Positions 1 through 63,896 of a stretch of 63,896 nt of DNA are shown here, one piece after another. The translations under genes and the position numbers were made by a program. Position 1 is the stretch's first letter, and each line of letters begins with the position of its first letter. This DNA comes from a virus (taxonomy: Duplodnaviria; Caudoviricetes): positions 1 through 63,896 of the IMG/VR virus record IMGVR_UViG_3300044516_000384. One strand, written 5' to 3'. The notes under the pieces are model-generated. The model did not search any database. It saw only the letters and a list, made by a program, of their open reading frames with translations, and had not been told where the DNA came from.

Positions 1-10
1 AAATATATAT

Positions 11-136
11 TAAACGACTCAATAAGAAAGGAAATAATGTTCAACGCGAACGTAAGTGTTACGACAGATGAGTATGAATGGTTTGCGTCTCATAAATGGA
101 ATGACATGCAACCTAATGTATGTCACAGTCTTACAC
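11..136. repeat. Terminal overlap from circular assembly, identical to 63771-63896
   Basis: 126-bp exact match at offset 63760, starting taaacgactcaataagaaag and ending tgtcacagtcttacac. Confidence 0.97.
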
Positions 137-312
137 AATCATTACTCTATCCTCAAGTACTACAACACGTACTACGTGCGCCGACGCCATTGGCTGCACG
201 TATAGCATTAGAACTAGATAAGCTCTCCGTATTCCCTGATGGAACATCATCTACTAAATATGTAAAACAAGTTTGGGAATATATACATGGAAGAAGATCC
301 AGATCTAAATGA
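37..312 (+). CDS. Hypothetical protein; 3' part of the ORF starting at 63509 that crosses the junction
   Basis: In frame with the open frame from 63509 (ATG 63797 equals ATG 37). Confidence 0.7.
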   Translation: MFNANVSVTTDEYEWFASHKWNDMQPNVCHSLTQSLLYPQVLQHVLRAPTPLAARIALELDKLSVFPDGTSSTKYVKQVWEYIHGRRSRSK

Positions 313-393
313 AGCAATCAAAGGCGGTATGGGCTGCGTTCTAATCTTAATCATCATCGGGATATATGTGTACCACGCATATATCATTAGGAT

Positions 394-762
394 ATGAGAA
401 GACGAAATGATGAAGCAGTATTTCAAAGCCAAGTTTGCATGATGTTGAGAGCATGTGGATACACAGTCATTGAGATTGGTAAGTCAAGAGGCAAGACGCG
501 ATGTCGTTCATGTGGCACGTTTCAATATGCTACTGGATGGCAAGGTAATACAGTAGGTGCACCTGACTTATATATCCACTGCAAGGACTGGCCCATACCA
601 ATTGGTGTGGGCCTTGAATTAAAAACGGAGAAAGGATCAGTAAGAGAAGCACAACAATTAATAGCTAATGAAAACATGACAGTCATATGCAGAAATGTAG
701 ATGACGTAATTAACGCAATGCGAAAAGTAGAATCAAAGTTTGAAAGAGAATGTAAATTATGA
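394..762 (+). CDS. VRR-NUC / PD-(D/E)xK nuclease, resolvase-like
   Basis: E..FQ start, G.PDL and LELKTEKG...REAQ motifs, CxxC insert. Confidence 0.8.
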   Translation: MRRRNDEAVFQSQVCMMLRACGYTVIEIGKSRGKTRCRSCGTFQYATGWQGNTVGAPDLYIHCKDWPIPIGVGLELKTEKGSVREAQQLIANENMTVICRNVDDVINAMRKVESKFERECKL

Positions 763-1409
763 ATTATGATGTGTTCCCATTTAGTGAGAGCAATCATGGA
801 TGCGACCTAACATATGATCCATTTCATTATGTTTATGTAGCAGAAAAAGATGGCGCGATAGCACACGTTTCTAAAAATGGCTGGTCTTTAGTCTGCTGTT
901 GGAGTTCCGCATGGGACGCACAGAGTAATGTTGAAAAAGATTTTAGTAATCCTAAAGACTATGACATTAAACCAATATCAATTCACATATTAGCCCATGT
1001 ATCTCCAGCAATAGTTCTTGATGGAGAACCAATGTTGATCAAGTCAACTAACATAGTAAATACAAAAGCATCAACACTTACATGCCCTGATGTCATGTAT
1101 CCAGATGCCGCAATGCTATGGCATATTGCTGTAGACAAAGAAGCTAAGTCTCCAATAACTGATAATAATGGTAATCCATTTGCAGATTTAGACCCATTTG
1201 AATTGATGACTTCAATTTATAAACACGTTGGTGAGGAATGTATTGATAAATTAGCTGTTGGTGATTACGTTATTGTTGCATATACATTGTTAGTTCTATC
1301 TAAAATGGCAACAAGCTACAACGTAAATGGAAAAGTATATAGTCCAAGCGTTTCATTACTACTAAGTAAGCATGGACGGAAAGCAAACAAAGAACACGAT
1401 AATGTTTAA
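759..1409 (+). CDS. Hypothetical protein
   Basis: 216-aa ORF with ATGA overlap with the upstream gene. Confidence 0.7.
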   Translation: MNYDVFPFSESNHGCDLTYDPFHYVYVAEKDGAIAHVSKNGWSLVCCWSSAWDAQSNVEKDFSNPKDYDIKPISIHILAHVSPAIVLDGEPMLIKSTNIVNTKASTLTCPDVMYPDAAMLWHIAVDKEAKSPITDNNGNPFADLDPFELMTSIYKHVGEECIDKLAVGDYVIVAYTLLVLSKMATSYNVNGKVYSPSVSLLLSKHGRKANKEHDNV

Positions 1410-1986
1410 TCCTAGAGATCATTTCATCAACTTAAAGGGCAAGCAGTACTTGCCAGTCGCAGCTCGCATTGCTTGGTTTAGAGAAGACCACCCAGAATGG
1501 AGCATAATAACAAAAGCAGTACCGGATTTATCCGGTGCTGACTATTGTACATTTCATGCTCAGATATGTCATCCGCAGCACATATGTATTGCAACTGCTC
1601 ATAAGACAGAGCATGAGAAGCACTTTGCTGATTACCGCGAGAAGGCAGAAACGGGCGCCATTGGGCGAGCATTGGCCTTGTGTGGATACGGCACATTGTT
1701 TGCTCAAGAGTTAGAGGAGCCAGTTACACCAGCGGGTGATATGCGTATTGTTGATGCACCACAACCAAGTAAGACTTCCACACTTACACCGGGTAAGCAG
1801 TTTGGTTTAGAGTGCAAGCGAATCTGGGGTTCTGGTATTACGCCATCAGACATGAAGCGTGTATTTACTAAATTGGCTGGCAACATTGATACAACAGAAG
1901 AAAATTTACGCCTTGTCGTAGAAGTACTGCAAGGTTTCAATACACCGGAAGAAGCAGAGTCGGTGTTCTTGGCAGAGGAGGATTAA
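1402..1986 (+). CDS. Rad52/Sak-like single-strand annealing protein
   Basis: GKQYLPVAARIAWFR and EKAETGAIGRALALCGYG motifs; next to Gam-like gene; start taken at MFNPRD. Confidence 0.65.
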   Translation: MFNPRDHFINLKGKQYLPVAARIAWFREDHPEWSIITKAVPDLSGADYCTFHAQICHPQHICIATAHKTEHEKHFADYREKAETGAIGRALALCGYGTLFAQELEEPVTPAGDMRIVDAPQPSKTSTLTPGKQFGLECKRIWGSGITPSDMKRVFTKLAGNIDTTEENLRLVVEVLQGFNTPEEAESVFLAEED

Positions 1987-1987
1987 A

Positions 1988-2551
1988 TTGGACCCAAATA
2001 AGTTTGACATCATTGGCGATAGTTACTACGAGATTGAGACCGGCGAATATGCCGGTCCAGTTGACGGCTGGTTAGGTGAGGAACTTAAAACAGAAGATGA
2101 CGTTCTTTTAGCTTTACAGCGTTTACTAAAATACGAGACTGAATTAAAGGCAGAGCAACTGGCTATGCAATCAGTAGTAGAGCGTTATAAGTCCATGGTC
2201 AAGGACAAGGAACGCAAGGTGCTATGGTTACAAGCACGTTATGGCCTACAGATTGCAGACTTTGCTAAACAGCAACTAACTGGCAAGTCTAAGACATGGA
2301 AGTGCCCATGGGGTCAAGTAGCATTTCGCACATCAGCTCCTACGTTTTCTATACTTAATGAAGAGAAGGCAGCATATGTTATTCCCTTATCGCTTGACGC
2401 CATAAAGGTTGAGCATAAAGTATACAAAAGCAAGATACCAAAAGAAGTACAACTCACACTGGTTGAAGAGTATCCAGAGTTGTTTAGTATGACAGAGGCA
2501 TCTGAAAACTTCAGCATTAAAACGTTGACAGCAACTGAGGTAGAAGAGTAA
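1988..2551 (+). CDS. Host-nuclease inhibitor Gam-like protein (Mu Gam / Gp157 type)
   Basis: Coiled coil followed by KSKTWKCPWGQVAFR; TTG start with AGGAGG RBS. Confidence 0.7.
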   Translation: MDPNKFDIIGDSYYEIETGEYAGPVDGWLGEELKTEDDVLLALQRLLKYETELKAEQLAMQSVVERYKSMVKDKERKVLWLQARYGLQIADFAKQQLTGKSKTWKCPWGQVAFRTSAPTFSILNEEKAAYVIPLSLDAIKVEHKVYKSKIPKEVQLTLVEEYPELFSMTEASENFSIKTLTATEVEE

Positions 2552-2605
2552 GATTGATTGCTCTGTAACTATATTCAAACGGAGTCAACAACAACCAAAC
2601 ATAGA

Positions 2606-2635
2606 AGGCCGCGAGTTAATACCTCGTGGCCTTTT
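2606..2635 (+). terminator. Intrinsic terminator
   Basis: AAGGCCGCGAG-TTAATAC-CTCGTGGCCTTTT hairpin with U-tract. Confidence 0.65.
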
Positions 2636-2654
2636 GTGGCATAGAAAGAATTAT

Positions 2655-3203
2655 ATGAACGAAGAGATTGTACGTATTGGAAACTTACCTAGTTCGATTT
2701 TAGTTTCAGATGTAGGTATTACATTCCTTAAAGATTTAGAATTTGATGATTGGTACAAGTTAATGCAAACACTGCAAAGACTTGAGACTGCATTTCAATT
2801 TGGCATTGGTGACGCATTAAATTATGGACAAACACAATATGGTGAGAAGTATTCTCAAGCAATGGATGCCACGGGATATGCATACCAGTCATTAGCCAAC
2901 TGGGCATGGGTAAGTGGATCAATACCTCATCACAACCGTGTATCAGGACTTAGCTGGTCACATCACCGTGTAGTTGCTAAGCTTCCAGTTGATCAACAAA
3001 AAGAAATATTACTATCTGCTTACTCACAACAAATGTCTGCCAGTGATATAGTTGCAGTCCTGACTGGTGATGTAGAACCACAGAAAAGAGTTACTGTTAA
3101 AGTCCCCGACGGCATGACAGCCGATGAGGCAAGTGAGATATTAACTAAGTCAGCATCAAACAAAAAAGAAGACGTATGTGCGTCATGCCCATATAGGAAA
3201 TAA
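2655..3203 (+). CDS. LmbU-family-like DNA-binding protein
   Basis: F.IGD.LNYG...YGEKYSQA...GYAYQSLANWAWV...R...LSWSHHRVVA.LP pattern resembles LmbU; C-terminal CxxC. Confidence 0.65.
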   Translation: MNEEIVRIGNLPSSILVSDVGITFLKDLEFDDWYKLMQTLQRLETAFQFGIGDALNYGQTQYGEKYSQAMDATGYAYQSLANWAWVSGSIPHHNRVSGLSWSHHRVVAKLPVDQQKEILLSAYSQQMSASDIVAVLTGDVEPQKRVTVKVPDGMTADEASEILTKSASNKKEDVCASCPYRK

Positions 3204-3205
3204 CA

Positions 3206-3919
3206 ATGATAACAGTGTTCAACGGAAAGTCATTTGGCTTATCCGGTGAAAAAGCATCTGGATTTGTACAGATAGATAGATTACTTGTAGACCATATAAC
3301 TAACTTTACTCCATCAGGGTTTGTCGTTTTCATGGTTATCGTAATGCATGTAGACAATGAGGGTTATTGTTGGCCTAGTATCAAAAGACTTACTGAATGC
3401 ACTGGGCTTTCAGAAGCAACTGTTAGAAATGCATTGCATTATCTGACTGGGATGAAGATTAACGATAAACGATTATTGGAAATCAATTCTAGAACTTCTT
3501 CCAACGGGAGAACAACAAGTAATGGATACAAGTTATTTCCAGATTCAATTGATCATGACCCTGAAACAAAGGTCAGTTCAGTCAAGCAAGAGAAGAAGGA
3601 ACTCGTAAAGGAAGATGATCCAGCGTTCTTGTTATACAAAGCATTTAAAGTTGCGCGGTGGGGGATAGTGTCTGAGTCAGCAATTACCGACAAGGAATGG
3701 AAAGATGTTCGGTTAACAATCTGGCAGATGCACAAGGCTGGTGTAACAGAAGACAGCGTCATTGAGCGCGTGAACACACTCAAAGGTAAGTGGACAAACC
3801 AAGAGATGATCACGGTTCGCTCTTTGTGGAAGCATTGGGAAACACACGCGGCATCAACGTACGGTAAGCCTAAGATAGGCGTAAAGATAGAGGACTGGTT
3901 CAATGACAGCAACGGATAA
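3206..3919 (+). CDS. Phage replication initiator, N-terminal winged HTH
   Basis: GYCWPSIKRLTECTGLSEATVRNALHYL...GRTTSNGYKL; upstream of loader and DnaB. Confidence 0.8.
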   Translation: MITVFNGKSFGLSGEKASGFVQIDRLLVDHITNFTPSGFVVFMVIVMHVDNEGYCWPSIKRLTECTGLSEATVRNALHYLTGMKINDKRLLEINSRTSSNGRTTSNGYKLFPDSIDHDPETKVSSVKQEKKELVKEDDPAFLLYKAFKVARWGIVSESAITDKEWKDVRLTIWQMHKAGVTEDSVIERVNTLKGKWTNQEMITVRSLWKHWETHAASTYGKPKIGVKIEDWFNDSNG

Positions 3920-4340
3920 ATTACTAGCGATTCTTTCGCAACTACCTAGTTCGATCACATGGAACGATACAAGTGAGACGGTATACAGGGTAGCAATCAA
4001 TGGTCTCAACGATGAAGACATTAAAGGTGGAGCATTACGGCTTCTTACACGTAGTAAGTTTCGTCCTACTCCATCAGAAGTGTTGCTCAGCGTGGCCATT
4101 GAGAAGTTTGGTGATGCTCAACCACATATTGTTACGTATGACATCGGTGAGGGATTGAGGTTAGGGGTACCTGCTGACAAGCTGCATCCTACAGTTAGAC
4201 TCGTTCTAAGAAAGACTGGAGGCTATCAAGCATGGAGAGTAGAACCACCTATCAAAGGGCAATCGCTACAAGAAGTAATTAATGAAGTACACATCGTTAG
4301 GCTAACGGAATACATGAATGAGCAAAGAACAAAATCTTAG
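3903..4340 (+). CDS. Putative helicase loader/inhibitor (G39P-like)
   Basis: Lies between initiator and DnaB; SKFRPTPSEV motif. Confidence 0.55.
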   Translation: MTATDKLLAILSQLPSSITWNDTSETVYRVAINGLNDEDIKGGALRLLTRSKFRPTPSEVLLSVAIEKFGDAQPHIVTYDIGEGLRLGVPADKLHPTVRLVLRKTGGYQAWRVEPPIKGQSLQEVINEVHIVRLTEYMNEQRTKS

Positions 4341-5703
4341 AAGCATTGGCTTCAACATTGAAATACCTTCAGATGTTATGAGTGAGCAATCACTTATAGC
4401 ATCTGTTCTTCTTGGTGGAAAGAAGTTATTCAAGAGTCTCTCGCACATCAACAAAGGTATGTTCTACAGGGTCTCACACAGCCTCATATGGGATGCATAT
4501 GTTGCAATCGATGCAGCTGGTCAAGACATTGATATCGTTACTGTAAATGAAGAACTAACAAAGCATAATGCGCTAGAGGCTTGTGGTGGACTTGGCTACA
4601 TCATGCAGTGTGCGGAGTTGCTACCAAGTACATCTAACTACGAGAGTTATGTCAAGTTAGTAGTCGAGTATCATCGACGGAGAGAAATAATATTCTCATC
4701 AGAGTTAGCAAGCAAGAAGGCCTCGCTTGGAGATGATGATGTTGATTCGATCATCGCTGATTTAAATAAATCTGTTTCGTATACCAATTCCGGAAACGCA
4801 TCTGAAGATTTATCTAAATTAATATGGGACACAACAACCGACGCTGTGTCTAGAGATGCTGATAAAGAAGACTTCTCCATTGGGTCTGGTTACAGTGAGG
4901 TCGATTTAATTACTGGGGGCTGGCGCGATGGTGAGTTGATCATCTTAGGTGGTCGTCCGTCTATGGGAAAGTCAAGCCTTGGGTTACAATATGCATGGAA
5001 TGCAGCTAGGTTCATGCGGACACTAGAAAAGAAGACAGGAGTATTGATTATCAGCGCAGAGATGTCGAAAGACATGGTAACTGCACGTATGCTTTCAATC
5101 TACAGTGAAGTGGATAGCCAAGTTATACAGACAAAGAAACTGAATAACTATCAGAAGGATAAGCTACAAGCCGTAGCACAGGAGGCTAGGACACTTCATG
5201 TTAGGATTATCGCAGATAAGACTGTCACCCTTGGAGGAATCAGAGATGCCATCAGGGACGCACAAAAATCTTTTCATGTTGGCTTGGTGGTTGTTGATTA
5301 CTTACAGATGATTGCCATGCCAGCGTCATATAAGTCAGAGAATCGCACACGTGATATTGGCGTGATCAGTCGAGGGCTAAAAGATATTGCCCGTGAATAC
5401 AAGTGTCCCGTCATTGCACTATCGAGCCTGTCTAGAGCAGTAGAGCAACGACAAGATAAGAGGCCGATGATGTCAGATCTAAGAGAATCTGGAGACATTG
5501 AATCAGATGCTGATGTCATCCAGTTTATATATAGAGCTGGCTACTACGAGCAGAAGCAATCTGGTGATGAGGAACAAGAAGCCGATAAGGCTGAAGTCAT
5601 TACTGCTAAAAACAGAAATGGAAAGACCGGGGTCTCACTACTACAGTTTGAACCCCGGTTCGCAAAGTTTACAGAGTTTTCATCAGGAGGATTTTTTCTT
5701 TAG
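4318..5703 (+). CDS. dnaB: Replicative DNA helicase DnaB
   Basis: GRPSMGKS Walker A, VVVDYLQ, LSR.VEQRQDKRPMMSDLRESGDIE.DAD, KNRNG. Confidence 0.97.
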   Translation: MSKEQNLRSIGFNIEIPSDVMSEQSLIASVLLGGKKLFKSLSHINKGMFYRVSHSLIWDAYVAIDAAGQDIDIVTVNEELTKHNALEACGGLGYIMQCAELLPSTSNYESYVKLVVEYHRRREIIFSSELASKKASLGDDDVDSIIADLNKSVSYTNSGNASEDLSKLIWDTTTDAVSRDADKEDFSIGSGYSEVDLITGGWRDGELIILGGRPSMGKSSLGLQYAWNAARFMRTLEKKTGVLIISAEMSKDMVTARMLSIYSEVDSQVIQTKKLNNYQKDKLQAVAQEARTLHVRIIADKTVTLGGIRDAIRDAQKSFHVGLVVVDYLQMIAMPASYKSENRTRDIGVISRGLKDIAREYKCPVIALSSLSRAVEQRQDKRPMMSDLRESGDIESDADVIQFIYRAGYYEQKQSGDEEQEADKAEVITAKNRNGKTGVSLLQFEPRFAKFTEFSSGGFFL

Positions 5704-6474
5704 ATAGACTTTCTTTTGGTCACTATTGGCGATGCAATCAAGATCAAAACTACGAGCAAGATCTCTGATTGCTGCATATGATTTACCATCTCGTAGAATA
5801 CACTGAACGGCCAGTGGTTCACCATTGATCACTGGCCCATCTTCCCAAGCAAGTACGACATTGTCCCCAGCGACAAGCCGAACAAAGTCACGCACAGGCG
5901 CGTATGTCTTTCCATTCTGCAATAAGGCAACAATGTGGTTGTCTCCGTACACAATCTTCCAATCCTGCCCAGCTTGAATCAATGACCATGGACGTATAAA
6001 ACGGACCGCGTTTTTATTACGATTTCCATATAGTGGTCGGTGGGCTACTTCATATCCATTGCGACTTCCATCGTTATTACTATTCCCCTCAATGGATTTC
6101 CAAATACCATTCTCATCTTTTCCTTCAACAATCCCAATGTGAAATGCATCTTGATGTCCATTGTTTAAAGTCTTTACCAAGATGACTAAATCACCAGCCA
6201 TAGGTGTTGTATGCAATACACCATATTTCTTAGCAACAGCTAACCAGACATCGCAGTCTGCACTGAAACATAATGGCCAATCCAAACCACTCTTATCTTC
6301 CCACTCCATTGCAATCCCACTTACAAATGACGCGCACCAAAAGCTACCTAATGGTGCATGCACATTTGTGTTCCACCTATCAATCAGTGGGCCACGATTG
6401 CTACCAACTGGTTGCTCAGATACATCAATGTATTTTTCTGCAATAGAAATAAACAAATCAGCATTAGTAGTCAT
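5683..6474 (-). CDS. Endolysin: CHAP peptidase plus C-terminal copper-amine-oxidase-N/stalk-like repeats
   Basis: WCASFV catalytic Cys, HIGIV, SIEGN; duplicated GK(T/S)YA..RD..R motif. Confidence 0.85.
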   Translation of the reverse strand: MTTNADLFISIAEKYIDVSEQPVGSNRGPLIDRWNTNVHAPLGSFWCASFVSGIAMEWEDKSGLDWPLCFSADCDVWLAVAKKYGVLHTTPMAGDLVILVKTLNNGHQDAFHIGIVEGKDENGIWKSIEGNSNNDGSRNGYEVAHRPLYGNRNKNAVRFIRPWSLIQAGQDWKIVYGDNHIVALLQNGKTYAPVRDFVRLVAGDNVVLAWEDGPVINGEPLAVQCILRDGKSYAAIRDLARSFDLDCIANSDQKKVYLKKKSS

Positions 6475-9400
6475 ATCGGTTTCGTCCTCGCTCTAAATTT
6501 TTTCTCTGCATGCGTTCTTCTTCTTCTTGTAATGCTTGTTCCATTATTGATGGGCCTTGTTTTTCATCACTTGGAAGAATAGGTTTTAATGGGATTTTAA
6601 GATCTGGTGATTTAGTTACAGCTTCAGCAAACTTCTTCTTATCCAACTTAGATAACGATTTAGTTTTCTCTGATGGCAGCTGATACATCATACGAGCTTG
6701 ATCTTGAGGCGCACTGTCAGGAATACCAGAAACTACTCCACGCATGCCATATTTTGATGCAATCTCAGGAGCATTTGGATATTGACTTGCTTCCTTAAGA
6801 TCGTAGAATAATCCATTTAAACGTAACTCATCAATCTGATCTTTCAAAGCGTAGTTATTGAATCGAGAGTTGACACCAAATAGTCTTAAATACATTGACC
6901 ACTTTAATGTATCTGATAATTCGTTATCACCTGTGCCCTTAGTAATAGCATCATATATTGCAATGTCATTCATAAACGATTGATACTGTACGTTTGTAAG
7001 AGATAACGATAACTCTGATGCATTCTCACCCAATGCAGCTCTGTACACTGGATCCATAATCGTCATTGGGCTGAAAGGTATTTTTATACGTCCTTCACGC
7101 ATAACATCGTAACCCTTACTTTGCTGTAATGCAGGTGCGCCAGTAAATGTCTTTCCAGTAGCTGCAGTCTTTGCATATCCAGCAAGGGATGTTAACTTAG
7201 AAAAGAAAGTTGTTTGTGCAACTGATTCAAAATAAGTGCGTAATGCCTCGTCTGTACTTGTTGCTTTACTAGCACGTTGGAATGGCTCTACTAATGTGCG
7301 GTTAAAGAATGTTGCTGATTGTGGTAAATCATATAGAACACTATTGAATAATCGTAACTTACCAAAACCTTCCTTCATAGGATTCAAATTATCAAAAAGC
7401 TTAGGCCCTACAGCAACGCCTTGGAATTTCTTGTGGTTATAACCAAAGATTGTAGCAAAGTCATTCCAATCAGTTGGTGTTTTATTTTGCGCCAAGAATC
7501 TTTTGTTGTCTATATATTGACTTAAGATATTAGACACCATGCCAAGTATTGCTGTTTGCATTACCATGTTTGCAAACACACGAGCAGTCTGTATCCAAGA
7601 TTCTTTTCCGCGAGAGAAAAATCTACGTTCTGCGTAGTTGTCAACCCATCCATCTCCTATACCAAGTGGGTCAGCATGCTTGTTAAATCCCATAATCACA
7701 TTGTTTGCTGTTGCTTTTAATCCCATGCTAATGAATGCTGGTAGTAATGTTTGCATAGCCTGTGACTTGTGCCATTGCGGAGCACTCATAACTGTTCTTC
7801 CAAAGTCAAGTATATTCTTAACTACAGGCTTAAGTGCTGGATCAGATCCTGCTGGAGCACCACTAATAGCATTGATGTGTGTAGCATGATCTTGTTTCAT
7901 CTTCATCTTCTGATATTGCGATAGCAAAATATTACTGTCTACTTGTGCTGCATATTCAAGCCAAGACTTGATACGCAAGATGTCTGTAGATAAAGAGTTT
8001 CCGCGTTCAATTGCGTTTGCTGCAGGTAGTAACTTAGCTAATACTCCACTTCCAAGTGATTCAGATGTTGTATTTTGAATTGCATAATCATATACATCTG
8101 TACCATTCATCAGTGCTAACTTAGTAGCCTCTGCAAACCATTGTCCATAGTCGGTAACTAAACCAGCTTTTGTAAGGTCATCAATGGTGTAAGCTCTACC
8201 ACTACCGGGATTTCCTAATCCAAAAACTTCAGTCTTTGGTCCAAATGGCAATATGCCAAGTCGTATTTCATTACCCGGTGTTCCATACTTAGAAAATAAA
8301 CCTTGAACAATTCTGTGATACATCTTGTCACCGTATGCACCCAGCTTTCTATGTCCAGAAATTGCACCAACTAATTTTCCAAACCCACCCTTACCTGTTG
8401 TTGGTGAACTACCAAATGGCAAGTTTGGAAGTATCGCTGTTAGTCCATAAAACTGCATCATTGCATTCTTAGGGTTCATTGATGTTAATGCATAGTTCTG
8501 AATGAATGTACGACCAAAGTCATAGTTCAATACAGCAGCTTTTGCAATGCTGGTTAACTCCACCCATATACCAGATAGAACACTACTAACAGCGCGTCCC
8601 TTTTTTGTTTTGTACCAAGGCATCTTAGACATCTGTCCGGGTGCTAACTTTACAACACTAGGAGTTGTTGTTGGTCCGCCCGGAGTTGGACTAGATGAAG
8701 TACTAAACAACGCGGATGCAGTCTCTTCAAATACACGTGTTGGAATAGAGATGTATAAAGTATCTCCCTTTACCTGTGATGAAGAGTGCACTCCATTAAT
8801 TGTGTCATCATTGTGGATCACAAGATTCTTAGGTTCTGCTGGTACAGTCGTAGCTTCTTTAATAAACCTAGTTGCCTGTAATTCTCTATACGCTTGTACA
8901 ACACCGGGGTCATCTGCAAACTTTTCAGGTATCTCAAAGCCGGGATCCATAGCATGCTTGTACTGGTCAGGCATGATATCTTCAACATCTGCCATGTCGT
9001 AACCAGATGACATCCAAGTACTTCCCTCGTCAGACTTGACAACAGCTGAGCTAACCTCTTTGTACACACTTCCGTTTTCTGCTTCAAAGAATGCTTCTCG
9101 CACTGTTGTTAACTTCTTTGAGTTCTCCATCCATGATTCTAATGACGTGCCTTCTTTTAACCCCCTAAGTAATTCCTGAGATGTCAATAGCTTTGCAACA
9201 TGAACTTGCATCGGCACAATTTTCTTATTGCCTACAGCCTCGCGTTGTTTATCATTAAGAATATTGTTTTTGAAGACAGTGTCTATAAGAAGTCGTGGGT
9301 TTTGACTAGCAATATCTTGATTATTGCTTCCGTCTTCATATACAGACTTATATGGGTTAGCCAGTTCGGTAGCCGTAAATGACATCCCAGTTTCAGAAGA

Positions 9401-12400
9401 GATGCCAATTTTCTCTGTAGCCTGAATACCACCTAATGATTGTGTTTTACGAACTGCATCAACTTTGTATAACCGGAGTCCTGATGTTGTGTCAGCCTCA
9501 GCGTTATTATTAATCAGATCTTCAATAGACATTGGGCGAGCAATAATAATTGACTTTCGCGTAGCCAATTCATTGCGCTCAGTTTCAGAAAGAATATTTA
9601 TAATCTGGTCTTGAGTAATATCCTCAACAACATCGCCCTTTGCTTTCTTGCGTGGTGCATCAGATGCCTCTGTTTTATAGAGGGATACTCGATCATTTAA
9701 GTGGTCACCGTCAATCCATGTTCCAGTAAATGGATCTTTATGAACAGAGGACACAGAATTGTCTGTCAAAGATACCCTGAATGTAGCACCAGATTCATGT
9801 TCAATAATCACGTTATTCTTCTGTGCAAAAGAATCACCGATGATTTTAAACTCCTGCCAATTGTAAAGTGCTCGTCCAATTTCACGAGATTGCAGATCGC
9901 TCAACAATGCAACTGACTGGACTTCACTTAATGCACGTGCACGTACATTGATATCTTCCGACTGTAATCTCTGTAAGAAATCTTTTTGCTGTGATGGCTT
10001 ACTGTACACATGCTTGAACAATAAGTTCATTACATGTCCTGCAGCAACACTTGCAGCTCCCTGATCTAAACGGTTATTGGATGTAATGTCAAATCCTCTA
10101 TTTAAGGATAAGACTGTGTCATTAAACGTATCTTCAAATTCTTGATCTTGACTTACAACTCTTTCGTTTCCAAATTCACCAGCAGATGTTTCACTGATAT
10201 GTAATAACCCACTGCTGAACATAGTGTTCAATATTGGCAATACATTTACTGGTTGTCCATCAACATCAATCTCAAAGTAACTTGAAGCATCTGTAGTCAT
10301 AGGATCTGATTCAAGCATGTCAGCAATAGATTCAAGTGACATACCCTTATTAACACCAGTTGCATCAAAATTATTCATCACATCGTAAATGCGACGATAT
10401 ACACGCTTTGCATACAAGCGAGCTTCAGCATCAGAAGAACCATCAGGTGCAGTTTGAACAACGGTGTCATAGAACGCTTGCATTGCTCTTGCTTCAGGAG
10501 AGTTGCGCCCTACTAAAACTACAGGCGCATCAGTAGACATCCCGCGTACAGAATTTAATGCCTTGTCGTTATGACGATATAGACTAGCCTTTTTGATAAA
10601 GTCAGTTACGTCAATCAATGCATCATTAACAGAACCAATAAACGATTCACCAGCTTCTGTTAAGTATCCAATGTCACTGAAGTAATCCTCAGATTGCTTC
10701 ATGATATTCCACATGGTGTTTTTAAATACACGGCTTCCAGCTGATATACGCGCTCCGTAATCAATACCAGATGCAGCAACAACTCGTTGTTGTTCACTGC
10801 CCATATAAGATCCAAGACGAGTTTGTAAATCTAACTGTGGATCAAATGAGTAATTGCGTTCAAACTTTTTAGATACACCAAGGCCAAGTTCGTTTTCAAG
10901 AACTTGCTGGTCTCGGAATCTAAGGTCACCTCTCATTTGATATTGAGCAAGATTAAACTTGCGATTCATGTTGTAAATTAAGTTACTGAACTTAGCGTCA
11001 TAACCACCAGTGTTGCCCATCATTTTGGCTTGCATCGAGTCATTCAATAATGCTGTTTGACCAAGGATGAATTTACTGTTGGTAGTTTTTGTACGCCACT
11101 TAGGACCATCTGGAGTTGAATCCTTGTACCAAACCGTGACTGGGGATTCTACTACATACGCATAATCATCAGTTACTGCAGTCTGGTATCTAGCACCGCG
11201 TTGATTCATTGCCTCAGATCCAGCAGTTTGATATGCACGTGGCGTAAACCAGCTGTCACCTTCGACAGCTGATTTAACCCACCAGTAAGATTTAGTTTTA
11301 TCTACAGGATCCTGAGTGCGCAGAGCTGGTTCAAATCCTGCAGCCCGAACATCATCAATATTCGTAAACTTCGTTTTTACAATCATTCCAACAACTTGAC
11401 CATTAAAGGTATTTGTTTGTGCGCCAGTTGCTGGGTCATATGTTTTATTAGCCATTGATCCACGCGGTGCAACGAATGATTCAGTATTTCTATCAGCTAA
11501 AATAGCAGCAGCTTGTCCGTCACTAACTGGAAGATATGTTTCACGACTGTCGTATTCAACTTCATATCCATAACCCATATGCGCTGGCTTAGAAGTTGAT
11601 CTGAACGCCGGATCATTCATTCCTCCAACGAGAGTTTCTGGACCAAAGAACATTCCTCCAACTTGCCGATTAAGTTGTGGGGTGACACTAAATCTGACAA
11701 AGTCGTTACGTCTCATGCTAATAAATGGTCTAGTAATTTCTCGTTTTACAAAACCCTTTTTCTTAGATGAAGATGGTCTATTTGTTGTAGTGTAAGAAAC
11801 TACTGGTAACTTACCAACCCATACCGCACGTGGTGCACCATTGATCATCACCAAGTCTGTTGGGTTACTCTTCATTATCTGTCGAGCAAATGCATTCAAT
11901 GGGCCTGACACCTGTTCAAGCACTGACATCATGTCATAGTCAATAGACGCTGCGTCATTATCGGAGATAACAAAATCATTACGTAACGCCATGTTCAACA
12001 AGCCAGTAACACCCATCTCGTGTCCAGCTGTGTGCCATCGCTCAGAGTAGTTAACTAAACGCGGGTCAGTTTTCCATGCATCTTGTAATGTTGTAAACTT
12101 ACCGGACTCAACAGCTTTGCGTACAGCAATTAACTGTGCTCGCATGACTGCATATGGATTGTCATCCGATGTGAAGGAAGCCTTATTTAATGGCTCAATA
12201 ATTGTTCCTTCCATATTGTCAGGGAACAATGTCTCCATAAACTTAGCTTGCAGTTGAGGATCTAGACTGTCAATTAAAACGTGTCCAATTTCGTGTGCAA
12301 GAGTAAATGCGCTCCTGTACCCATTTGATGAACCTTTACCAATTGCAACAAGGTTCATAACGGCTTCATCTCTACGAATCTTAGTCATAAACCCGTAAAG

Positions 12401-15400
12401 CTTTTCACCACCAACTACATCAGCAATTTTTGTTCCACTTGTAGCAAGCCATGCCCAGTCAGTGAAGTGAGTTTGTGCAATATTCTGATAGTAATCTTTT
12501 TTGTGACGTGCTGTCGCATAAACCATTGCGTAACGAACTTGTTTATCTGTCAGGGTTCCATCAGCCTTCATTCTAGTAAAAGCTTCACTTAGTGACATAC
12601 GTCTTGCAACATTCATGAACTCATCTGCAATAACATCACTACCAGTAATACGCCTTACGATATCCGCGTATCCTTTGATAACTCCCTCAGACGCCTTAGT
12701 CATTTCACGATTGATGGCTCGCGTTGCATGTCCATATGCAAACATGTCATACATGTCCGCCAATCCAGCAGCTAACTGTCTTGCAGCCTGTACATCACGA
12801 TCAAGACGAATAGCGACTTCTGTATCACCTACAACTGATCCACGTGCACGTTCGTTATACATTTCAGTGATACGCTCAAGAACCTTTATGTCTTCTTGAC
12901 GCATTCCAGACTTATCTATCTTGTCGTATGAGTCAGCCATAAATTTTGCGACTCGAACATCAACTTTACTCATGTCTACAGGAACAATAAATAAGGATGA
13001 CCCACCATATCTACTGTCTACAGAACCACTAGTCAATGGTCTATGAGGCTCGTTGTTTACTACATTTTTAAACTGAATAGCATCACTGCGAGTGCCATCA
13101 GATAATATTGCATGTCCAATACCGATGCGATATGCGTGATTATCACTAACTTTTGTAAAGTCTATATCAGATGTGCCAGCACGTGGGACCAAAACCTTTA
13201 AAACATCTGTAGGCTTTAATCCAATTTCACTACCAAACGCTTTCATGTGTTCTATTAAATCGGCAACGGTATTAATGCCGTCACGTCGCATTGCATCATT
13301 GATAAATTTTCTGGATGCAGAAATCCTGTCGCTCATCGATCTTTCTGATGGCAGTAAACGAGCTGTTTTACTTACCCAGTTATTTACAATAATGCCTTTT
13401 ACTGCATCTGTTAATGTAATTTGTGATGGGTCATTACTCATCTTTAAGACATTCAAGACTTCTAAGCCATTAACTGAACTCTTAATTACTGACCCTTGAC
13501 TATCTACATTTGAGTCGCCGAGAATTTCAATAAATTCCTGACCTCTACCACTAAATGAATTTCGTAGAATGCCTTCAAAAATACTTTGAACACCTGCTCT
13601 GTTGTGTCCAACAAACGTTTGCACTGATGCTTTACCCGGAGCATTATTGTCCGCTGAATGCATCTTCTCACTTTGCTCCATCTCAAATGCGTCTTGAATA
13701 ATTAATGGAGCATCCGACACAAAGTCAAGCAGGTCTTGTTCTACATCTACTGGTTTAAGTTGTTCTGCATCTTGCTCAGTTACGTCAATAACACGTACAG
13801 GCGACTCCGCATTTTCAGCTTCAATTTCACCAAGAGTAGTAGCAACTTCTGGTCGCAGTTCTGCAGCATCAGCACGTAAACCCTGTAGTGTTATGCGTCC
13901 TGATTCATCTACCTTGATAGGAGTTGTCAGGAACTCAGCAGCTTCAGCTACGCGAGCACGACGTGCCTGTGCTGAACTTTCAGCTACTGCTGCTTGTGTT
14001 GCAGCCTGTACTGGTATTGTTTTCCACTGTTGTTTAAATACAGCGTTAGTCTTATATAACTCAGTTATGCCAGCTGACAGTTCATTCTGTAAATAGTCAT
14101 ATATACCCTTGTCTGTCATAAATACAGACTCAAGCATGCCCGGCATATCAAAGTCACTTAGTAATTTAAAGACGTTATTTATATCGGTATTGAATTGGCT
14201 AACAAAAGAGGCCTCCTCTTTATCTCTGTCAATAACACCTTCAGTAAAGAAACCAGCTTCAAATAATGCTTGTAGTTTTCTTAACTTAGCTGCCTCATCA
14301 AGTTTCCCAGATGCTTCAGCTTCTCTTATGCGCTGAGGAAGAATGTTGTCTACATATTCTTTAGTGTCAGCTTCAGCAGCGCCATAATCAAAAGTACTAG
14401 TATCAATGTTATCTAAAACATTTTGCTCATTGTCTCCAAGTACACCAAGGATACTAGTATTTACTGATCGAGTTTGCTTTCCCCTGACCTCTACTGTCTT
14501 AAGATTGCCTGATGGTGTATAGAATCCTACTGCATCATTGTAAGATTGAAGTGCATCGTTAACTGCAAGTTCTATAGCGGTTCTAAATTTGTTAACTAAT
14601 GGTAATTTACCGATAGGTGTAACATATCCATCAGCATCTTCAGACACAGTATCCAATGCATTGATCAAATTCCGTACAGTCTTGACTAGGCCTATACGAG
14701 AACTAGCGAATTCATCAAATGCTTCTTTCCGGATGTCAGAGATTTTTGCGCCAGCAATACGCTCAGCATCAGTATCCTCATTATCTTTTGCGCGAGCATA
14801 CTCAAGCTTGGCTTCAATCATGTCAGGCCTCTTACTGACATAACTTAAGAATGCTTCTTGTTGACCTATAAACTCTTGTCTTATCTGCCTAATTGCTGTG
14901 TGTATAGCTTCAATGTTTTTACGACGTAAACCTTTACTTAATTCACGAGCGTCAACACCCATAGCGTCGGCAAGCAATTGCATTGACCTTGTCGTGACGT
15001 GATCATCAAGTTCTTTTTCAATTGATTTCGCTTCACCATTAGTTTCAGTGATTGGTGTTGTTTTACCAGTAGCATCTGTAACAGCTTCGTAATTAGTTTT
15101 TTGTGCTGGATTTAATTCATCAACCTGTTTAAGTAAATCCTGTAAAGATTCTACGTAACGCTTTTTCGTCACTGGGTCAACATCTGAATTATTGATTGTA
15201 TTAATAACCATCTGCCTATTGTTGTCAGATGAAGAAATCATATTTAAGAATGCAAGTGTATTTGTGCCATCCGGCGTTCCATCTTCTTGGAATGCCATAA
15301 ACCTACCATCGCGCAGCTTAGCATTTGTCTCTGTGCGTAAGATGTTTAACTGCAAGCCGTTGGCTATATAACCAGCTGCTTTACGTGCAAAGTCTATAGA

Positions 15401-18400
15401 CGCTTCAGGATTTAATGAGTTAAGTCTAATCGTAGCTCGTTGGTCAACAGTATTTGCTTGATAGTAGAAGAACTCTAATCCGAGTGCGTGTAATTCTTCC
15501 AATGCCTTATCGCCAAACGCTAGGACATAATCCTTTGCGTCACGCTTTGCTTTGTTATAAGAGGCTTCATTCTTCCAGAAATCTGCTAGTGAGTCAGGTA
15601 AGTTGCTATCTTTAATAGATTGCCGTATCGCTTCATCACGCGCTGCATATATAGCTCTACCTAAACTAACTTGGGCCTCAACACGTAGTCCAGCAATAGA
15701 ATCAATGTGCCACTGTGTACTCATGTGATAGAAGGCTTGACCAGCGACAGATCGCATCAACTTACTTAGAGCAGTGACCTTAGCCAGAGATAAATCATTT
15801 ACCTCATCTTCTGTTAACCGCAACGCTTTAACAGCAGATCTAAATAATGCAGCATCTGTCTTTGATTGACTTGGCCGACCAAGTAGCAGGTTGATCTGAT
15901 GAGCGACTTGGAATACGCGAGGTCTAGCTGTACGACTATATGATGATGGGATCTTAGCGTTTGCAGATGCAAATGCCTCAGACATTACACCTAATGAATC
16001 AAGATGTTGATGTACTTGGTTAAGAGTTACCTCAAACCCATCACCTGAGAACATACGAGCAATACGACTAATGGCGCCATAATCAACATCGCTGTTTGGT
16101 CGAGTAACAGAATCTAATGCGTTGTACAACGCACCCATAGTGTCAATGATGCCATGCTCTAACGAGAATGATATTAAAGCTTCTTGTATCTGAGCAACTG
16201 GGGCAGTGCCATTAAGTAAGACATCAAGTAAAACATCGTTAATTGTGTCAGGTGTTGCAGCCTTAATTTTTTCCCAAGCTTTTTGAGTGTCACGCCATCT
16301 CGTGTATGCTGCTGCATTTTCTTCATCAGTTAACGTTCTCTTCAATGGACGCAGTTGAGGTGTGCCTTCGCTTGGAGTAAACCCTGCAGCGCGTTCCCCT
16401 AATTTATAATCATCGCGAGCCGAATCCAAGACTACATCATTAGCACTAAGTGTATAAGACATGCCCTCTGGGTTGTCTAATGCTTTGACGGTAACCATTC
16501 CGTCTTTACTGTCAATTACGATAGCTTCTTTTTCAGGGTTAATGTTGTCGCCAATACGAGCAAGCACAACGTCACCAACGCGAGCTTTAGTATCATAAAT
16601 TAAATCACCGTTTGCAACTCGCCCAACAAATCCGGATTCAGCAGTAGTGTCTGCTAAATAATCGGATACTACTTGAGCAATTGCTAATTCTTTAGACTCG
16701 TCAGACATTTCTGATCTGGCTATATCGCCTAATCTATTAATCTGTTCAGCATTCAAAACAACGCGACTAACCGTACCTAGGTGCTGCAAAGGCATATCTA
16801 TATAGTTGACATCGCCACTTACAACATTGGACACTTGCTCAACCATAGACAACTTAGATGCGTAATCACCAGACAGTAGCTCTTGTTCTGTAAGCGGCTT
16901 GTATGTTGTTTGGTCACCTCCACGAGGTATACCCTGCATGATTATGGATCCATCTGGTAATTGATAAATACCAGTAGGGTTGACCATTCCCTCAATAGAG
17001 AGAAGTCTGCCAACAGTTGTCTGCTCTTCTCCAGTAACAGCATTCTTGCCTAAGTTAATGTCAGTTGGAAATGCATCTCTATCACCAGACTTAGGAAATG
17101 ATCTATCAGCAACTTCAGTTTCTGTACCTAAGCCAAGTTGCTCAACAGACTGCTTAACAGTTTGCTTGATATCAGTGTCACCACGTGGATTATCAGCAAC
17201 AAACTCCTTGTAGGACAGCGTCCTGATCACATCTCCATTAGCAGTGCGAGTGCGAACTACTACGCCACCACGGTTAGTAACACCAGTAACTATAGAAATA
17301 CCTAAAGGAGATCTATAAGAAAGAGCATTAGGCTCAACATTCATTTCATCAACAGCAAACTTCGTTAACTGTTCTGTGCGACCAGTGCCACGTAACCGTG
17401 TAACGTCTTTTGCGTCAATGATTTGTACATCTGCAAAGTCAGCTAACTCTGTGCGGACAACATCTGTAAATGTTTTGTTGTAAACAAGGTATTCTTGTTT
17501 GCCACCTTCTTCAGCTGGTAATTTGACAGCATAGAAATCCTTACCGCCAATCTTAGATGCATCAATAGGCTCAACTACTTTCTCCGTAGGAGGAATATCA
17601 GCACCTAACGATATGCGCATCTGTGGCTCAATTTCTTTTGCCAATGCGTTAATCTGATTCTTCTTTCCAACAGCCGTAGTTGGATAAAGTGATTCATTAT
17701 TCTGTAAAGTTAGAAGAGGATTGTCAGGTCCTACGGGTTGATTATCGCCCTTAGTTCGTGCCAACTGTAACAATGTGTCAACTGCTTCTTGCTGTACGTT
17801 TCTGCCAGACATCATTTCTGCAAAAATAGCAGATGGACTATTCCAAGCGGTCCCCGGTGTCTGTCGATCAGCAGCAAATTGTTGACCCGCCATCTTACGC
17901 AGTTGACTCACGATACGTTTAAGGTCACCGACATTTGCGTCCTGACCACCAAAATTACTCTTGAATCGTTCGTTAGCCATTTGGATAAATGTGTCGCCAT
18001 TCTCCACAATGTTCTTTGCTTCAAGCACAGAGTAACTTTTTGCGTTAGAGCCAGCATAAATATCTTTTCCGCCTATTTCAGAACGGAACAATCCCGACAA
18101 CTTACCAGCTGGACGCATTGCACCGAATGCCATGATTAATGAGCGTACATAATCCTCATTCTTCGGTGCTTCAACCTTGTCGTTATACTTAGACGAGATC
18201 GCCTGAGCTACAGGGTGAAGTAGGTTAGTTACACCAAAGGTTAAGTCTGGAACAACTTCGTTAGATAACTGCATATATTCAGCAGCTGTCTTACTACCTA
18301 AGTCTCGCAATGGATTGACACCAGTAGTCTTGATAGACTTATTGGCTTCCTTGACCATCTTATATAACTGACGTGCATCTTTATAAACACGTCCTGTTTG

Positions 18401-19756
18401 GCCACTAAACATAGCCATGCTAACACCAAGTTCACCCCACGCTAATGATGGATCATTTGCTTGGATAGCAGAACGTGCTGCCTTTTCTTCTTCTGGTTGC
18501 AATGATTCTAGGTATGAGTTAATTGGGTCACCAGCAATAGCAAGCGCTTTACCAGCTGTAGTTTCAGGGCCAACTAATGTACTACCAACACCAAGTGCAG
18601 TTGGGGTCAACATACCTGCAGTACGTGCTACATTTAATGTTCCAACCTGCGTTGCAAACGGAGTAGCTAATTTAACTGCAGCCTGTCCATACAGTTGCAT
18701 CACAGGGATTGTTGCAGCCAAGGACACAGCTTGCATTGCCATGCGCTCACCGTAGAATCTACCTACTTGATATGTCTTGTCATTGACATCACCAAACTTC
18801 CGCATATAGGCTTCTTCGTAGTCTTTGTCTTTAACCCCAAACATACGATTGCCAATTTGTGGAGCACCCATTGTAAATTGCTGGGCACCTTGTTCAGCAC
18901 CTGCTCCCAAAGCAAGATTAAAATCTGGTTCTAACTGACTACTAATATCTTCCCATGGTTTAAATTCACCTCGTAATCGTTTTTGTTCTACATCAGCGAC
19001 ACGACGTTGTTCAGCTTCATATGCAGAAGCTAACGGTGAATATTCATCTTCCTCAGAAGAACCAACTCCTCGTGTTTCACGTGGCCTAAGAGATGAACCT
19101 AAACCACTGCCAACTCCAATAAATCCAGAAAGAGTTCCCTCTGTCAATATCTTGCCGGTTTGATCTGGTGCGTTTTTTAATTTAGCTATACCACCAGCCA
19201 AGCCAGCTTTTTCTTCAGCTGATGCTGCTTCGACATCCTCTACTGATTCTTCAGCACCACGATACTGGCCACCCATCATCAGTTTTGATGCAGGAACCAT
19301 TTGTCCTGTGCCAATATCTTCTACTTTAGTAGTTGGTACTTTACTTACAACGTCTTTATACTTTGCGCTTAACTGATCATATTCTGACGGTTTAATATAA
19401 CCATTCCGGTATGCATATGTAAGGTTGTTTAATGTTTCTCGTCCAACAACATCAAAGCTACCTTCATCAAGTTTTTTCTTAAGTGGCTCAATAAACTTAG
19501 ATCTTACGTCTCTTGCTTTAGCGTTTTCTTCAGCTATTTGTGAATCAATATCTTTAAGGACAGCCGTGTAACTAGGTCCAGATAAATTACGTCTACCTAA
19601 TGGTTGACCAGCTTGTACAGCATCTGTCAATTTCTTACGTCTACGTAATAACTCGTCGCGTTTTGTTCTTCCTGCTTTTTCACTTGCAGGTTTTCCAACT
19701 GGCACATTTTCGTAACGGTTAGTACGTGGGTTATAACGTAAGATAGATCCTTGCAT
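6464..19756 (-). CDS. Giant 4430-aa internal virion/ejection polyvalent protein with zincin HExxH motif
   Basis: Last gene of the ejection-protein block; AHEIGH at about 12281-12298 with a later GHEMG; SH3/KOW-like segment VGDVVLARIGD. Confidence 0.65.
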   Translation of the reverse strand: MQGSILRYNPRTNRYENVPVGKPASEKAGRTKRDELLRRRKKLTDAVQAGQPLGRRNLSGPSYTAVLKDIDSQIAEENAKARDVRSKFIEPLKKKLDEGSFDVVGRETLNNLTYAYRNGYIKPSEYDQLSAKYKDVVSKVPTTKVEDIGTGQMVPASKLMMGGQYRGAEESVEDVEAASAEEKAGLAGGIAKLKNAPDQTGKILTEGTLSGFIGVGSGLGSSLRPRETRGVGSSEEDEYSPLASAYEAEQRRVADVEQKRLRGEFKPWEDISSQLEPDFNLALGAGAEQGAQQFTMGAPQIGNRMFGVKDKDYEEAYMRKFGDVNDKTYQVGRFYGERMAMQAVSLAATIPVMQLYGQAAVKLATPFATQVGTLNVARTAGMLTPTALGVGSTLVGPETTAGKALAIAGDPINSYLESLQPEEEKAARSAIQANDPSLAWGELGVSMAMFSGQTGRVYKDARQLYKMVKEANKSIKTTGVNPLRDLGSKTAAEYMQLSNEVVPDLTFGVTNLLHPVAQAISSKYNDKVEAPKNEDYVRSLIMAFGAMRPAGKLSGLFRSEIGGKDIYAGSNAKSYSVLEAKNIVENGDTFIQMANERFKSNFGGQDANVGDLKRIVSQLRKMAGQQFAADRQTPGTAWNSPSAIFAEMMSGRNVQQEAVDTLLQLARTKGDNQPVGPDNPLLTLQNNESLYPTTAVGKKNQINALAKEIEPQMRISLGADIPPTEKVVEPIDASKIGGKDFYAVKLPAEEGGKQEYLVYNKTFTDVVRTELADFADVQIIDAKDVTRLRGTGRTEQLTKFAVDEMNVEPNALSYRSPLGISIVTGVTNRGGVVVRTRTANGDVIRTLSYKEFVADNPRGDTDIKQTVKQSVEQLGLGTETEVADRSFPKSGDRDAFPTDINLGKNAVTGEEQTTVGRLLSIEGMVNPTGIYQLPDGSIIMQGIPRGGDQTTYKPLTEQELLSGDYASKLSMVEQVSNVVSGDVNYIDMPLQHLGTVSRVVLNAEQINRLGDIARSEMSDESKELAIAQVVSDYLADTTAESGFVGRVANGDLIYDTKARVGDVVLARIGDNINPEKEAIVIDSKDGMVTVKALDNPEGMSYTLSANDVVLDSARDDYKLGERAAGFTPSEGTPQLRPLKRTLTDEENAAAYTRWRDTQKAWEKIKAATPDTINDVLLDVLLNGTAPVAQIQEALISFSLEHGIIDTMGALYNALDSVTRPNSDVDYGAISRIARMFSGDGFEVTLNQVHQHLDSLGVMSEAFASANAKIPSSYSRTARPRVFQVAHQINLLLGRPSQSKTDAALFRSAVKALRLTEDEVNDLSLAKVTALSKLMRSVAGQAFYHMSTQWHIDSIAGLRVEAQVSLGRAIYAARDEAIRQSIKDSNLPDSLADFWKNEASYNKAKRDAKDYVLAFGDKALEELHALGLEFFYYQANTVDQRATIRLNSLNPEASIDFARKAAGYIANGLQLNILRTETNAKLRDGRFMAFQEDGTPDGTNTLAFLNMISSSDNNRQMVINTINNSDVDPVTKKRYVESLQDLLKQVDELNPAQKTNYEAVTDATGKTTPITETNGEAKSIEKELDDHVTTRSMQLLADAMGVDARELSKGLRRKNIEAIHTAIRQIRQEFIGQQEAFLSYVSKRPDMIEAKLEYARAKDNEDTDAERIAGAKISDIRKEAFDEFASSRIGLVKTVRNLINALDTVSEDADGYVTPIGKLPLVNKFRTAIELAVNDALQSYNDAVGFYTPSGNLKTVEVRGKQTRSVNTSILGVLGDNEQNVLDNIDTSTFDYGAAEADTKEYVDNILPQRIREAEASGKLDEAAKLRKLQALFEAGFFTEGVIDRDKEEASFVSQFNTDINNVFKLLSDFDMPGMLESVFMTDKGIYDYLQNELSAGITELYKTNAVFKQQWKTIPVQAATQAAVAESSAQARRARVAEAAEFLTTPIKVDESGRITLQGLRADAAELRPEVATTLGEIEAENAESPVRVIDVTEQDAEQLKPVDVEQDLLDFVSDAPLIIQDAFEMEQSEKMHSADNNAPGKASVQTFVGHNRAGVQSIFEGILRNSFSGRGQEFIEILGDSNVDSQGSVIKSSVNGLEVLNVLKMSNDPSQITLTDAVKGIIVNNWVSKTARLLPSERSMSDRISASRKFINDAMRRDGINTVADLIEHMKAFGSEIGLKPTDVLKVLVPRAGTSDIDFTKVSDNHAYRIGIGHAILSDGTRSDAIQFKNVVNNEPHRPLTSGSVDSRYGGSSLFIVPVDMSKVDVRVAKFMADSYDKIDKSGMRQEDIKVLERITEMYNERARGSVVGDTEVAIRLDRDVQAARQLAAGLADMYDMFAYGHATRAINREMTKASEGVIKGYADIVRRITGSDVIADEFMNVARRMSLSEAFTRMKADGTLTDKQVRYAMVYATARHKKDYYQNIAQTHFTDWAWLATSGTKIADVVGGEKLYGFMTKIRRDEAVMNLVAIGKGSSNGYRSAFTLAHEIGHVLIDSLDPQLQAKFMETLFPDNMEGTIIEPLNKASFTSDDNPYAVMRAQLIAVRKAVESGKFTTLQDAWKTDPRLVNYSERWHTAGHEMGVTGLLNMALRNDFVISDNDAASIDYDMMSVLEQVSGPLNAFARQIMKSNPTDLVMINGAPRAVWVGKLPVVSYTTTNRPSSSKKKGFVKREITRPFISMRRNDFVRFSVTPQLNRQVGGMFFGPETLVGGMNDPAFRSTSKPAHMGYGYEVEYDSRETYLPVSDGQAAAILADRNTESFVAPRGSMANKTYDPATGAQTNTFNGQVVGMIVKTKFTNIDDVRAAGFEPALRTQDPVDKTKSYWWVKSAVEGDSWFTPRAYQTAGSEAMNQRGARYQTAVTDDYAYVVESPVTVWYKDSTPDGPKWRTKTTNSKFILGQTALLNDSMQAKMMGNTGGYDAKFSNLIYNMNRKFNLAQYQMRGDLRFRDQQVLENELGLGVSKKFERNYSFDPQLDLQTRLGSYMGSEQQRVVAASGIDYGARISAGSRVFKNTMWNIMKQSEDYFSDIGYLTEAGESFIGSVNDALIDVTDFIKKASLYRHNDKALNSVRGMSTDAPVVLVGRNSPEARAMQAFYDTVVQTAPDGSSDAEARLYAKRVYRRIYDVMNNFDATGVNKGMSLESIADMLESDPMTTDASSYFEIDVDGQPVNVLPILNTMFSSGLLHISETSAGEFGNERVVSQDQEFEDTFNDTVLSLNRGFDITSNNRLDQGAASVAAGHVMNLLFKHVYSKPSQQKDFLQRLQSEDINVRARALSEVQSVALLSDLQSREIGRALYNWQEFKIIGDSFAQKNNVIIEHESGATFRVSLTDNSVSSVHKDPFTGTWIDGDHLNDRVSLYKTEASDAPRKKAKGDVVEDITQDQIINILSETERNELATRKSIIIARPMSIEDLINNNAEADTTSGLRLYKVDAVRKTQSLGGIQATEKIGISSETGMSFTATELANPYKSVYEDGSNNQDIASQNPRLLIDTVFKNNILNDKQREAVGNKKIVPMQVHVAKLLTSQELLRGLKEGTSLESWMENSKKLTTVREAFFEAENGSVYKEVSSAVVKSDEGSTWMSSGYDMADVEDIMPDQYKHAMDPGFEIPEKFADDPGVVQAYRELQATRFIKEATTVPAEPKNLVIHNDDTINGVHSSSQVKGDTLYISIPTRVFEETASALFSTSSSPTPGGPTTTPSVVKLAPGQMSKMPWYKTKKGRAVSSVLSGIWVELTSIAKAAVLNYDFGRTFIQNYALTSMNPKNAMMQFYGLTAILPNLPFGSSPTTGKGGFGKLVGAISGHRKLGAYGDKMYHRIVQGLFSKYGTPGNEIRLGILPFGPKTEVFGLGNPGSGRAYTIDDLTKAGLVTDYGQWFAEATKLALMNGTDVYDYAIQNTTSESLGSGVLAKLLPAANAIERGNSLSTDILRIKSWLEYAAQVDSNILLSQYQKMKMKQDHATHINAISGAPAGSDPALKPVVKNILDFGRTVMSAPQWHKSQAMQTLLPAFISMGLKATANNVIMGFNKHADPLGIGDGWVDNYAERRFFSRGKESWIQTARVFANMVMQTAILGMVSNILSQYIDNKRFLAQNKTPTDWNDFATIFGYNHKKFQGVAVGPKLFDNLNPMKEGFGKLRLFNSVLYDLPQSATFFNRTLVEPFQRASKATSTDEALRTYFESVAQTTFFSKLTSLAGYAKTAATGKTFTGAPALQQSKGYDVMREGRIKIPFSPMTIMDPVYRAALGENASELSLSLTNVQYQSFMNDIAIYDAITKGTGDNELSDTLKWSMYLRLFGVNSRFNNYALKDQIDELRLNGLFYDLKEASQYPNAPEIASKYGMRGVVSGIPDSAPQDQARMMYQLPSEKTKSLSKLDKKKFAEAVTKSPDLKIPLKPILPSDEKQGPSIMEQALQEEEERMQRKNLERGRNRYDY

Positions 19757-19764
19757 GTATGTAC

Positions 19765-21660
19765 CTATTCTCTTCCAAGTAATGAGTCTATAACACCCTG
19801 TAATTCCTTGGTGGCGTCTTTATAATACGTTGTCTTGCGTACCTTTTCTGCTGCGTTTTGTGGAATACCGTTTACGCGTTGTTCAAGTCTTTGCATTGAA
19901 GCTAATTTACTAGTTGGCTGGTATTTAAGTGCGTCATTCAACGCTTTTAGATTAGCTCTAGAAATTACGCCAAGAGCAGTACCAACTTGATCTGGTGTTA
20001 CACCACTAGGTAATGCACCACTAATAATTCCAACTGACTGCAATATAGCTTCTTTGGCGTCTGGCGCAGCAGTAGCGAGTGTTCTTCCAGCCGAGTCAAG
20101 TTGCTCTGATCTACTATAAGCTCTAGCTCGTCCAAGATTGATACCACTTATAGAAACAGAGAGAGCTTCTTTATCTGCATCATTTGTAATATCAACAGCT
20201 CGTGCCGTTCTGTCAAGTGCTTTTTGCTCTGCCTCAAAACGCCTCTTAATGTCATCGCGAACGCCTTCCATAAGAGCCTTAGCAGCTTCATTGGAATCCT
20301 TACCTCGTGATTCTGCACGTGACCTACTAGTCTCGGTTGGATTAAAAATATCTGTAGATCTATTATAGATAGATGTTAATGCTGCTACAGCTTTTTCATC
20401 ATTTGCTAAATAATTTTGTAATAGCGATTCATTTTTTGGGCTAAATAATTGTATCTCTGGTTGATCTAAACCAAGCGCGATTTGAGCCTGATAAGGTGTG
20501 ACCTTATTTGTAGCTGCCCATTCTTTAATAAAGTTAAGAACTTTTGGCAATGCAATCTGCGTAGCTTTTACAGGATTAAATGTGACTTCAGCTGGGATAT
20601 ACGCACCAACCGCTACATCTTTTCCATTGCTTGCGCGATAAACGCCACCAGTTGTATTGTAACGACCCGGTTTAAAATCGTATGCACCGGCCTCATACTC
20701 GTTAATGCCTCTATCTTTTAAACCCTTCCTAAACGCATCTTTATCAGCAGCAGTTAACGTAGTATCTTTTTCAATCTTATACTCTTTGCCAGCAAGAATA
20801 TCAGCTACGCTAATTTTATTTACTGGAGGTTCTACAGGTTTCTGCGCTGCAGGTGCATTTGGATCTGGCATACCAGTTGGTTTTGTGGCTGCATTTGTAT
20901 CTGGTGGTGGCGGAGGTGGTTTTTGTTCACCACCCGGTGCTGGCATACTACCCGGTGCTGGCATACTACCCGGTGTTGGCATACTACCCGGTGCTGGCAT
21001 ACTACCCGGTGCTGGCATGTTAGATACATCAGGCACAGCAGTTGATGTATTAAACCCAACATTACTGGGCAATACTTTATTTGTCCCCGGTGCCTGTACT
21101 CCCGGAGCCTTCATGTCTAATAAGTCTGGTGGCGACCATGGTTTACTGTCATCAAATATATCGCCAAGTCCTTGAGCTGTAGCTTGTTCACCGTAAATCC
21201 CTTTTAAGTCCTCAAGCATCTTTCGTTCATCTTCAATCTCACCGCGTATTAAAGCTTCTGTAGTTGGAGTCAGATTTCTGTCTGCTAATTTTGGAAGCAA
21301 TGCTTGAATTTTCGTACGTGATTTATTTGATACATCAAACCATTGTGCTTTTAAAGCAGTTCGTTCTTTAGGTAATTTACTTTTAAGGTCAATGATAGCA
21401 GCTTGTCGTTGACCTGCTCTGATTGGAGCATTAGAGTTCCATTCTGCAAGTTCACGGTTGTATTGATCTACCTGTCTTTTATCAGCGTCAACGCCACGTT
21501 GATAAGTATCGTCAGCCCGCCTGCCTTCCGACATACGCTGTTCAGACTGTAAACGCTCTTGACTAAATTGCTGTTGTTGTTGTTGCCTTTGACCTTTACC
21601 TTGCTGCAAGGTATCAAGGAAAGACAGTAACCCAGTTACACCACCAGAGTTAATTTTCAT
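19765..21660 (-). CDS. Internal virion/ejection protein with Gln-rich N-terminus and PAPGSM repeats
   Basis: Position and composition typical of podovirus ejection proteins. Confidence 0.55.
   Translation of the reverse strand: MKINSGGVTGLLSFLDTLQQGKGQRQQQQQQFSQERLQSEQRMSEGRRADDTYQRGVDADKRQVDQYNRELAEWNSNAPIRAGQRQAAIIDLKSKLPKERTALKAQWFDVSNKSRTKIQALLPKLADRNLTPTTEALIRGEIEDERKMLEDLKGIYGEQATAQGLGDIFDDSKPWSPPDLLDMKAPGVQAPGTNKVLPSNVGFNTSTAVPDVSNMPAPGSMPAPGSMPTPGSMPAPGSMPAPGGEQKPPPPPPDTNAATKPTGMPDPNAPAAQKPVEPPVNKISVADILAGKEYKIEKDTTLTAADKDAFRKGLKDRGINEYEAGAYDFKPGRYNTTGGVYRASNGKDVAVGAYIPAEVTFNPVKATQIALPKVLNFIKEWAATNKVTPYQAQIALGLDQPEIQLFSPKNESLLQNYLANDEKAVAALTSIYNRSTDIFNPTETSRSRAESRGKDSNEAAKALMEGVRDDIKRRFEAEQKALDRTARAVDITNDADKEALSVSISGINLGRARAYSRSEQLDSAGRTLATAAPDAKEAILQSVGIISGALPSGVTPDQVGTALGVISRANLKALNDALKYQPTSKLASMQRLEQRVNGIPQNAAEKVRKTTYYKDATKELQGVIDSLLGRE
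20932..21018. repeat. 18-bp coding tandem repeat, about 4.8 copies (PAPGSM)
   Basis: ACCCGGTGCTGGCATACT units, one with a C>T change. Confidence 0.95.
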
Positions 21661-21662
21661 TT

Positions 21663-22412
21663 TTATGCTCTTTTCTTGTAGTAATCAATCTCAGCTTGAC
21701 GTACAGCATTTTGCGACTTAAAGTCTCTATCGGCATTCATTTGGTTCAAGTATTGGCCACCAAGATTACCGAACATGCCAGAAATCTGGTCCCTCTTGTT
21801 CTGTAATGCTGCATCACGTTCCATTGCTGCTTGACCCTCTGCTTGATATTGACCAGTAAGGTTATTAATACCAGACTGTGTATCGCCAAAGAATCCACGT
21901 GCAGCATTAGATGCTGATTGATAGCCTTGGTCAGCTAGACCAAGCGCTCTATTCCTACGATCATCAGCACCCATAGCATACTGCACAGCACCTTGTGACA
22001 TTGCTTGGCTGATTGGGTTATTGTAGAAGTTATCGGTCATCATGTTGCCCGTTATTCCACCACCCATATTGAGTGCATTGCCTTGAGCGTTGTAACGACC
22101 TTGAGCTTGAGCTGCATTAGCTGTAATGTTACCCATCTGAGCACCAGCACTTCTAAGCATGGCATTTGTAGCATCGGGATTCATAGCTCCCTCAATAGAA
22201 TTCTGCCTTAAACGTTCTGTTTGATCTTGCGCTTTGTTAGCTAATGAATTATTTTTAAGATAATTTTGTTGAGCCATATTTGTAAGCATTTGATTAGCAC
22301 CACGCTGTCTGCTAATATCTGCTTGATATGGATTGCGCACCTTGCCGAATGCGCCACCTGCCATGTTTCCTAAAAACTGTGATGCTAGACCAATGCCTAA
22401 TTGTGGTGGCAT
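21663..22412 (-). CDS. Small ejection/DNA-pilot-like protein
   Basis: Gly/Ala/Gln/Asn/Met-rich with a hydrophobic Gly-rich N-terminus; first of three ejection-type genes. Confidence 0.55.
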   Translation of the reverse strand: MPPQLGIGLASQFLGNMAGGAFGKVRNPYQADISRQRGANQMLTNMAQQNYLKNNSLANKAQDQTERLRQNSIEGAMNPDATNAMLRSAGAQMGNITANAAQAQGRYNAQGNALNMGGGITGNMMTDNFYNNPISQAMSQGAVQYAMGADDRRNRALGLADQGYQSASNAARGFFGDTQSGINNLTGQYQAEGQAAMERDAALQNKRDQISGMFGNLGGQYLNQMNADRDFKSQNAVRQAEIDYYKKRA

Positions 22413-22424
22413 AATGCGTTCCTC

Positions 22425-22859
22425 CTACTGTAGTACAAACCAAATACCAGTTCCTGTAGTTGATGTCTGTGCGACAACTGTGATTGTCTCATACTGTGCT
22501 ACTGGCCACGCTTTAGCTGCTGGCTTAACAACAACATCTCCAGACAATGCGGCAAGTGAAACTTGATTTGCAGTACTGTCAATCTTTATTATATGGATAA
22601 ATTGTCCCTTAGCATAGTATGCCGATGGCAAAGTAATAACTACAGCTGCAGTAGTGGCATCTGCTTGAATAATTAATTGACCAGTATCAGCTTGTCCAGA
22701 TGCGGTAACCGTCATTGGAGTAAAGTTAGCAGGTGTATATGCCTGTGAAAAATTACCAGCAGTCTGTACGTTTTGCGTAACAACTTTGCTTTTACCGGGA
22801 CCAACTGACCCGTTTGTCATTGCGCTATCTGGCGTTGTAAGTCCACCAATAATTGGCAT
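22425..22859 (-). CDS. Virion structural protein (fibre-like small beta domain)
   Basis: ADATTAAVVITLPSA...G....IIKIDSTANQV motif seen in phage fibres. Confidence 0.55.
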   Translation of the reverse strand: MPIIGGLTTPDSAMTNGSVGPGKSKVVTQNVQTAGNFSQAYTPANFTPMTVTASGQADTGQLIIQADATTAAVVITLPSAYYAKGQFIHIIKIDSTANQVSLAALSGDVVVKPAAKAWPVAQYETITVVAQTSTTGTGIWFVLQ

Positions 22860-25800
22860 TAACTTCTCCTAACTGAACTTTCAGTTGATTGTATAGATGC
22901 TGCATGAATTTCTAATCGTGATTGAACAGACCCTGTTAATTGTAACTGCAGCCAAGATCCACGCAGGTCAACAGGTAATTGCCTTAGTGCAATTGCCTTA
23001 TCTTCATTTACTGCAGTTGTATAGGTTTTACTATATCCAGTGGAGTTTCTGTTAGATGTTACATTCCACGTAATAGTCGTTGACACTGGACTAAAATAAT
23101 GTATGTTGCATTGATGCGGCCTATTAATACCATAGTAGGCTACTCCTTCAGCATATGTTTGTCCGTACTGTCTCGTAAGTAACTTCCATGCAATATTAAT
23201 ATTTGCACCGCTATATGTGGGCCTATCTGCAAATCCTTCTAATCTAAATACCTGTCCATTACTCCCACCAATATACATATCTGCAACATCATTAGTTGAC
23301 GTACAACTTACCGCAGACGTAGCAAATGTTTGCACTGAAGAGAAGATAGGTAAATTCCATTTAACCCATCCTGTAGTCCGTGAATCCCAAACATAGCACA
23401 CTGAATTTGATGTTGATGTAGTTGCTCCTGCAACAGGCGCAAATGCATACAGCCTACGCTCGTGTGTTACTAATATGATTCCAGAATATGCTACTGCTCC
23501 AATATATGATGCAGATCCAGTAGGGCCAAAATCAGACGACCTTGGATTTAATACACCCTCTAATGGAAGGCTGACAGGCTCAATGGTTGTTCCCGCCATT
23601 GTGCTTATACCAGAACTAGTTACATAAAGCGGTTTACCAATTACAGATGCAATTCCTTTTGGCGCAAGTAAACCCGCTCCGGGTTCTCTTACAAATTGTT
23701 GTGCCTGAAATGTTGTTGGGTCAAAACCCATAATTGGCACAATGCTGTTTTCTCTGAATGCAATAAGAACAGCTGACGTGTCTCCACCAGCAGCAACAAC
23801 TCCATCTCCAGCATATGACAATAGGTTGACTATTTTCTCTTTGTCGTCCTGTGAGCCAATAGTCATCAATGCGCCTTTAATGGCTAAAAACGGATCTTGT
23901 ACATTTGGAATATTAGTAGTGTATACACCGTATTCGTTATCTTTATTTAATGGCCAAGAGGCGTAAAGGGCATTGTCTTTACTAACAAACAAGCGTTGCT
24001 TGTGAGATGCTATTGAACTTAATCCAGTTGGTAGTTGATCATTACCTGAATGATAAAAATCACCTTGTCTACCGATGTTTGTGCTGTATAGGATATTCGT
24101 ATCCTTTACGTCATCATAGATAGTATATGTACCTACGTTACTGGCCCAACTAACATCAAATGTAAGACCGTCAGCAGCCACTAATGCTGGAGAGGCTGCA
24201 GCATAATCAAATACCTGCGCAGCTTGATTAGTATAACTACTAGCCGTCCCAAGGTTAATTGGTATCATCCCTATTAGTCGAGGCATGCCATCTGTAAAAA
24301 TTGTGTCACATCTTCTATAGATAAGGAGATAATCATAATTGTAATCAGTTGTACTATTGCGTAATCCAGTTTCAGTAAACGTAATACGTCCACGGCTATA
24401 CGCTACGGATGATTCAATTTGCTGGCTAAAATCCGATGACGTTGTTTCAATGCCCTCGCCCGGAGGAGCTGTGATTGCGTACGCTGATGTTGCTCTCCAT
24501 GCTACAGGAGCTGCTTTCCATCGAGTAAATATGTACTTGTATTGATTATCAGGAAGTAACCCTCCTTGCCTAACAACATCGCCAAGTCCAATTAATACAG
24601 AACTATTTGATACGTCCTCAATATCCTCATCAAAACGTAAATATAACGCAGTCACAGCATCTCTGACTGTAGCAGGAATAGGAAATAATTGAAACTCTAG
24701 AAACCGACTCTGCGCATTATATATGGCTTGCCCTGTCCAGTTAATTGCTCCAGATGATTCCTGTATGCCTAAACTAATCGGTAATCCGTTCGTTCGTATA
24801 TTAGGATGCAATTCTGCGCGTATGCCAAGTGCCCTGTCAGATGACATATCAAATGTTGCACCCAATGATAATTTAATAAGCCTATTTTGTACATATCCGC
24901 CATACATGCCAGTAATGTTACTGTTAACTTGAACTGCACTTACTGTAGCAAGTCCTAAATCTGTTGTAACAGCATTATCGTTTGCGCTTGATAAAAGGCT
25001 ATACATGTAAACGCCATCAATCAATATTCCGGGATCATCAAATCTTTCCCAACCACCGTTAGATAACGAAACCTGTAATGAAACTAATGTAGATTCAAAC
25101 TCCCTAAAATCAACGACATACTCAAATAAAATCCAGTCAGCTGTAGTTTGTTTTGGTGCTGCATCTGCAACTGCGCTAAAAACTGCTCCATTAATAAGAT
25201 TCCCTAATCCCGGAACAGATCCGCTATATCCTTTAACTATGACATTAATATATTGCCCATTAAAAGGTTTAGCGTCATCGTAATTCATTAAGTAAAAAGA
25301 AAGTTTAAATAGTCCATTTACTTTAGCTGTACTACCATTTTGTGTGTATGTTGGAAGACCTGTAATATCTTGAACAATATAGTCCTGTGGTTGGTCAATA
25401 TGAACTAAACGTCCACTGGTTCTACCATCAGCCCCTTTAGATACAGTGCCTTTTTTGCCTGTCCAAGGAATAGGTTTTAAGAGAACGTCATTACCGCTGC
25501 CGGTTCCAATAGACGGCTGACCAGCGGTGACATTCCAGTTTGCACATGTTGATGTTCCAAATGTAGCAAATATTGGATTAAGTACTCTATTGTCAGATGG
25601 CGACGCTGATACAAATGTTGCGTTAGCAGCAGAGTCAGCATATGTTCCAGACGTGTATTGTTTTAAGTTCTTAGTAATACCAACAGCATTTGGCCTTGTA
25701 GATGTTGGCCCAGCTACGACTGGCATAGATGCACCTATAGTTCCATTAGTCCTAAATGTACTAAATGTAGAACCAGATCCACCTACTCCATATATGTAAC

Positions 25801-26188
25801 GACCGTATTGAGTCATCCGTACATCTTTCCCCAGCGAGGGGAAAACAAACGATGCGCCAGTAGTTTGATCCGTAATTTCTGTTTCTACTGCAGGTGTTAC
25901 CGATGGATCTGTAGTAAATAGTTTTCCGTTTTTAGCGTAAATTAATTTACTTACGCCACTAGTACCTTTTAATGATGTTAGTTCATATACTGGATTAGCA
26001 TTAAACGTATTGCAAATACCTTTAAACCCATTGCGCACAACAAGTGAATTGCCATCAATCATCATGTTTTCTATATTTTGTGCATATCCATCTTTTAACT
26101 TATTAGGCTGTATTCGTGTGTCCATACCTATAAAGTTAATGTCACCAAGTACGTATGACTGCTGATTGTTTACTGCTCGTATAGCCAT
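22859..26188 (-). CDS. Tail nozzle / tail tubular protein B-like
   Basis: N-terminal F.G.DT..PN.L...AQ..ENM...G.L..R.G pattern; beta-propeller-like composition; position. Confidence 0.7.
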   Translation of the reverse strand: MAIRAVNNQQSYVLGDINFIGMDTRIQPNKLKDGYAQNIENMMIDGNSLVVRNGFKGICNTFNANPVYELTSLKGTSGVSKLIYAKNGKLFTTDPSVTPAVETEITDQTTGASFVFPSLGKDVRMTQYGRYIYGVGGSGSTFSTFRTNGTIGASMPVVAGPTSTRPNAVGITKNLKQYTSGTYADSAANATFVSASPSDNRVLNPIFATFGTSTCANWNVTAGQPSIGTGSGNDVLLKPIPWTGKKGTVSKGADGRTSGRLVHIDQPQDYIVQDITGLPTYTQNGSTAKVNGLFKLSFYLMNYDDAKPFNGQYINVIVKGYSGSVPGLGNLINGAVFSAVADAAPKQTTADWILFEYVVDFREFESTLVSLQVSLSNGGWERFDDPGILIDGVYMYSLLSSANDNAVTTDLGLATVSAVQVNSNITGMYGGYVQNRLIKLSLGATFDMSSDRALGIRAELHPNIRTNGLPISLGIQESSGAINWTGQAIYNAQSRFLEFQLFPIPATVRDAVTALYLRFDEDIEDVSNSSVLIGLGDVVRQGGLLPDNQYKYIFTRWKAAPVAWRATSAYAITAPPGEGIETTSSDFSQQIESSVAYSRGRITFTETGLRNSTTDYNYDYLLIYRRCDTIFTDGMPRLIGMIPINLGTASSYTNQAAQVFDYAAASPALVAADGLTFDVSWASNVGTYTIYDDVKDTNILYSTNIGRQGDFYHSGNDQLPTGLSSIASHKQRLFVSKDNALYASWPLNKDNEYGVYTTNIPNVQDPFLAIKGALMTIGSQDDKEKIVNLLSYAGDGVVAAGGDTSAVLIAFRENSIVPIMGFDPTTFQAQQFVREPGAGLLAPKGIASVIGKPLYVTSSGISTMAGTTIEPVSLPLEGVLNPRSSDFGPTGSASYIGAVAYSGIILVTHERRLYAFAPVAGATTSTSNSVCYVWDSRTTGWVKWNLPIFSSVQTFATSAVSCTSTNDVADMYIGGSNGQVFRLEGFADRPTYSGANINIAWKLLTRQYGQTYAEGVAYYGINRPHQCNIHYFSPVSTTITWNVTSNRNSTGYSKTYTTAVNEDKAIALRQLPVDLRGSWLQLQLTGSVQSRLEIHAASIQSTESSVRRS

Positions 26189-27186
26189 TACAAACACCCC
26201 TTACGAGTAAATTGTTTACTCAGTGTTCCGTCTCTAGTCACTGTACATACAGTAGAATCATCGCGATAATATCCACGACTAGCTATTAATCTACTAATTG
26301 AATACATCCTAAATATTGGCAAAGTATACGGTAAAACAGATTCTCGTCCGTCTGATACTGTGCAATTTATGTTGTTGCCACGATGATATTCACTACCAGA
26401 TATTACTTCACTAAGATCGTACATTCTAAAAATCGGCAAAGTAAATGGTAAATCCGCGTGACCATCTAAACACTGAACTTGATTGATCAACCAACTAGAA
26501 GATAGTGTTGGTGGAACACGCCACGGTGGGCATTCACATAAATCAGCATATATTGCAGTCGCTGTAAAAGATGCATTCCCAGTCATACTGACTGAAGATG
26601 GAGGGATAGGTCCACCAGTAACAATACTTGAAACTACCGTACTGGCAAATGCACTTAATGTTGAAGACGATGTATATGTTGGAGTAGAACTTACATTTGC
26701 TCTTGCTAGAATAGATCCATTTATAGTCCAATTAGCAACAGATGATGTAGACGCAAATGCAGATAACGTACTATTGGCAACACGCTGCGGAATAGATGAA
26801 AGAGTTGCAAAACCAGATAACGTAGAACTTGCCGGTCTGGTTGCGTTAGATGTAAATGAGGCAAATCCAGTAACTAAAGTACCAACACTAATTATAGGTA
26901 TTATTGAAACTCTAGCAGAAGCCGACATCACAGAAGCTGATGTGCCTTGCGTAGAGGTGACTAACGTAGCAAATGCAGATAACGTGCTAGATGCTGGCCT
27001 TGTAACGTTAGCCGTTACAGTTGCTTTTGCTGATTGCGTACTGCTGACTGATATTGTAGGCGTTGAAGATAGGGTAGCGAAAGCACTAAGGCTTGCTGAT
27101 TGATTACCACCGGGAGCAGGTGGTGCAGCAAGCCTTGCGGCTAAAAATACCGCTGTTATATAACCAGCGCCAAGTGGTATTGCCAT
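26188..27186 (-). CDS. Ser/Thr/Ala-rich repeat virion protein
   Basis: Repeated ASSTLSAFATL-like units and a duplicated LP(F/Y)TLPIFRMY. Confidence 0.55.
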   Translation of the reverse strand: MAIPLGAGYITAVFLAARLAAPPAPGGNQSASLSAFATLSSTPTISVSSTQSAKATVTANVTRPASSTLSAFATLVTSTQGTSASVMSASARVSIIPIISVGTLVTGFASFTSNATRPASSTLSGFATLSSIPQRVANSTLSAFASTSSVANWTINGSILARANVSSTPTYTSSSTLSAFASTVVSSIVTGGPIPPSSVSMTGNASFTATAIYADLCECPPWRVPPTLSSSWLINQVQCLDGHADLPFTLPIFRMYDLSEVISGSEYHRGNNINCTVSDGRESVLPYTLPIFRMYSISRLIASRGYYRDDSTVCTVTRDGTLSKQFTRKGCL

Positions 27187-27674
27187 TAGTCTAAGGTAAT
27201 ACTAATGCCTGTATTATTTGGAAACGTAATTGTTTGACCACTGCCAAGAGTAACTGACCCACCTGTGATGTCACCGTAAAATAAAATACTAGTATCTGTA
27301 GTGGCAGTAGCACTAATAGTTGCTGATGTGCAAATGGCAATTCCTGTAATAGTAATCGCACCAGAAGCAGTAAAAGATACGGCTGGTATATTTGTTAATG
27401 GACCCGGAGTTGCTGTGCTTGCTGCAGTATTAACACCACCAACTCCAAAGACGGCAGCTGGTGATGTGCCAATCGCTATTCGTGCACTATAACCGCCCGT
27501 GCCTGATGCAATTTCAGCCAAAGCAGCATCAGATGTGATGTTTGACATCAATGCTAAATACAACTGAGTTCCCGTAGTTCCATTTCCACCAAAAGGACCA
27601 AATGAAGTATTGCGCAATAAATGATTAATTACTGCTGCTTCTGTTGCGTTTGTAAACGCTGTTGTTGTTGCCAT
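27186..27674 (-). CDS. Phage tail fibre-associated protein
   Basis: E....NHLL...YLAL...E..G.GGY.R...LFYG.......G.TI.F....I.ITLD pattern. Confidence 0.6.
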   Translation of the reverse strand: MATTTAFTNATEAAVINHLLRNTSFGPFGGNGTTGTQLYLALMSNITSDAALAEIASGTGGYSARIAIGTSPAAVFGVGGVNTAASTATPGPLTNIPAVSFTASGAITITGIAICTSATISATATTDTSILFYGDITGGSVTLGSGQTITFPNNTGISITLD

Positions 27675-27676
27675 GA

Positions 27677-28672
27677 CTATGTTCCTACCTTTACAATTGG
27701 ATCCGCAGTAACGCTGGTTGTAATTGGTTGTGACCAAATTATTGTAGTGTCAGCTTCATTGTACACATCAACTTGTGTGCCACCTGACGCATCTACCTTG
27801 TTTCGTAAAATGCGTAACGCATTACGAACTGTACGCCCACTGGATGTAGTGGACACTTCATTTCCAGAACTATCAAGATTACGTTTAAGAATAGCATCAG
27901 CTATTTCTTCAGCCGCATCAGTGGCAAGTGCATTTGCATTAATAGCACCTGCTGCAAAGTCAGCAGCAACAATAACTCCCGCTTGCATTTCATGCACGTC
28001 CGCAGCTATGTGGTTTGAACCTGTTATAAACACTTCAGTCGATGGCGATGTAGACCTTGCCCTGACAATCCTTGCACCAAAGGAGTTTGCCGTCGTGTAC
28101 GAAGCAAGCAATGCATTCCATACAGCAGCTGCAGTCCCGGCAGCATCCAGTGGAGCTGTAGTAAGAGAATAGCCAGTCTTGTCGTTGTTGGTTGCAACCG
28201 TGACCTGCCCAGTAGCATTACCTGTTGAGATAGAACCCGTAGTACCCTGCGCTACGTTAGGTATAGCTGTAAGACCAAGACGTACACCATCATCAGGGTT
28301 GAATCCTACGATCTGATATTCAAGAACTACAGGAGCCATGTTGGTCGCACCCTTGAGCATTACAACAGATTTGTCACCTGTGGCAAATACTACGTTTGGC
28401 ACATCATATCTATACACGCCCGGCATTAATGCTGCGTCAACTTCAACAAATCCACCTGTAGTCCAAGCAGCACTAGCACTAGCTAGTAATGCAAATGCCA
28501 TCGATGATGCAGTACCGCGCTCTACTACATGAGCCGCAGTCAATCCAGCAGATAAGTAAGTAAGACCAGTTAACCCTGCTCCCGTAGTACTGGAAGAATT
28601 CTGAATGAAGATGTATTCACTACGGCTAGTATTACCAAGTTGTACAAGTTGTTTAGCCACGTATACCTCCAC
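27677..28672 (-). CDS. Virion fibre/appendage protein, paralogous to the C-terminal part of 30031-31674
   Basis: Shares GGF.EVDA..MPGVYR.D.P and RTVR.ALR.LRNKV motifs. Confidence 0.55.
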   Translation of the reverse strand: MEVYVAKQLVQLGNTSRSEYIFIQNSSSTTGAGLTGLTYLSAGLTAAHVVERGTASSMAFALLASASAAWTTGGFVEVDAALMPGVYRYDVPNVVFATGDKSVVMLKGATNMAPVVLEYQIVGFNPDDGVRLGLTAIPNVAQGTTGSISTGNATGQVTVATNNDKTGYSLTTAPLDAAGTAAAVWNALLASYTTANSFGARIVRARSTSPSTEVFITGSNHIAADVHEMQAGVIVAADFAAGAINANALATDAAEEIADAILKRNLDSSGNEVSTTSSGRTVRNALRILRNKVDASGGTQVDVYNEADTTIIWSQPITTSVTADPIVKVGT

Positions 28673-29771
28673 TCATTCCGGGATGGACAACCATTCCGCC
28701 ACCACTAGCACTTGCCGTAGCAGCACTAATAATCAACTTCCAAGCTGGAACCAATGTATCTGTATCAGTCCACGCTCCAGCGTTAACTCGCTCTGTCTTA
28801 TGATATGTACCGCCACCTGTAAACGCTCTAACAACAGTATTGTTTGGGAAGTTTACGTACAACATAGTTGTAAATCCTAAAGACGTAGCAGTTGCTTCTA
28901 TAGCGATTCTATATGTACTTCCCGGTGTCAAATTCTCTAATGTTGTCGTGTCGAACATTAACGTGCGCTGTAGATTTGCAGCTGTGCCAGCATACAACTC
29001 CGTTGAAGTGAATGACTTGCTTTGCAATAAAGTACTTGAACTGTCATACAGTTTTAAAGTTCCTGTTGCCGCACTGTTAGTAACGCCTAATATGCCTTGA
29101 ATCCCCAAAATGTTGTAGTTGGTTGTCCACGATGACTCCAGACTAAACTTGACTCCGATTTCGTCTGGTGATGAAGTACTGTTATATGACGCCTGACTAG
29201 TAGGCGTAACCTGTGGATTACCGTATGTTGCAGTACTTGATTCGCAATACATATTGGCGTGAGGTTGAGTAGCGTTATGGTTACTAGCAGCACCAGAGAC
29301 AATCGCCTTCACGGTAGGAAACGCTGTTATGTACTGACCAGCACCAGCATACGTAGTTGTAAACTGCAAGTTGTTTGACGCATCCCAAGTCCCAGATTGT
29401 GCATATACAACAATGGCATACAACTGCCCTCTAGTTACTGACGCAGTTCCATTTGCTGTTATGTCTAGGTTTACGCCACTGAAGTTAGGGAAGTTAGTAG
29501 CATTGGCTGTGTAATCTGTATATCCAAGCCACGTCCCACTTGGGTCACCGCTTGTGTTTACTGACTGTATTCCAACACGACACGTACCCGGTGTAGCATT
29601 TGTTCCACGAACATCGTGATAAAAACCAACTTTGGTAATCGTATCCGCTGTTTCAGCTTGCCTAATACACGCTACATAATCACCCGTGGCTTGTATCTTT
29701 TTACTATTAGTGCCAGTGGTAGTCGTTGGTTGCGGCAAAAACCAAGGATGGATAAAGTCTACTCTAGCCAC
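28653..29771 (-). CDS. Beta-rich virion protein with two similar jelly-roll-like halves
   Basis: Thr/Ser/Ala-rich; RGQLYAIVV and TPGSTYRIAI resemble each other; tail module context. Confidence 0.5.
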   Translation of the reverse strand: MARVDFIHPWFLPQPTTTTGTNSKKIQATGDYVACIRQAETADTITKVGFYHDVRGTNATPGTCRVGIQSVNTSGDPSGTWLGYTDYTANATNFPNFSGVNLDITANGTASVTRGQLYAIVVYAQSGTWDASNNLQFTTTYAGAGQYITAFPTVKAIVSGAASNHNATQPHANMYCESSTATYGNPQVTPTSQASYNSTSSPDEIGVKFSLESSWTTNYNILGIQGILGVTNSAATGTLKLYDSSSTLLQSKSFTSTELYAGTAANLQRTLMFDTTTLENLTPGSTYRIAIEATATSLGFTTMLYVNFPNNTVVRAFTGGGTYHKTERVNAGAWTDTDTLVPAWKLIISAATASASGGGMVVHPGMSGGIRG

Positions 29772-30021
29772 TTTTTTCTATCCACGCACCGTTAGGTGCA
29801 CTTGTATCAAATATCGCTTCTCCACCAGTTACAGCAGTCACAAGATACTCTTGCACCAACAATGAGCGCATCAAAGCCATTGGGTAGTTTGTCTGGCATT
29901 GATAAATCTCATCATGCCATTGCTGATCCGTAAGCGTAATAACTTGACCATTGTTGAACTCAATAGCCAATGCTCCATCTTCAGTAGTTGTTGCGCCTGT
30001 AATCTGTAATGTGCTTCGCAT
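29764..30021 (-). CDS. Hypothetical tail-module protein
   Basis: 85-aa ORF packed in the operon. Confidence 0.6.
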   Translation of the reverse strand: MRSTLQITGATTTEDGALAIEFNNGQVITLTDQQWHDEIYQCQTNYPMALMRSLLVQEYLVTAVTGGEAIFDTSAPNGAWIEKSG

Positions 30022-30030
30022 GTGCTTACC

Positions 30031-31674
30031 TTACGACGGATCTACCGTCACATCAGAAGTGTTAGACAACGATCCAGTCCATGCCGTGTCTGCATCGTTC
30101 TCCTTGTATACGGTCATTGTGCCACTTGCTACGGCTACCTTATTACGCAGTGATCGCAATGCAGAACGGACAGTACGCTCGTTCAACGTACCAGCGTTAG
30201 TACCGTTGCCAAGGTCTGCGCTTAGAATGTCGCTGGCGACAGATAGTAGCTTGATAGTCATTACCGCGCCGTTAGTCCCTGCAGCACCCTTTACAACAAC
30301 TGTAACATCATCAGCACCTAGGGCTACCGCAGCATCAGGCAGATCTAAACGGTAAACACCCGGCATGGTAGAAGCGTCAACTTCTTTAAATCCACCAGAC
30401 ACCCAACCGTCAGTCATATACGTTAGATTGACAAGTGTTATTGGTACGCGGTTACTACGTGTGCGGTTGTAAGTAGCTGTCAACCCAGCGGTTGTCGCTG
30501 TAAGACCTGTAACACCAAGGTATAGTTCAATACTTTGTGATGTGCTACCGGGAACAATTGTAATTGCACTAGAGTTCCGATCGGTTGGGTTGTATGCGGG
30601 GTTGATGGTTGCTAGTGTTTTGTATGTAGATGCTCCAGCATCTGGTGATGTACCAGACCAAGGGAATCCATAGATGTCTGTTGTTGGCGCACCACTAGCA
30701 GTACCAAACGATGTATTTGCACCACCTAATTGCGTTGCGTGTATAGCCGTTGTATTTAAACCATTGATTAAGGAATAACCGTCTTCTATGCCAGCATCAT
30801 AACTATTGGACGATGTTACAGACGTTGCTACTTGATACATTCCAGATTGCATCAGTCGATTATATTCCTGCACAATATGTCCAGTAATTGATGAGTTAAA
30901 TGCACTTTGTATTCCAACAAATAAACAGTTTCTCACGTACGTTGGGTATATCAAAGACCCAGATGCACTCTGTATCGCTATATTCGGAGTATTTATAAAT
31001 GTGCAGTTAAAAAAGGATACAGACACACTTACTAAATATAAAAATGGACCTAATACTCCAGTGTGAAAAATACAGTTTTTTACAGATGTTGTATCGGAAA
31101 CATTGTTTCCGTAAAGTCCAATAAGTGCAGCACCAGAATAGTTAACCTGCCCACCACCCATTACACATCTATCAAGTGTCGCATTTAGTGCTAATGAAGC
31201 AGGGGCAGTCATATTTATTAAAGGCGCACCATATCCAGTATGACGAAATGTGCATTTTGTAAAACTATTGTTCTGCCCTAAAAGCAAATCTACACATCTT
31301 GCAGAGAAACTACTAGCGTTATTTTCAAACGCAATGCTAGAAAATGCTAGATTTGATTTAGCCGACCCGTTAACTAAGACACCAGAATAAACAGAAGTTC
31401 CAGCGGAGTTTACGTTCGTAATAAATACCTTCCCAGCCGTCAAACCACTAAACTGTGTACATAGCGGGTCACCAGTTACAAACGTACTTGATGAATAAGT
31501 ACCCCCAATTACAACCTGTGCAGCATAACGCCCCGGTGCAATATAAACGGTATCCCCACCGGTTATACCAGTGGCTCCTAATGCTTTTGCTATTGTTGCC
31601 CACGCTTGTGCAGTAGATGAACCTAAACCCGTATTTAAATCGTTGCCATCAGGACGAACATAATAGGTTGCCAT
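30031..31674 (-). CDS. Right-handed beta-helix (pectin-lyase-fold) spike/fibre protein
   Basis: YYVRPDGND...AWATIAKAL...GGDTVYIAPGRY start; periodic KCTF/NCIF/NCTF/NCLF; TDIYG.P....PDAGA cap. Confidence 0.75.
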   Translation of the reverse strand: MATYYVRPDGNDLNTGLGSSTAQAWATIAKALGATGITGGDTVYIAPGRYAAQVVIGGTYSSSTFVTGDPLCTQFSGLTAGKVFITNVNSAGTSVYSGVLVNGSAKSNLAFSSIAFENNASSFSARCVDLLLGQNNSFTKCTFRHTGYGAPLINMTAPASLALNATLDRCVMGGGQVNYSGAALIGLYGNNVSDTTSVKNCIFHTGVLGPFLYLVSVSVSFFNCTFINTPNIAIQSASGSLIYPTYVRNCLFVGIQSAFNSSITGHIVQEYNRLMQSGMYQVATSVTSSNSYDAGIEDGYSLINGLNTTAIHATQLGGANTSFGTASGAPTTDIYGFPWSGTSPDAGASTYKTLATINPAYNPTDRNSSAITIVPGSTSQSIELYLGVTGLTATTAGLTATYNRTRSNRVPITLVNLTYMTDGWVSGGFKEVDASTMPGVYRLDLPDAAVALGADDVTVVVKGAAGTNGAVMTIKLLSVASDILSADLGNGTNAGTLNERTVRSALRSLRNKVAVASGTMTVYKENDADTAWTGSLSNTSDVTVDPS

Positions 31675-31901
31675 TAGATAGCATCTCCATATGCAATTTG
31701 ACGCGCCATAATCGAACTAAATTGACTTACATAAGCTAACTGAAAATCTATCACTTGTTGATTCCACCAAGTAAAAACACTCGTGCCGTCAGGCCCAAAA
31801 GTGCCTAACAGGATATTATTTTCATCGTAGATGTCACCTTTAATAATCCAATCTCCGGGAACATCTGGATTTGGTGTACATGAATAGTTTTGTACGTTCA
31901 C
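31674..31901 (-). CDS. Hypothetical protein
   Basis: 75-aa ORF with overlapping start/stop codons. Confidence 0.6.
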   Translation of the reverse strand: MNVQNYSCTPNPDVPGDWIIKGDIYDENNILLGTFGPDGTSVFTWWNQQVIDFQLAYVSQFSSIMARQIAYGDAI

Positions 31902-32089
31902 TTCTTTACCTTCCTGTTTGCAATAGCAACCAACGTAAGATCACGTAGCATCTCAAGGTCTGATGTACTCATAAAGTCTAGGTTGTCAGCAATCTGACGC
32001 AATACCAAAGCCTCACCAAAAGGCACTTTGACTTCAGGGACGTTAGCGATCTTCTTTACAAACTTGCTTAGCCAAGACATGTTATTCAC
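31898..32089 (-). CDS. Hypothetical protein, amphipathic N-terminus
   Basis: 63-aa ORF, MSWLSKFVKKI. Confidence 0.6.
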   Translation of the reverse strand: MNNMSWLSKFVKKIANVPEVKVPFGEALVLRQIADNLDFMSTSDLEMLRDLTLVAIANRKVKK

Positions 32090-32360
32090 CTAGCTTCTTT
32101 ACAATTTTTTCAGCCATTGCATTTACCAATTGAACTGATCGTAGTCCTAGTGTTCCAACAGCAAATGCGACACCTACTACCTGCTCAGGTGTTGTCCATT
32201 GGAATTGTTTAGCAATAAGTGGTGTGAGATAAACAGCAGATATCGTGCCGACAACTACACCGGCTAGACCATGCCAAAGGTTTTTCACTTTGGTTTTGTC
32301 CCACCAGTCAGTGCCAGCAACTGCACCAATGGCTCCTGCAATCAGCTGATCTCTATCCAT
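32082..32360 (-). CDS. Putative holin
   Basis: Small protein with 2-3 hydrophobic segments (GTISAVYLTPLI; AFAVGTLGL) and a basic C-terminus. Confidence 0.7.
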   Translation of the reverse strand: MDRDQLIAGAIGAVAGTDWWDKTKVKNLWHGLAGVVVGTISAVYLTPLIAKQFQWTTPEQVVGVAFAVGTLGLRSVQLVNAMAEKIVKKLGE

Positions 32361-32649
32361 CGATGTCCCTCGTCGTTTCACTGATCTTGGTAACCTCCGG
32401 TAATCGTGTCGAAAACACAGGCAAGCTACTATCTTGTCGCATAAAGAAAGCAATCAACGCAGTAGTCATTGCAGGTATACCAGAGCGGAACCCTTCAATG
32501 CCAGCAAGTAACAAAGCACGAGTAACTGTACCAAAGGTTGCGTTATCTGGTATGTGTTGCATTTTCCAAGAAGCGTCAAACTCAGGGGCAGCACTAGCCA
32601 TAAAAGCGGCTATTGCTATTAGGATTAATCTAGACCAAGCTATTTTCAT
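32353..32649 (-). CDS. Membrane protein (holin/antiholin-like)
   Basis: Two hydrophobic segments; adjacent to the holin. Confidence 0.45.
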   Translation of the reverse strand: MKIAWSRLILIAIAAFMASAAPEFDASWKMQHIPDNATFGTVTRALLLAGIEGFRSGIPAMTTALIAFFMRQDSSLPVFSTRLPEVTKISETTRDIDG

Positions 32650-33344
32650 TTAGTACCTTGCGCAATCGGTGGAATACTAAATAGGCCATTAGGACCTTTT
32701 AAAGACATATCCATTTTTGTCCATAGCTGCATCCTAACTTGATCATACCAATCTTTCCAAAATGCTCTTCCTACTAATGATGGATCATCGTAGTTTTTTA
32801 ATGCAATTTTTTGTGCAGCATAAGCAGGAAGTGCTTGCAGTAATAAATCATCGCTTACAAAAGAATAAGTGCCAGATCCTTCGAGGATAGCAGTCTGTAA
32901 TCCTGATCCAGTAATTGTAAATGATGTAGATGCAGTAGGTGCGTAATACAAACCTATAGCTGTAGTTCCAATCCTATACCAATAAGATGGAGTTCCAGTT
33001 ACAGATAAATAGTTTGAATCATATGACCGCAGTTCATTTTCACCACAATGAATTAAGGGTGTAGTAGCAGCCGATAATTTAATATCGATTGGACTTACAA
33101 GCAACCCTTGTGCGTGTGAATAAATTCTGCCAGTATGACCAGTAACATTAATACTTACAGGAAAGTAAACACACGTCCTACACATATCTGCTGCTGCTTC
33201 ATTTAAATAAAGCAGTATTGCATCATCCGTATCTGATGTAGCAGTACCACCAACACCAGTTGCGACTTCACCAACTACAGTGTCATTTACCTCGTTTAAA
33301 AGTCTAAGGGTTTCTAGTCGTAATGTAGTAAAGCCAACAGCCAT
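32646..33344 (-). CDS. Head-tail adaptor / tail tubular A-like protein
   Basis: LYLNEA..D.CR.C, TGTPSYWY, IGLY.AP motifs; follows capsid genes. Confidence 0.65.
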   Translation of the reverse strand: MAVGFTTLRLETLRLLNEVNDTVVGEVATGVGGTATSDTDDAILLYLNEAAADMCRTCVYFPVSINVTGHTGRIYSHAQGLLVSPIDIKLSAATTPLIHCGENELRSYDSNYLSVTGTPSYWYRIGTTAIGLYYAPTASTSFTITGSGLQTAILEGSGTYSFVSDDLLLQALPAYAAQKIALKNYDDPSLVGRAFWKDWYDQVRMQLWTKMDMSLKGPNGLFSIPPIAQGTK

Positions 33345-33991
33345 TACCGTGCCCTCCGCATATATACTGATGCAAAATTCTCCACCATGGAGAGACGATC
33401 TAAGTATTCGGCTTTAAATACTTGCATGCCATTCATATCAAGCATTTGCATTGCTCTTGCTTGCAATACTCCATATACAAGGCAGTCATGTGCTACTTCT
33501 GGTAAAGGGCAAGTAGTAGCATCAGTATTAGGTAACGCAGCCCCAGCGGAATCATATTCCCAGATATCACCGGGTTGAGCATAGCCTTCAATTAACAATC
33601 CGTTTGGCACAGTCACGTTTGTTGCGGGGTAAACACTAATTGAATTCATGCCACGTGTAACTACAATGTCTGGACGTTGAGCAGGTGGCTCATTTAACCA
33701 GCGTGTAATGTACTGGTTGTCAAAATTGAATAAGCGAGTATCTTCATACTCGTCGGTTGTGTTTTTAATTTTAATTAACTTAATTTTGTAGATGTCTGGA
33801 GCACAGTAATCATTGACATTTAAAGTCAAATCTAAATACCGACGACCAACCAGACAGTCCGTTTGACGAGCTATCTGATTGGCCGTTTCAATAATTAAGT
33901 AGTCTAGGCCAAATGGATCACGATCAGCATCGGTGCCAAAGTAATTTCTACCTAGCATCCTAACATTACGTTTAACTTGACCTAGATTCAT
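33344..33991 (-). CDS. Head-tail adaptor protein
   Basis: MNL.Q....R start, IAR.TDCL, ISVYPA, LPEVAHDCLVYG motifs. Confidence 0.7.
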   Translation of the reverse strand: MNLGQVKRNVRMLGRNYFGTDADRDPFGLDYLIIETANQIARQTDCLVGRRYLDLTLNVNDYCAPDIYKIKLIKIKNTTDEYEDTRLFNFDNQYITRWLNEPPAQRPDIVVTRGMNSISVYPATNVTVPNGLLIEGYAQPGDIWEYDSAGAALPNTDATTCPLPEVAHDCLVYGVLQARAMQMLDMNGMQVFKAEYLDRLSMVENFASVYMRRAR

Positions 33992-33993
33992 AA

Positions 33994-34542
33994 TTAGATT
34001 ACACCTTCACGACTATTTTGAACGTGCATGCGAGTAAGGGTAATTACCGCGCCTGTACGCGCTGTAGCACTTGTAATTTTTAATTTCAAGAACTTAGCGT
34101 AGGACTGTAACGGCAATACAATCATGTCATCTCCAGCGGCAGCTGCTGCAACATAAGTTGTCTGAGACAAAATAGTACCAGTAGCAGGAGTAAATCCAGA
34201 AGTATTAGACCCATGCAACTCTACTAGGATAGTATCAGCAGCAGTTAATCCAGTATGGTTTAACATAACCTGTACATATAGTGGGCGAATAACCTGACCA
34301 CGAACATAGTCGTCGGCAGTTACCGATCCATCAGCATTAGCATCCATTACTGCATTAGTAACGCCGTTAGTGACAAGGCCACCATAGTTTAATTCTACAG
34401 AAGTAGCAGTAACGTTACCAGTTGTAGTTGCATTCATAGTCAATGCGACTACACCATTAACAGATGCGTTACTAATTAAATACGTGGTAGCAGTCGCGGG
34501 GTTTGCAACGGCAAACGCGAATGTAAGTTTAGCGTCTCTCAT
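33994..34542 (-). CDS. Capsid cement/decoration protein
   Basis: Directly after the capsid gene; RDAKL.F start; all-beta composition. Confidence 0.55.
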   Translation of the reverse strand: MRDAKLTFAFAVANPATATTYLISNASVNGVVALTMNATTTGNVTATSVELNYGGLVTNGVTNAVMDANADGSVTADDYVRGQVIRPLYVQVMLNHTGLTAADTILVELHGSNTSGFTPATGTILSQTTYVAAAAAGDDMIVLPLQSYAKFLKLKITSATARTGAVITLTRMHVQNSREGVI

Positions 34543-34554
34543 ATCAATTTCTCC

Positions 34555-35568
34555 TTAGTTGGTAGCCAAACGTAATCTACCAATAGACCGTGTATGCGGC
34601 ATCCAAAGTCCCATACCCCAGTCAAACAAGATGTTGTGCATGATTCCGTTTTCAGCAGACTTGCCAAGATACTCTGGCTTGAATGGACCAGACTGCCAAC
34701 CCTGTACATATCCAGTTCCATAACGAACAGCATAGATGTCGTTAAAGTTTGTAGGAGCTGTAATGACAGGCGTTGTTCCGTTAAGCTTACGCCCTACAGT
34801 GCGAACTGTAGCGCCCTTGTACTTGTCAACCGTACGATCAAACGCATCAACGTCGGTGTTAAAACCAGTACCAGCGCCAAGTTGTCGAATCAAGAACTCA
34901 ATACGTCTCTTAGTTTCTTCATTCATATATAAGACAACACCATCGCCATCAGGCGTATTCATATTGTCAAACAATTCCTGAATTGCACTAATAACACCAT
35001 TAGCTTCAAGTGCATTATAACTAGAAGTTGTATCTAATGATGCTACGCCTGAAGCAGGCGCTACAAGACAGTCTGACGGAATATCGTAGTCAGCAGCATG
35101 CTCTAAACGATACTTTAATCCGGGGAAACAATCTGGCGAGTTACCAGAAGCAGCGGAAGTTGGGTCGTTATTAATGTACTTGTCATTAAAATCGTACGCA
35201 AAACCTTCCATAAAAATCTTGACCTGAGCTTCTACCGGATCAACAATTGTGTTCTGCTGATCAAGCAATCGCTTGTCAATAGTAATCTTGTTGCGGATGA
35301 GGTACATCTGCTCTTCGTAAGACTTTGGCTTGCCCTTGACTGCATTAGGCTCAGAGTTGATAGCGGACCACGTTGGAGTAGGAATTGTTCCTGCTTCATT
35401 CGTGTAGCGCACACCCTTCTGGCTCAACTGCGGAGAAGTGTAAAACGGAATATCCTTGATCGCGTTCCAAGTCTGGTGCAAAGACTTAGTGATTTCCTTA
35501 ACGAGTGGATCGTTAGAGAGAATCGCTTGATCGGCAAGTGTAAGGGCACCTGTGAAATCGATAGCCAT
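34555..35568 (-). CDS. Major capsid protein
   Basis: 337 aa after portal and scaffold; ALTLAD..., DIPF, I.ID..L, YIN.D...P..F.GL..R, IYAVRYG, IGRL. Confidence 0.85.
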   Translation of the reverse strand: MAIDFTGALTLADQAILSNDPLVKEITKSLHQTWNAIKDIPFYTSPQLSQKGVRYTNEAGTIPTPTWSAINSEPNAVKGKPKSYEEQMYLIRNKITIDKRLLDQQNTIVDPVEAQVKIFMEGFAYDFNDKYINNDPTSAASGNSPDCFPGLKYRLEHAADYDIPSDCLVAPASGVASLDTTSSYNALEANGVISAIQELFDNMNTPDGDGVVLYMNEETKRRIEFLIRQLGAGTGFNTDVDAFDRTVDKYKGATVRTVGRKLNGTTPVITAPTNFNDIYAVRYGTGYVQGWQSGPFKPEYLGKSAENGIMHNILFDWGMGLWMPHTRSIGRLRLATN

Positions 35569-35583
35569 AGTAATTGTCCTTTA

Positions 35584-36450
35584 TTAATTACCAATTCCAA
35601 GCAATCTACTTAAACCACTTAAAGATGGTCTCCGAGATTGAGATGGTTGTTGAACGACGGGTTGTGCAGAATATCCAGTATCAATAGGAGTAGGTACGGA
35701 TCTTCTTTCATCAAGCATATTGACCAGTTCAGGTACTAATGACTCGACAAGTCCAGCTACTTGTTGATGTACTGCTTGAGCTGCATCTACTGGCGAAACA
35801 CCAGATTGAATTAACTTATCGACTACATCTTCAGCTCTACGTGCATAAGGAAATGATTCAAATGCAGCAGCGCGTTGCTGAGTAATCATATAGTTATTCA
35901 TCTCACCCATTACGCGGTCGTAGCGCATAGAGCTGATTTCAGCTTCTGCCCTAGCCTCCGCAATAGATGGATCTACATAAGAAGTTTCAACTTGTTCCTG
36001 CCATTTGTTGCGAATATTTTGCTCTTGTTGAGCTAGTTCCTGTTCCTGACGCGCCTTTTGCAGGTCTGCTGCCGACTGGAATCCATTCGCCTCGAACTGC
36101 TTAATTACATCGGCCCACTTGTTATAAGCGTCCTGTGCTTTACGCAATTCCTTTGCTTCATCGTTTACTTCTCTGAAGCGCTCATAAGGTACGTTTCCCG
36201 GTTGTTGATTATTACCAACAGTATCGAGTAACTTCTGCCTTACCTTAGATTCAATATCTTCACTTGAAAATAAATCATCATATGTTTCACTGCTGTTATT
36301 TTGATCTGTATCACTATGACTGTTTAACGCCCCATTGTCACTTGCATCGGAAGGGGCGACCTCCCGAATATGATCCATCAATGCTCCAGCCATACCGCCC
36401 GGTGCCGCTGCTGGTGAGTCAGCGGTTCGTGTCACCATCTCTTCGGACAT
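35584..36450 (-). CDS. Capsid scaffolding protein
   Basis: Acidic helical protein between portal and capsid genes; VPYERFREVN motif. Confidence 0.8.
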   Translation of the reverse strand: MSEEMVTRTADSPAAAPGGMAGALMDHIREVAPSDASDNGALNSHSDTDQNNSSETYDDLFSSEDIESKVRQKLLDTVGNNQQPGNVPYERFREVNDEAKELRKAQDAYNKWADVIKQFEANGFQSAADLQKARQEQELAQQEQNIRNKWQEQVETSYVDPSIAEARAEAEISSMRYDRVMGEMNNYMITQQRAAAFESFPYARRAEDVVDKLIQSGVSPVDAAQAVHQQVAGLVESLVPELVNMLDERRSVPTPIDTGYSAQPVVQQPSQSRRPSLSGLSRLLGIGN

Positions 36451-38664
36451 TTATATATTACCCTCTATTCCTTTTTCCGTGCCAGCCTGTGTAGGTTCTG
36501 GCTGCATGGCTTGCATCAAACGTTGCTTGCCAAGATCTGCCATAGCGAAATCTTCATTCGCTTGAGCTTCAAGTCCAGCCTTTGTAGTAGCAAGAGTAAT
36601 ATCCGCTTGCAACTTAGCTTGAATTTCTGCAGTCTTCTTTCCAATTTCAATTTGAGCTTTTGCTTGCTCAACTTCAGGATTGAATTCTTCTTTTGGTTGT
36701 TGTTGTGCAGCAGCTTGTTGTTGCATCATCATCATCTGCTGCTCTTGCATCTGCTGTTGTTTAACTGCTTGCTTCTCTAAATGTTCATAGATTTTGCTTG
36801 CATTGGGCATGCTAGTAAGGTCCACAAACAATCTGTTTGTTTCAGGATCCATTGGATCTCCAAGAACACCCATTTGTCTGAGTGCAGCAAGTTTCTGCAA
36901 CTTCTGGTCAGGACTATCTTCCATAGATGATCCGGGCACGTAAACAATACGGTGCTTTCCACCAGCTCTCAATGCATCAAAACGCATGATGCCTTGTCTG
37001 ATTTGATCAAGTGGAAGCATGTTGCCCTGCATGTTTCCAACAAATGGCAAGATGCCAAATTGCTCAACAAGAGATACTTCCCATTCTTTAATCTTTGCAG
37101 ATGACGTTTCAATATCTGCGCGGACATATGAGTGCTGCGTGTTATCGGATCGCTGTAATAACCTAACGGATTCAGCTGGTGTTCCAGCACTAGCCTGTCC
37201 TTGTGAAACATCATGTAACCCAGCAACATCCATCATGTCGCGCTCAATAAATTGCAGGAAAGGAAATAGGTCTGAGCCAACACCCGGTGCTCTTTGGATA
37301 GTAGGTGGATGACTACCTCTCTTATAGTTGATACGTCTATAGATTCTATTCTTGTCGTCAATCTCATCTGACATGTTGTCGTAAGCGTCAGCTCCAACAC
37401 CACTTAAGTTTTCAACAAGCACATAGTCCTTCTGGCCTTCAAACTGTTCGAGTAGTCTGGAGTACACACGGTTATACGTAGACTGTAGACTGGTTAATTC
37501 AAACCCAAGACTACATCCATATGGAGTACCCGCACGGGGTTGCCATCGCAGTGGAATAAATGGAAAAGAATCACGTTTTTCATATGGCCAAATACCGGCA
37601 TACAACAACGCACTATTTGTGCTAACGATATATCGCCCTTTTGGATAGAGCTTTGATGGTTTTTCCCAGTACTCATAAACAATAGCAGCCATCTTCTTTG
37701 CGTCATAATCATTTGTTACGGCAGAAGACTTTGGTGTAAATCCACGACCAACCCCACCAGCACCTGACAGATATGCATCTACAAATCCTGCATTCTGACC
37801 AACGCCAGCATCAGGCTGTACTGCCTTACCTGCTTCACCATACGAATCTACAAACCAAGATAACGGCTTAACCATCGCATGAATAAGCCAGCGTACATCA
37901 TCATCACGCTTTGCAGATGGATCTAAGAAGACATCAAATGCTGGAAGGATTTGTTCTACAACATCTCCTACATTCATCTTGGTGTGACCAATTACTTCAG
38001 TGCCAGTAGGGTCCATCTGAGGGACAATCTGCTCTCTATTGCTGTCCCAAAAAATCTTTAAGTAAGATGTTCCACAAACACAAGCCCATCTAACACGTTC
38101 TTTTGTTTGTGTCTCTCTATCAAACTTTCTGTTGTAATGACTAATTAAGTAGTTAGCTTCATCTGACGCCGCTCTATCAACTGGATTATCGCTTACTGGA
38201 ACAGACGATGAATCAGGAGCGCACTGTGTAAGTTTTCCAACAACACCATCAATAAGAGGACGCATCTTATTGACGGTCATATACCTATTAGGCTCTTTGT
38301 CATTTTGAAGAGACACTAGATTCCTTGATTGACTTTCAATCCGAAACCATTGCCGTCCCTCAAAAAAGGCAGTAGCCATTGCCCATTCAAGTTCCATCTC
38401 TTGTCTATTGCGGTATGACAAATCAAATTGCGTTTTAACAAACGTCATTAATTTTTTGGCTTGATCTACTTGTTCTTTTGGTTCTACTTTCCAATCCTTG
38501 GTTTCAACATCAATATTTAGATTGTCTTTGTTATCTTTAGTAATGTTTCCAGTATCAAAACTGCCAACAGTTCCAGTAGCTTCTTTTCTTTGAAACATGG
38601 ACATCTTTTGTTGTTTAGTATTCAATAACGAATTACGAACCATTGATTGAAGTTGATCTTCCAT
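36451..38664 (-). CDS. Portal protein (P22-like, long C-terminal coiled coil)
   Basis: F.EG.QW, VNKMRP, LQ..YNR, DVAGLHDVSQG motifs; follows TerL. Confidence 0.88.
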   Translation of the reverse strand: MEDQLQSMVRNSLLNTKQQKMSMFQRKEATGTVGSFDTGNITKDNKDNLNIDVETKDWKVEPKEQVDQAKKLMTFVKTQFDLSYRNRQEMELEWAMATAFFEGRQWFRIESQSRNLVSLQNDKEPNRYMTVNKMRPLIDGVVGKLTQCAPDSSSVPVSDNPVDRAASDEANYLISHYNRKFDRETQTKERVRWACVCGTSYLKIFWDSNREQIVPQMDPTGTEVIGHTKMNVGDVVEQILPAFDVFLDPSAKRDDDVRWLIHAMVKPLSWFVDSYGEAGKAVQPDAGVGQNAGFVDAYLSGAGGVGRGFTPKSSAVTNDYDAKKMAAIVYEYWEKPSKLYPKGRYIVSTNSALLYAGIWPYEKRDSFPFIPLRWQPRAGTPYGCSLGFELTSLQSTYNRVYSRLLEQFEGQKDYVLVENLSGVGADAYDNMSDEIDDKNRIYRRINYKRGSHPPTIQRAPGVGSDLFPFLQFIERDMMDVAGLHDVSQGQASAGTPAESVRLLQRSDNTQHSYVRADIETSSAKIKEWEVSLVEQFGILPFVGNMQGNMLPLDQIRQGIMRFDALRAGGKHRIVYVPGSSMEDSPDQKLQKLAALRQMGVLGDPMDPETNRLFVDLTSMPNASKIYEHLEKQAVKQQQMQEQQMMMMQQQAAAQQQPKEEFNPEVEQAKAQIEIGKKTAEIQAKLQADITLATTKAGLEAQANEDFAMADLGKQRLMQAMQPEPTQAGTEKGIEGNI

Positions 38665-38673
38665 TTTAGTCTC

Positions 38674-38823
38674 CTAAACCCATTTGCCAGATGCTTCAAT
38701 CTTAGTTACTAAAATCTTTTCATCTTTAATATCATTCATGATAACGGCTAACTTGCCAATAAATGCAGTCATTACTAACTGAGTCAAACACATTACCAAT
38801 AATACACATCCGGTTAAATCCAT
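38674..38823 (-). CDS. Small membrane protein, 49 aa, not in the ORF track
   Basis: MDLTGCVLLVMCLTQLVMTAFIGKLAVIM...KWV fills the TerL-portal gap; GGAG RBS. Confidence 0.6.
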   Translation of the reverse strand: MDLTGCVLLVMCLTQLVMTAFIGKLAVIMNDIKDEKILVTKIEASGKWV

Positions 38824-40565
38824 TTTGTTTCTCCATCTCGCTTATTTTTCATCCATGTGGGTACATACTTCTTTCCCACTCTGTCTGCCTCTTCCGTCTC
38901 TGGGCAGCGAACAGGATACTCACGCCACATAACACCGTAACGGAAACTATCAATAGCGTGGTCATTTTTTGTCCCATTATCAATATCCTCTGGATCTCTT
39001 GGATTAGCCATTGTATTAGATAACTGCTTGATCAAGTTAGGGGCAGCTCCTCTTACAATCTGTAATTTTGGCCTTAAATTACCTTCAACATATTCACTAG
39101 CCGCAACCCATTCTTTAACTCTGCGCCATCCAGCTTTTCTATCTTTTACTGCACGTACCGCAGGTATGTTCATTTCCCACCAAACTTCAACTGGATATTC
39201 ACCAATGCGTTCAGCTGCATTCATAGGAGGAAACGTATTTGCCCAGTCGAATGCTACAGCTTCTAGCTTGGTATTCCACTGACCACCTTCTTTCGCTTTG
39301 TCTTTCGGTGACGCATATCCACGCGTCTGTAGGAACTGTAATACCTTCTTTGCTTGGTCTGAACTGACTAAGCCAGCTTCATACACCTCACCGATGACAT
39401 AAACGTTTTCTCGTTCATCACTTGCGTACAAAATAAAACATGCTGGAGCACCAGTACCAAAGTCGTGGCTACCCCATATTCTCCACCAAGGTTGTACTTC
39501 AATGTGATCAATCACATGCCAAGGCTTACCAGTAGAATCATATTCCTTGAAGTCATTAAAGAATAATCCACCGACACCAACCTCGTGTTGACATTCACGT
39601 AAGAACGCTAACAGGCCATACGTGTCGATCTCGGCTTGACATACCTCTACGGACTTGTGTGACCACGTAGGCGTACCTGAATCAATCTTGTAGCCTACAC
39701 GTCCATCGTCACGTTCAAACGCCGTGTACTGCAAATTTTCAATTGCTGGAACGATAGGGCTTTGAATCCTATCTTGCAACATATCTAACTCACCACTTAG
39801 CACATGGGACATAACACTGTTTGCATGGATTCTATTCTGCACAAATACAATTGCGCAGTCAGTGCTTTTGGCTGGAAGAATTGTTTGAGTGATTGTTTTA
39901 ATCTTTTTTTCAACACCATTGACAGAATCGTCAAGCGCATCGATGTCGTCAAGAATAATCATATCTGGGCGTAAGTGATCTAACTTTACGCCACGAGCAC
40001 CAGTGTCAAGTCCAAAAGCAAGTACGTTAAATCCATTTGCTGTACGTAATTTACTAGCATTCCATCCGCGTGAGAAACCATACTTGTTGATAGCTCTCTC
40101 GATGCCACATCGCTCCATTGCTGTAGCAATATCACTAACGTGTCTATCCGCTGCATCTTGCGTTGCACAAACGTATACGGCAAACCTTCGTGTAGCTTTA
40201 ACTGCAAGTCTACTTACAATTAATTCCATGGTGGTTGATTTACCACCTCCACGAAACCAACACTCAATTAATGCTTTAGGGCTAGTGCCTTGCTGCAATG
40301 ATTCAGCCCACTTCCATGCGCGATGATGGTGTTCTGCTAACTTACTACTAGCGGCATGTGGTGCATAAGTCCTTAACCAAGATTCATACTCAAGCTCATG
40401 CCCTTGTAGCGGAGTCGCTTTACCACTGTCAAAATCACCATGCTCAATAGCCTGTGATAATTCAGTATCCATTGCTTCAAGTAATGCAATTTGCAAGGGT
40501 TTATCTGGACGCACAAACTTGCGCAACGACCGTGGCGTCAAACGTGTATTTACACTACTCTTCAT
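38814..40565 (-). CDS. terL: Terminase large subunit
   Basis: FRGGGKST Walker A, IILDD Walker B, HDFG and DHAIDSFRY nuclease motifs. Confidence 0.93.
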   Translation of the reverse strand: MKSSVNTRLTPRSLRKFVRPDKPLQIALLEAMDTELSQAIEHGDFDSGKATPLQGHELEYESWLRTYAPHAASSKLAEHHHRAWKWAESLQQGTSPKALIECWFRGGGKSTTMELIVSRLAVKATRRFAVYVCATQDAADRHVSDIATAMERCGIERAINKYGFSRGWNASKLRTANGFNVLAFGLDTGARGVKLDHLRPDMIILDDIDALDDSVNGVEKKIKTITQTILPAKSTDCAIVFVQNRIHANSVMSHVLSGELDMLQDRIQSPIVPAIENLQYTAFERDDGRVGYKIDSGTPTWSHKSVEVCQAEIDTYGLLAFLRECQHEVGVGGLFFNDFKEYDSTGKPWHVIDHIEVQPWWRIWGSHDFGTGAPACFILYASDERENVYVIGEVYEAGLVSSDQAKKVLQFLQTRGYASPKDKAKEGGQWNTKLEAVAFDWANTFPPMNAAERIGEYPVEVWWEMNIPAVRAVKDRKAGWRRVKEWVAASEYVEGNLRPKLQIVRGAAPNLIKQLSNTMANPRDPEDIDNGTKNDHAIDSFRYGVMWREYPVRCPETEEADRVGKKYVPTWMKNKRDGETKWI

Positions 40566-41289
40566 CTGACACTACCTCGGCTTCAATAATCTCTGGGTCT
40601 TCTTGATACTGTTTGAGCAACTTCCCAATACCAGATCTGATGTTAGCCATGTCATCTACATTTCTTATGTTCTGTTTGACGACACCGAGCACTTGCATAA
40701 TAAGACTGTACGCCTGATCAACTTCAAGTGTATATGCTTTTGAATGCAACATACGTTGTTCTGCTTCGACAATATCTGTTCGCTTTTCAATCAACTCAAC
40801 AACTTCAGCACTTGCTTTATACATGTCAGTGCCATTGCGAATCATTGTTCCTACTTCTTTGAACAATTCGTCAAATGTTTCCTGATCCCCAGTTCGCTTT
40901 GCGCGTTCCATTTGGGAGTACATTGACTGTATTTCTTGATAGTGCTCATAACTAACTCCATGACTTGCTGCTTCTGCGCGAACATCCATTAATGCCGTGA
41001 TGTATGCAGCGTCATCTTTTAGACTGAATAAATCTGGATCATCACGCAACTCATCAATACGTAATAGTAGTTTTGGTGCTACTTGCGCAAATCTGCGCTT
41101 TTGTTTTGACCATAATCCAGATTTAAACAGTGGACTATCAGGTCCAATTAATGATGATCCACCATGGTGTTTGCAGTTATCTCTATCTTTAACTGCCATG
41201 TTCATACACTTTGTTCCATCTGATTTTATAGAACTACAAAGCTTTACAACTGATCCATTCTTAAACTTACGTACGTGTTCAGTTTCCAA
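40555..41289 (-). CDS. Putative terminase small subunit with HGGx Zn-binding N-terminus
   Basis: C..K..G..C.N.A......CKHHGGSS...FKSGL; immediately upstream of TerL. Confidence 0.65.
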   Translation of the reverse strand: METEHVRKFKNGSVVKLCSSIKSDGTKCMNMAVKDRDNCKHHGGSSLIGPDSPLFKSGLWSKQKRRFAQVAPKLLLRIDELRDDPDLFSLKDDAAYITALMDVRAEAASHGVSYEHYQEIQSMYSQMERAKRTGDQETFDELFKEVGTMIRNGTDMYKASAEVVELIEKRTDIVEAEQRMLHSKAYTLEVDQAYSLIMQVLGVVKQNIRNVDDMANIRSGIGKLLKQYQEDPEIIEAEVVSDEE

Positions 41290-42367
41290 AGTGTTGTACT
41301 ATTTTTCCTATCAAGCTTCCAAGGAGTGATGTCTTAGCACTAGTCACGTTTTGTCTAGTATTAGCAACTGCAGTTTTAACTGGCTGTAATACTTTATCAT
41401 CATTAGCTTTATACTTAGCTTGCAAGTCAGACATAAACTTCTGCTGTGCAGGACTCTCTCCCGGTGTAGAAGAAAGCATTTCAAGGATCCGACCAATGTC
41501 ACCATACTGTGGATCTAATTCGCCAGACCCACCACGACGTGCTTTAGATATTGGATAATTTGATTCAAATTTTGATGCACCGCCCATAAAATCAAATGCC
41601 TCATCGACTTTTTGTTTTGTTGCGCTATGTGCTTTAGTGCCAAACACAAGATCAAAATCTTTTAAAAAGTTAGAGCCAGTACGCGCAGCTTTAGCACCAA
41701 GATCTGTTCGTTGAACTGTTTGATCAATCAATGGTTCAACATGATGTTGAAATGCATGATCCTTATAAGTTTGTATACCTACTGGAACAGTTTGGCTTAA
41801 TGCGCCAGCTACATTTTTTTGCGCAGATTTACTCCATGATGCGGGGCCAACACCCTTACCTTTTGATGCAAGTGCTGCTAACGTATCAATACCTATATCC
41901 GTACCAATATTCAATCCATTCTTAAGTGCAATGGATAGTAGTTGATTATATGTATAGTCCTTTCCAGTTGAACCTTGATAATCATCAGACGGATCATCTG
42001 GAGTTTCATATCCTTCCTGATATCCGTATTCCATTTCTTTTGGATTAAACGCTTGATATGTTTGATGCGCATAATCTAACTGAGTTGGTAAATCATTTAT
42101 GACTCGACCTTTAAGTTGTGGTCTTACATCAGTAACTGCTTTTGCCGCTGTTCGTAATTTACTTGGAGGTTTTGCACGACGTTCCTTGAGTGCTGTTTTA
42201 CCTCCTGCTTTCGCAACCCTTTTATCTATTTGCCGGTTAACAACATTATATGCCGCATCACCAGCACCCTTTACTTGATTTGCAAGCTGCAAGTAACTTA
42301 GTAAATCCTCACCAATATTTAAACCACGCTGTACAGATGGCTTACTTTGCTGTTTTTCTTGTGGCAT
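41279..42367 (-). CDS. Hypothetical protein, probably virion-associated
   Basis: Long ORF; start taken at MPQEKQ after GGAG. Confidence 0.65.
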   Translation of the reverse strand: MPQEKQQSKPSVQRGLNIGEDLLSYLQLANQVKGAGDAAYNVVNRQIDKRVAKAGGKTALKERRAKPPSKLRTAAKAVTDVRPQLKGRVINDLPTQLDYAHQTYQAFNPKEMEYGYQEGYETPDDPSDDYQGSTGKDYTYNQLLSIALKNGLNIGTDIGIDTLAALASKGKGVGPASWSKSAQKNVAGALSQTVPVGIQTYKDHAFQHHVEPLIDQTVQRTDLGAKAARTGSNFLKDFDLVFGTKAHSATKQKVDEAFDFMGGASKFESNYPISKARRGGSGELDPQYGDIGRILEMLSSTPGESPAQQKFMSDLQAKYKANDDKVLQPVKTAVANTRQNVTSAKTSLLGSLIGKIVQHFGN

Positions 42368-45300
42368 TTTTTCCTCCAAATGCGTTACCCAACTTACCTG
42401 CAAATCCCTTTACTACTTGACCAGTCTGCACAACTAAACCTGCAACTCCACGTCCTCTGCGTGTATTCCGTATTAATTCACCTTGTGTTCTCTCTGCGCT
42501 TGCTGGCCTACGCGGTGGCTGTGGTGTAGCCGTAGGTGCTGGCGTAACCTGTACTGGTCTTGCAGGTGGTTGTGGTGCACGTCTTACCTGTGCTGTTGGA
42601 GGAGGAGTGCGTCGTGTTGCTGCAGCTTTACTTGCTGCAGATCCAGATGCAGTTTTCTTTAACTCTGGTATACGCTTAGCACTTTCCTCTGCTCGTTTTT
42701 GTTTTTCAGCTTCTTCCTGAGCGTTAGCCTCCATTGCCTTTTGAGACTGAACAATACGCTGTTTTACGCCATACTCAATAGTTACACCAAGTGCATCTGC
42801 CAATCGAACGAACTGAGCTTTGTTTTTAGCTGCAGATAATTTTGCTCGTATTTCTTTTGCTTCTTGTGGTGTACCAGCACGAAAAGTAACATTAGCACCT
42901 TTAAGTAAAGGTGTGTCAGCACTATATGCTTGCTTCTTAACTTCTACGGGTTCATTTTTCTTAGCCTCAGCTGCAGCTTCTCGTTCAGCTGCAAGCCTTG
43001 CTTCTGCTACTGCAGCAGCAGAAGCTACCTTATCAACTTTAATACCAGCCGCTTTTGCTCTTTGTAATTTCCTTCGTTGATCGGGACTCGTTTTATTACG
43101 AGCCTCAATCTCAACCATCTTTTTACTTTCTTCGGCGTCATCCATTTCAGCCTGTCTTTCAGGTGATATGGAAGATGCATATTTAATTGGAGGCATTTTA
43201 GAAGCAATAGACGGCTCAATTTTTGGCCATATACGTTCAAATGCTGCAGAAAATCTAGGATCGTTTAAACCTGTAAGTGTTTTATTTGCTGCATCATATC
43301 TAATGCCTAATGCATTCCATTTATCTTGTGGTCCACCCAAAGATCTTGCCATATCAGCATTTAATCTAGACGCTGCATTTAATACGTTAGCTGGAACTCC
43401 GGGTGCCCATTCTTTTACAAGTCGATAATATTCTGCAGTATCATTTTTTGCTTGAGATATTACCCATGCAGCTGTAATGACCTTTTGTAATTTATAGTAA
43501 CTTAATTTTTGATCAATAATCCATTGAGCTTTAGGATCTAACTCACCAACAACAGGTGTCTTTTTAATACCCTGAACAGCTTCTCTTGCTTCATCAGCTA
43601 ACTGTGCTTCCGATATAGGAGCTTTAGAAGGAATCAAGTAATCAGGAACTTCAACGGTTAATGTCTCTGGATTAATTTTAATTCCACGTTTAATCATGCC
43701 GTTTAATTCATCACGTAAAACCTCACGGAACTGAATGCCCGGATTAGAAGACGCACCAACCTCTTTAAGTTTTTTAAGGATCAATTCAACTTTTGGCTTA
43801 GACACTGGGTCAAGTTGATTTATAAAAGCAGTTGTTAATGCTGTATTAACTGGATTAGTTAGCCCTTCAATCGTCTTTGCTGTTGCTTCACCTGCTCGTT
43901 GACGAGCAATCTGTAAGTCCTCACCACGTCCTTTACCCGGAGATATTAATATTTGTCCATCCGAAACAACACGTGTTGGTACTAAGTCAGAGTTCTGCTC
44001 CCAATACATCCTAGCTGGACCAGACAACGTATCAGCATATTGCGAACGTATTGTTCCAATACCACCAGCGTTATACTCTCCACTCTTAATATCATTTGCT
44101 AGTCTACTTGCAGATTGTAAAAACTCAGCACGTATATATTCTGGAATTTTACTTGCTTCAGACTGAATGACATCTTGAACTTTTTTAGCAGCTTGCTCAG
44201 GTGTGTCGTCAGGACTAGCATTACGGTCAATAGTCTGACTAATAGTAAGTAGTGACCGCGTTGCCGTAGATACATCTTCGCTAACTTGCGTACCTATACT
44301 GTTGCGGTTAATCTTCTCTACAACTCGATCGTCTATGCTTCTGCTTTTCCCACGAGTACTTGTTGCATTGTAAGAACTTGATGCACGTAAGTCTCCAGTA
44401 ATGCCACCTTGTCTATCAATGTCAGTAACAAGTGCAAGAAGTCTATTACCTTGATCTCTGTTCATGGAACCAAGAAAACCCACAAACTGTGTGTCAGATA
44501 ATCCAGCTGCAGTCTCTTTTGTAAGTCCGCCACCAATCAAGTTTGCAACATACTTACGCCTATCTTCAAAGTTTGGAGCACCTTCTTGTAATCCACTTCG
44601 GATAAGAGAATGCATTTGTCGCGCTTGCTTAGCAATGTAATCACCAGACATGCCATATCGCGAACCAGATAATCCACCAGCAATTGCAGAACTTGTACGT
44701 GATGTAAAACCATACCGCTCTCGCTCATTTCGCGGAACAACAACTGTCTGTGTTAATGGAGACCCGTTTTTATCTAATGCTGGTACGTATGTCTTTTTGC
44801 CAGAGTCGTCAACCTTTTCCCGATAAACAGGTATGACCGCTTCACCATTGGCACTTATATTTACACGAACAGACGGAGCGTCTTCAATATACTCACCATA
44901 AGCATTAACTGGATTAATACTTACTCCAGTTCGCGCTTCCGATAATGTAGGTGTAGCACGAGAAACTTGAGCATCTTCTAAATTAACACCGCTAAAGTAA
45001 TTGGCTGCATTGATACCTCGCTTGTTAATCCAAGCATCAACAATATCAAAGCCTTGAGCAAGTCTTTGTTTTCCAGTTACTTCTTTTGGTCTAGTGAAAT
45101 CTGCGTCATTGCTTGTTCCTAATCTTTCAAAGAACGGAGATGTGCTGCGTCCTGCATTAGATGAATTACTTCTGTCTAGCATTTCTGACGAATCGTCTAA
45201 CTTGTCCGTTAAAAATGTTTTAAATTCATTTAGGTTTTGATATTCGGTATCACCTTTACCTAATCCTGTAAGTCGTTCATCAATTTTAGAAATCATTCCA

Positions 45301-47276
45301 CGCATAGCATTCATGGTTTGATCGTGTAACTTATCACCATAAGCAACGCCATCTTCGTCTTGTGTTACACGTAATAACTGATCTAAGTCTTCCATAGCTA
45401 CTGCTGGATCAAAGTTTTTGATAGAAATATCTTTGTTGACATCTCGTTTGCCAAACAGTGTCGTTGTAGTATCAATGCCAAAGTTTCTACCTACGCCAAG
45501 AAGGATACTATCTGGATCTGCGGTATACGTCATGTCTCTCTTTTTGTCTTTAGTGAGAGCAGTTTGCATATTACTGATATTGGATTCCACAGCAGTTCTA
45601 CGCGATGTCGTATCACCAATACCTCTCGCAGCAACTTCTTCAGCTGTATCAATTCCAAATGCGTTTGGTGTAGAACCATATACTTCAATGTCAACACCGG
45701 GAAAGAAAATACGCTTCTGCACCTTGTTCATGTATGGTGCTAACTCAGTGGCTGCTTGATCGTCTTGACCATTCTTTAAAAGAATCATTGCTCTGTCAGC
45801 AGCAGCAGCAAACTCAGTTTCTTTACCACGGAAATCAAAGGAGGATATATTTTGTAATTCCTTATTGATTCCAAACATGTCTGTAATTTGCTTTAGTGCA
45901 GAATCATCTGCAGTTGCCATCCCAGCTAGTTGTTTGGCTAGTTCTTTGTCGACACCTTTACTGCCCTGAAAAGCAGCAGTAATGCGTCTAGTAATATAAG
46001 TATTGAACGGATTGTCTACAGCGACATTAACACGATTAGAAACATCAGATTCAGATTTAAATCCGCCAAGTAACTGACGTAACAATGCAGCTTGTTTCTG
46101 CACACCAGTTCTTGTACCACGTCCAGAATCAGGCCCTTCGCCAGTGTAGACGTCTTTTGTGGCCAATGTGTCAAGTTTTACCAACTCGTTACTTAACCAC
46201 TTACCAGCGATTTGTCTTGCTGCAGTACCAAATGTTTTATTAAGTTCAACTTTATTTAGTTCTGTTTTCTCAGCTGATGAAGCAAAGAACTTTTTATAAA
46301 TAGGGTTATTTCCAAGAGCATCAAAAATAACTCCTCCACGATCAGGCTTAGCTGTAGGTAAGCTTGCTCCAGAAAGTTGCATGTGAGCAGAGCTAAAAAC
46401 TGCAGGGTCATCTGTATCGCCATTCAAATATCCAGACATACCAATGATTGCCTGAATAGCAGAATCTTTCTGTCCTTGCTTTGAGCGTGGATTACTAACA
46501 ATAGATCTAGCAACTCTTACAGCATCACTAAAGATATCTTGTTTATTAACTTGCCCTGCAACACCACTAAGTGGATCCATGCCTTCTGCTAGTACACCAC
46601 CAGCAGTTCTAGGTTGTGGTCCCGCTAAGGCGTCTTTAGCCAGCTTAGATGATTGTTCACCTCCCGGTAAATCCGGTAAATCTTTAAGTACAGAACCTGC
46701 GGATCTTCCAGTTTGCAACAACATCTTGAAGTTGCTTGCTAGTTGCTTTGATCTTTTACTATCTAGTAATTCAGGTACATCAATAATGTCTTGTGGTTTA
46801 TATCTAAGTTCTGGATAAGTAACACTTCTTGCTTCACGGTCCATTACTGGACTTGATGTAATAGGTGTGTTTAATTCAGCTGTACCCGTATTAGGTAATG
46901 CCTCACGTCCTCTTTGCTCAATATCTGCAGCTAACTGAGCATTGCCTAAATTAACTCGTTCGCTTGCTTTTGCGCCGGGAGCACTTAAGATTGTTTCTAA
47001 TTTTTCTCGCGCAACATCTTCTGTTGATTTTGGCGGTGGAGCTGAAACACGCTTTTTAACTGTTACGCCAGATGGTGGTGCAGTAGGTGTAGGAGTAGTT
47101 ACTGGTGGTTGTGGCATTACACCAGCCGGAGGTTGAGGGCCTCCAGCTGGTGCTGGCATGGGTGCGCCAGTGGGGGCAGGTTGTCCTCCCATAGAACCCG
47201 GTACAGGAGGAGTTACTGCTGCCTTCTTTGTCGGGTCTTCATTATCTGGAATTAACAATGATCTAAGGGAGGCCAT
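42342..47276 (-). CDS. 1644-aa unknown protein with Pro-rich termini
   Basis: Long ORF, no recognisable catalytic motif. Confidence 0.8.
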   Translation of the reverse strand: MASLRSLLIPDNEDPTKKAAVTPPVPGSMGGQPAPTGAPMPAPAGGPQPPAGVMPQPPVTTPTPTAPPSGVTVKKRVSAPPPKSTEDVAREKLETILSAPGAKASERVNLGNAQLAADIEQRGREALPNTGTAELNTPITSSPVMDREARSVTYPELRYKPQDIIDVPELLDSKRSKQLASNFKMLLQTGRSAGSVLKDLPDLPGGEQSSKLAKDALAGPQPRTAGGVLAEGMDPLSGVAGQVNKQDIFSDAVRVARSIVSNPRSKQGQKDSAIQAIIGMSGYLNGDTDDPAVFSSAHMQLSGASLPTAKPDRGGVIFDALGNNPIYKKFFASSAEKTELNKVELNKTFGTAARQIAGKWLSNELVKLDTLATKDVYTGEGPDSGRGTRTGVQKQAALLRQLLGGFKSESDVSNRVNVAVDNPFNTYITRRITAAFQGSKGVDKELAKQLAGMATADDSALKQITDMFGINKELQNISSFDFRGKETEFAAAADRAMILLKNGQDDQAATELAPYMNKVQKRIFFPGVDIEVYGSTPNAFGIDTAEEVAARGIGDTTSRRTAVESNISNMQTALTKDKKRDMTYTADPDSILLGVGRNFGIDTTTTLFGKRDVNKDISIKNFDPAVAMEDLDQLLRVTQDEDGVAYGDKLHDQTMNAMRGMISKIDERLTGLGKGDTEYQNLNEFKTFLTDKLDDSSEMLDRSNSSNAGRSTSPFFERLGTSNDADFTRPKEVTGKQRLAQGFDIVDAWINKRGINAANYFSGVNLEDAQVSRATPTLSEARTGVSINPVNAYGEYIEDAPSVRVNISANGEAVIPVYREKVDDSGKKTYVPALDKNGSPLTQTVVVPRNERERYGFTSRTSSAIAGGLSGSRYGMSGDYIAKQARQMHSLIRSGLQEGAPNFEDRRKYVANLIGGGLTKETAAGLSDTQFVGFLGSMNRDQGNRLLALVTDIDRQGGITGDLRASSSYNATSTRGKSRSIDDRVVEKINRNSIGTQVSEDVSTATRSLLTISQTIDRNASPDDTPEQAAKKVQDVIQSEASKIPEYIRAEFLQSASRLANDIKSGEYNAGGIGTIRSQYADTLSGPARMYWEQNSDLVPTRVVSDGQILISPGKGRGEDLQIARQRAGEATAKTIEGLTNPVNTALTTAFINQLDPVSKPKVELILKKLKEVGASSNPGIQFREVLRDELNGMIKRGIKINPETLTVEVPDYLIPSKAPISEAQLADEAREAVQGIKKTPVVGELDPKAQWIIDQKLSYYKLQKVITAAWVISQAKNDTAEYYRLVKEWAPGVPANVLNAASRLNADMARSLGGPQDKWNALGIRYDAANKTLTGLNDPRFSAAFERIWPKIEPSIASKMPPIKYASSISPERQAEMDDAEESKKMVEIEARNKTSPDQRRKLQRAKAAGIKVDKVASAAAVAEARLAAEREAAAEAKKNEPVEVKKQAYSADTPLLKGANVTFRAGTPQEAKEIRAKLSAAKNKAQFVRLADALGVTIEYGVKQRIVQSQKAMEANAQEEAEKQKRAEESAKRIPELKKTASGSAASKAAATRRTPPPTAQVRRAPQPPARPVQVTPAPTATPQPPRRPASAERTQGELIRNTRRGRGVAGLVVQTGQVVKGFAGKLGNAFGGKNATRKTAK

Positions 47277-47281
47277 ATTAC

Positions 47282-48205
47282 TTACTTGCCTTTCATCATA
47301 ATCTTACGCAGATTACTACTTGCATACATATTGTCGCGGACACCGGGTCTAGTGTTAGTTGGCTGTGCAACATTCTGCCCAGATGATCTCATACCAGATG
47401 GAGTAAATGTACGTCCATCAGCCTTACCTTTATTATATGCTGCAACTTCATCACCACGCTTGCTTGCACGTCCAGCCATTGCACCAACAGCACCAGCTGC
47501 TGCAATAGCTGCGCCAACTGCACCACGACTACGGCGACCGCCAGTAGATGAACCACCACCACCACCGCTACCACCACTACTTGTAGATGGGCGACGCGGC
47601 GGAGTAGAACCAGATCCACCACCAGAAGACTGCTGCGTTGTCGGAGTTCTAGGAGGCGGCTTAACTTGTGTGCGTCCACGAGAATCTTTTTGATCCATCG
47701 TAGCGCCGGTAGGTTTACGCGCATCTAGTTGACTTCTCATCTTGGCAGCTTGATTAGCTAATCTTTTTGTGTTTTCTGTTGCTGAAAGACGGCTACTACG
47801 AGGGCCTTGCATAGCAGTAGCACGTCTTTTATCAGCAGTTAATTGCGTTTTAAATTCAGAACTAACGACTGAGTTTGGGGTACCTTCGTTATAAGCTTTT
47901 GACAAACCTTCAGCTTGACCTGCACGTAGACGATTTTTTGCACCCTCGTCAGACATTGCTCTACTATTTCTAGTAGTGATCGTGTCTTTACCAAAACCGT
48001 AACGTCTATCTCTTTCACCAAATTCAATGCGTCTAAATGCACCTTCTGCTGGTTTTACATAACGTGGATTTTGAGAGCCTTTATAATCGACAGTTTTAGC
48101 TGTGATTTCTGTTGGCTTTGCCATTGGTTTGTTAGAACCTTTAGGCGGTGGTGCTGCTGCTTTTTTACTCTTATTGGGATCCTGTGGCATTGTACTTTCC
48201 TCCAT
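47282..48205 (-). CDS. Basic low-complexity (Arg/Gly/Ser-rich) protein
   Basis: 307-aa ORF, same strand as the operon. Confidence 0.7.
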   Translation of the reverse strand: MEESTMPQDPNKSKKAAAPPPKGSNKPMAKPTEITAKTVDYKGSQNPRYVKPAEGAFRRIEFGERDRRYGFGKDTITTRNSRAMSDEGAKNRLRAGQAEGLSKAYNEGTPNSVVSSEFKTQLTADKRRATAMQGPRSSRLSATENTKRLANQAAKMRSQLDARKPTGATMDQKDSRGRTQVKPPPRTPTTQQSSGGGSGSTPPRRPSTSSGGSGGGGGSSTGGRRSRGAVGAAIAAAGAVGAMAGRASKRGDEVAAYNKGKADGRTFTPSGMRSSGQNVAQPTNTRPGVRDNMYASSNLRKIMMKGK

Positions 48206-48224
48206 GACTGGTCTTTAACCAGAT

Positions 48225-48716
48225 TTATTTGCCGTTATCTTTACTGGCAAATAAAGCCTTAGTAAAATCAGATGCAACTCCACCAAGGGTGATTAATGCA
48301 CCTAGTGCACCACGTGACTTACGTGGTTTACTTTCATAAATACGTGGTGCATGATCGTAATCATCGCCACTATACCCACGTCTATGATTTGTAAGAGTTG
48401 TATGCAAGCGTTGCTTATAGAAGTAGTCACTCTCATTTTCTTTAGCAGAAGGGACTTCTAATCCAGCTTGTTTCCACTTTTGCTTAGCTGCATCAAGTTC
48501 AATGTTTGTACCACCACGCGGACGTCCTGCTGGAGGATCAGGAGTTGTTTTAGCTGGTGGTGGTGTTTTACTGTTGACAAGTTGTTGCCTTAACGAGTTA
48601 GTCACACGCGTTTTATAAACATCAGCTGATTCACCATTCTGACGTGCAGGTGGTGTCATTCCGCGATCTGTATATTTCTTGCGAGTTAACGCTGTTAACT
48701 TGTCAAAGTCGTCCAT
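48225..48716 (-). CDS. Hypothetical basic protein with an internal two-fold repeat
   Basis: G...P.....ES...YK.R....L occurs twice. Confidence 0.7.
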   Translation of the reverse strand: MDDFDKLTALTRKKYTDRGMTPPARQNGESADVYKTRVTNSLRQQLVNSKTPPPAKTTPDPPAGRPRGGTNIELDAAKQKWKQAGLEVPSAKENESDYFYKQRLHTTLTNHRRGYSGDDYDHAPRIYESKPRKSRGALGALITLGGVASDFTKALFASKDNGK

Positions 48717-48718
48717 GT

Positions 48719-48895
48719 CTATTTACACTTGCATGGAGACTGGCCACAAGAACACTTCTTGCCCTTGCCGTATTCAGCTTTTTCGTGCTTCATCATAGCC
48801 TTTGGGGACATACCCTTTTTGCTATATTCCTTTGCTTCCATCTTCTGTGTAGACTTCTTCATGCCCATCATTTGGGCCATGGATGCTTTTCTCAT
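48719..48895 (-). CDS. Small Lys/Met-rich protein with C-terminal CSCGQSPCKC, 58 aa, not in the ORF track
   Basis: ATGA overlap with the upstream gene; fills the gap. Confidence 0.7.
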   Translation of the reverse strand: MRKASMAQMMGMKKSTQKMEAKEYSKKGMSPKAMMKHEKAEYGKGKKCSCGQSPCKCK

Positions 48896-49143
48896 TTACA
48901 GTTCCACGCTCTCAAGGATTTATTGATTCTACTATTAGGATCATTCGCTGTCTTAGCTGATGTCAGTTTCTTTTTCATACCACCCATGCGAGCACAAAAA
49001 GAGGCTTTACGCCCAGCATCAGATTTAGTAGCAGGATTAGGAGCAGGTGGTTTAAGATTAGCTCCTGTTGTACGTTTAAAGTGCGCACGACCAGCAGCAT
49101 TTAATCCGCCAGATGGATCTTGATATCTTTTAGTTACACCCAT
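48892..49143 (-). CDS. Small basic conserved phage protein (DUF6321-like)
   Basis: GGLNAAGR...G.NLK.P...RKASFCARM...SR....LR.W.C. Confidence 0.7.
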   Translation of the reverse strand: MGVTKRYQDPSGGLNAAGRAHFKRTTGANLKPPAPNPATKSDAGRKASFCARMGGMKKKLTSAKTANDPNSRINKSLRAWNCK

Positions 49144-49170
49144 TTTATTTCACCTGTGGTCATTATACAT

Positions 49171-49198
49171 AAAAAAAGACCCGCTATATGCGGGTCTT
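49171..49198 (-). terminator. Intrinsic terminator after ssb
   Basis: AAGACCCGC-ATATA-GCGGGTCTTTTTTT on the - strand. Confidence 0.8.
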
Positions 49199-49202
49199 CA
49201 TT

Positions 49203-49589
49203 CTAAGCAAAAGGATCATCAATGTCATCTATTTTCAGTGCACCTGCTGGCTTTGGATTAGGTGGAGCGCCATCAGATTCCTTACGTGAATCTAGTAGTT
49301 GCCAGTTATCAATCATGATTTTTACTGACTGTTGCTTCACGCCTTCCTTGTTAGTGTATTGGTCAAGTTGAATCTTTCCAACAATACCAATGAGGCGACC
49401 CTTTTGTGCATATTCTGCAAGAGCGTCTGCCTGTTGACCAAATGCAGTACAGCTAAAGAAGTCTGTTTCCTTTTCTCTGCCCTTACGGTCAACTGCAACA
49501 CGAATGCTACATATTGCTTTACCCATCTGGGTCTGGCGTGTTTCTGGATCTGCCACAAGCCGACCAACAATAGTGCACTGATTAATCAT
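49203..49589 (-). CDS. ssb: Single-stranded DNA-binding protein
   Basis: MINQ..IVGRL.ADPE OB-fold start; acidic DDIDDPFA tail. Confidence 0.95.
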   Translation of the reverse strand: MINQCTIVGRLVADPETRQTQMGKAICSIRVAVDRKGREKETDFFSCTAFGQQADALAEYAQKGRLIGIVGKIQLDQYTNKEGVKQQSVKIMIDNWQLLDSRKESDGAPPNPKPAGALKIDDIDDPFA

Positions 49590-50238
49590 TTAACTGCTTA
49601 TCCTTCTCAATCCAATACTCTTCAAAGGCTGCCGTAGTGACAGGCAACACCTTACGTAATACATTCCAACAATCCATGGCAACATCCCAATGCTCTGACT
49701 GCGTATGCGAGCTTAACCTCACTCGGCAGTAATGCATCCAGTCACGCACAGTTCCCTTCATATACAGCCTTGTGCCAACGCACATAGGCAATACCATGCG
49801 AGCCGACTCTAGTGCTACACCGCTTTTTACTAGATCATCATAAGCACGTATAGCCACAAGAATAGGAGCAAGAGCCTTATTGTCCATTTCAAGTTGTGTT
49901 TCTTTATCTTCAAATAAGACGCTACCTTGTCTGTTAGTGCTTCCTTTTTTACGCATAGATGGAAGATCTAATTCAATCTTGCTAGGGTTTGCGTATCTCT
50001 GGCTAAACTCTTGGAAATGAAAGCTTCTATGTCGCAACATCTGTGCTGAAATAGCCCTAGATGTATAGATCTCCATCACAACATCAACCATTTCAAATAC
50101 AGACCAGTGTCCCTCCTTCATACAGTAGCGTAATAGCTTCTTGTACTCAGGATTGTCTTCATTACTAGATGAAACACGGGCTAAATGAACCATAAACTCT
50201 TCGGCATCTGGCTGAATATACTTTAAAGTCGCTGCCAT
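49582..50238 (-). CDS. thyX: FAD-dependent thymidylate synthase
   Basis: GHWSVFE and RHRSFHFQEFSQRY ThyX signature; E.ARMVLP. Confidence 0.95.
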   Translation of the reverse strand: MAATLKYIQPDAEEFMVHLARVSSSNEDNPEYKKLLRYCMKEGHWSVFEMVDVVMEIYTSRAISAQMLRHRSFHFQEFSQRYANPSKIELDLPSMRKKGSTNRQGSVLFEDKETQLEMDNKALAPILVAIRAYDDLVKSGVALESARMVLPMCVGTRLYMKGTVRDWMHYCRVRLSSHTQSEHWDVAMDCWNVLRKVLPVTTAAFEEYWIEKDKQLND

Positions 50239-50564
50239 TATTCGGAGATACCCATCTCTCTGTTGACCCACATTTCAACGTCATCAATAAAATGATCTAT
50301 AAACAATGGAGCTATCTCTTCTTGGTCATGCATAAGGACTTTACTAATACGCATAGTCTTTCCATTTACTCCATCCATGTTTAATTCAATGATATATCCA
50401 GCTTCACCTAACTTAACGTATGAATTAAAGCAGACTTTTCTATCATTTACAGTAGCAATCAATACATCCCAGTTAACTGGATTACGGTTTTCTCTTGCAG
50501 TATCTACTGACTTAGAGATAAACGACACTAACAATTTGTGTAACGACGACTTTTTTACAACCAT
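50238..50564 (-). CDS. Hypothetical protein
   Basis: Start moved to MVVKK after GAGGAG; the longer call overlaps tRNA-Arg. Confidence 0.6.
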   Translation of the reverse strand: MVVKKSSLHKLLVSFISKSVDTARENRNPVNWDVLIATVNDRKVCFNSYVKLGEAGYIIELNMDGVNGKTMRISKVLMHDQEEIAPLFIDHFIDDVEMWVNREMGISE

Positions 50565-50584
50565 CTTTTTCTCCTCTAACCTAA

Positions 50585-50657
50585 TGTCTACGACAGGACT
50601 TGAACCTGTGGCCAATTGCTTAGAAGGCAATTGCTCTATCCACTGAGCTACGCAGAC
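50585..50657 (-). tRNA. tRNA-Arg(UCU), no encoded CCA
   Basis: Cloverleaf GTCTGCG...ATTGC-CTTCTAA-GCAAT...ACAGG-TTCAAGT-CCTGT-CGTAGAC-A. Confidence 0.92.
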
Positions 50658-50660
50658 AGA

Positions 50661-50741
50661 TGCTCCAGACGGGACTCGAACCCGTACACCTTGCGGTAAC
50701 AGATTTTAAGTCTGTCGTGTCTACCATTTCACCACCGGAGC
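50661..50741 (-). tRNA. tRNA-Leu(UAA), long variable arm, no encoded CCA
   Basis: GCTCCGG...ACAGA-CTTAAAA-TCTGT...ACGGG-TTCGAGT-CCCGT-CTGGAGC-A. Confidence 0.92.
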
Positions 50742-50749
50742 AGTGAGTT

Positions 50750-50758
50750 ATTGTATCA
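50750..50758 (-). promoter_or_regulatory. Extended -10 promoter for the tRNA pair
   Basis: TGATACAAT 8 nt upstream of tRNA-Leu. Confidence 0.5.
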
Positions 50759-50765
50759 CAATGTA

Positions 50766-51005
50766 TTACATGAGATCTGGTTTATCTTCATCAGTGATTT
50801 GTATGACTTCCACTCCGGGTAGTTCTGACAGTTGCCACATGATGAAGTAATTTTTGAATTGTTCGTCAGTTACTGTTTCAGGATCAATGTTCTTTTCTTC
50901 CATCCACAGATACAGTTTGTTGTATTTAATGTATTTAGAAATAGACTCTATAACAATGTATAGGATTGCCGATGCAATTATTCCGTAGAGGAATCCTGCT
51001 ATCAT
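50766..51005 (-). CDS. Small membrane protein
   Basis: N-terminal hydrophobic helix. Confidence 0.6.
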   Translation of the reverse strand: MIAGFLYGIIASAILYIVIESISKYIKYNKLYLWMEEKNIDPETVTDEQFKNYFIMWQLSELPGVEVIQITDEDKPDLM

Positions 51006-51385
51006 TCAGTCACCACTGCGGTAGCTTTAACAATCTTTCGTTTAGTTCCACCTGTGTATGTGTATGTACCTAGTGTGTTCATAATCTCTGTGTTTAACGC
51101 AGATGGAGATCGATCAGTTTTTACGTATACTAGTCGCCGTCCGTATTTATCTGACTTTTGAAGTACCGTGATAATGAATCGTTCGGCTGTATTTTGTCTT
51201 GAGGTAAACCATTCTTTTGCTGTTTCCGTAGCTGCTTTACCTTCGGGAGTGTTCTTTTCTGGTGTATCCACGCCAAAGAGGCGGCAGTGCTGATCCACAA
51301 GCCAGATACCAAACCCAAGATCAATATCACAAACAAAAGTATCACCATCAATAAGTCTTTTGAATCTAATGTTGTACTCATACAT
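51002..51385 (-). CDS. Thermonuclease (SNase-like) family protein
   Basis: IDGDT...IDLGF...RLFGVDTPE...DKYGR. Confidence 0.88.
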   Translation of the reverse strand: MYEYNIRFKRLIDGDTFVCDIDLGFGIWLVDQHCRLFGVDTPEKNTPEGKAATETAKEWFTSRQNTAERFIITVLQKSDKYGRRLVYVKTDRSPSALNTEIMNTLGTYTYTGGTKRKIVKATAVVTE

Positions 51386-51771
51386 TATCTATGCCTTGCT
51401 GCTTTCTGTGCTACGGTACGTGGCTGTGCAACAAACTGCTTACCTGCTTTATTACCAGCGGCTTTAGCACGATTAGTAGATGCTACTTCACTCTTAGATA
51501 ACGATCCCCATGCCTTGTCTGGCAGGTAGCGCTTCTTGCCTTCACTTGGTTTTCCGTCACTTGTGCGCCACTTCTGTTCTGTCCATTTGGACAGGCTGTT
51601 GTCAGCCTTCTTGGGTCCTACATATGAACCACCAGAGGCCTTGTATTGTTGTGTAGCAAGTTGCGCTTTACGTGCTGACCATTCACCGGGGTCACCACCT
51701 TTTGTCCCTGCTTTAACGCTAGAGACAATTCGACTCCACTTAGCTGGATCTTTTTTTACTGCTGTAGCCAT
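51385..51771 (-). CDS. Small basic conserved phage protein (DUF5872-like)
   Basis: GG.PGEWSARKAQL...YK..GG.Y...SL.KW....W...RYLP..AW. Confidence 0.7.
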   Translation of the reverse strand: MATAVKKDPAKWSRIVSSVKAGTKGGDPGEWSARKAQLATQQYKASGGSYVGPKKADNSLSKWTEQKWRTSDGKPSEGKKRYLPDKAWGSLSKSEVASTNRAKAAGNKAGKQFVAQPRTVAQKAARHR

Positions 51772-51785
51772 AGACTATTATAGCC

Positions 51786-51889
51786 AAAAAAGACCAGTGT
51801 GGCTGACTGGTCTTTCCTGTTTGCAGAGTTAGAATTTGTCGGGCAAGAAGAGGAGTTTTCTGGCCTTTCAAAGCTCACCTCTCGGTGGC
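51786..51889 (-). ncRNA. Candidate small RNA of about 100 nt
   Basis: TGGTATAGT promoter at 51896-51904; GAGA-tetraloop hairpin; C/U-rich tract; terminator AAAGACCAGT...ACTGGTCTTTTTT. Confidence 0.45.
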
Positions 51890-51931
51890 AATCTAACTAT
51901 ACCATCCCGGTGCGTTTACATGCATGGGAAA

Positions 51932-52003
51932 CTCCTGCTGCTGGGATCGAACCAGCGACCGTCCGGTTAACAGCCGGATGCTCTACCGCTGAGCTAAGCA
52001 GGA
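51932..52003 (-). tRNA. tRNA-Asn(GUU), no encoded CCA
   Basis: TCCTGCT...TCCGG-CTGTTAA-CCGGA...GCTGG-TTCGATC-CCAGC-AGCAGGA-G. Confidence 0.93.
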
Positions 52004-52009
52004 TTGTAA

Positions 52010-52198
52010 CTATTTAGCCTTATCAGCTATAGTCTTCAGATGGTCCATATAGTGATCGATTGCTCTTCTCACGAACCAACTCCGATTCCTTTTCCCGGCA
52101 TATCCCTCTATCTTCGCCAGCATCTCCGGTGTCAGCCGTAGTACCAACATAGCTGGATAGTTTAATGGACGTATCGCCCTTTTCTTCTCTAGGCTCAT
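52010..52198 (-). CDS. Ribbon-helix-helix (CopG/Arc-like) DNA-binding protein
   Basis: LVLRLTPEMLAKIE...NRSWFVRRAIDHY. Confidence 0.7.
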   Translation of the reverse strand: MSLEKKRAIRPLNYPAMLVLRLTPEMLAKIEGYAGKRNRSWFVRRAIDHYMDHLKTIADKAK

Positions 52199-52424
52199 GC
52201 ATTAATCCTTTACACACATGCACAACAGTGTCAGCGTACTTTGAGTTCTTGGTTAATGCGTATGCCAAAAACCACAGCGCCTTAAGCACATCTTCGTCGT
52301 ACGAGGAACCATCCTTCTTGCCAGCCCTAGCAATGTAAGCAAGAGCTGTAAAAAGATACCTGTCAAGGTTCCAAGCGTCAGCTGCATGTACAGGCTGCAG
52401 GTCACTCTGATTGTAATACGCCAT
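52023..52424 (-). CDS. DUF3310 (T7 gp1.7-like) protein with a 3' extension overlapping the RHH gene
   Basis: YY......P......W.L......AL.YI.RAG.K......D..KA.WFL. Confidence 0.65.
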   Translation of the reverse strand: MAYYNQSDLQPVHAADAWNLDRYLFTALAYIARAGKKDGSSYDEDVLKALWFLAYALTKNSKYADTVVHVCKGLMHEPREEKGDTSIKLSSYVGTTADTGDAGEDRGICREKESELVREKSNRSLYGPSEDYS

Positions 52425-52882
52425 TATAACCCCGTGGATCCTAATCCTTTGTCACCCCGAACACTATCCCCATCATCAAACAAGTCGCCATCAACAGGCA
52501 ATGCAAGGACAACAACAGGAACAGTATTAATAACAAGCTGCGCAATACGCATACCGGGCTGTACAAAAAATGGTTCATCACTTGAGTTTTGAAGTATCAC
52601 AAAGATCTGTCCAGTGTAGTCACTGTCGATGGTACCGGGAGAGTTAAGCACCCATACACCATACTTATGCGCTAGTCCAGAACGGCTACGTACCTGAGCC
52701 TCCCAGCCTTGATCTAGGCGCACTCCATACCCAGTTGCAATAGTTGTACGCTTGCCGGGATCAATCCTCACAGCAGACGCCACGTGGGCAAATAGGTCAT
52801 ATCCTGATGCACCATCAGTCGCCTTCTGCGGACGATACATATCAGGTGCATCTTTAAACCGTATTAGGTTAAACCAGTTCAC
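52424..52882 (-). CDS. dut: Trimeric dUTPase
   Basis: ASGYDL, RSRSGLA, NSPGTIDSDYTG, RIAQLV, RG.KG.GSTG. Confidence 0.97.
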   Translation of the reverse strand: MNWFNLIRFKDAPDMYRPQKATDGASGYDLFAHVASAVRIDPGKRTTIATGYGVRLDQGWEAQVRSRSGLAHKYGVWVLNSPGTIDSDYTGQIFVILQNSSDEPFFVQPGMRIAQLVINTVPVVVLALPVDGDLFDDGDSVRGDKGLGSTGL

Positions 52883-53121
52883 TCGACAGGAGCCTTTTCC
52901 ATTGCAAGCTCAGACAGTGCAGTCTGTTGGAAGTCAATGAGGAACCTAGATGGAACCTTATGGCCATCGTTACGTAATACATATACCATTGTGGCCGCAT
53001 CAGCAAGATTATTGCAGACATGCTTATTGCCACCAAGGGTAATCTCATACTTACCACCAACCAACATCTTCACTTCAACGTCGCTATCTTTACCAGTCTT
53101 GATCAAGTACATATCTTCCAT
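52879..53121 (-). CDS. Hypothetical protein, first gene of the leftward arm
   Basis: Start taken at MEDMYL, downstream of the TGCTATAAT promoter. Confidence 0.55.
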   Translation of the reverse strand: MEDMYLIKTGKDSDVEVKMLVGGKYEITLGGNKHVCNNLADAATMVYVLRNDGHKVPSRFLIDFQQTALSELAMEKAPVE

Positions 53122-53140
53122 CCTTTTGTAGGTGTAATAC

Positions 53141-53149
53141 ATTATAGCA
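53141..53149 (-). promoter_or_regulatory. Extended -10 promoter of the leftward arm
   Basis: Perfect TGnTATAAT. Confidence 0.6.
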
Positions 53150-53329
53150 TAGAACATTAAAGAGGGGAGGCTCATTTTGATGGGGTGGTAGTGTTTCTCC
53201 AGAGGGAGAAGTATATAGAAAAGAGCTGAGATTATATCTGTCGGAGTCCCATATAGGTTGACTGAGAGAGGGTAGGGGGTTGCCATGCCACCCACCGGAC
53301 CGGGGTTACCACCCCACACAACTAGGTCC

Positions 53330-53491
53330 AACCCAACTGTTGGGTTATTTATGGTGTAGGCTCGAACCGCTGGTTCGGGTATGCGGGCGGGCGATAAGTA
53401 GCATGATGTAGCGAATCATGTAACCTATCGCCCGTTCGCATTCTACAAAACAAAACAAAACAACAAAACAACTAAAGGATGGTATTAGACA
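53330..53491 (+). ncRNA. Structured leader: palindrome, three-way junction and CAAAA-repeat linker
   Basis: Pairings listed in findings. Confidence 0.45.
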
Positions 53492-53917
53492 ATGTCTACA
53501 GTTTTCACGGACGCTGTAAAGCGCGAAGGTTTTGACGGCAACATCGCGGTATCACTTGACGGTATCGCGCGTATTCTAGATTCTACATCGATGGATTCTA
53601 CGGTAGTGAAACGTGCATTCAATCACTTGCTTGACGCGTGCGTAGCGTTCGATATGGATGTAACCACGGCAAACGGCGAGCGTATCGCGAAGTTGGCTGA
53701 AGCGTTTATGGCATACACTGCACCTGAAGTAGCGGATGCATCGAATCGACGTACCCGCGCCCAGTATGAGCACTACTTTGTGTTCTTCGCTGAGCACAAG
53801 ACGGTGAAGAGCACGACGGTCACGTTCACGGATGAGCAAAAGGCGGCTCGTAAGAGATTCAACGCCTCTGCGACTCGTGAGAAGAGCACGAAAGAGTTCA
53901 TCCCCTACACAGGCTAG
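53492..53917 (+). CDS. First early gene, hypothetical
   Basis: AAGGA RBS; has its own terminator. Confidence 0.75.
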   Translation: MSTVFTDAVKREGFDGNIAVSLDGIARILDSTSMDSTVVKRAFNHLLDACVAFDMDVTTANGERIAKLAEAFMAYTAPEVADASNRRTRAQYEHYFVFFAEHKTVKSTTVTFTDEQKAARKRFNASATREKSTKEFIPYTG

Positions 53918-53922
53918 GGGAT

Positions 53923-53956
53923 GGCTACCCGGTAGAACATACCGGGTAGTTTTTTT
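53923..53956 (+). terminator. Intrinsic terminator
   Basis: GGCTACCCGGTA-GAACA-TACCGGGTAGTT followed by a T-run. Confidence 0.85.
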
Positions 53957-54022
53957 ATAATCACTTACTTTCTCCCTAGTGCGTTCAGTGCTAGGGAGTA
54001 TTTGTTTGTATGGAGGTTAGTA

Positions 54023-54649
54023 ATGGGATTGAACACACGTTCGTTTGAGAATGCGTTGCACTTACAGTACGAGTTGACTGAGCATCGTAACGCTATTGTC
54101 GCTCACGGTCAGCGGGTAATGCTCGCTAACGCTATCTTGTACTCACCGGCTGCGAAAGCAATCATGAGTGACACGCAAGAATTGTTCGATGCATGTTTTG
54201 AGGGTGTCAGTGATACCCGTTGTGAACCCATCTACTGGTGGATGATTTCCCTTGGTGCTCAGATCATGGATCGTGTTGACCATGCATTCCAAGTACTCCA
54301 CACGAACGAGTTCGATGGCAACATCATGAACACATACGAGTATCTCCAAGAGAGCGTAATGTCCAAGCATACTGATGACTACAAGTATGGGTTCGAGTTC
54401 AACAACGGACACTGGTGCTTTTATACGCAAGCTGATTGCACCGTCATGGGCAAGCCTTTCCAAGGGCGTGTCGAGATTGGTTTCATGACTATGCCACGTA
54501 GGGGTTGTGATGTTCTCACCCCGCTTGAGATTGAGATGTATGAGCGCGTTGCAAAGGTGTTCATCACTCAACACTGGAAAGCACGGCTAGCCAAGATTGA
54601 ACGCGAGGGTCTCGACTTCTCGTACGATCACGACAACGACAACGACTAA
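54023..54649 (+). CDS. Early hypothetical protein
   Basis: GGAGG RBS before MGLNTR. Confidence 0.75.
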   Translation: MGLNTRSFENALHLQYELTEHRNAIVAHGQRVMLANAILYSPAAKAIMSDTQELFDACFEGVSDTRCEPIYWWMISLGAQIMDRVDHAFQVLHTNEFDGNIMNTYEYLQESVMSKHTDDYKYGFEFNNGHWCFYTQADCTVMGKPFQGRVEIGFMTMPRRGCDVLTPLEIEMYERVAKVFITQHWKARLAKIEREGLDFSYDHDNDND

Positions 54650-54706
54650 CAATGGTGAGGGTGATGGCAACGTCACCCTCCCGTGGTTCGATTCCACGGT
54701 TAGTTA
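54644..54706 (+). ncRNA. tRNA-like element without an anticodon
   Basis: 7-bp acceptor stem, AATGGT linker, 10-bp GCAA-capped stem, canonical 5-bp T stem with TTCGATT loop. Confidence 0.65.
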
Positions 54707-54766
54707 TCTCCCTAGTGGGGAACAATAGGTGAGCGACCTTTATACGCATACACAAGGATAACAACA

Positions 54767-54967
54767 ATGACATCACTACTCAAGCTCAAGAACCTCACCG
54801 CGTTTGAAGCCACCCTTATCAAGGCGTGGTTCTGCGCATGTATCTTCATCATTGGCGCATGCTTTACAATGCTCGGACAGAATATGCGTATCATGGAACT
54901 TGAATCCCATATCGCGTCAATGCAAGACGAAGACGCTAACGCGGACGCTATCGCGCAAGTCAACTAA
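54767..54967 (+). CDS. Early small membrane protein
   Basis: One hydrophobic helix; AAGGA RBS. Confidence 0.6.
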   Translation: MTSLLKLKNLTAFEATLIKAWFCACIFIIGACFTMLGQNMRIMELESHIASMQDEDANADAIAQVN

Positions 54968-54977
54968 TCAATACACA

Positions 54978-55011
54978 GGCCATCACCTCCGGGTGGTGGC
55001 TTTTCTTTTTT
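54978..55011 (+). terminator. Intrinsic terminator
   Basis: GGCCATCACC-TCCG-GGTGGTGGCT followed by a T-rich tract. Confidence 0.8.
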
Positions 55012-55035
55012 GCGTGTCTGGAGGCACACCAACAA

Positions 55036-56202
55036 ATGCGTAATTCTTTTGAAATCAAAATAGATGTAAACACTGCACGTGATGCAGAACATCAATTACA
55101 TAAAATGTACGGCGATCTACGCCACCCTATGGTTATTGCTGCGACCGCTCGCAAGCGTGACCTCATCCGGCAAATGGATGACGCAATCATGCGTGAAATG
55201 ATGGACGGTAAACGCAAAGACGTAGAAGCTCTCTACGGTATGAGGAAAAAGAAATGACAAGAGAACAAGCACTCGACGCGATCAAGGTGTACGCCGCATG
55301 GCAATACGACACCGACATCAACGCATGGTCAGTGACATCACGCGACCAATACGTTGACCGATACATGCAGTCAGTAGAACAACTGTGTGACACATACGTT
55401 ATTGGCATCGGAGAAGTAGCAATGAATGCTATGCTCAATCCCGTCGGTGACCTCGTTAAACAACTAAGGACATTGCAAGCACTATGATCATCCCATCAGA
55501 ATTCCGCATCCTTGATGCAGAACCAAAGGTCTACACAATAGACCAACGTACATCGACCACCACCGTACCAGTAGCATACGCCCTCTTCACTGAGGGCGGA
55601 CACTACGATGAAGCGAACGATGAATACGAGGAGGGCACATATGTAGTACATATGGACTACCACAACATTGCACACGTGATCATGTGCAAAGACTTCTTTG
55701 TCGCACAAGGCGTACTCAAAGAATACCAAGAAGCAACACAAAACACTGCATACATATGCGGATGCCCATTGGAATCAGTGGATGATGGACATCACGTTCG
55801 ATACTACGAATCAGCATCAGTAATCGTAGACATGACAGTAGCCGACTACCTAGTAAGGATAAAGAAATGAAAGTAACAATCGACACAAAGAACTATACGG
55901 AAGCACAGCTCCGTACACTCGTACGCCAAGGCATCATCGACAAGAGTGTTCTCCGCAAGGAAACACTCGACCCCATTGCGATGGAAGCATTGCAGTTCAT
56001 GCACGTCCACTACACCAACGATCAGATCTCTGCAATGGCCGGTGTCAAATCCGCAACATGGGTCTGGAACATGGCACAAGGCAACATCGTTAAGATGTAC
56101 AAACTCGTCATCGACAACATGAACATCACACCAAGTGAACTGCTGATTATCCAGTCAGCTGCACACGTGATGACACGCATAGCACAACGTAGCATCAAGT
56201 AA
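55036..56202 (+). CDS. Four coupled early hypothetical genes (55036-55257, 55254-55487, 55484-55870, 55867-56202)
   Basis: Chain of ATGA overlaps. Confidence 0.7.
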
Positions 56203-56204
56203 GG

Positions 56205-56319
56205 GGGAGGGTCTAAAAATTAGTACCCTCCCAAAAATAGTAACCGGGAGGGTCTAAATTTAGTAACCCTCATTACATTGAATGATAATTAATTTAACTA
56301 TATATTGTCCATGGACAAT
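56205..56319. other. Candidate replication origin: iteron-like repeats, AT-rich tract and palindrome
   Basis: GGGAGGGTCTAAA(A/T)...TAGTA(A)CCCTC twice plus a half copy; AT-rich 56272-56306; ATTGTCCATGGACAAT. Confidence 0.5.
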
Positions 56320-56335
56320 GGGAGCTAGGTAATAC

Positions 56336-56644
56336 ATGGAGCTGAGAGTAGGACAGAACGTACGCAATGTACGACGCCCAGATGTCATAGGAATAATCAC
56401 ATCATTGGAAGCGCCCAACAATCAATGGGCAAGACCACAAGACCGTAGAGTCATGGTCAGATACCCACGAGTAACCATCATGTCCAATGGTAAATGGAAA
56501 GGTGGCATCCTTGATGAACTGCCAATAGATCTTCTCCCTACAGGAGAACCTATTCATCCTGCCTTTGACTCATATAAACGTAGCGGAGATCAAGGCACCG
56601 GCGAAGTTAGAATGCTCGCACACAAAAGGAACAGACGAAAATGA
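56336..56644 (+). CDS. Early hypothetical protein, SH3/KOW-like N-terminus
   Basis: LRVGQNVR......GIIT. Confidence 0.6.
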   Translation: MELRVGQNVRNVRRPDVIGIITSLEAPNNQWARPQDRRVMVRYPRVTIMSNGKWKGGILDELPIDLLPTGEPIHPAFDSYKRSGDQGTGEVRMLAHKRNRRK

Positions 56645-56760
56645 CAATCATCATATGCATATTCATAACAATGTTATCCATCATATTTTTAATAGGGTGG
56701 TTTTTTAATTCAATTAATGAAGCACAAAACCGTATTGACAAGGAGACAGAAAATGAATAA
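56641..56760 (+). CDS. 39-aa membrane peptide, not in the ORF track
   Basis: MTIIICIFITMLSIIFLIGWFF...; ATGA overlap. Confidence 0.55.
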   Translation: MTIIICIFITMLSIIFLIGWFFNSINEAQNRIDKETENE

Positions 56761-57148
56761 ACAAATCATCAGTGCCCATGAGTTGGCACGTAACGTAATT
56801 AAGGCCTACGAGATAGCTGACGCCCTCATCACGGGCGTTGAGTTCCATAACTCAGAGAATGGTAGGTCAAAGCATCGATCGACTATCAATGGCGTACTTG
56901 AAGTCAGATTACATATGCATTATGAACGCATGACTTCTGCTGTGTACACAATCTACATTCAGATACATGACAACAAGTGGACACTGACAGCGCATGGTTA
57001 TCTTAATGATGTCAATGTCGAGTATTCAAGTACTGATACTGACATGACATACAACTACCTTGATCTTAAGGAATGGATCAATGACTTTGTTGCCACCGTC
57101 TATCAACTCAAAGTTGCAGAAGTACACGGCATCGTAGTCATCCCATAG
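56753..57148 (+). CDS. Early hypothetical protein
   Basis: AAGGAG RBS before MNKQ. Confidence 0.7.
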   Translation: MNKQIISAHELARNVIKAYEIADALITGVEFHNSENGRSKHRSTINGVLEVRLHMHYERMTSAVYTIYIQIHDNKWTLTAHGYLNDVNVEYSSTDTDMTYNYLDLKEWINDFVATVYQLKVAEVHGIVVIP

Positions 57149-57154
57149 TTAGAC

Positions 57155-57183
57155 GTGAGGGATGCGTCTCACCAACAACGCAT
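57155..57183 (+). promoter_or_regulatory. Intergenic pseudoknot repeat, copy 1
   Basis: GTGAGG-GATGCG-TCTCAC-CAACAA-CGCAT. Confidence 0.7.
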
Positions 57184-57197
57184 GAAAGAAAAACACA

Positions 57198-58036
57198 ATG
57201 ACTGACCTAACACATTACAGGACTATCATCCTGCGATTCGCTTACTTACATATCCACCCCGGTGGTGGTCTTGCCGCGATGATTATGCTTAAGCCTGGCT
57301 TTGAAGACAAACTCGATCACATAGCACAGACTAATCTGTGTGAGTTGCTCAGGTTTGCAAATGCACACGTTCCATACGACACACGCAATGCACAAGGATT
57401 CAATGACTGGCTTGGCGAGGAGCCAAACATGTTTGAGAAAGAGTCATTCAATAAGTGGATGTCGGCAATCACGCCAATGCCACGACCTACACCTGCAGGA
57501 TGGGAGGAGGTAGATACTACCAGTGTCTAAATATACATACCACAATCAACAGTATGACTTTCAGGGCCGAGCAATCGGCCCTGTTGGTGTCTTTCATAAT
57601 GCCACTGTCGCAAAAACAGTGGCTCGTTATCTTGTATACATGCAACCAGAAATCATGCACATCAGGATTTCAAGATGCCTTGAGCATACATATGAATTTG
57701 AGCCGTTCATGATTGTTTACATGAACATTGTAACTGACAAAGCTAAAGTAAGTAGAAGGAAAGTATTTTAAAATGAGATTTGTACCTGTAGTGTTGTACG
57801 GTTCACTTGTACTTGAAAAGTTATTAAAAGAGAAATTAATAACAAAAGATCATTACGATCATATGTGGGAAAGATTTAAAGCTCTTGGTAACTCACTCAA
57901 TTATGTATTAATTGATCTTGATGAGGTAACTCTCAATCTTGAGGAAGTTGAATCAATAATGATAATGAATTACATAAGAGCTCAAGAAAACATAACGGAC
58001 CACGAGTTTTCGTTCAACATCAAAATTGCTATCTAA
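57198..58036 (+). CDS. Three early hypothetical genes (57198-57530, 57523-57771, 57773-58036)
   Basis: Tightly packed, same strand. Confidence 0.65.
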
Positions 58037-58043
58037 TGTTTGT

Positions 58044-58072
58044 GTGAGGGGTGCGCCTCACTGACAACGCAT
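58044..58072 (+). promoter_or_regulatory. Intergenic pseudoknot repeat, copy 2
   Basis: GTGAGG-GGTGCG-CCTCAC-TGACAA-CGCAT. Confidence 0.7.
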
Positions 58073-58088
58073 AGAAAAGAAACACATC

Positions 58089-58580
58089 ATGTCTATCGAA
58101 ATATACACAAAGTATTTCCGCGAGAATCTTCTCTCTGTTCCTGCAAAAGTAGCAGACGGTACCTTGTACTCATATGGTGGCTACCATACATGTTCACATA
58201 CAGATACCGTTGAACTCAACGGGCATCACATATCAATGGAGTACAAGCTGCGTATGGACGTAGCTAATGGTGAAGAGAAGACTCTTCATCCTATTCCTCT
58301 TGTTCAAATTGAAGTGACTATGACATTGCGTCCTGACAAGGATAGCCGTGAAACATCGTCATTTATGAATAAGATCATCAAGGTTCAGCTTAACAGCGAG
58401 ACTCTTGAAGAGCAGATTGATGAGGCGATTCAGACACTGGAGCGCATCATTATAGATGTGAAGTTGCCGACTATTGCCTTTGACTTCTGGAAGTATGTTG
58501 CTACGGCAATGCCAGACTTTGAGAAGCAAGTCAGCAAGACGATTGTAACTAACTACCAACGTCTGTCCTACAAGGACTAG
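58089..58580 (+). CDS. Early hypothetical protein flanked by repeat copies 2 and 3
   Basis: 163-aa ORF. Confidence 0.7.
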   Translation: MSIEIYTKYFRENLLSVPAKVADGTLYSYGGYHTCSHTDTVELNGHHISMEYKLRMDVANGEEKTLHPIPLVQIEVTMTLRPDKDSRETSSFMNKIIKVQLNSETLEEQIDEAIQTLERIIIDVKLPTIAFDFWKYVATAMPDFEKQVSKTIVTNYQRLSYKD

Positions 58581-58586
58581 TTAGAT

Positions 58587-58615
58587 GTGAGGGGTGCGTC
58601 TCACTAACAACGCAC
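58587..58615 (+). promoter_or_regulatory. Intergenic pseudoknot repeat, copy 3
   Basis: GTGAGG-GGTGCG-TCTCAC-TAACAA-CGCAC. Confidence 0.7.
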
Positions 58616-58641
58616 AACTACACAATATAGAGGAAAACATA

Positions 58642-60073
58642 ATGTATCGACAATGGTATGAACGCAAAATCAAACTTGATGATGGATATCAAGTGTCTAT
58701 TATCTGCAAACAACTGGTTAGTTATGGAGAAGATGAAAAGTTGTTTGAATGTGCTTTGATTACACCAGATGATTACGTCGATGATGATTCTGTAACAGGT
58801 TACTTAGACTTTCATCAGGTTGCAGAGTACATCAATAAAGCTAAGGAAAAACACAATGAAATACACAGAACCAACGTTTCGTAAACTCGTAGATGAGATG
58901 CTGACAAAGACTATCGGATTTGACAGTACTGATCTACCTGACTTTAGTCTTTGGGAATACTTTGACCTTGACTACGATTACACACCACAAGAAATAGCTG
59001 AAGCCGCACAAATAGCAAGCATTGATCTGCTTGTTGAAGCTGATGGGCCAAGCGATTTATTGATTGAGATAGTACAAGACTTGATAAAACAAGAAGCAAA
59101 CACACTAAGAGGAATTTAATTATGAAAAAACTAAAACTCGTTTCTGTTCCAATGTTTAATGCACCCGGCGTATTGCGTTGGGCACGTCATTTCTATCGCA
59201 TGACTAACTGCTCAAAGAAAGATAAGAAGTATTTTTTAGGTGTCATGCGTTCATGGGTACAGAGAGATGCTAAATATTGTCTTGAGTGTGCAGACGAATT
59301 CATTGAATGGAATGTTAATGAAGAGTTTGTAACCATCACAGTTGATAGAAGGAAAAAGAAATGAGTTTTGAATTTAGACCTATCAAATACACATTCTGGA
59401 ATACGTTCGGGGATAACACCCCGAACGATTTAGTTTGCATGTATATCGAACCGCATTACGGTGAGCCATGCCTTATCAAGATTAGGCGCAGACTTGCTAC
59501 AGAAATCGGATGTAAGAGACTACGTCAAGGTGTAGAGTGGCACGTCAATGATACTGACTGCTCCATGTGGAGTCAACGCCATGCAGTCATAGGTTTTGCT
59601 GAAGTGTTAGCACCAATAACAGTTGAGTCAAAGAAACAAGCTCTGGCGGTGTGTGAGTTTATGGAGTTAAAAACATGAGTGACAACATAATGATACAAGC
59701 ATGGGATGAGATTATTGCTGATTCACAAGAAGCTGAAGAGTGCATTGTCTCTTTGTACAGCGTTGAGCCGTATTATGGTGGCCCAGAGGAAGGAGGTTGG
59801 TGGGGTAACTTGTACATACTTAGAAAGTATGTACGATGCAGCAATCGAGATGCAGCAGAGAGTCTACAAACAAAACTGCAGGAAAGGTGTTCACAATTAA
59901 ACTATGAAGCAAAAATAGCAGACGGGGAACACTGTTTACGTCAGATCGAACGTGCTGATGCACGAGGCGAAGACATTGATGACTATGGTTATGATGGACC
60001 AAGTTCATACAACGTAATCATCGAGAAGTTTCCCGGTGAGAATCAAGTAACAGAAAGATCACATTACGAATAA
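58642..60073 (+). CDS. Five early hypothetical genes (58642-58884, 58856-59119, 59122-59364, 59361-59678, 59675-60073)
   Basis: Packed ORFs; GY..SI...SYG....LFE.A and YGGPEEGGWW motifs recur in other phage early proteins. Confidence 0.65.
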
Positions 60074-60582
60074 TGCCACTCAAAAAACTTACGCCTGAAC
60101 AAACAGCGTCAATACGACATCAAGCAAACAACGGCGTAAGTGTAGTTGCACTTGCAGCTAAATACAAGTTGTCTCAACAACACATATACAGAATTAAGAA
60201 CAACGAAAGACGAGATAGGAAGACAAAACAAATGAGTACATATAACGGCTGGACTAATTACGCAACGTGGTTGTTTTATCTGCATCATCAGGAGCAAGTA
60301 GAGAACTGGTATTACGATGAGCCAGCAAGCACACGCAAAGATGTTGATGAAACAAATCTTCAAAATTACTTTGAGGAAATGTATGGCGAGCTGATTGATG
60401 GCGTCGCAAACATTTATATCACTGACGTTCTCAACAATGAGCTACGTGATGTGAATTGGAAGGAGGTAATGAAGACATTACGAGCAGAAGATGAGACATA
60501 TGACGCCAACTGGACAGAAGAAGGCGCAATAACAAACTACCTAGACCATGTAGCAGAAAACAAAGATAGAGAAAGAAACTAA
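60073..60582 (+). CDS. HTH domain joined to an acidic YNGWTNY.TW domain
   Basis: LTPEQ...IR.....GVS...LA.KY.LS.Q.I.RI HTH; second possible start at 60232. Confidence 0.65.
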   Translation: MPLKKLTPEQTASIRHQANNGVSVVALAAKYKLSQQHIYRIKNNERRDRKTKQMSTYNGWTNYATWLFYLHHQEQVENWYYDEPASTRKDVDETNLQNYFEEMYGELIDGVANIYITDVLNNELRDVNWKEVMKTLRAEDETYDANWTEEGAITNYLDHVAENKDRERN

Positions 60583-61475
60583 TGACAGCACAACAATACC
60601 TCGCTAAGTTTGGGCTGGATGCAAATCCAGCCCTTTTCACCAATGTACACAATGGCAAACACATGAAGCCCAAGTACAACTCGTACTGCATCTATGACGG
60701 CGTTAGCCAGCTGGATCGACGTTCGCGCATCATATGTGTCATGTCTAACTGCCAGACTAACAATGAGGACTGGAACATCAAGACTGGTGACATGATTCAG
60801 TCATACATCATCATGCGTGATATTCATCCACAAGTTGCCATTGACCAACTACTTGATGGTTGTATCTGTGGTAACTGTACACACCGCAAGCGACGCAAGC
60901 GTCACACACGTACTGCTAAAATCAAGGATGTACGTACGTGTTACGTCAACATCGGCAAGGGTACTTCAGCTGTCTGGGAGTCATTTCAAAAGGGCAATAT
61001 ACCTATTGTGTCTAGCACTGTTGCCGCTACTATTCAGGTAGTTGCTGGCAAGAAACTACGAATGGGTACATACGGTGACCCTGTTGCCGTGCCATTCCCA
61101 ATCTGGGGTGACATGCTACGCTATGAGCTTGGTCATACTGGCTATACACATCAATGGCGTATGCCAGTAGCCAAGCCGTTCCGTGGTGTACTTCAAGCAT
61201 CATGTGACTCATACATTGATCGATGGGAAGCCAAACAGGCTGGCTGGGGTACGTTTCTAGTTCGTCCACACGATGGATATATTGACAAGCGCCACACTGC
61301 TTATGCCCGTGGCGCCAAACAATGCCCAAGCGATCCATTCATTAACGAGATGCGAGTAATGCGGAATATGCTGAAAATGCATACTACATGCGACACTTGT
61401 CCTGCATCTCTACGCTGTGATGGCGATAGCGATATTGTCATCCGTGCCCACGGCTCAGCTGCTCTGTGGGTTTAA
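60582..61475 (+). CDS. Cys-rich putative Fe-S / radical-SAM-fold-like phage protein
   Basis: ICGNC.H, CYV, R.G.YGDP, TGYTHQW, ASCDS, CP...TCDTC...C, I.AHG. Confidence 0.55.
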   Translation: MTAQQYLAKFGLDANPALFTNVHNGKHMKPKYNSYCIYDGVSQLDRRSRIICVMSNCQTNNEDWNIKTGDMIQSYIIMRDIHPQVAIDQLLDGCICGNCTHRKRRKRHTRTAKIKDVRTCYVNIGKGTSAVWESFQKGNIPIVSSTVAATIQVVAGKKLRMGTYGDPVAVPFPIWGDMLRYELGHTGYTHQWRMPVAKPFRGVLQASCDSYIDRWEAKQAGWGTFLVRPHDGYIDKRHTAYARGAKQCPSDPFINEMRVMRNMLKMHTTCDTCPASLRCDGDSDIVIRAHGSAALWV

Positions 61476-61505
61476 TTAAACACAATAAACACGAGGTAAA
61501 TAAAC

Positions 61506-62531
61506 ATGTTCTATTCAATAGCAGATTACGACGAGTGGTCAACTGACCACTGGGACGGACAAGGGCACTACACCAAAGACGGTGAGTGCCTATCACCAGC
61601 CAATGGCGCATACTTTATGGCAGCCCTTGGTAGGCGTATCTTTAATACGTCCCTTATTCGATATACCGATGCAGCAATACGTCGCTTTATCAGTGAAGAA
61701 GAAGCACAAGGAGAAGTAAAAGTTACCGAGGATGAAATCACAAAGTTCATTGCCTTAGTACAGTCCGTGTACCACGAACGCACCATAGAAGAATTTAATG
61801 AGGCTATGTGGGAATACATCTGTGACTCTACATACAGCGAGTGGAATGACATATTTAGTGCGCATGACCTAGGTTTTGCATGCAAATTAGAAGAACCAGA
61901 ATTTTGGGTAACACATTGACAGTAGAAGAGATTGATCAAGACGAAGAGAACTTCCAGAACGAGTTGCGATGGCTGCGGGAGAAATACCCGCAGTTTTACA
62001 TTGAGATATGGGGACCATACGACTTTGCATTGCAACTAAGACATGATAGTGGATACCCAACTGGGTATGAACTAGCACAGTCTGCAGCAGACAACTGGGA
62101 TAAATGGGTGGGTGTAGTCGAAGTATTACACGACACATTTGATGCTCACGTTGGTACGAATTGGGATCGGCTTACACAAGCAATAAAGGAGATTAATAGA
62201 GATGCAAAATGATTACACACCTGAACACATGACGTTTACTATTCAATCCATCAACACGGAGTGGTGGTACGAGATGATGATGGACATGATCCAATACAAC
62301 GATTGGGTCAAGAATGTACGCACCGTTGAACATACAGATACAAACTGGGTGCTTGAGATTATTGATGATGAATGTGAAACACATCTTATATCAGATCTAA
62401 ATCTATTGGAACACCTGCGTAAATGCTGGTCAATTGGTGATCGTACGTTTTTAGAGCCACAGAATGTTGACTACGACATCATCGACTGCATTGTGCAGGA
62501 GTTGTGCTTTGGTGAGTTAGTTTACGGTTAA
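61506..62531 (+). CDS. Three acidic early hypothetical genes (61506-61919, 61916-62212, 62202-62531)
   Basis: Packed ORFs rich in Asp/Glu/Trp. Confidence 0.65.
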
Positions 62532-62542
62532 GGAGTAACACA

Positions 62543-63049
62543 ATGCCGAATTGGTGCGTTAACACATTTATTGTTTCTGGTGACAACATCGACGATGTAA
62601 CAAAATGGCAAACAGAAAACACAACTGTAGATAAACATGGTCTTTACCAAGTAGATTTCAATGGCTCAGTGCCAATGCCAGATGAAGAAGATGGCAACAA
62701 CTGGTACACATGGTCTCTGTCCAACTGGGGGACTAAATGGAATGCATGTTACGGATGCATACTGGAGAGTATTGGTAATGATAACGAGTTACGGTATTCG
62801 TTTGACACAGCATGGGGTCCACCACGTGAGTGGTTCATAACCATGAGTGCAAAGTATCCCAAGCTTAACTTTGCAATGCATTACTCAGAACCCGGCATGT
62901 GCTTTGCTGGCACTATGTCCAGACAAGACGGTTACTTTGACGAAGTGCAACGAGTAAATGAAGAGTTGACTGATGAAGACAAAGAAGCAATGGGTTACAC
63001 ACCATGCGAGTGTTGCAAGGGTTGGGAAGAAGAATGCATGTGTGACTGA
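62543..63049 (+). CDS. YubB/DUF1281 ferredoxin-like domain protein
   Basis: MPNWC.N, WY.W...NWGTKWN, FDTAW.PP, Y.EPG..FAG. Confidence 0.85.
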   Translation: MPNWCVNTFIVSGDNIDDVTKWQTENTTVDKHGLYQVDFNGSVPMPDEEDGNNWYTWSLSNWGTKWNACYGCILESIGNDNELRYSFDTAWGPPREWFITMSAKYPKLNFAMHYSEPGMCFAGTMSRQDGYFDEVQRVNEELTDEDKEAMGYTPCECCKGWEEECMCD

Positions 63050-63089
63050 TATACTAATGTATTACAAATCAATATCTTGAAAGGAAATT

Positions 63090-63509
63090 ATGTTAGAAGA
63101 ATTAGTTTCGTTAATGAATGAGATGCAGTCAGATGCAGATCCACAACTTAAAGAGGGATGGAAACAAATAGAGCCATTGATATCACCAAGTGGAATCATT
63201 ACACTCACGTGGCCTAAATGGAAATTAAAAATCACATCATTTAAAATGCCGAACACACAAGAAGGAAAGACAAATCATTTTGAAAATTTAAAAACCATTG
63301 ATGAATTGTATGTAAGCAAAGCAGATCAAGATAAACCAACATTACTTTGGAGAACTCCGCAATCAGAAACAAAATACAACTGGTCAGAATATGAAAAGCC
63401 TTACGTTGTAGATGTTGTTGATTGGTTCCTTAAAGGTGATTGGACTCCTCCTTGGAAATGTGGACATTGTATGGCAAGACACAAGACATCAAGTCCACCT
63501 AAGTTCTAA
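63090..63509 (+). CDS. Hypothetical protein with C-terminal CxxC
   Basis: AAGGA RBS; 139 aa. Confidence 0.65.
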   Translation: MLEELVSLMNEMQSDADPQLKEGWKQIEPLISPSGIITLTWPKWKLKITSFKMPNTQEGKTNHFENLKTIDELYVSKADQDKPTLLWRTPQSETKYNWSEYEKPYVVDVVDWFLKGDWTPPWKCGHCMARHKTSSPPKF

Positions 63510-63896
63510 TGCCATCAAGAAGACGGAGTACTTATCATCCTGTCTGTTACTATGTAGACTCTCCGCTTGGTAGGGTCTACATAAGTAATCAGTTCACAGC
63601 AAAGATAATTTATCAACTGTGGTGTCAGTACTGCTGTGAGTATTCAATAGATGGCGTCATAGTTCTTCACGCTATGATGTCACCCAATGGATGGTCAACA
63701 TGGAGTAGGAAGCACATTATTGATTTGCTTAACGGTGGATGGAAATCAAGACTGCTTTGTAAATCAATAGTAAACGACTCAATAAGAAAGGAAATAATGT
63801 TCAACGCGAACGTAAGTGTTACGACAGATGAGTATGAATGGTTTGCGTCTCATAAATGGAATGACATGCAACCTAATGTATGTCACAGTCTTACAC
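63509..63896 (+). CDS. Hypothetical protein running off the end; continues as 37-312 (about 187 aa in total)
   Basis: Open frame from ATG 63509 with TAATG overlap. Confidence 0.65.
   Translation, partial: MPSRRRSTYHPVCYYVDSPLGRVYISNQFTAKIIYQLWCQYCCEYSIDGVIVLHAMMSPNGWSTWSRKHIIDLLNGGWKSRLLCKSIVNDSIRKEIMFNANVSVTTDEYEWFASHKWNDMQPNVCHSLT

Follow-up and report, generated by a model that had tools for sequence, protein, structure and literature searches.

A compact H-type pseudoknot, predicted in the mRNA between stop codon and ribosome-binding region, recurs in several phage lineages

Introduction

To our knowledge, only a handful of small pseudoknots that control translation are known from bacteria and their phages, such as those of phage T4 gene 32, of rpsO, of tisB and of tmRNA (pk1). 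The operator of T4 gene 32 controls the gene of the ssDNA-binding protein by which it is bound. It consists of a pseudoknot of ~28 nt and, behind this, an unstructured stretch that bears the ribosome-binding site (RBS), exceeds 40 nt and contains UUAAA/UAAA repeats (PMC535899). The pseudoknot in the 5′ region of the Escherichia coli tisB mRNA is needed for binding of the 30S subunit and of ribosomal protein S1 at a standby site (PMC7708055). In tmRNA, pk1 is joined to the open reading frame by an A-rich single-stranded segment and can be replaced by single-stranded RNA or by a hairpin with tagging being retained (PMC4236655). The PeSLs of T4-type phages (PMC2839356, PMC4122927), finally, are composites of promoter and terminator that function as DNA and in transcription.

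Here we describe three short elements from the 63.9-kb genome of an uncultured phage, the whole of which was analysed and will be denoted as the window. As judged from their sequences and those of homologues, they are probably copies of one compact H-type pseudoknot that is folded by the sense (mRNA) strand, and this fold is well supported. The element appears to be new and, as a control element, widespread.

Results

Three pseudoknots in one gene block

The three copies, their parts and the flanking genes and signals are compiled in Table 1. Each copy has a length of 29 nt, and in a repeat search of the window the three were grouped as one repeat family (D4). An initial annotation of the locus had placed 29-nt copies at 57155, 58044 and 58587, and both coordinates and stems agree with the present analysis; its description of the top pair of stem 1 (G-U, G-C and G-U in copies 1, 2 and 3) and of a changing outer pair of stem 2 (A-U, G-U and G-C, respectively) is likewise confirmed by the sequence. 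A covariance model derived from 27 distinct homologues, with which both strands of the window were searched with filters switched off, yielded three matches with 51–57 bits (E <= 1e-15), the runner-up scoring 11.4 bits (E 0.07). A generic scanner for H-type pseudoknots returned six candidates on the plus strand, i.e. the three copies and three others, and one on the minus strand, the mean for 20 simulated sequences being 1.6 candidates per strand. For copy 3 a nested alternative fold is also possible.

Table 1. Coordinates of the pseudoknot copies and of adjacent features in the window (S, stem; L, loop; sequences are divided into the 5′ strand of S1, L1, the 5′ strand of S2, the 3′ strand of S1, L3 and the 3′ strand of S2).
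Feature	Position	Strand	Sequence or evidence
TAG stop (57146-57148) of ORF 56717-57148 and 6-nt spacer before copy 1	57146-57154	+	
Pseudoknot copy 1	57155-57183	+	sequence read; covariance model 51.3 bits; pseudoknot scanner
Copy 1, parts	S1 57155-57160 with 57167-57172; L1 57161; S2 57162-57166 with 57179-57183; L3 57173-57178		GTGAGG G ATGCG TCTCAC CAACAA CGCAT
Purine/A-rich ribosome-binding region and ATG (57198) of 110-aa ORF after copy 1	57184-57200	+	
TAA stop (58034-58036) of ORF 57773-58036 and 7-nt spacer before copy 2	58034-58043	+	
Pseudoknot copy 2	58044-58072	+	sequence read; covariance model 52.6 bits; pseudoknot scanner
Copy 2, parts	S1 58044-58049 with 58056-58061; L1 58050; S2 58051-58055 with 58068-58072; L3 58062-58067		GTGAGG G GTGCG CCTCAC TGACAA CGCAT
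Ribosome-binding region, A-rich, with the ATG (58089) of gene X, after copy 2	58073-58091	+	
Gene X, 163 aa, between copies 2 and 3	58089-58580	+	
TAG stop (58578-58580) of gene X and 6-nt spacer before copy 3	58578-58586	+	
Pseudoknot copy 3	58587-58615	+	sequence read; covariance model 57.2 bits; pseudoknot scanner
Copy 3, parts	S1 58587-58592 with 58599-58604; L1 58593; S2 58594-58598 with 58611-58615; L3 58605-58610		GTGAGG G GTGCG TCTCAC TAACAA CGCAC
Leader of 80-aa ORF after copy 3, containing AGAGGA (Shine-Dalgarno-like) and including the ATG (58642)	58616-58644	+	

A weaker fourth copy had been proposed at 54727-54749. The letters are present, but the stretch does not belong to the knot family: its stem 1 comprises just four pairs, its stem 2 contains an A-A mismatch, and it is found neither among the matches of the covariance model up to E = 10 nor in the output of the pseudoknot scanner. 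The 54727 region was matched in the closest relative (L065) only, and the weak copy in none of the records of five further relatives, four of which are complete; all that was matched, in one of these five, were 22 nt of the T-arm-like hairpin that precedes 54727. The fourth copy was therefore rejected.

The spacers between stop codon and knot measure 6, 7 and 6 nt, in accordance with the 6–7 nt annotated initially, and 14, 16 and 26 nt separate the ends of copies 1, 2 and 3 from the respective ATG. Downstream of copies 1 and 2 the Shine-Dalgarno sequence is weak. The genes of this block otherwise abut or overlap, and the knots fill three of its few gaps. A promoter scan of the window revealed no excess (30 found vs 29.2 expected), while no terminator-like site is present at the copies and none of them is followed by a T-run. 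In a search of the whole window against Rfam 15 at gathering thresholds three tRNAs and nothing else were found, and when 54500-58700 was scanned permissively (E <= 10), two weak matches to unrelated families appeared, neither of them at a knot, which agrees with the earlier statement that the element cannot be assigned to a named family. ARAGORN detected no tmRNA in the window, and RF00023 was unmatched in the genome whereas it was matched in control genomes. Recoding, by frameshift or readthrough, was considered as well and was dismissed since there is no X XXY YYZ heptamer and the frames close before joining the next ORF: the readthrough and -1 frames are shut after 3–58 codons, and that of the next ORF closes immediately.

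Gene X follows a knot in 34 instances at the loci of relatives, and in all five complete relatives two of the 2–3 copies are ~540 nt apart, which is the spacing that flanks gene X here. Its AlphaFold2 model has a mean pLDDT of 90, with unconvincing fold matches (Foldseek best E = 0.048, VIA-align best Z = 6.3, both within noise); assignments as a ribosome-hibernation (S30AE) or RusA-like protein were dropped for this reason. On the sequence level, matches to Pfam are below the cut-off (E = 0.016) and those to PHROG are weak (E = 0.0036), only 11 representative clusters are found in a library of 1.84 billion proteins, and gene X is unrelated to the knot-adjacent genes of three other carriers (L091, L076 and L079). 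The genome further contains a giant ORF of 4430 aa without sequence match in Pfam, PHROG or PDB, and a lambdoid-like replication module. No match to 56700-58900 was obtained by blastn against 50,697 phage records, and the nearest portal protein, that of Microbacterium phage Shocker, shares 23% identity.

Pairing is conserved in homologues

The knot is composed of a stem 1 of 5–6 bp, a loop 1 of 1–2 nt, a stem 2 of 5–6 bp and an A-rich loop 3 of 5–6 nt, with loop 2 being absent. In the 27 distinct cores 98.7% of the cells are paired, two-sided changes are present in four of the six stem-1 pairs and in one of the five stem-2 pairs, and the observed covariation score was reached by none of 500 shuffles. 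When stem 1 was left free in a scan of IMG/VR, 94 of 101 matches possessed 5–6 stem-1 pairs, and these helices comprise nine strand combinations with seven different 5′ strands. In a metagenome scan the three unconstrained bottom pairs of stem 1 were complementary in 118 of 119 matches, with ten different triplets. With stem 2 left free, RTGCG...CGCAY with all five pairs was recovered in 74 of 106 matches, the remaining 32 having 0–3 pairs.

At the outer position of stem 2, a first set of 76 matches has G-C in 44, G-U in 18, A-U in 14 and A-C in none (Fisher p = 7e-7, phylogeny not being corrected for); the corresponding numbers for the 119 matches of the metagenome scan are 98 G-C, 13 A-U, 8 G-U and again no A-C. 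That G-U is tolerated and A-C never occurs suggests selection on RNA, namely on that of the sense strand. Many of the homologous copies are phylogenetically related, and four GTDB matches with five stem-1 pairs in unrelated context (L139, L166, L182 and L193) were excluded from the alignment (A1) as probable chance occurrences.

Occurrence and layout in other phages

More than 200 matches to the knot were found in viral and metagenome collections; the collections overlap, and duplicates between them were not removed. At least five phage lineages with almost no proteins in common are represented among the carriers, and near-identical cores are present in otherwise unrelated phages. Stem 2 as well as loops 1 and 3 are conserved in sequence from lineage to lineage, albeit that most homologues were gathered by patterns fixing part of the sequence, by which sequence conservation is overstated. 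When all ORFs of the window were compared by tblastn with three other carrier lineages, using loci as well as whole records, one weak match (E = 9e-9) was obtained, confined to a single carrier (G006), and no phage protein common to all carrier lineages was revealed. In a scan of GTDB with at least 121 matches listed, 94 have three stem-1 pairs or fewer, as chance predicts, and the convincing ones among those listed are restricted to the small phage-like contigs L152, L111 and L094; these stem-1-paired contigs share sequence with phage loci. A literature search of the main full texts, sequence strings included, found no paper on the element; the single candidate from the sequence strings turned out to be tuf coding sequence.

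The arrangement seen in the window is a general one. Among 151 distinct contexts, a stop codon lies 5–8 nt upstream of the knot in 136 and closer than 5 nt in only three, while a start codon is located within 35 nt downstream in 138, mostly 13–26 nt and in 89 cases 13–20 nt after the knot. The first base past the knot is A in 128 of the 151 contexts, the following 8 nt are 81% purine, and the spacer preceding the knot is AU-rich. The knot is strictly co-oriented with the genes, and within the phage family of the window it precedes at least nine unrelated gene families.

A second family with a syntenic knot and a tRNA-like RNA

A second, unrelated phage family was reached via a flanking protein. 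Here, 51 of 56 unique syntenic intergenic starts contain an H-type knot that is perfectly paired over 10 bp or more, compared to 10 and 12 of 56 after shuffling, and among these knots 21 versions of the stem-1 helix and 24 of the stem-2 helix occur. Upstream of this knot lies an SSB-like gene (phrog_378, E = 7e-8), while in the L076 lineage a gene that is weakly SSB-like (phrog_378, E = 0.003) lies downstream of it. Instead of an immediate RBS, a tRNA-like structure starts 3 nt after the knot of the second family, which is situated ~100 nt upstream of an RBS able to pair with a pyrimidine-rich loop. The complementarity between the loop of the tRNA-like structure and the RBS modestly exceeds that of shuffled sequences (mean 7.0 vs 5.2 nt), and in combination with the knot this loop may mask the RBS of the primase gene. 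Rfam searches of the second-family loci gave no match at the knot or at the tRNA-like region, and the tRNA-like RNA would constitute a further unannotated RNA class.

The H-type pseudoknot with compensatory changes recognized in the initial annotation is thus upheld by the covariation of stem 1, by the acceptance of G-U but not A-C in stem 2 and by the differing helices of the second family. Covariation of stem 2 among homologues, which had been named there as a check, is seen at the purine-pyrimidine outer pair, and the second family adds its 24 stem-2 helices. Irrespective of any mechanism, we are confident of the RNA pseudoknot fold and of the order stop codon, knot and RBS.

Discussion

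Possible roles of the knot

Tentatively, and with somewhat more doubt than confidence when fold and mechanism are taken together, we favour a portable cis-acting intercistronic knot that would present the next cistron to the 30S subunit and S1 as a standby site or insulator. The knot would function independently of any phage-specific protein and, being positioned just past the leading edge of a ribosome that terminates upstream, it would remain folded. In the folded state it would provide a docking or insulating structure for the 30S subunit and S1, comparable to a standby-type site, and docking would enable efficient de novo initiation on the next cistron, for which copies 1 and 2 offer only a weak Shine-Dalgarno sequence. 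The carrier lineages have no phage protein in common, which argues against a phage-specific partner and was counted in favour of 30S and S1; 30S and S1 as the partner and the direction of the effect are both inferred. On the other hand, a stable knot flush with the Shine-Dalgarno region could equally hinder initiation, the tRNA-like neighbour in the second family demands that an RBS-specific role be extended to standby binding, and the tight tie to the upstream stop codon would suit a stabiliser of the 3′ end just as well. From the open-ended list of roles in the initial annotation, a function in translating the next cistron fits the fixed layout.

A more specific variant is a protein-independent device for handling ribosomes, common to several unrelated phage lineages. 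The knot would act as a mimic of tmRNA pk1 or of a standby site, bind to the 30S subunit via S1 or by stacking on the Shine-Dalgarno helix, and pass terminating ribosomes to the next start. Such a device is conceivable but quite unlikely; if it existed, bacteria would have a counterpart to the elements by which eukaryotic viruses achieve termination-reinitiation or IRES-like initiation.

The knot could also control translation as an operator comparable to that of T4 gene 32 and would nucleate the cooperative binding of SSB or another RNA-binding protein of phage or host; the protein would then cover the RBS and shut off a small regulon of early genes. The size of the T4 operator and the order of its parts (PMC535899) match the element, SSB-like genes adjoin the knot in the second family and in the L076 lineage, and, as would be expected of a recognition site, different lineages have kept the sequence of stem 2 and of loops 1 and 3. 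The window, however, contains no match to the SSB family (phrog_378), gene X, which is flanked by two copies, displays no OB-like or other recognised fold, and a protein common to all carrier lineages is missing. Moreover, the unstructured part amounts to 13–26 nt without UUAAA repeats, as opposed to more than 40 nt in T4, and the entirely different stem-2 sequences at the same site in the second family argue against sequence-specific recognition, so that we regard an operator as unlikely. A barrier to decay or a processing landmark, by which either the upstream cistron at its 3′ end or the downstream RNA at its 5′ end would be shielded from exonucleases or from scanning by RNase E and segmental mRNA stability would result, is improbable as well. 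Such a role would be in line with the position of the knot, which keeps no more than the distance from the upstream stop codon that a terminating ribosome requires (5–8 nt in 136 of 151 contexts), with the AU-rich spacer in front of it and with its eleven stacked GC-rich pairs, a plausible block. In addition, the tRNA-like structure located 3 nt behind the second-family knot might be cut by RNase P and thereby leave the knot at a new 3′ end. Yet a plain hairpin would suffice for this purpose, whereas pseudoknot topology is kept in two unrelated sequence forms, and a stabiliser of the 3′ end leaves the equally tight link to the downstream RBS unexplained. We also know of no bacterial or phage pseudoknot that acts as an exonuclease barrier, which was counted against this reading.

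Readings that place the function in the DNA, or in a small ligand, fare worse. If the element were a DNA-level joint of 29–37 bp that promotes the exchange of small gene cassettes, the RNA fold being secondary, the variety of genes behind it (at least nine unrelated families in the phage family of the window) and the near-identical cores in otherwise unrelated phages would be accounted for, and the PeSLs would provide a precedent (PMC2839356, PMC4122927). Indeed, the three knot zones cover 5.6% of the region and receive 45 of 212 internal blastn match ends. Other junctions, however, are nearly as often break points, with 116 of the 212 ends in 13 zones, or ~8.9 ends per junction in comparison to 15 at the knots; the recombination joint of the initial annotation is thus weakly supported by break points that are ~1.7 times as frequent per junction. 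Compensatory changes, the asymmetry between G-U and A-C and the strict co-orientation with genes reflect selection on RNA rather than on duplex DNA, and the copies lack promoter and terminator signals, rendering a DNA joint very unlikely. For a small-ligand riboswitch the chances appear smaller still. The element presumably resembles the preQ1-I and guanidine-III size class with respect to dimensions, H-type topology and an A-rich loop 3 beside the RBS, and conserved loop and stem-2 sequences would be in keeping with ligand recognition. A pocket is nevertheless implausible with loop 2 absent and a loop 1 of only 1–2 nt, no Rfam family was matched at E <= 10, and the downstream genes are many unrelated small ORFs. 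Among the GTDB matches listed, furthermore, those with a paired stem 1 are on small phage-related contigs and the others look like chance. Control by a ligand, as envisaged initially, is therefore unlikely in view of the missing loop 2 and the at least nine unrelated gene families downstream. Hardly credible is a DNA promoter, used by a phage RNA polymerase or, in the manner of the N4-type hairpin promoters, by a virion polymerase residing within the 4430-aa protein. It would agree with a highly conserved intergenic sequence that occurs three times upstream of genes and with the presence of the giant ORF, and we take the element to resemble, in part, promoter cores of the T3/T7 type. Stem 1, though, varies in sequence while its pairing is kept and thus offers no fixed duplex sequence across copies, unrelated helices occupy the same site in the second family, stem 2 accepts G-U but never A-C, and the lambdoid-like replication module suggests reliance on the host polymerase. 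PF00940 (phage RNA polymerase) was unmatched in the genome, a weak result as the control was unmatched, too.

Overall, the structural claim of the initial annotation and the lack of a named family stand, in contrast to the fourth copy and ligand control. Should the knot recruit or insulate ribosomes unaided, as in the 30S/S1 reading favoured above, it would serve as a very compact expression part of general use, which would interest phage biologists and designers of synthetic operons alike, and as a tractable model for how structured RNA beside a Shine-Dalgarno sequence affects initiation.

Comparison with known systems

With the recoding pseudoknots of luteoviruses and retroviruses, for which a spacer rule of 5–8 nt holds, the element has in common the compact H-type architecture, an A-rich loop 3 and a distance of 5–8 nt from the A-site codon; in contrast to them, it is accompanied neither by a slippery heptamer nor by an extended 0/-1 frame product. 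Similar to the PeSL cassettes (PMC2839356, PMC4122927), the knots are repeated and conserved intergenic modules flanking variable small early genes, but they show covariation of the RNA type and contain no sigma-70 promoter or terminator stem-loop.

As in tisB, a pseudoknot is located upstream of the RBS, and in the second family it lies ~100 nt before an RBS that can be sequestered. The knot of the window, on the contrary, abuts an apparently open RBS, and its binding of 30S and S1 is putative. The resemblance to tmRNA pk1 comprises the H-type knot itself with its A-rich loop 3, a purine-rich 5′ strand of stem 1 of the GAGG type, and a stem 2 that is short and GC-rich. The element and pk1, the latter inspected by eye in a phage-borne tmRNA (L081), are both situated 11–16 nt upstream of the first translated codon, and the knot of the second family adjoins a tRNA-like domain as in tmRNA. 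Loops 1 and 2 of pk1 are longer, however, and the order of parts differs from that in tmRNA. With the gene 32 operators of T4 and RB69 (PMC535899), the element shares an H-type knot of ~28–29 nt in a phage 5′ leader or intercistronic region with the RBS segment directly following. Unlike the T4 operator, it is present in several copies per genome with at least nine unrelated genes behind it, and it spans several phage lineages that have almost no proteins in common.

Three copies of the pseudoknot

Reading of the sequence reproduced exactly the coordinates and stems that the initial annotation had given for three copies of a 29-nt H-type pseudoknot. A covariance model run with filters off scores these copies at 51–57 bits, the next best match in the window reaching 11.4 bits, and a generic pseudoknot scanner returned six candidates on the plus strand (copies 1–3 and three others) and one on the minus strand, simulated sequence yielding 1.6 per strand. 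Copies 1–3 far exceed background. A weaker fourth copy proposed at 54727 is not supported: neither the covariance model nor the pseudoknot scanner recovered it; its region is matched by the closest relative (L065) alone, and it is absent from the records of five further relatives, four of them complete. The annotation could name no family for the element, and Rfam gives no match.

Features of the phage genome
Feature	Position	Strand	Remarks
Copy 1	57155-57183	+	GTGAGG G ATGCG TCTCAC CAACAA CGCAT; stop 6 nt upstream, start 14 nt downstream
Copy 2	58044-58072	+	GTGAGG G GTGCG CCTCAC TGACAA CGCAT; stop 7 nt upstream, start 16 nt downstream
Copy 3	58587-58615	+	GTGAGG G GTGCG TCTCAC TAACAA CGCAC; stop 6 nt upstream, start 26 nt downstream
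Gene X (163 aa)	58089-58580	+	between copies 2 and 3
Structural genes		-	P22-type portal, large terminase, major head protein
Three tRNAs		-
4430-aa ORF	6464-19756	-
1644-aa ORF	42342-47276	-
Small ORFs and lambdoid-like replication set	about 53.5 kb to end, then 1-5.7 kb	+

Around copy 3 (58581-58644, plus strand) a competing nested fold is predicted (-15 kcal/mol, z = -3.6) that keeps stem 2 but engages the 5' strand of stem 1 with a downstream CUACAC. Since the 3' flank of copy 3 is found again in many relatives, a conformational switch is possible at this site. Two hairpins lie in the intergenic region 54650-54766, one formed by GAGGGTGA/TCACCCTC and, after it, a T-arm-like one (CCGTGGTTCGATTCCACGG, 54681-54699) upstream of the proposed fourth copy; ARAGORN called no tRNA in this region, which is conserved in L065 only, with a 22-nt T-arm-like match in one other relative, L296.

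The genome carrying the element

The window covers a complete phage genome, about 63.76 kb long, and has a 136-nt terminal direct repeat (1-136 and 63761-63896, 98% identity), a sign of circular assembly or terminal redundancy. The lineage is uncultured; blastn against 50,697 phage records gave no match, and the closest portal shares 23% identity. The replication set comprises an O-like initiator, DnaB, a Gam-like protein and a resolvase-like protein. For the 4430-aa ORF, sequence searches of Pfam, PHROG and PDB gave nothing, as did those of Pfam and PHROG for the 1644-aa ORF, whose four weak PDB sequence matches (best E = 0.0005) are designed repeat proteins and uninformative on function. Further features are five tandem 18-nt repeats (GGTGCTGGCATACTACCC-like, 20915-21036) within a 631-aa minus-strand ORF (19765-21660), a long CA-rich leader (ACAAAACAAAAC...) with a GC-rich stem ahead of the first plus-strand gene (53440-53491, plus strand), and two terminator-like hairpins at 53923-53998.

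Conservation and covariation

An IMG/VR scan with a pattern fixing stem 1 and ACAA and leaving stem 2 free gave 106 matches in 71 loci. Seventy-four of them read RTGCG...CGCAY with all five stem-2 pairs (one is cut by the locus end) and lie in relatives of the window phage, two to three per contig, spaced as in the window. The remaining 32 have 0–3 stem-2 pairs and unrelated flanks, and therefore act as a built-in control. All five complete relatives carry two to three copies each, which share a strand and lie no more than about 1.5 kb from one another. The outer stem-2 pair of the 76 whole copies, the window's included, is G-C in 44, G-U in 18, A-U in 14 and never A-C (Fisher's p = 7e-7, without correction for relatedness).

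When, conversely, stem 2 and loop 3 were fixed and five of the six stem-1 pairs freed, 101 matches resulted, the window's three among them, of which 84 form six stem-1 pairs, ten form five, and seven form three or fewer and are chance or doubtful. Seven 5' strands occur among the paired matches (GTGAGG, CTGAGG, GGGAGG, AGGAGG, GCGTGG, GGCAGG and CGCAGG), each with a complementary 3' strand. Across 27 distinct cores (knot sequences) 98.7% of cells pair, both-sided changes occur in four of the six stem-1 pairs, the covariation score was reached by none of 500 shuffles, and pairing is lost when partners are slid. In metagenome contigs, a stricter pattern with the three bottom pairs unconstrained gave 119 matches; these pairs are complementary in 118, with 10 different triplets, and the outer stem-2 pair is G-C in 98, A-U in 13, G-U in 8 and again never A-C. 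The evidence is computational throughout, and since the homologue patterns fixed part of the element and the copies share descent, none of these counts represents independent events.

Two features point to the sense-strand RNA as the folding molecule: the outer stem-2 pair tolerates G-U and not A-C, and the top stem-1 pair is mostly G-U, where the opposite strand would have a C-A mismatch. Loop 3 is invariant in its last four bases and variable in its first two, stem 1 invariant at its top and variable at its bottom, a pattern that may fit minor-groove triples. The CGCAGG-type loci, including a metagenome contig of 1592 nt (L322), belong to a GC-rich lineage with three knots within 1.6 kb; between knot and RBS some of these have an additional GC-rich hairpin, and in others AGGAG or AAGGAG comes immediately after the knot.

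Among the 121 GTDB matches listed, none convincingly places the element in a cellular gene: in 94 no more than three stem-1 pairs form, and those that do convince are carried by small phage-like contigs.

A second phage family

Three matches outside the window's family (L075, L077, L079) come from unrelated phages of 45–57 kb with the gene order Sak4-like ATPase, SSB-like gene, intergenic RNA, primase. With the ATPase as bait 80 loci were collected; in 75 of them the intergenic stretch downstream of the SSB-like gene could be read, and 74 of these 75 fit an H-type knot of 9–12 bp free of mismatches (43 distinct sequences). Knots of at least 10 bp occur in 51 of 56 unique regions, versus 10/56 and 12/56 after shuffling. 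The stem-2 pairing originally proposed from the three copies is supported by covariation in homologues, this family contributing 24 different stem-2 helices besides 21 different stem-1 helices. One form is the window's element, with GCGCG/CGCGC also substituting for GTGCG/CGCAC; the other has quite different helices (e.g. AACC C TGAGCA T GGTT TAAAAC TGCTCA). As both forms share one site, selection acts on the topology of the knot, beyond any one sequence. Covariation of the helices, and their complete replacement in this family, make a duplex-DNA promoter very improbable.

The knot is part of an unannotated RNA of ~120 nt between the SSB-like and primase genes (L212–L290; e.g. L253:3709-3830, L212:3709-3845), which comprises, in order, a AATGGGCA box and the pseudoknot, then a covarying acceptor-like stem (GCCNC/GNGGC) and a CTGG box, then a hairpin whose pyrimidine loop (TTCTCCTTTC) is anti-Shine-Dalgarno-like, and lastly a T-arm (GGTTCGATTCC) and GGGGCAC. 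Both stems, acceptor-like and T-arm, are backed by RNAalifold, and 10 of the 11 pairs it predicts show compensatory changes; neither Rfam nor ARAGORN (the latter on the overlapping L075, L077, L079, L084, L088 and L089) called this RNA. The knot lies ~100 nt upstream of an RBS, belonging to the next long ORF, that can pair with the pyrimidine loop; on average the longest complementary run measures 7.0 nt, versus 5.2 nt in shuffled sequence, and its maximum is 11 nt, the sequences co-varying. Elsewhere in a phage of this family, adjoining ordinary tRNA genes, an 81-nt segment (L253:4166-4246) matches the tRNA-like ends only of the Rfam tmRNA model (61 bits, E = 8e-22), a mini tRNA-like domain without tag region.

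Position between genes

The layout was compared in 151 distinct contexts (window, IMG/VR, metagenomes and three phage-like MAG contigs), counting upstream ORFs, and reading frames opened by a downstream start, only from a length of 40 codons. The upstream stop lies 5–8 nt before the knot in 136 contexts (<5 nt in 3, >8 nt in 10, none found in 2). A start codon follows within 35 nt in 138, at 13–20 nt in 89; exceptions are mainly in the second family, where the ~100-nt tRNA-like structure intervenes. The first base past the knot is A in 128 of 151, and purines make up 81% of the next 8 nt. Recoding is excluded: slippery sites are lacking, and alternative frames close before joining the next ORF.

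In the window's family at least nine unrelated small gene families lie downstream of the knot, and the element is not bound to one downstream gene. Gene X occupies this place in 34 instances in relatives' loci. Its AlphaFold2 model is confident (pLDDT 90; a helix, four long strands and two helices), and structure searches gave no convincing relative (best Z = 6.3). With 11 representative clusters and 29 close homologues in a word search (63–96% identity), gene X is confined to the window's lineage. The window's ORFs had no match in loci of other lineages and one weak match, in one genome, in two whole genomes of other lineages; the element does not seem tied to a phage protein common to its carriers.

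Possible function

By the geometry of the ribosomal mRNA channel, a knot starting 5–8 nt past the A-site codon is located at the channel entrance, and a terminating ribosome would therefore leave it unmelted. One of the main rival readings, a barrier to RNA decay, would account for the tight link to the stop codon; we consider it unlikely. An operator of the gene-32 type is equal in size and part order (PMC535899), and SSB-like genes adjoin the knot in two lineages; on the other hand the window has no recognised SSB and stem 2 can be exchanged, and we hold such an operator to be equally unlikely. That the knot serves as a recombination joint between gene cassettes is very improbable, break points per knot junction being only ~1.7 times as frequent as at junctions between other genes.

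The element is self-contained, portable, strand-specific and flush with the RBS, which is weak in copies 1 and 2, and its carriers seem to lack a common phage protein; hence its partner would be supplied by every host, or none would be needed. Together with the precedents below, these hints of a host-type partner lead us to favour, tentatively and as a possibility only, a role as standby site or insulator when translation of the next cistron is initiated. The second family fits a standby scheme, as its knot lies well upstream of an RBS that the pyrimidine loop could sequester by pairing. According to PMC7708055, a 5' pseudoknot is required for binding of 30S and S1 at a standby site, and many pseudoknots bind S1 well. 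A further likeness is to pk1 of tmRNA, which is of equal build and lies just upstream of the resume codon.
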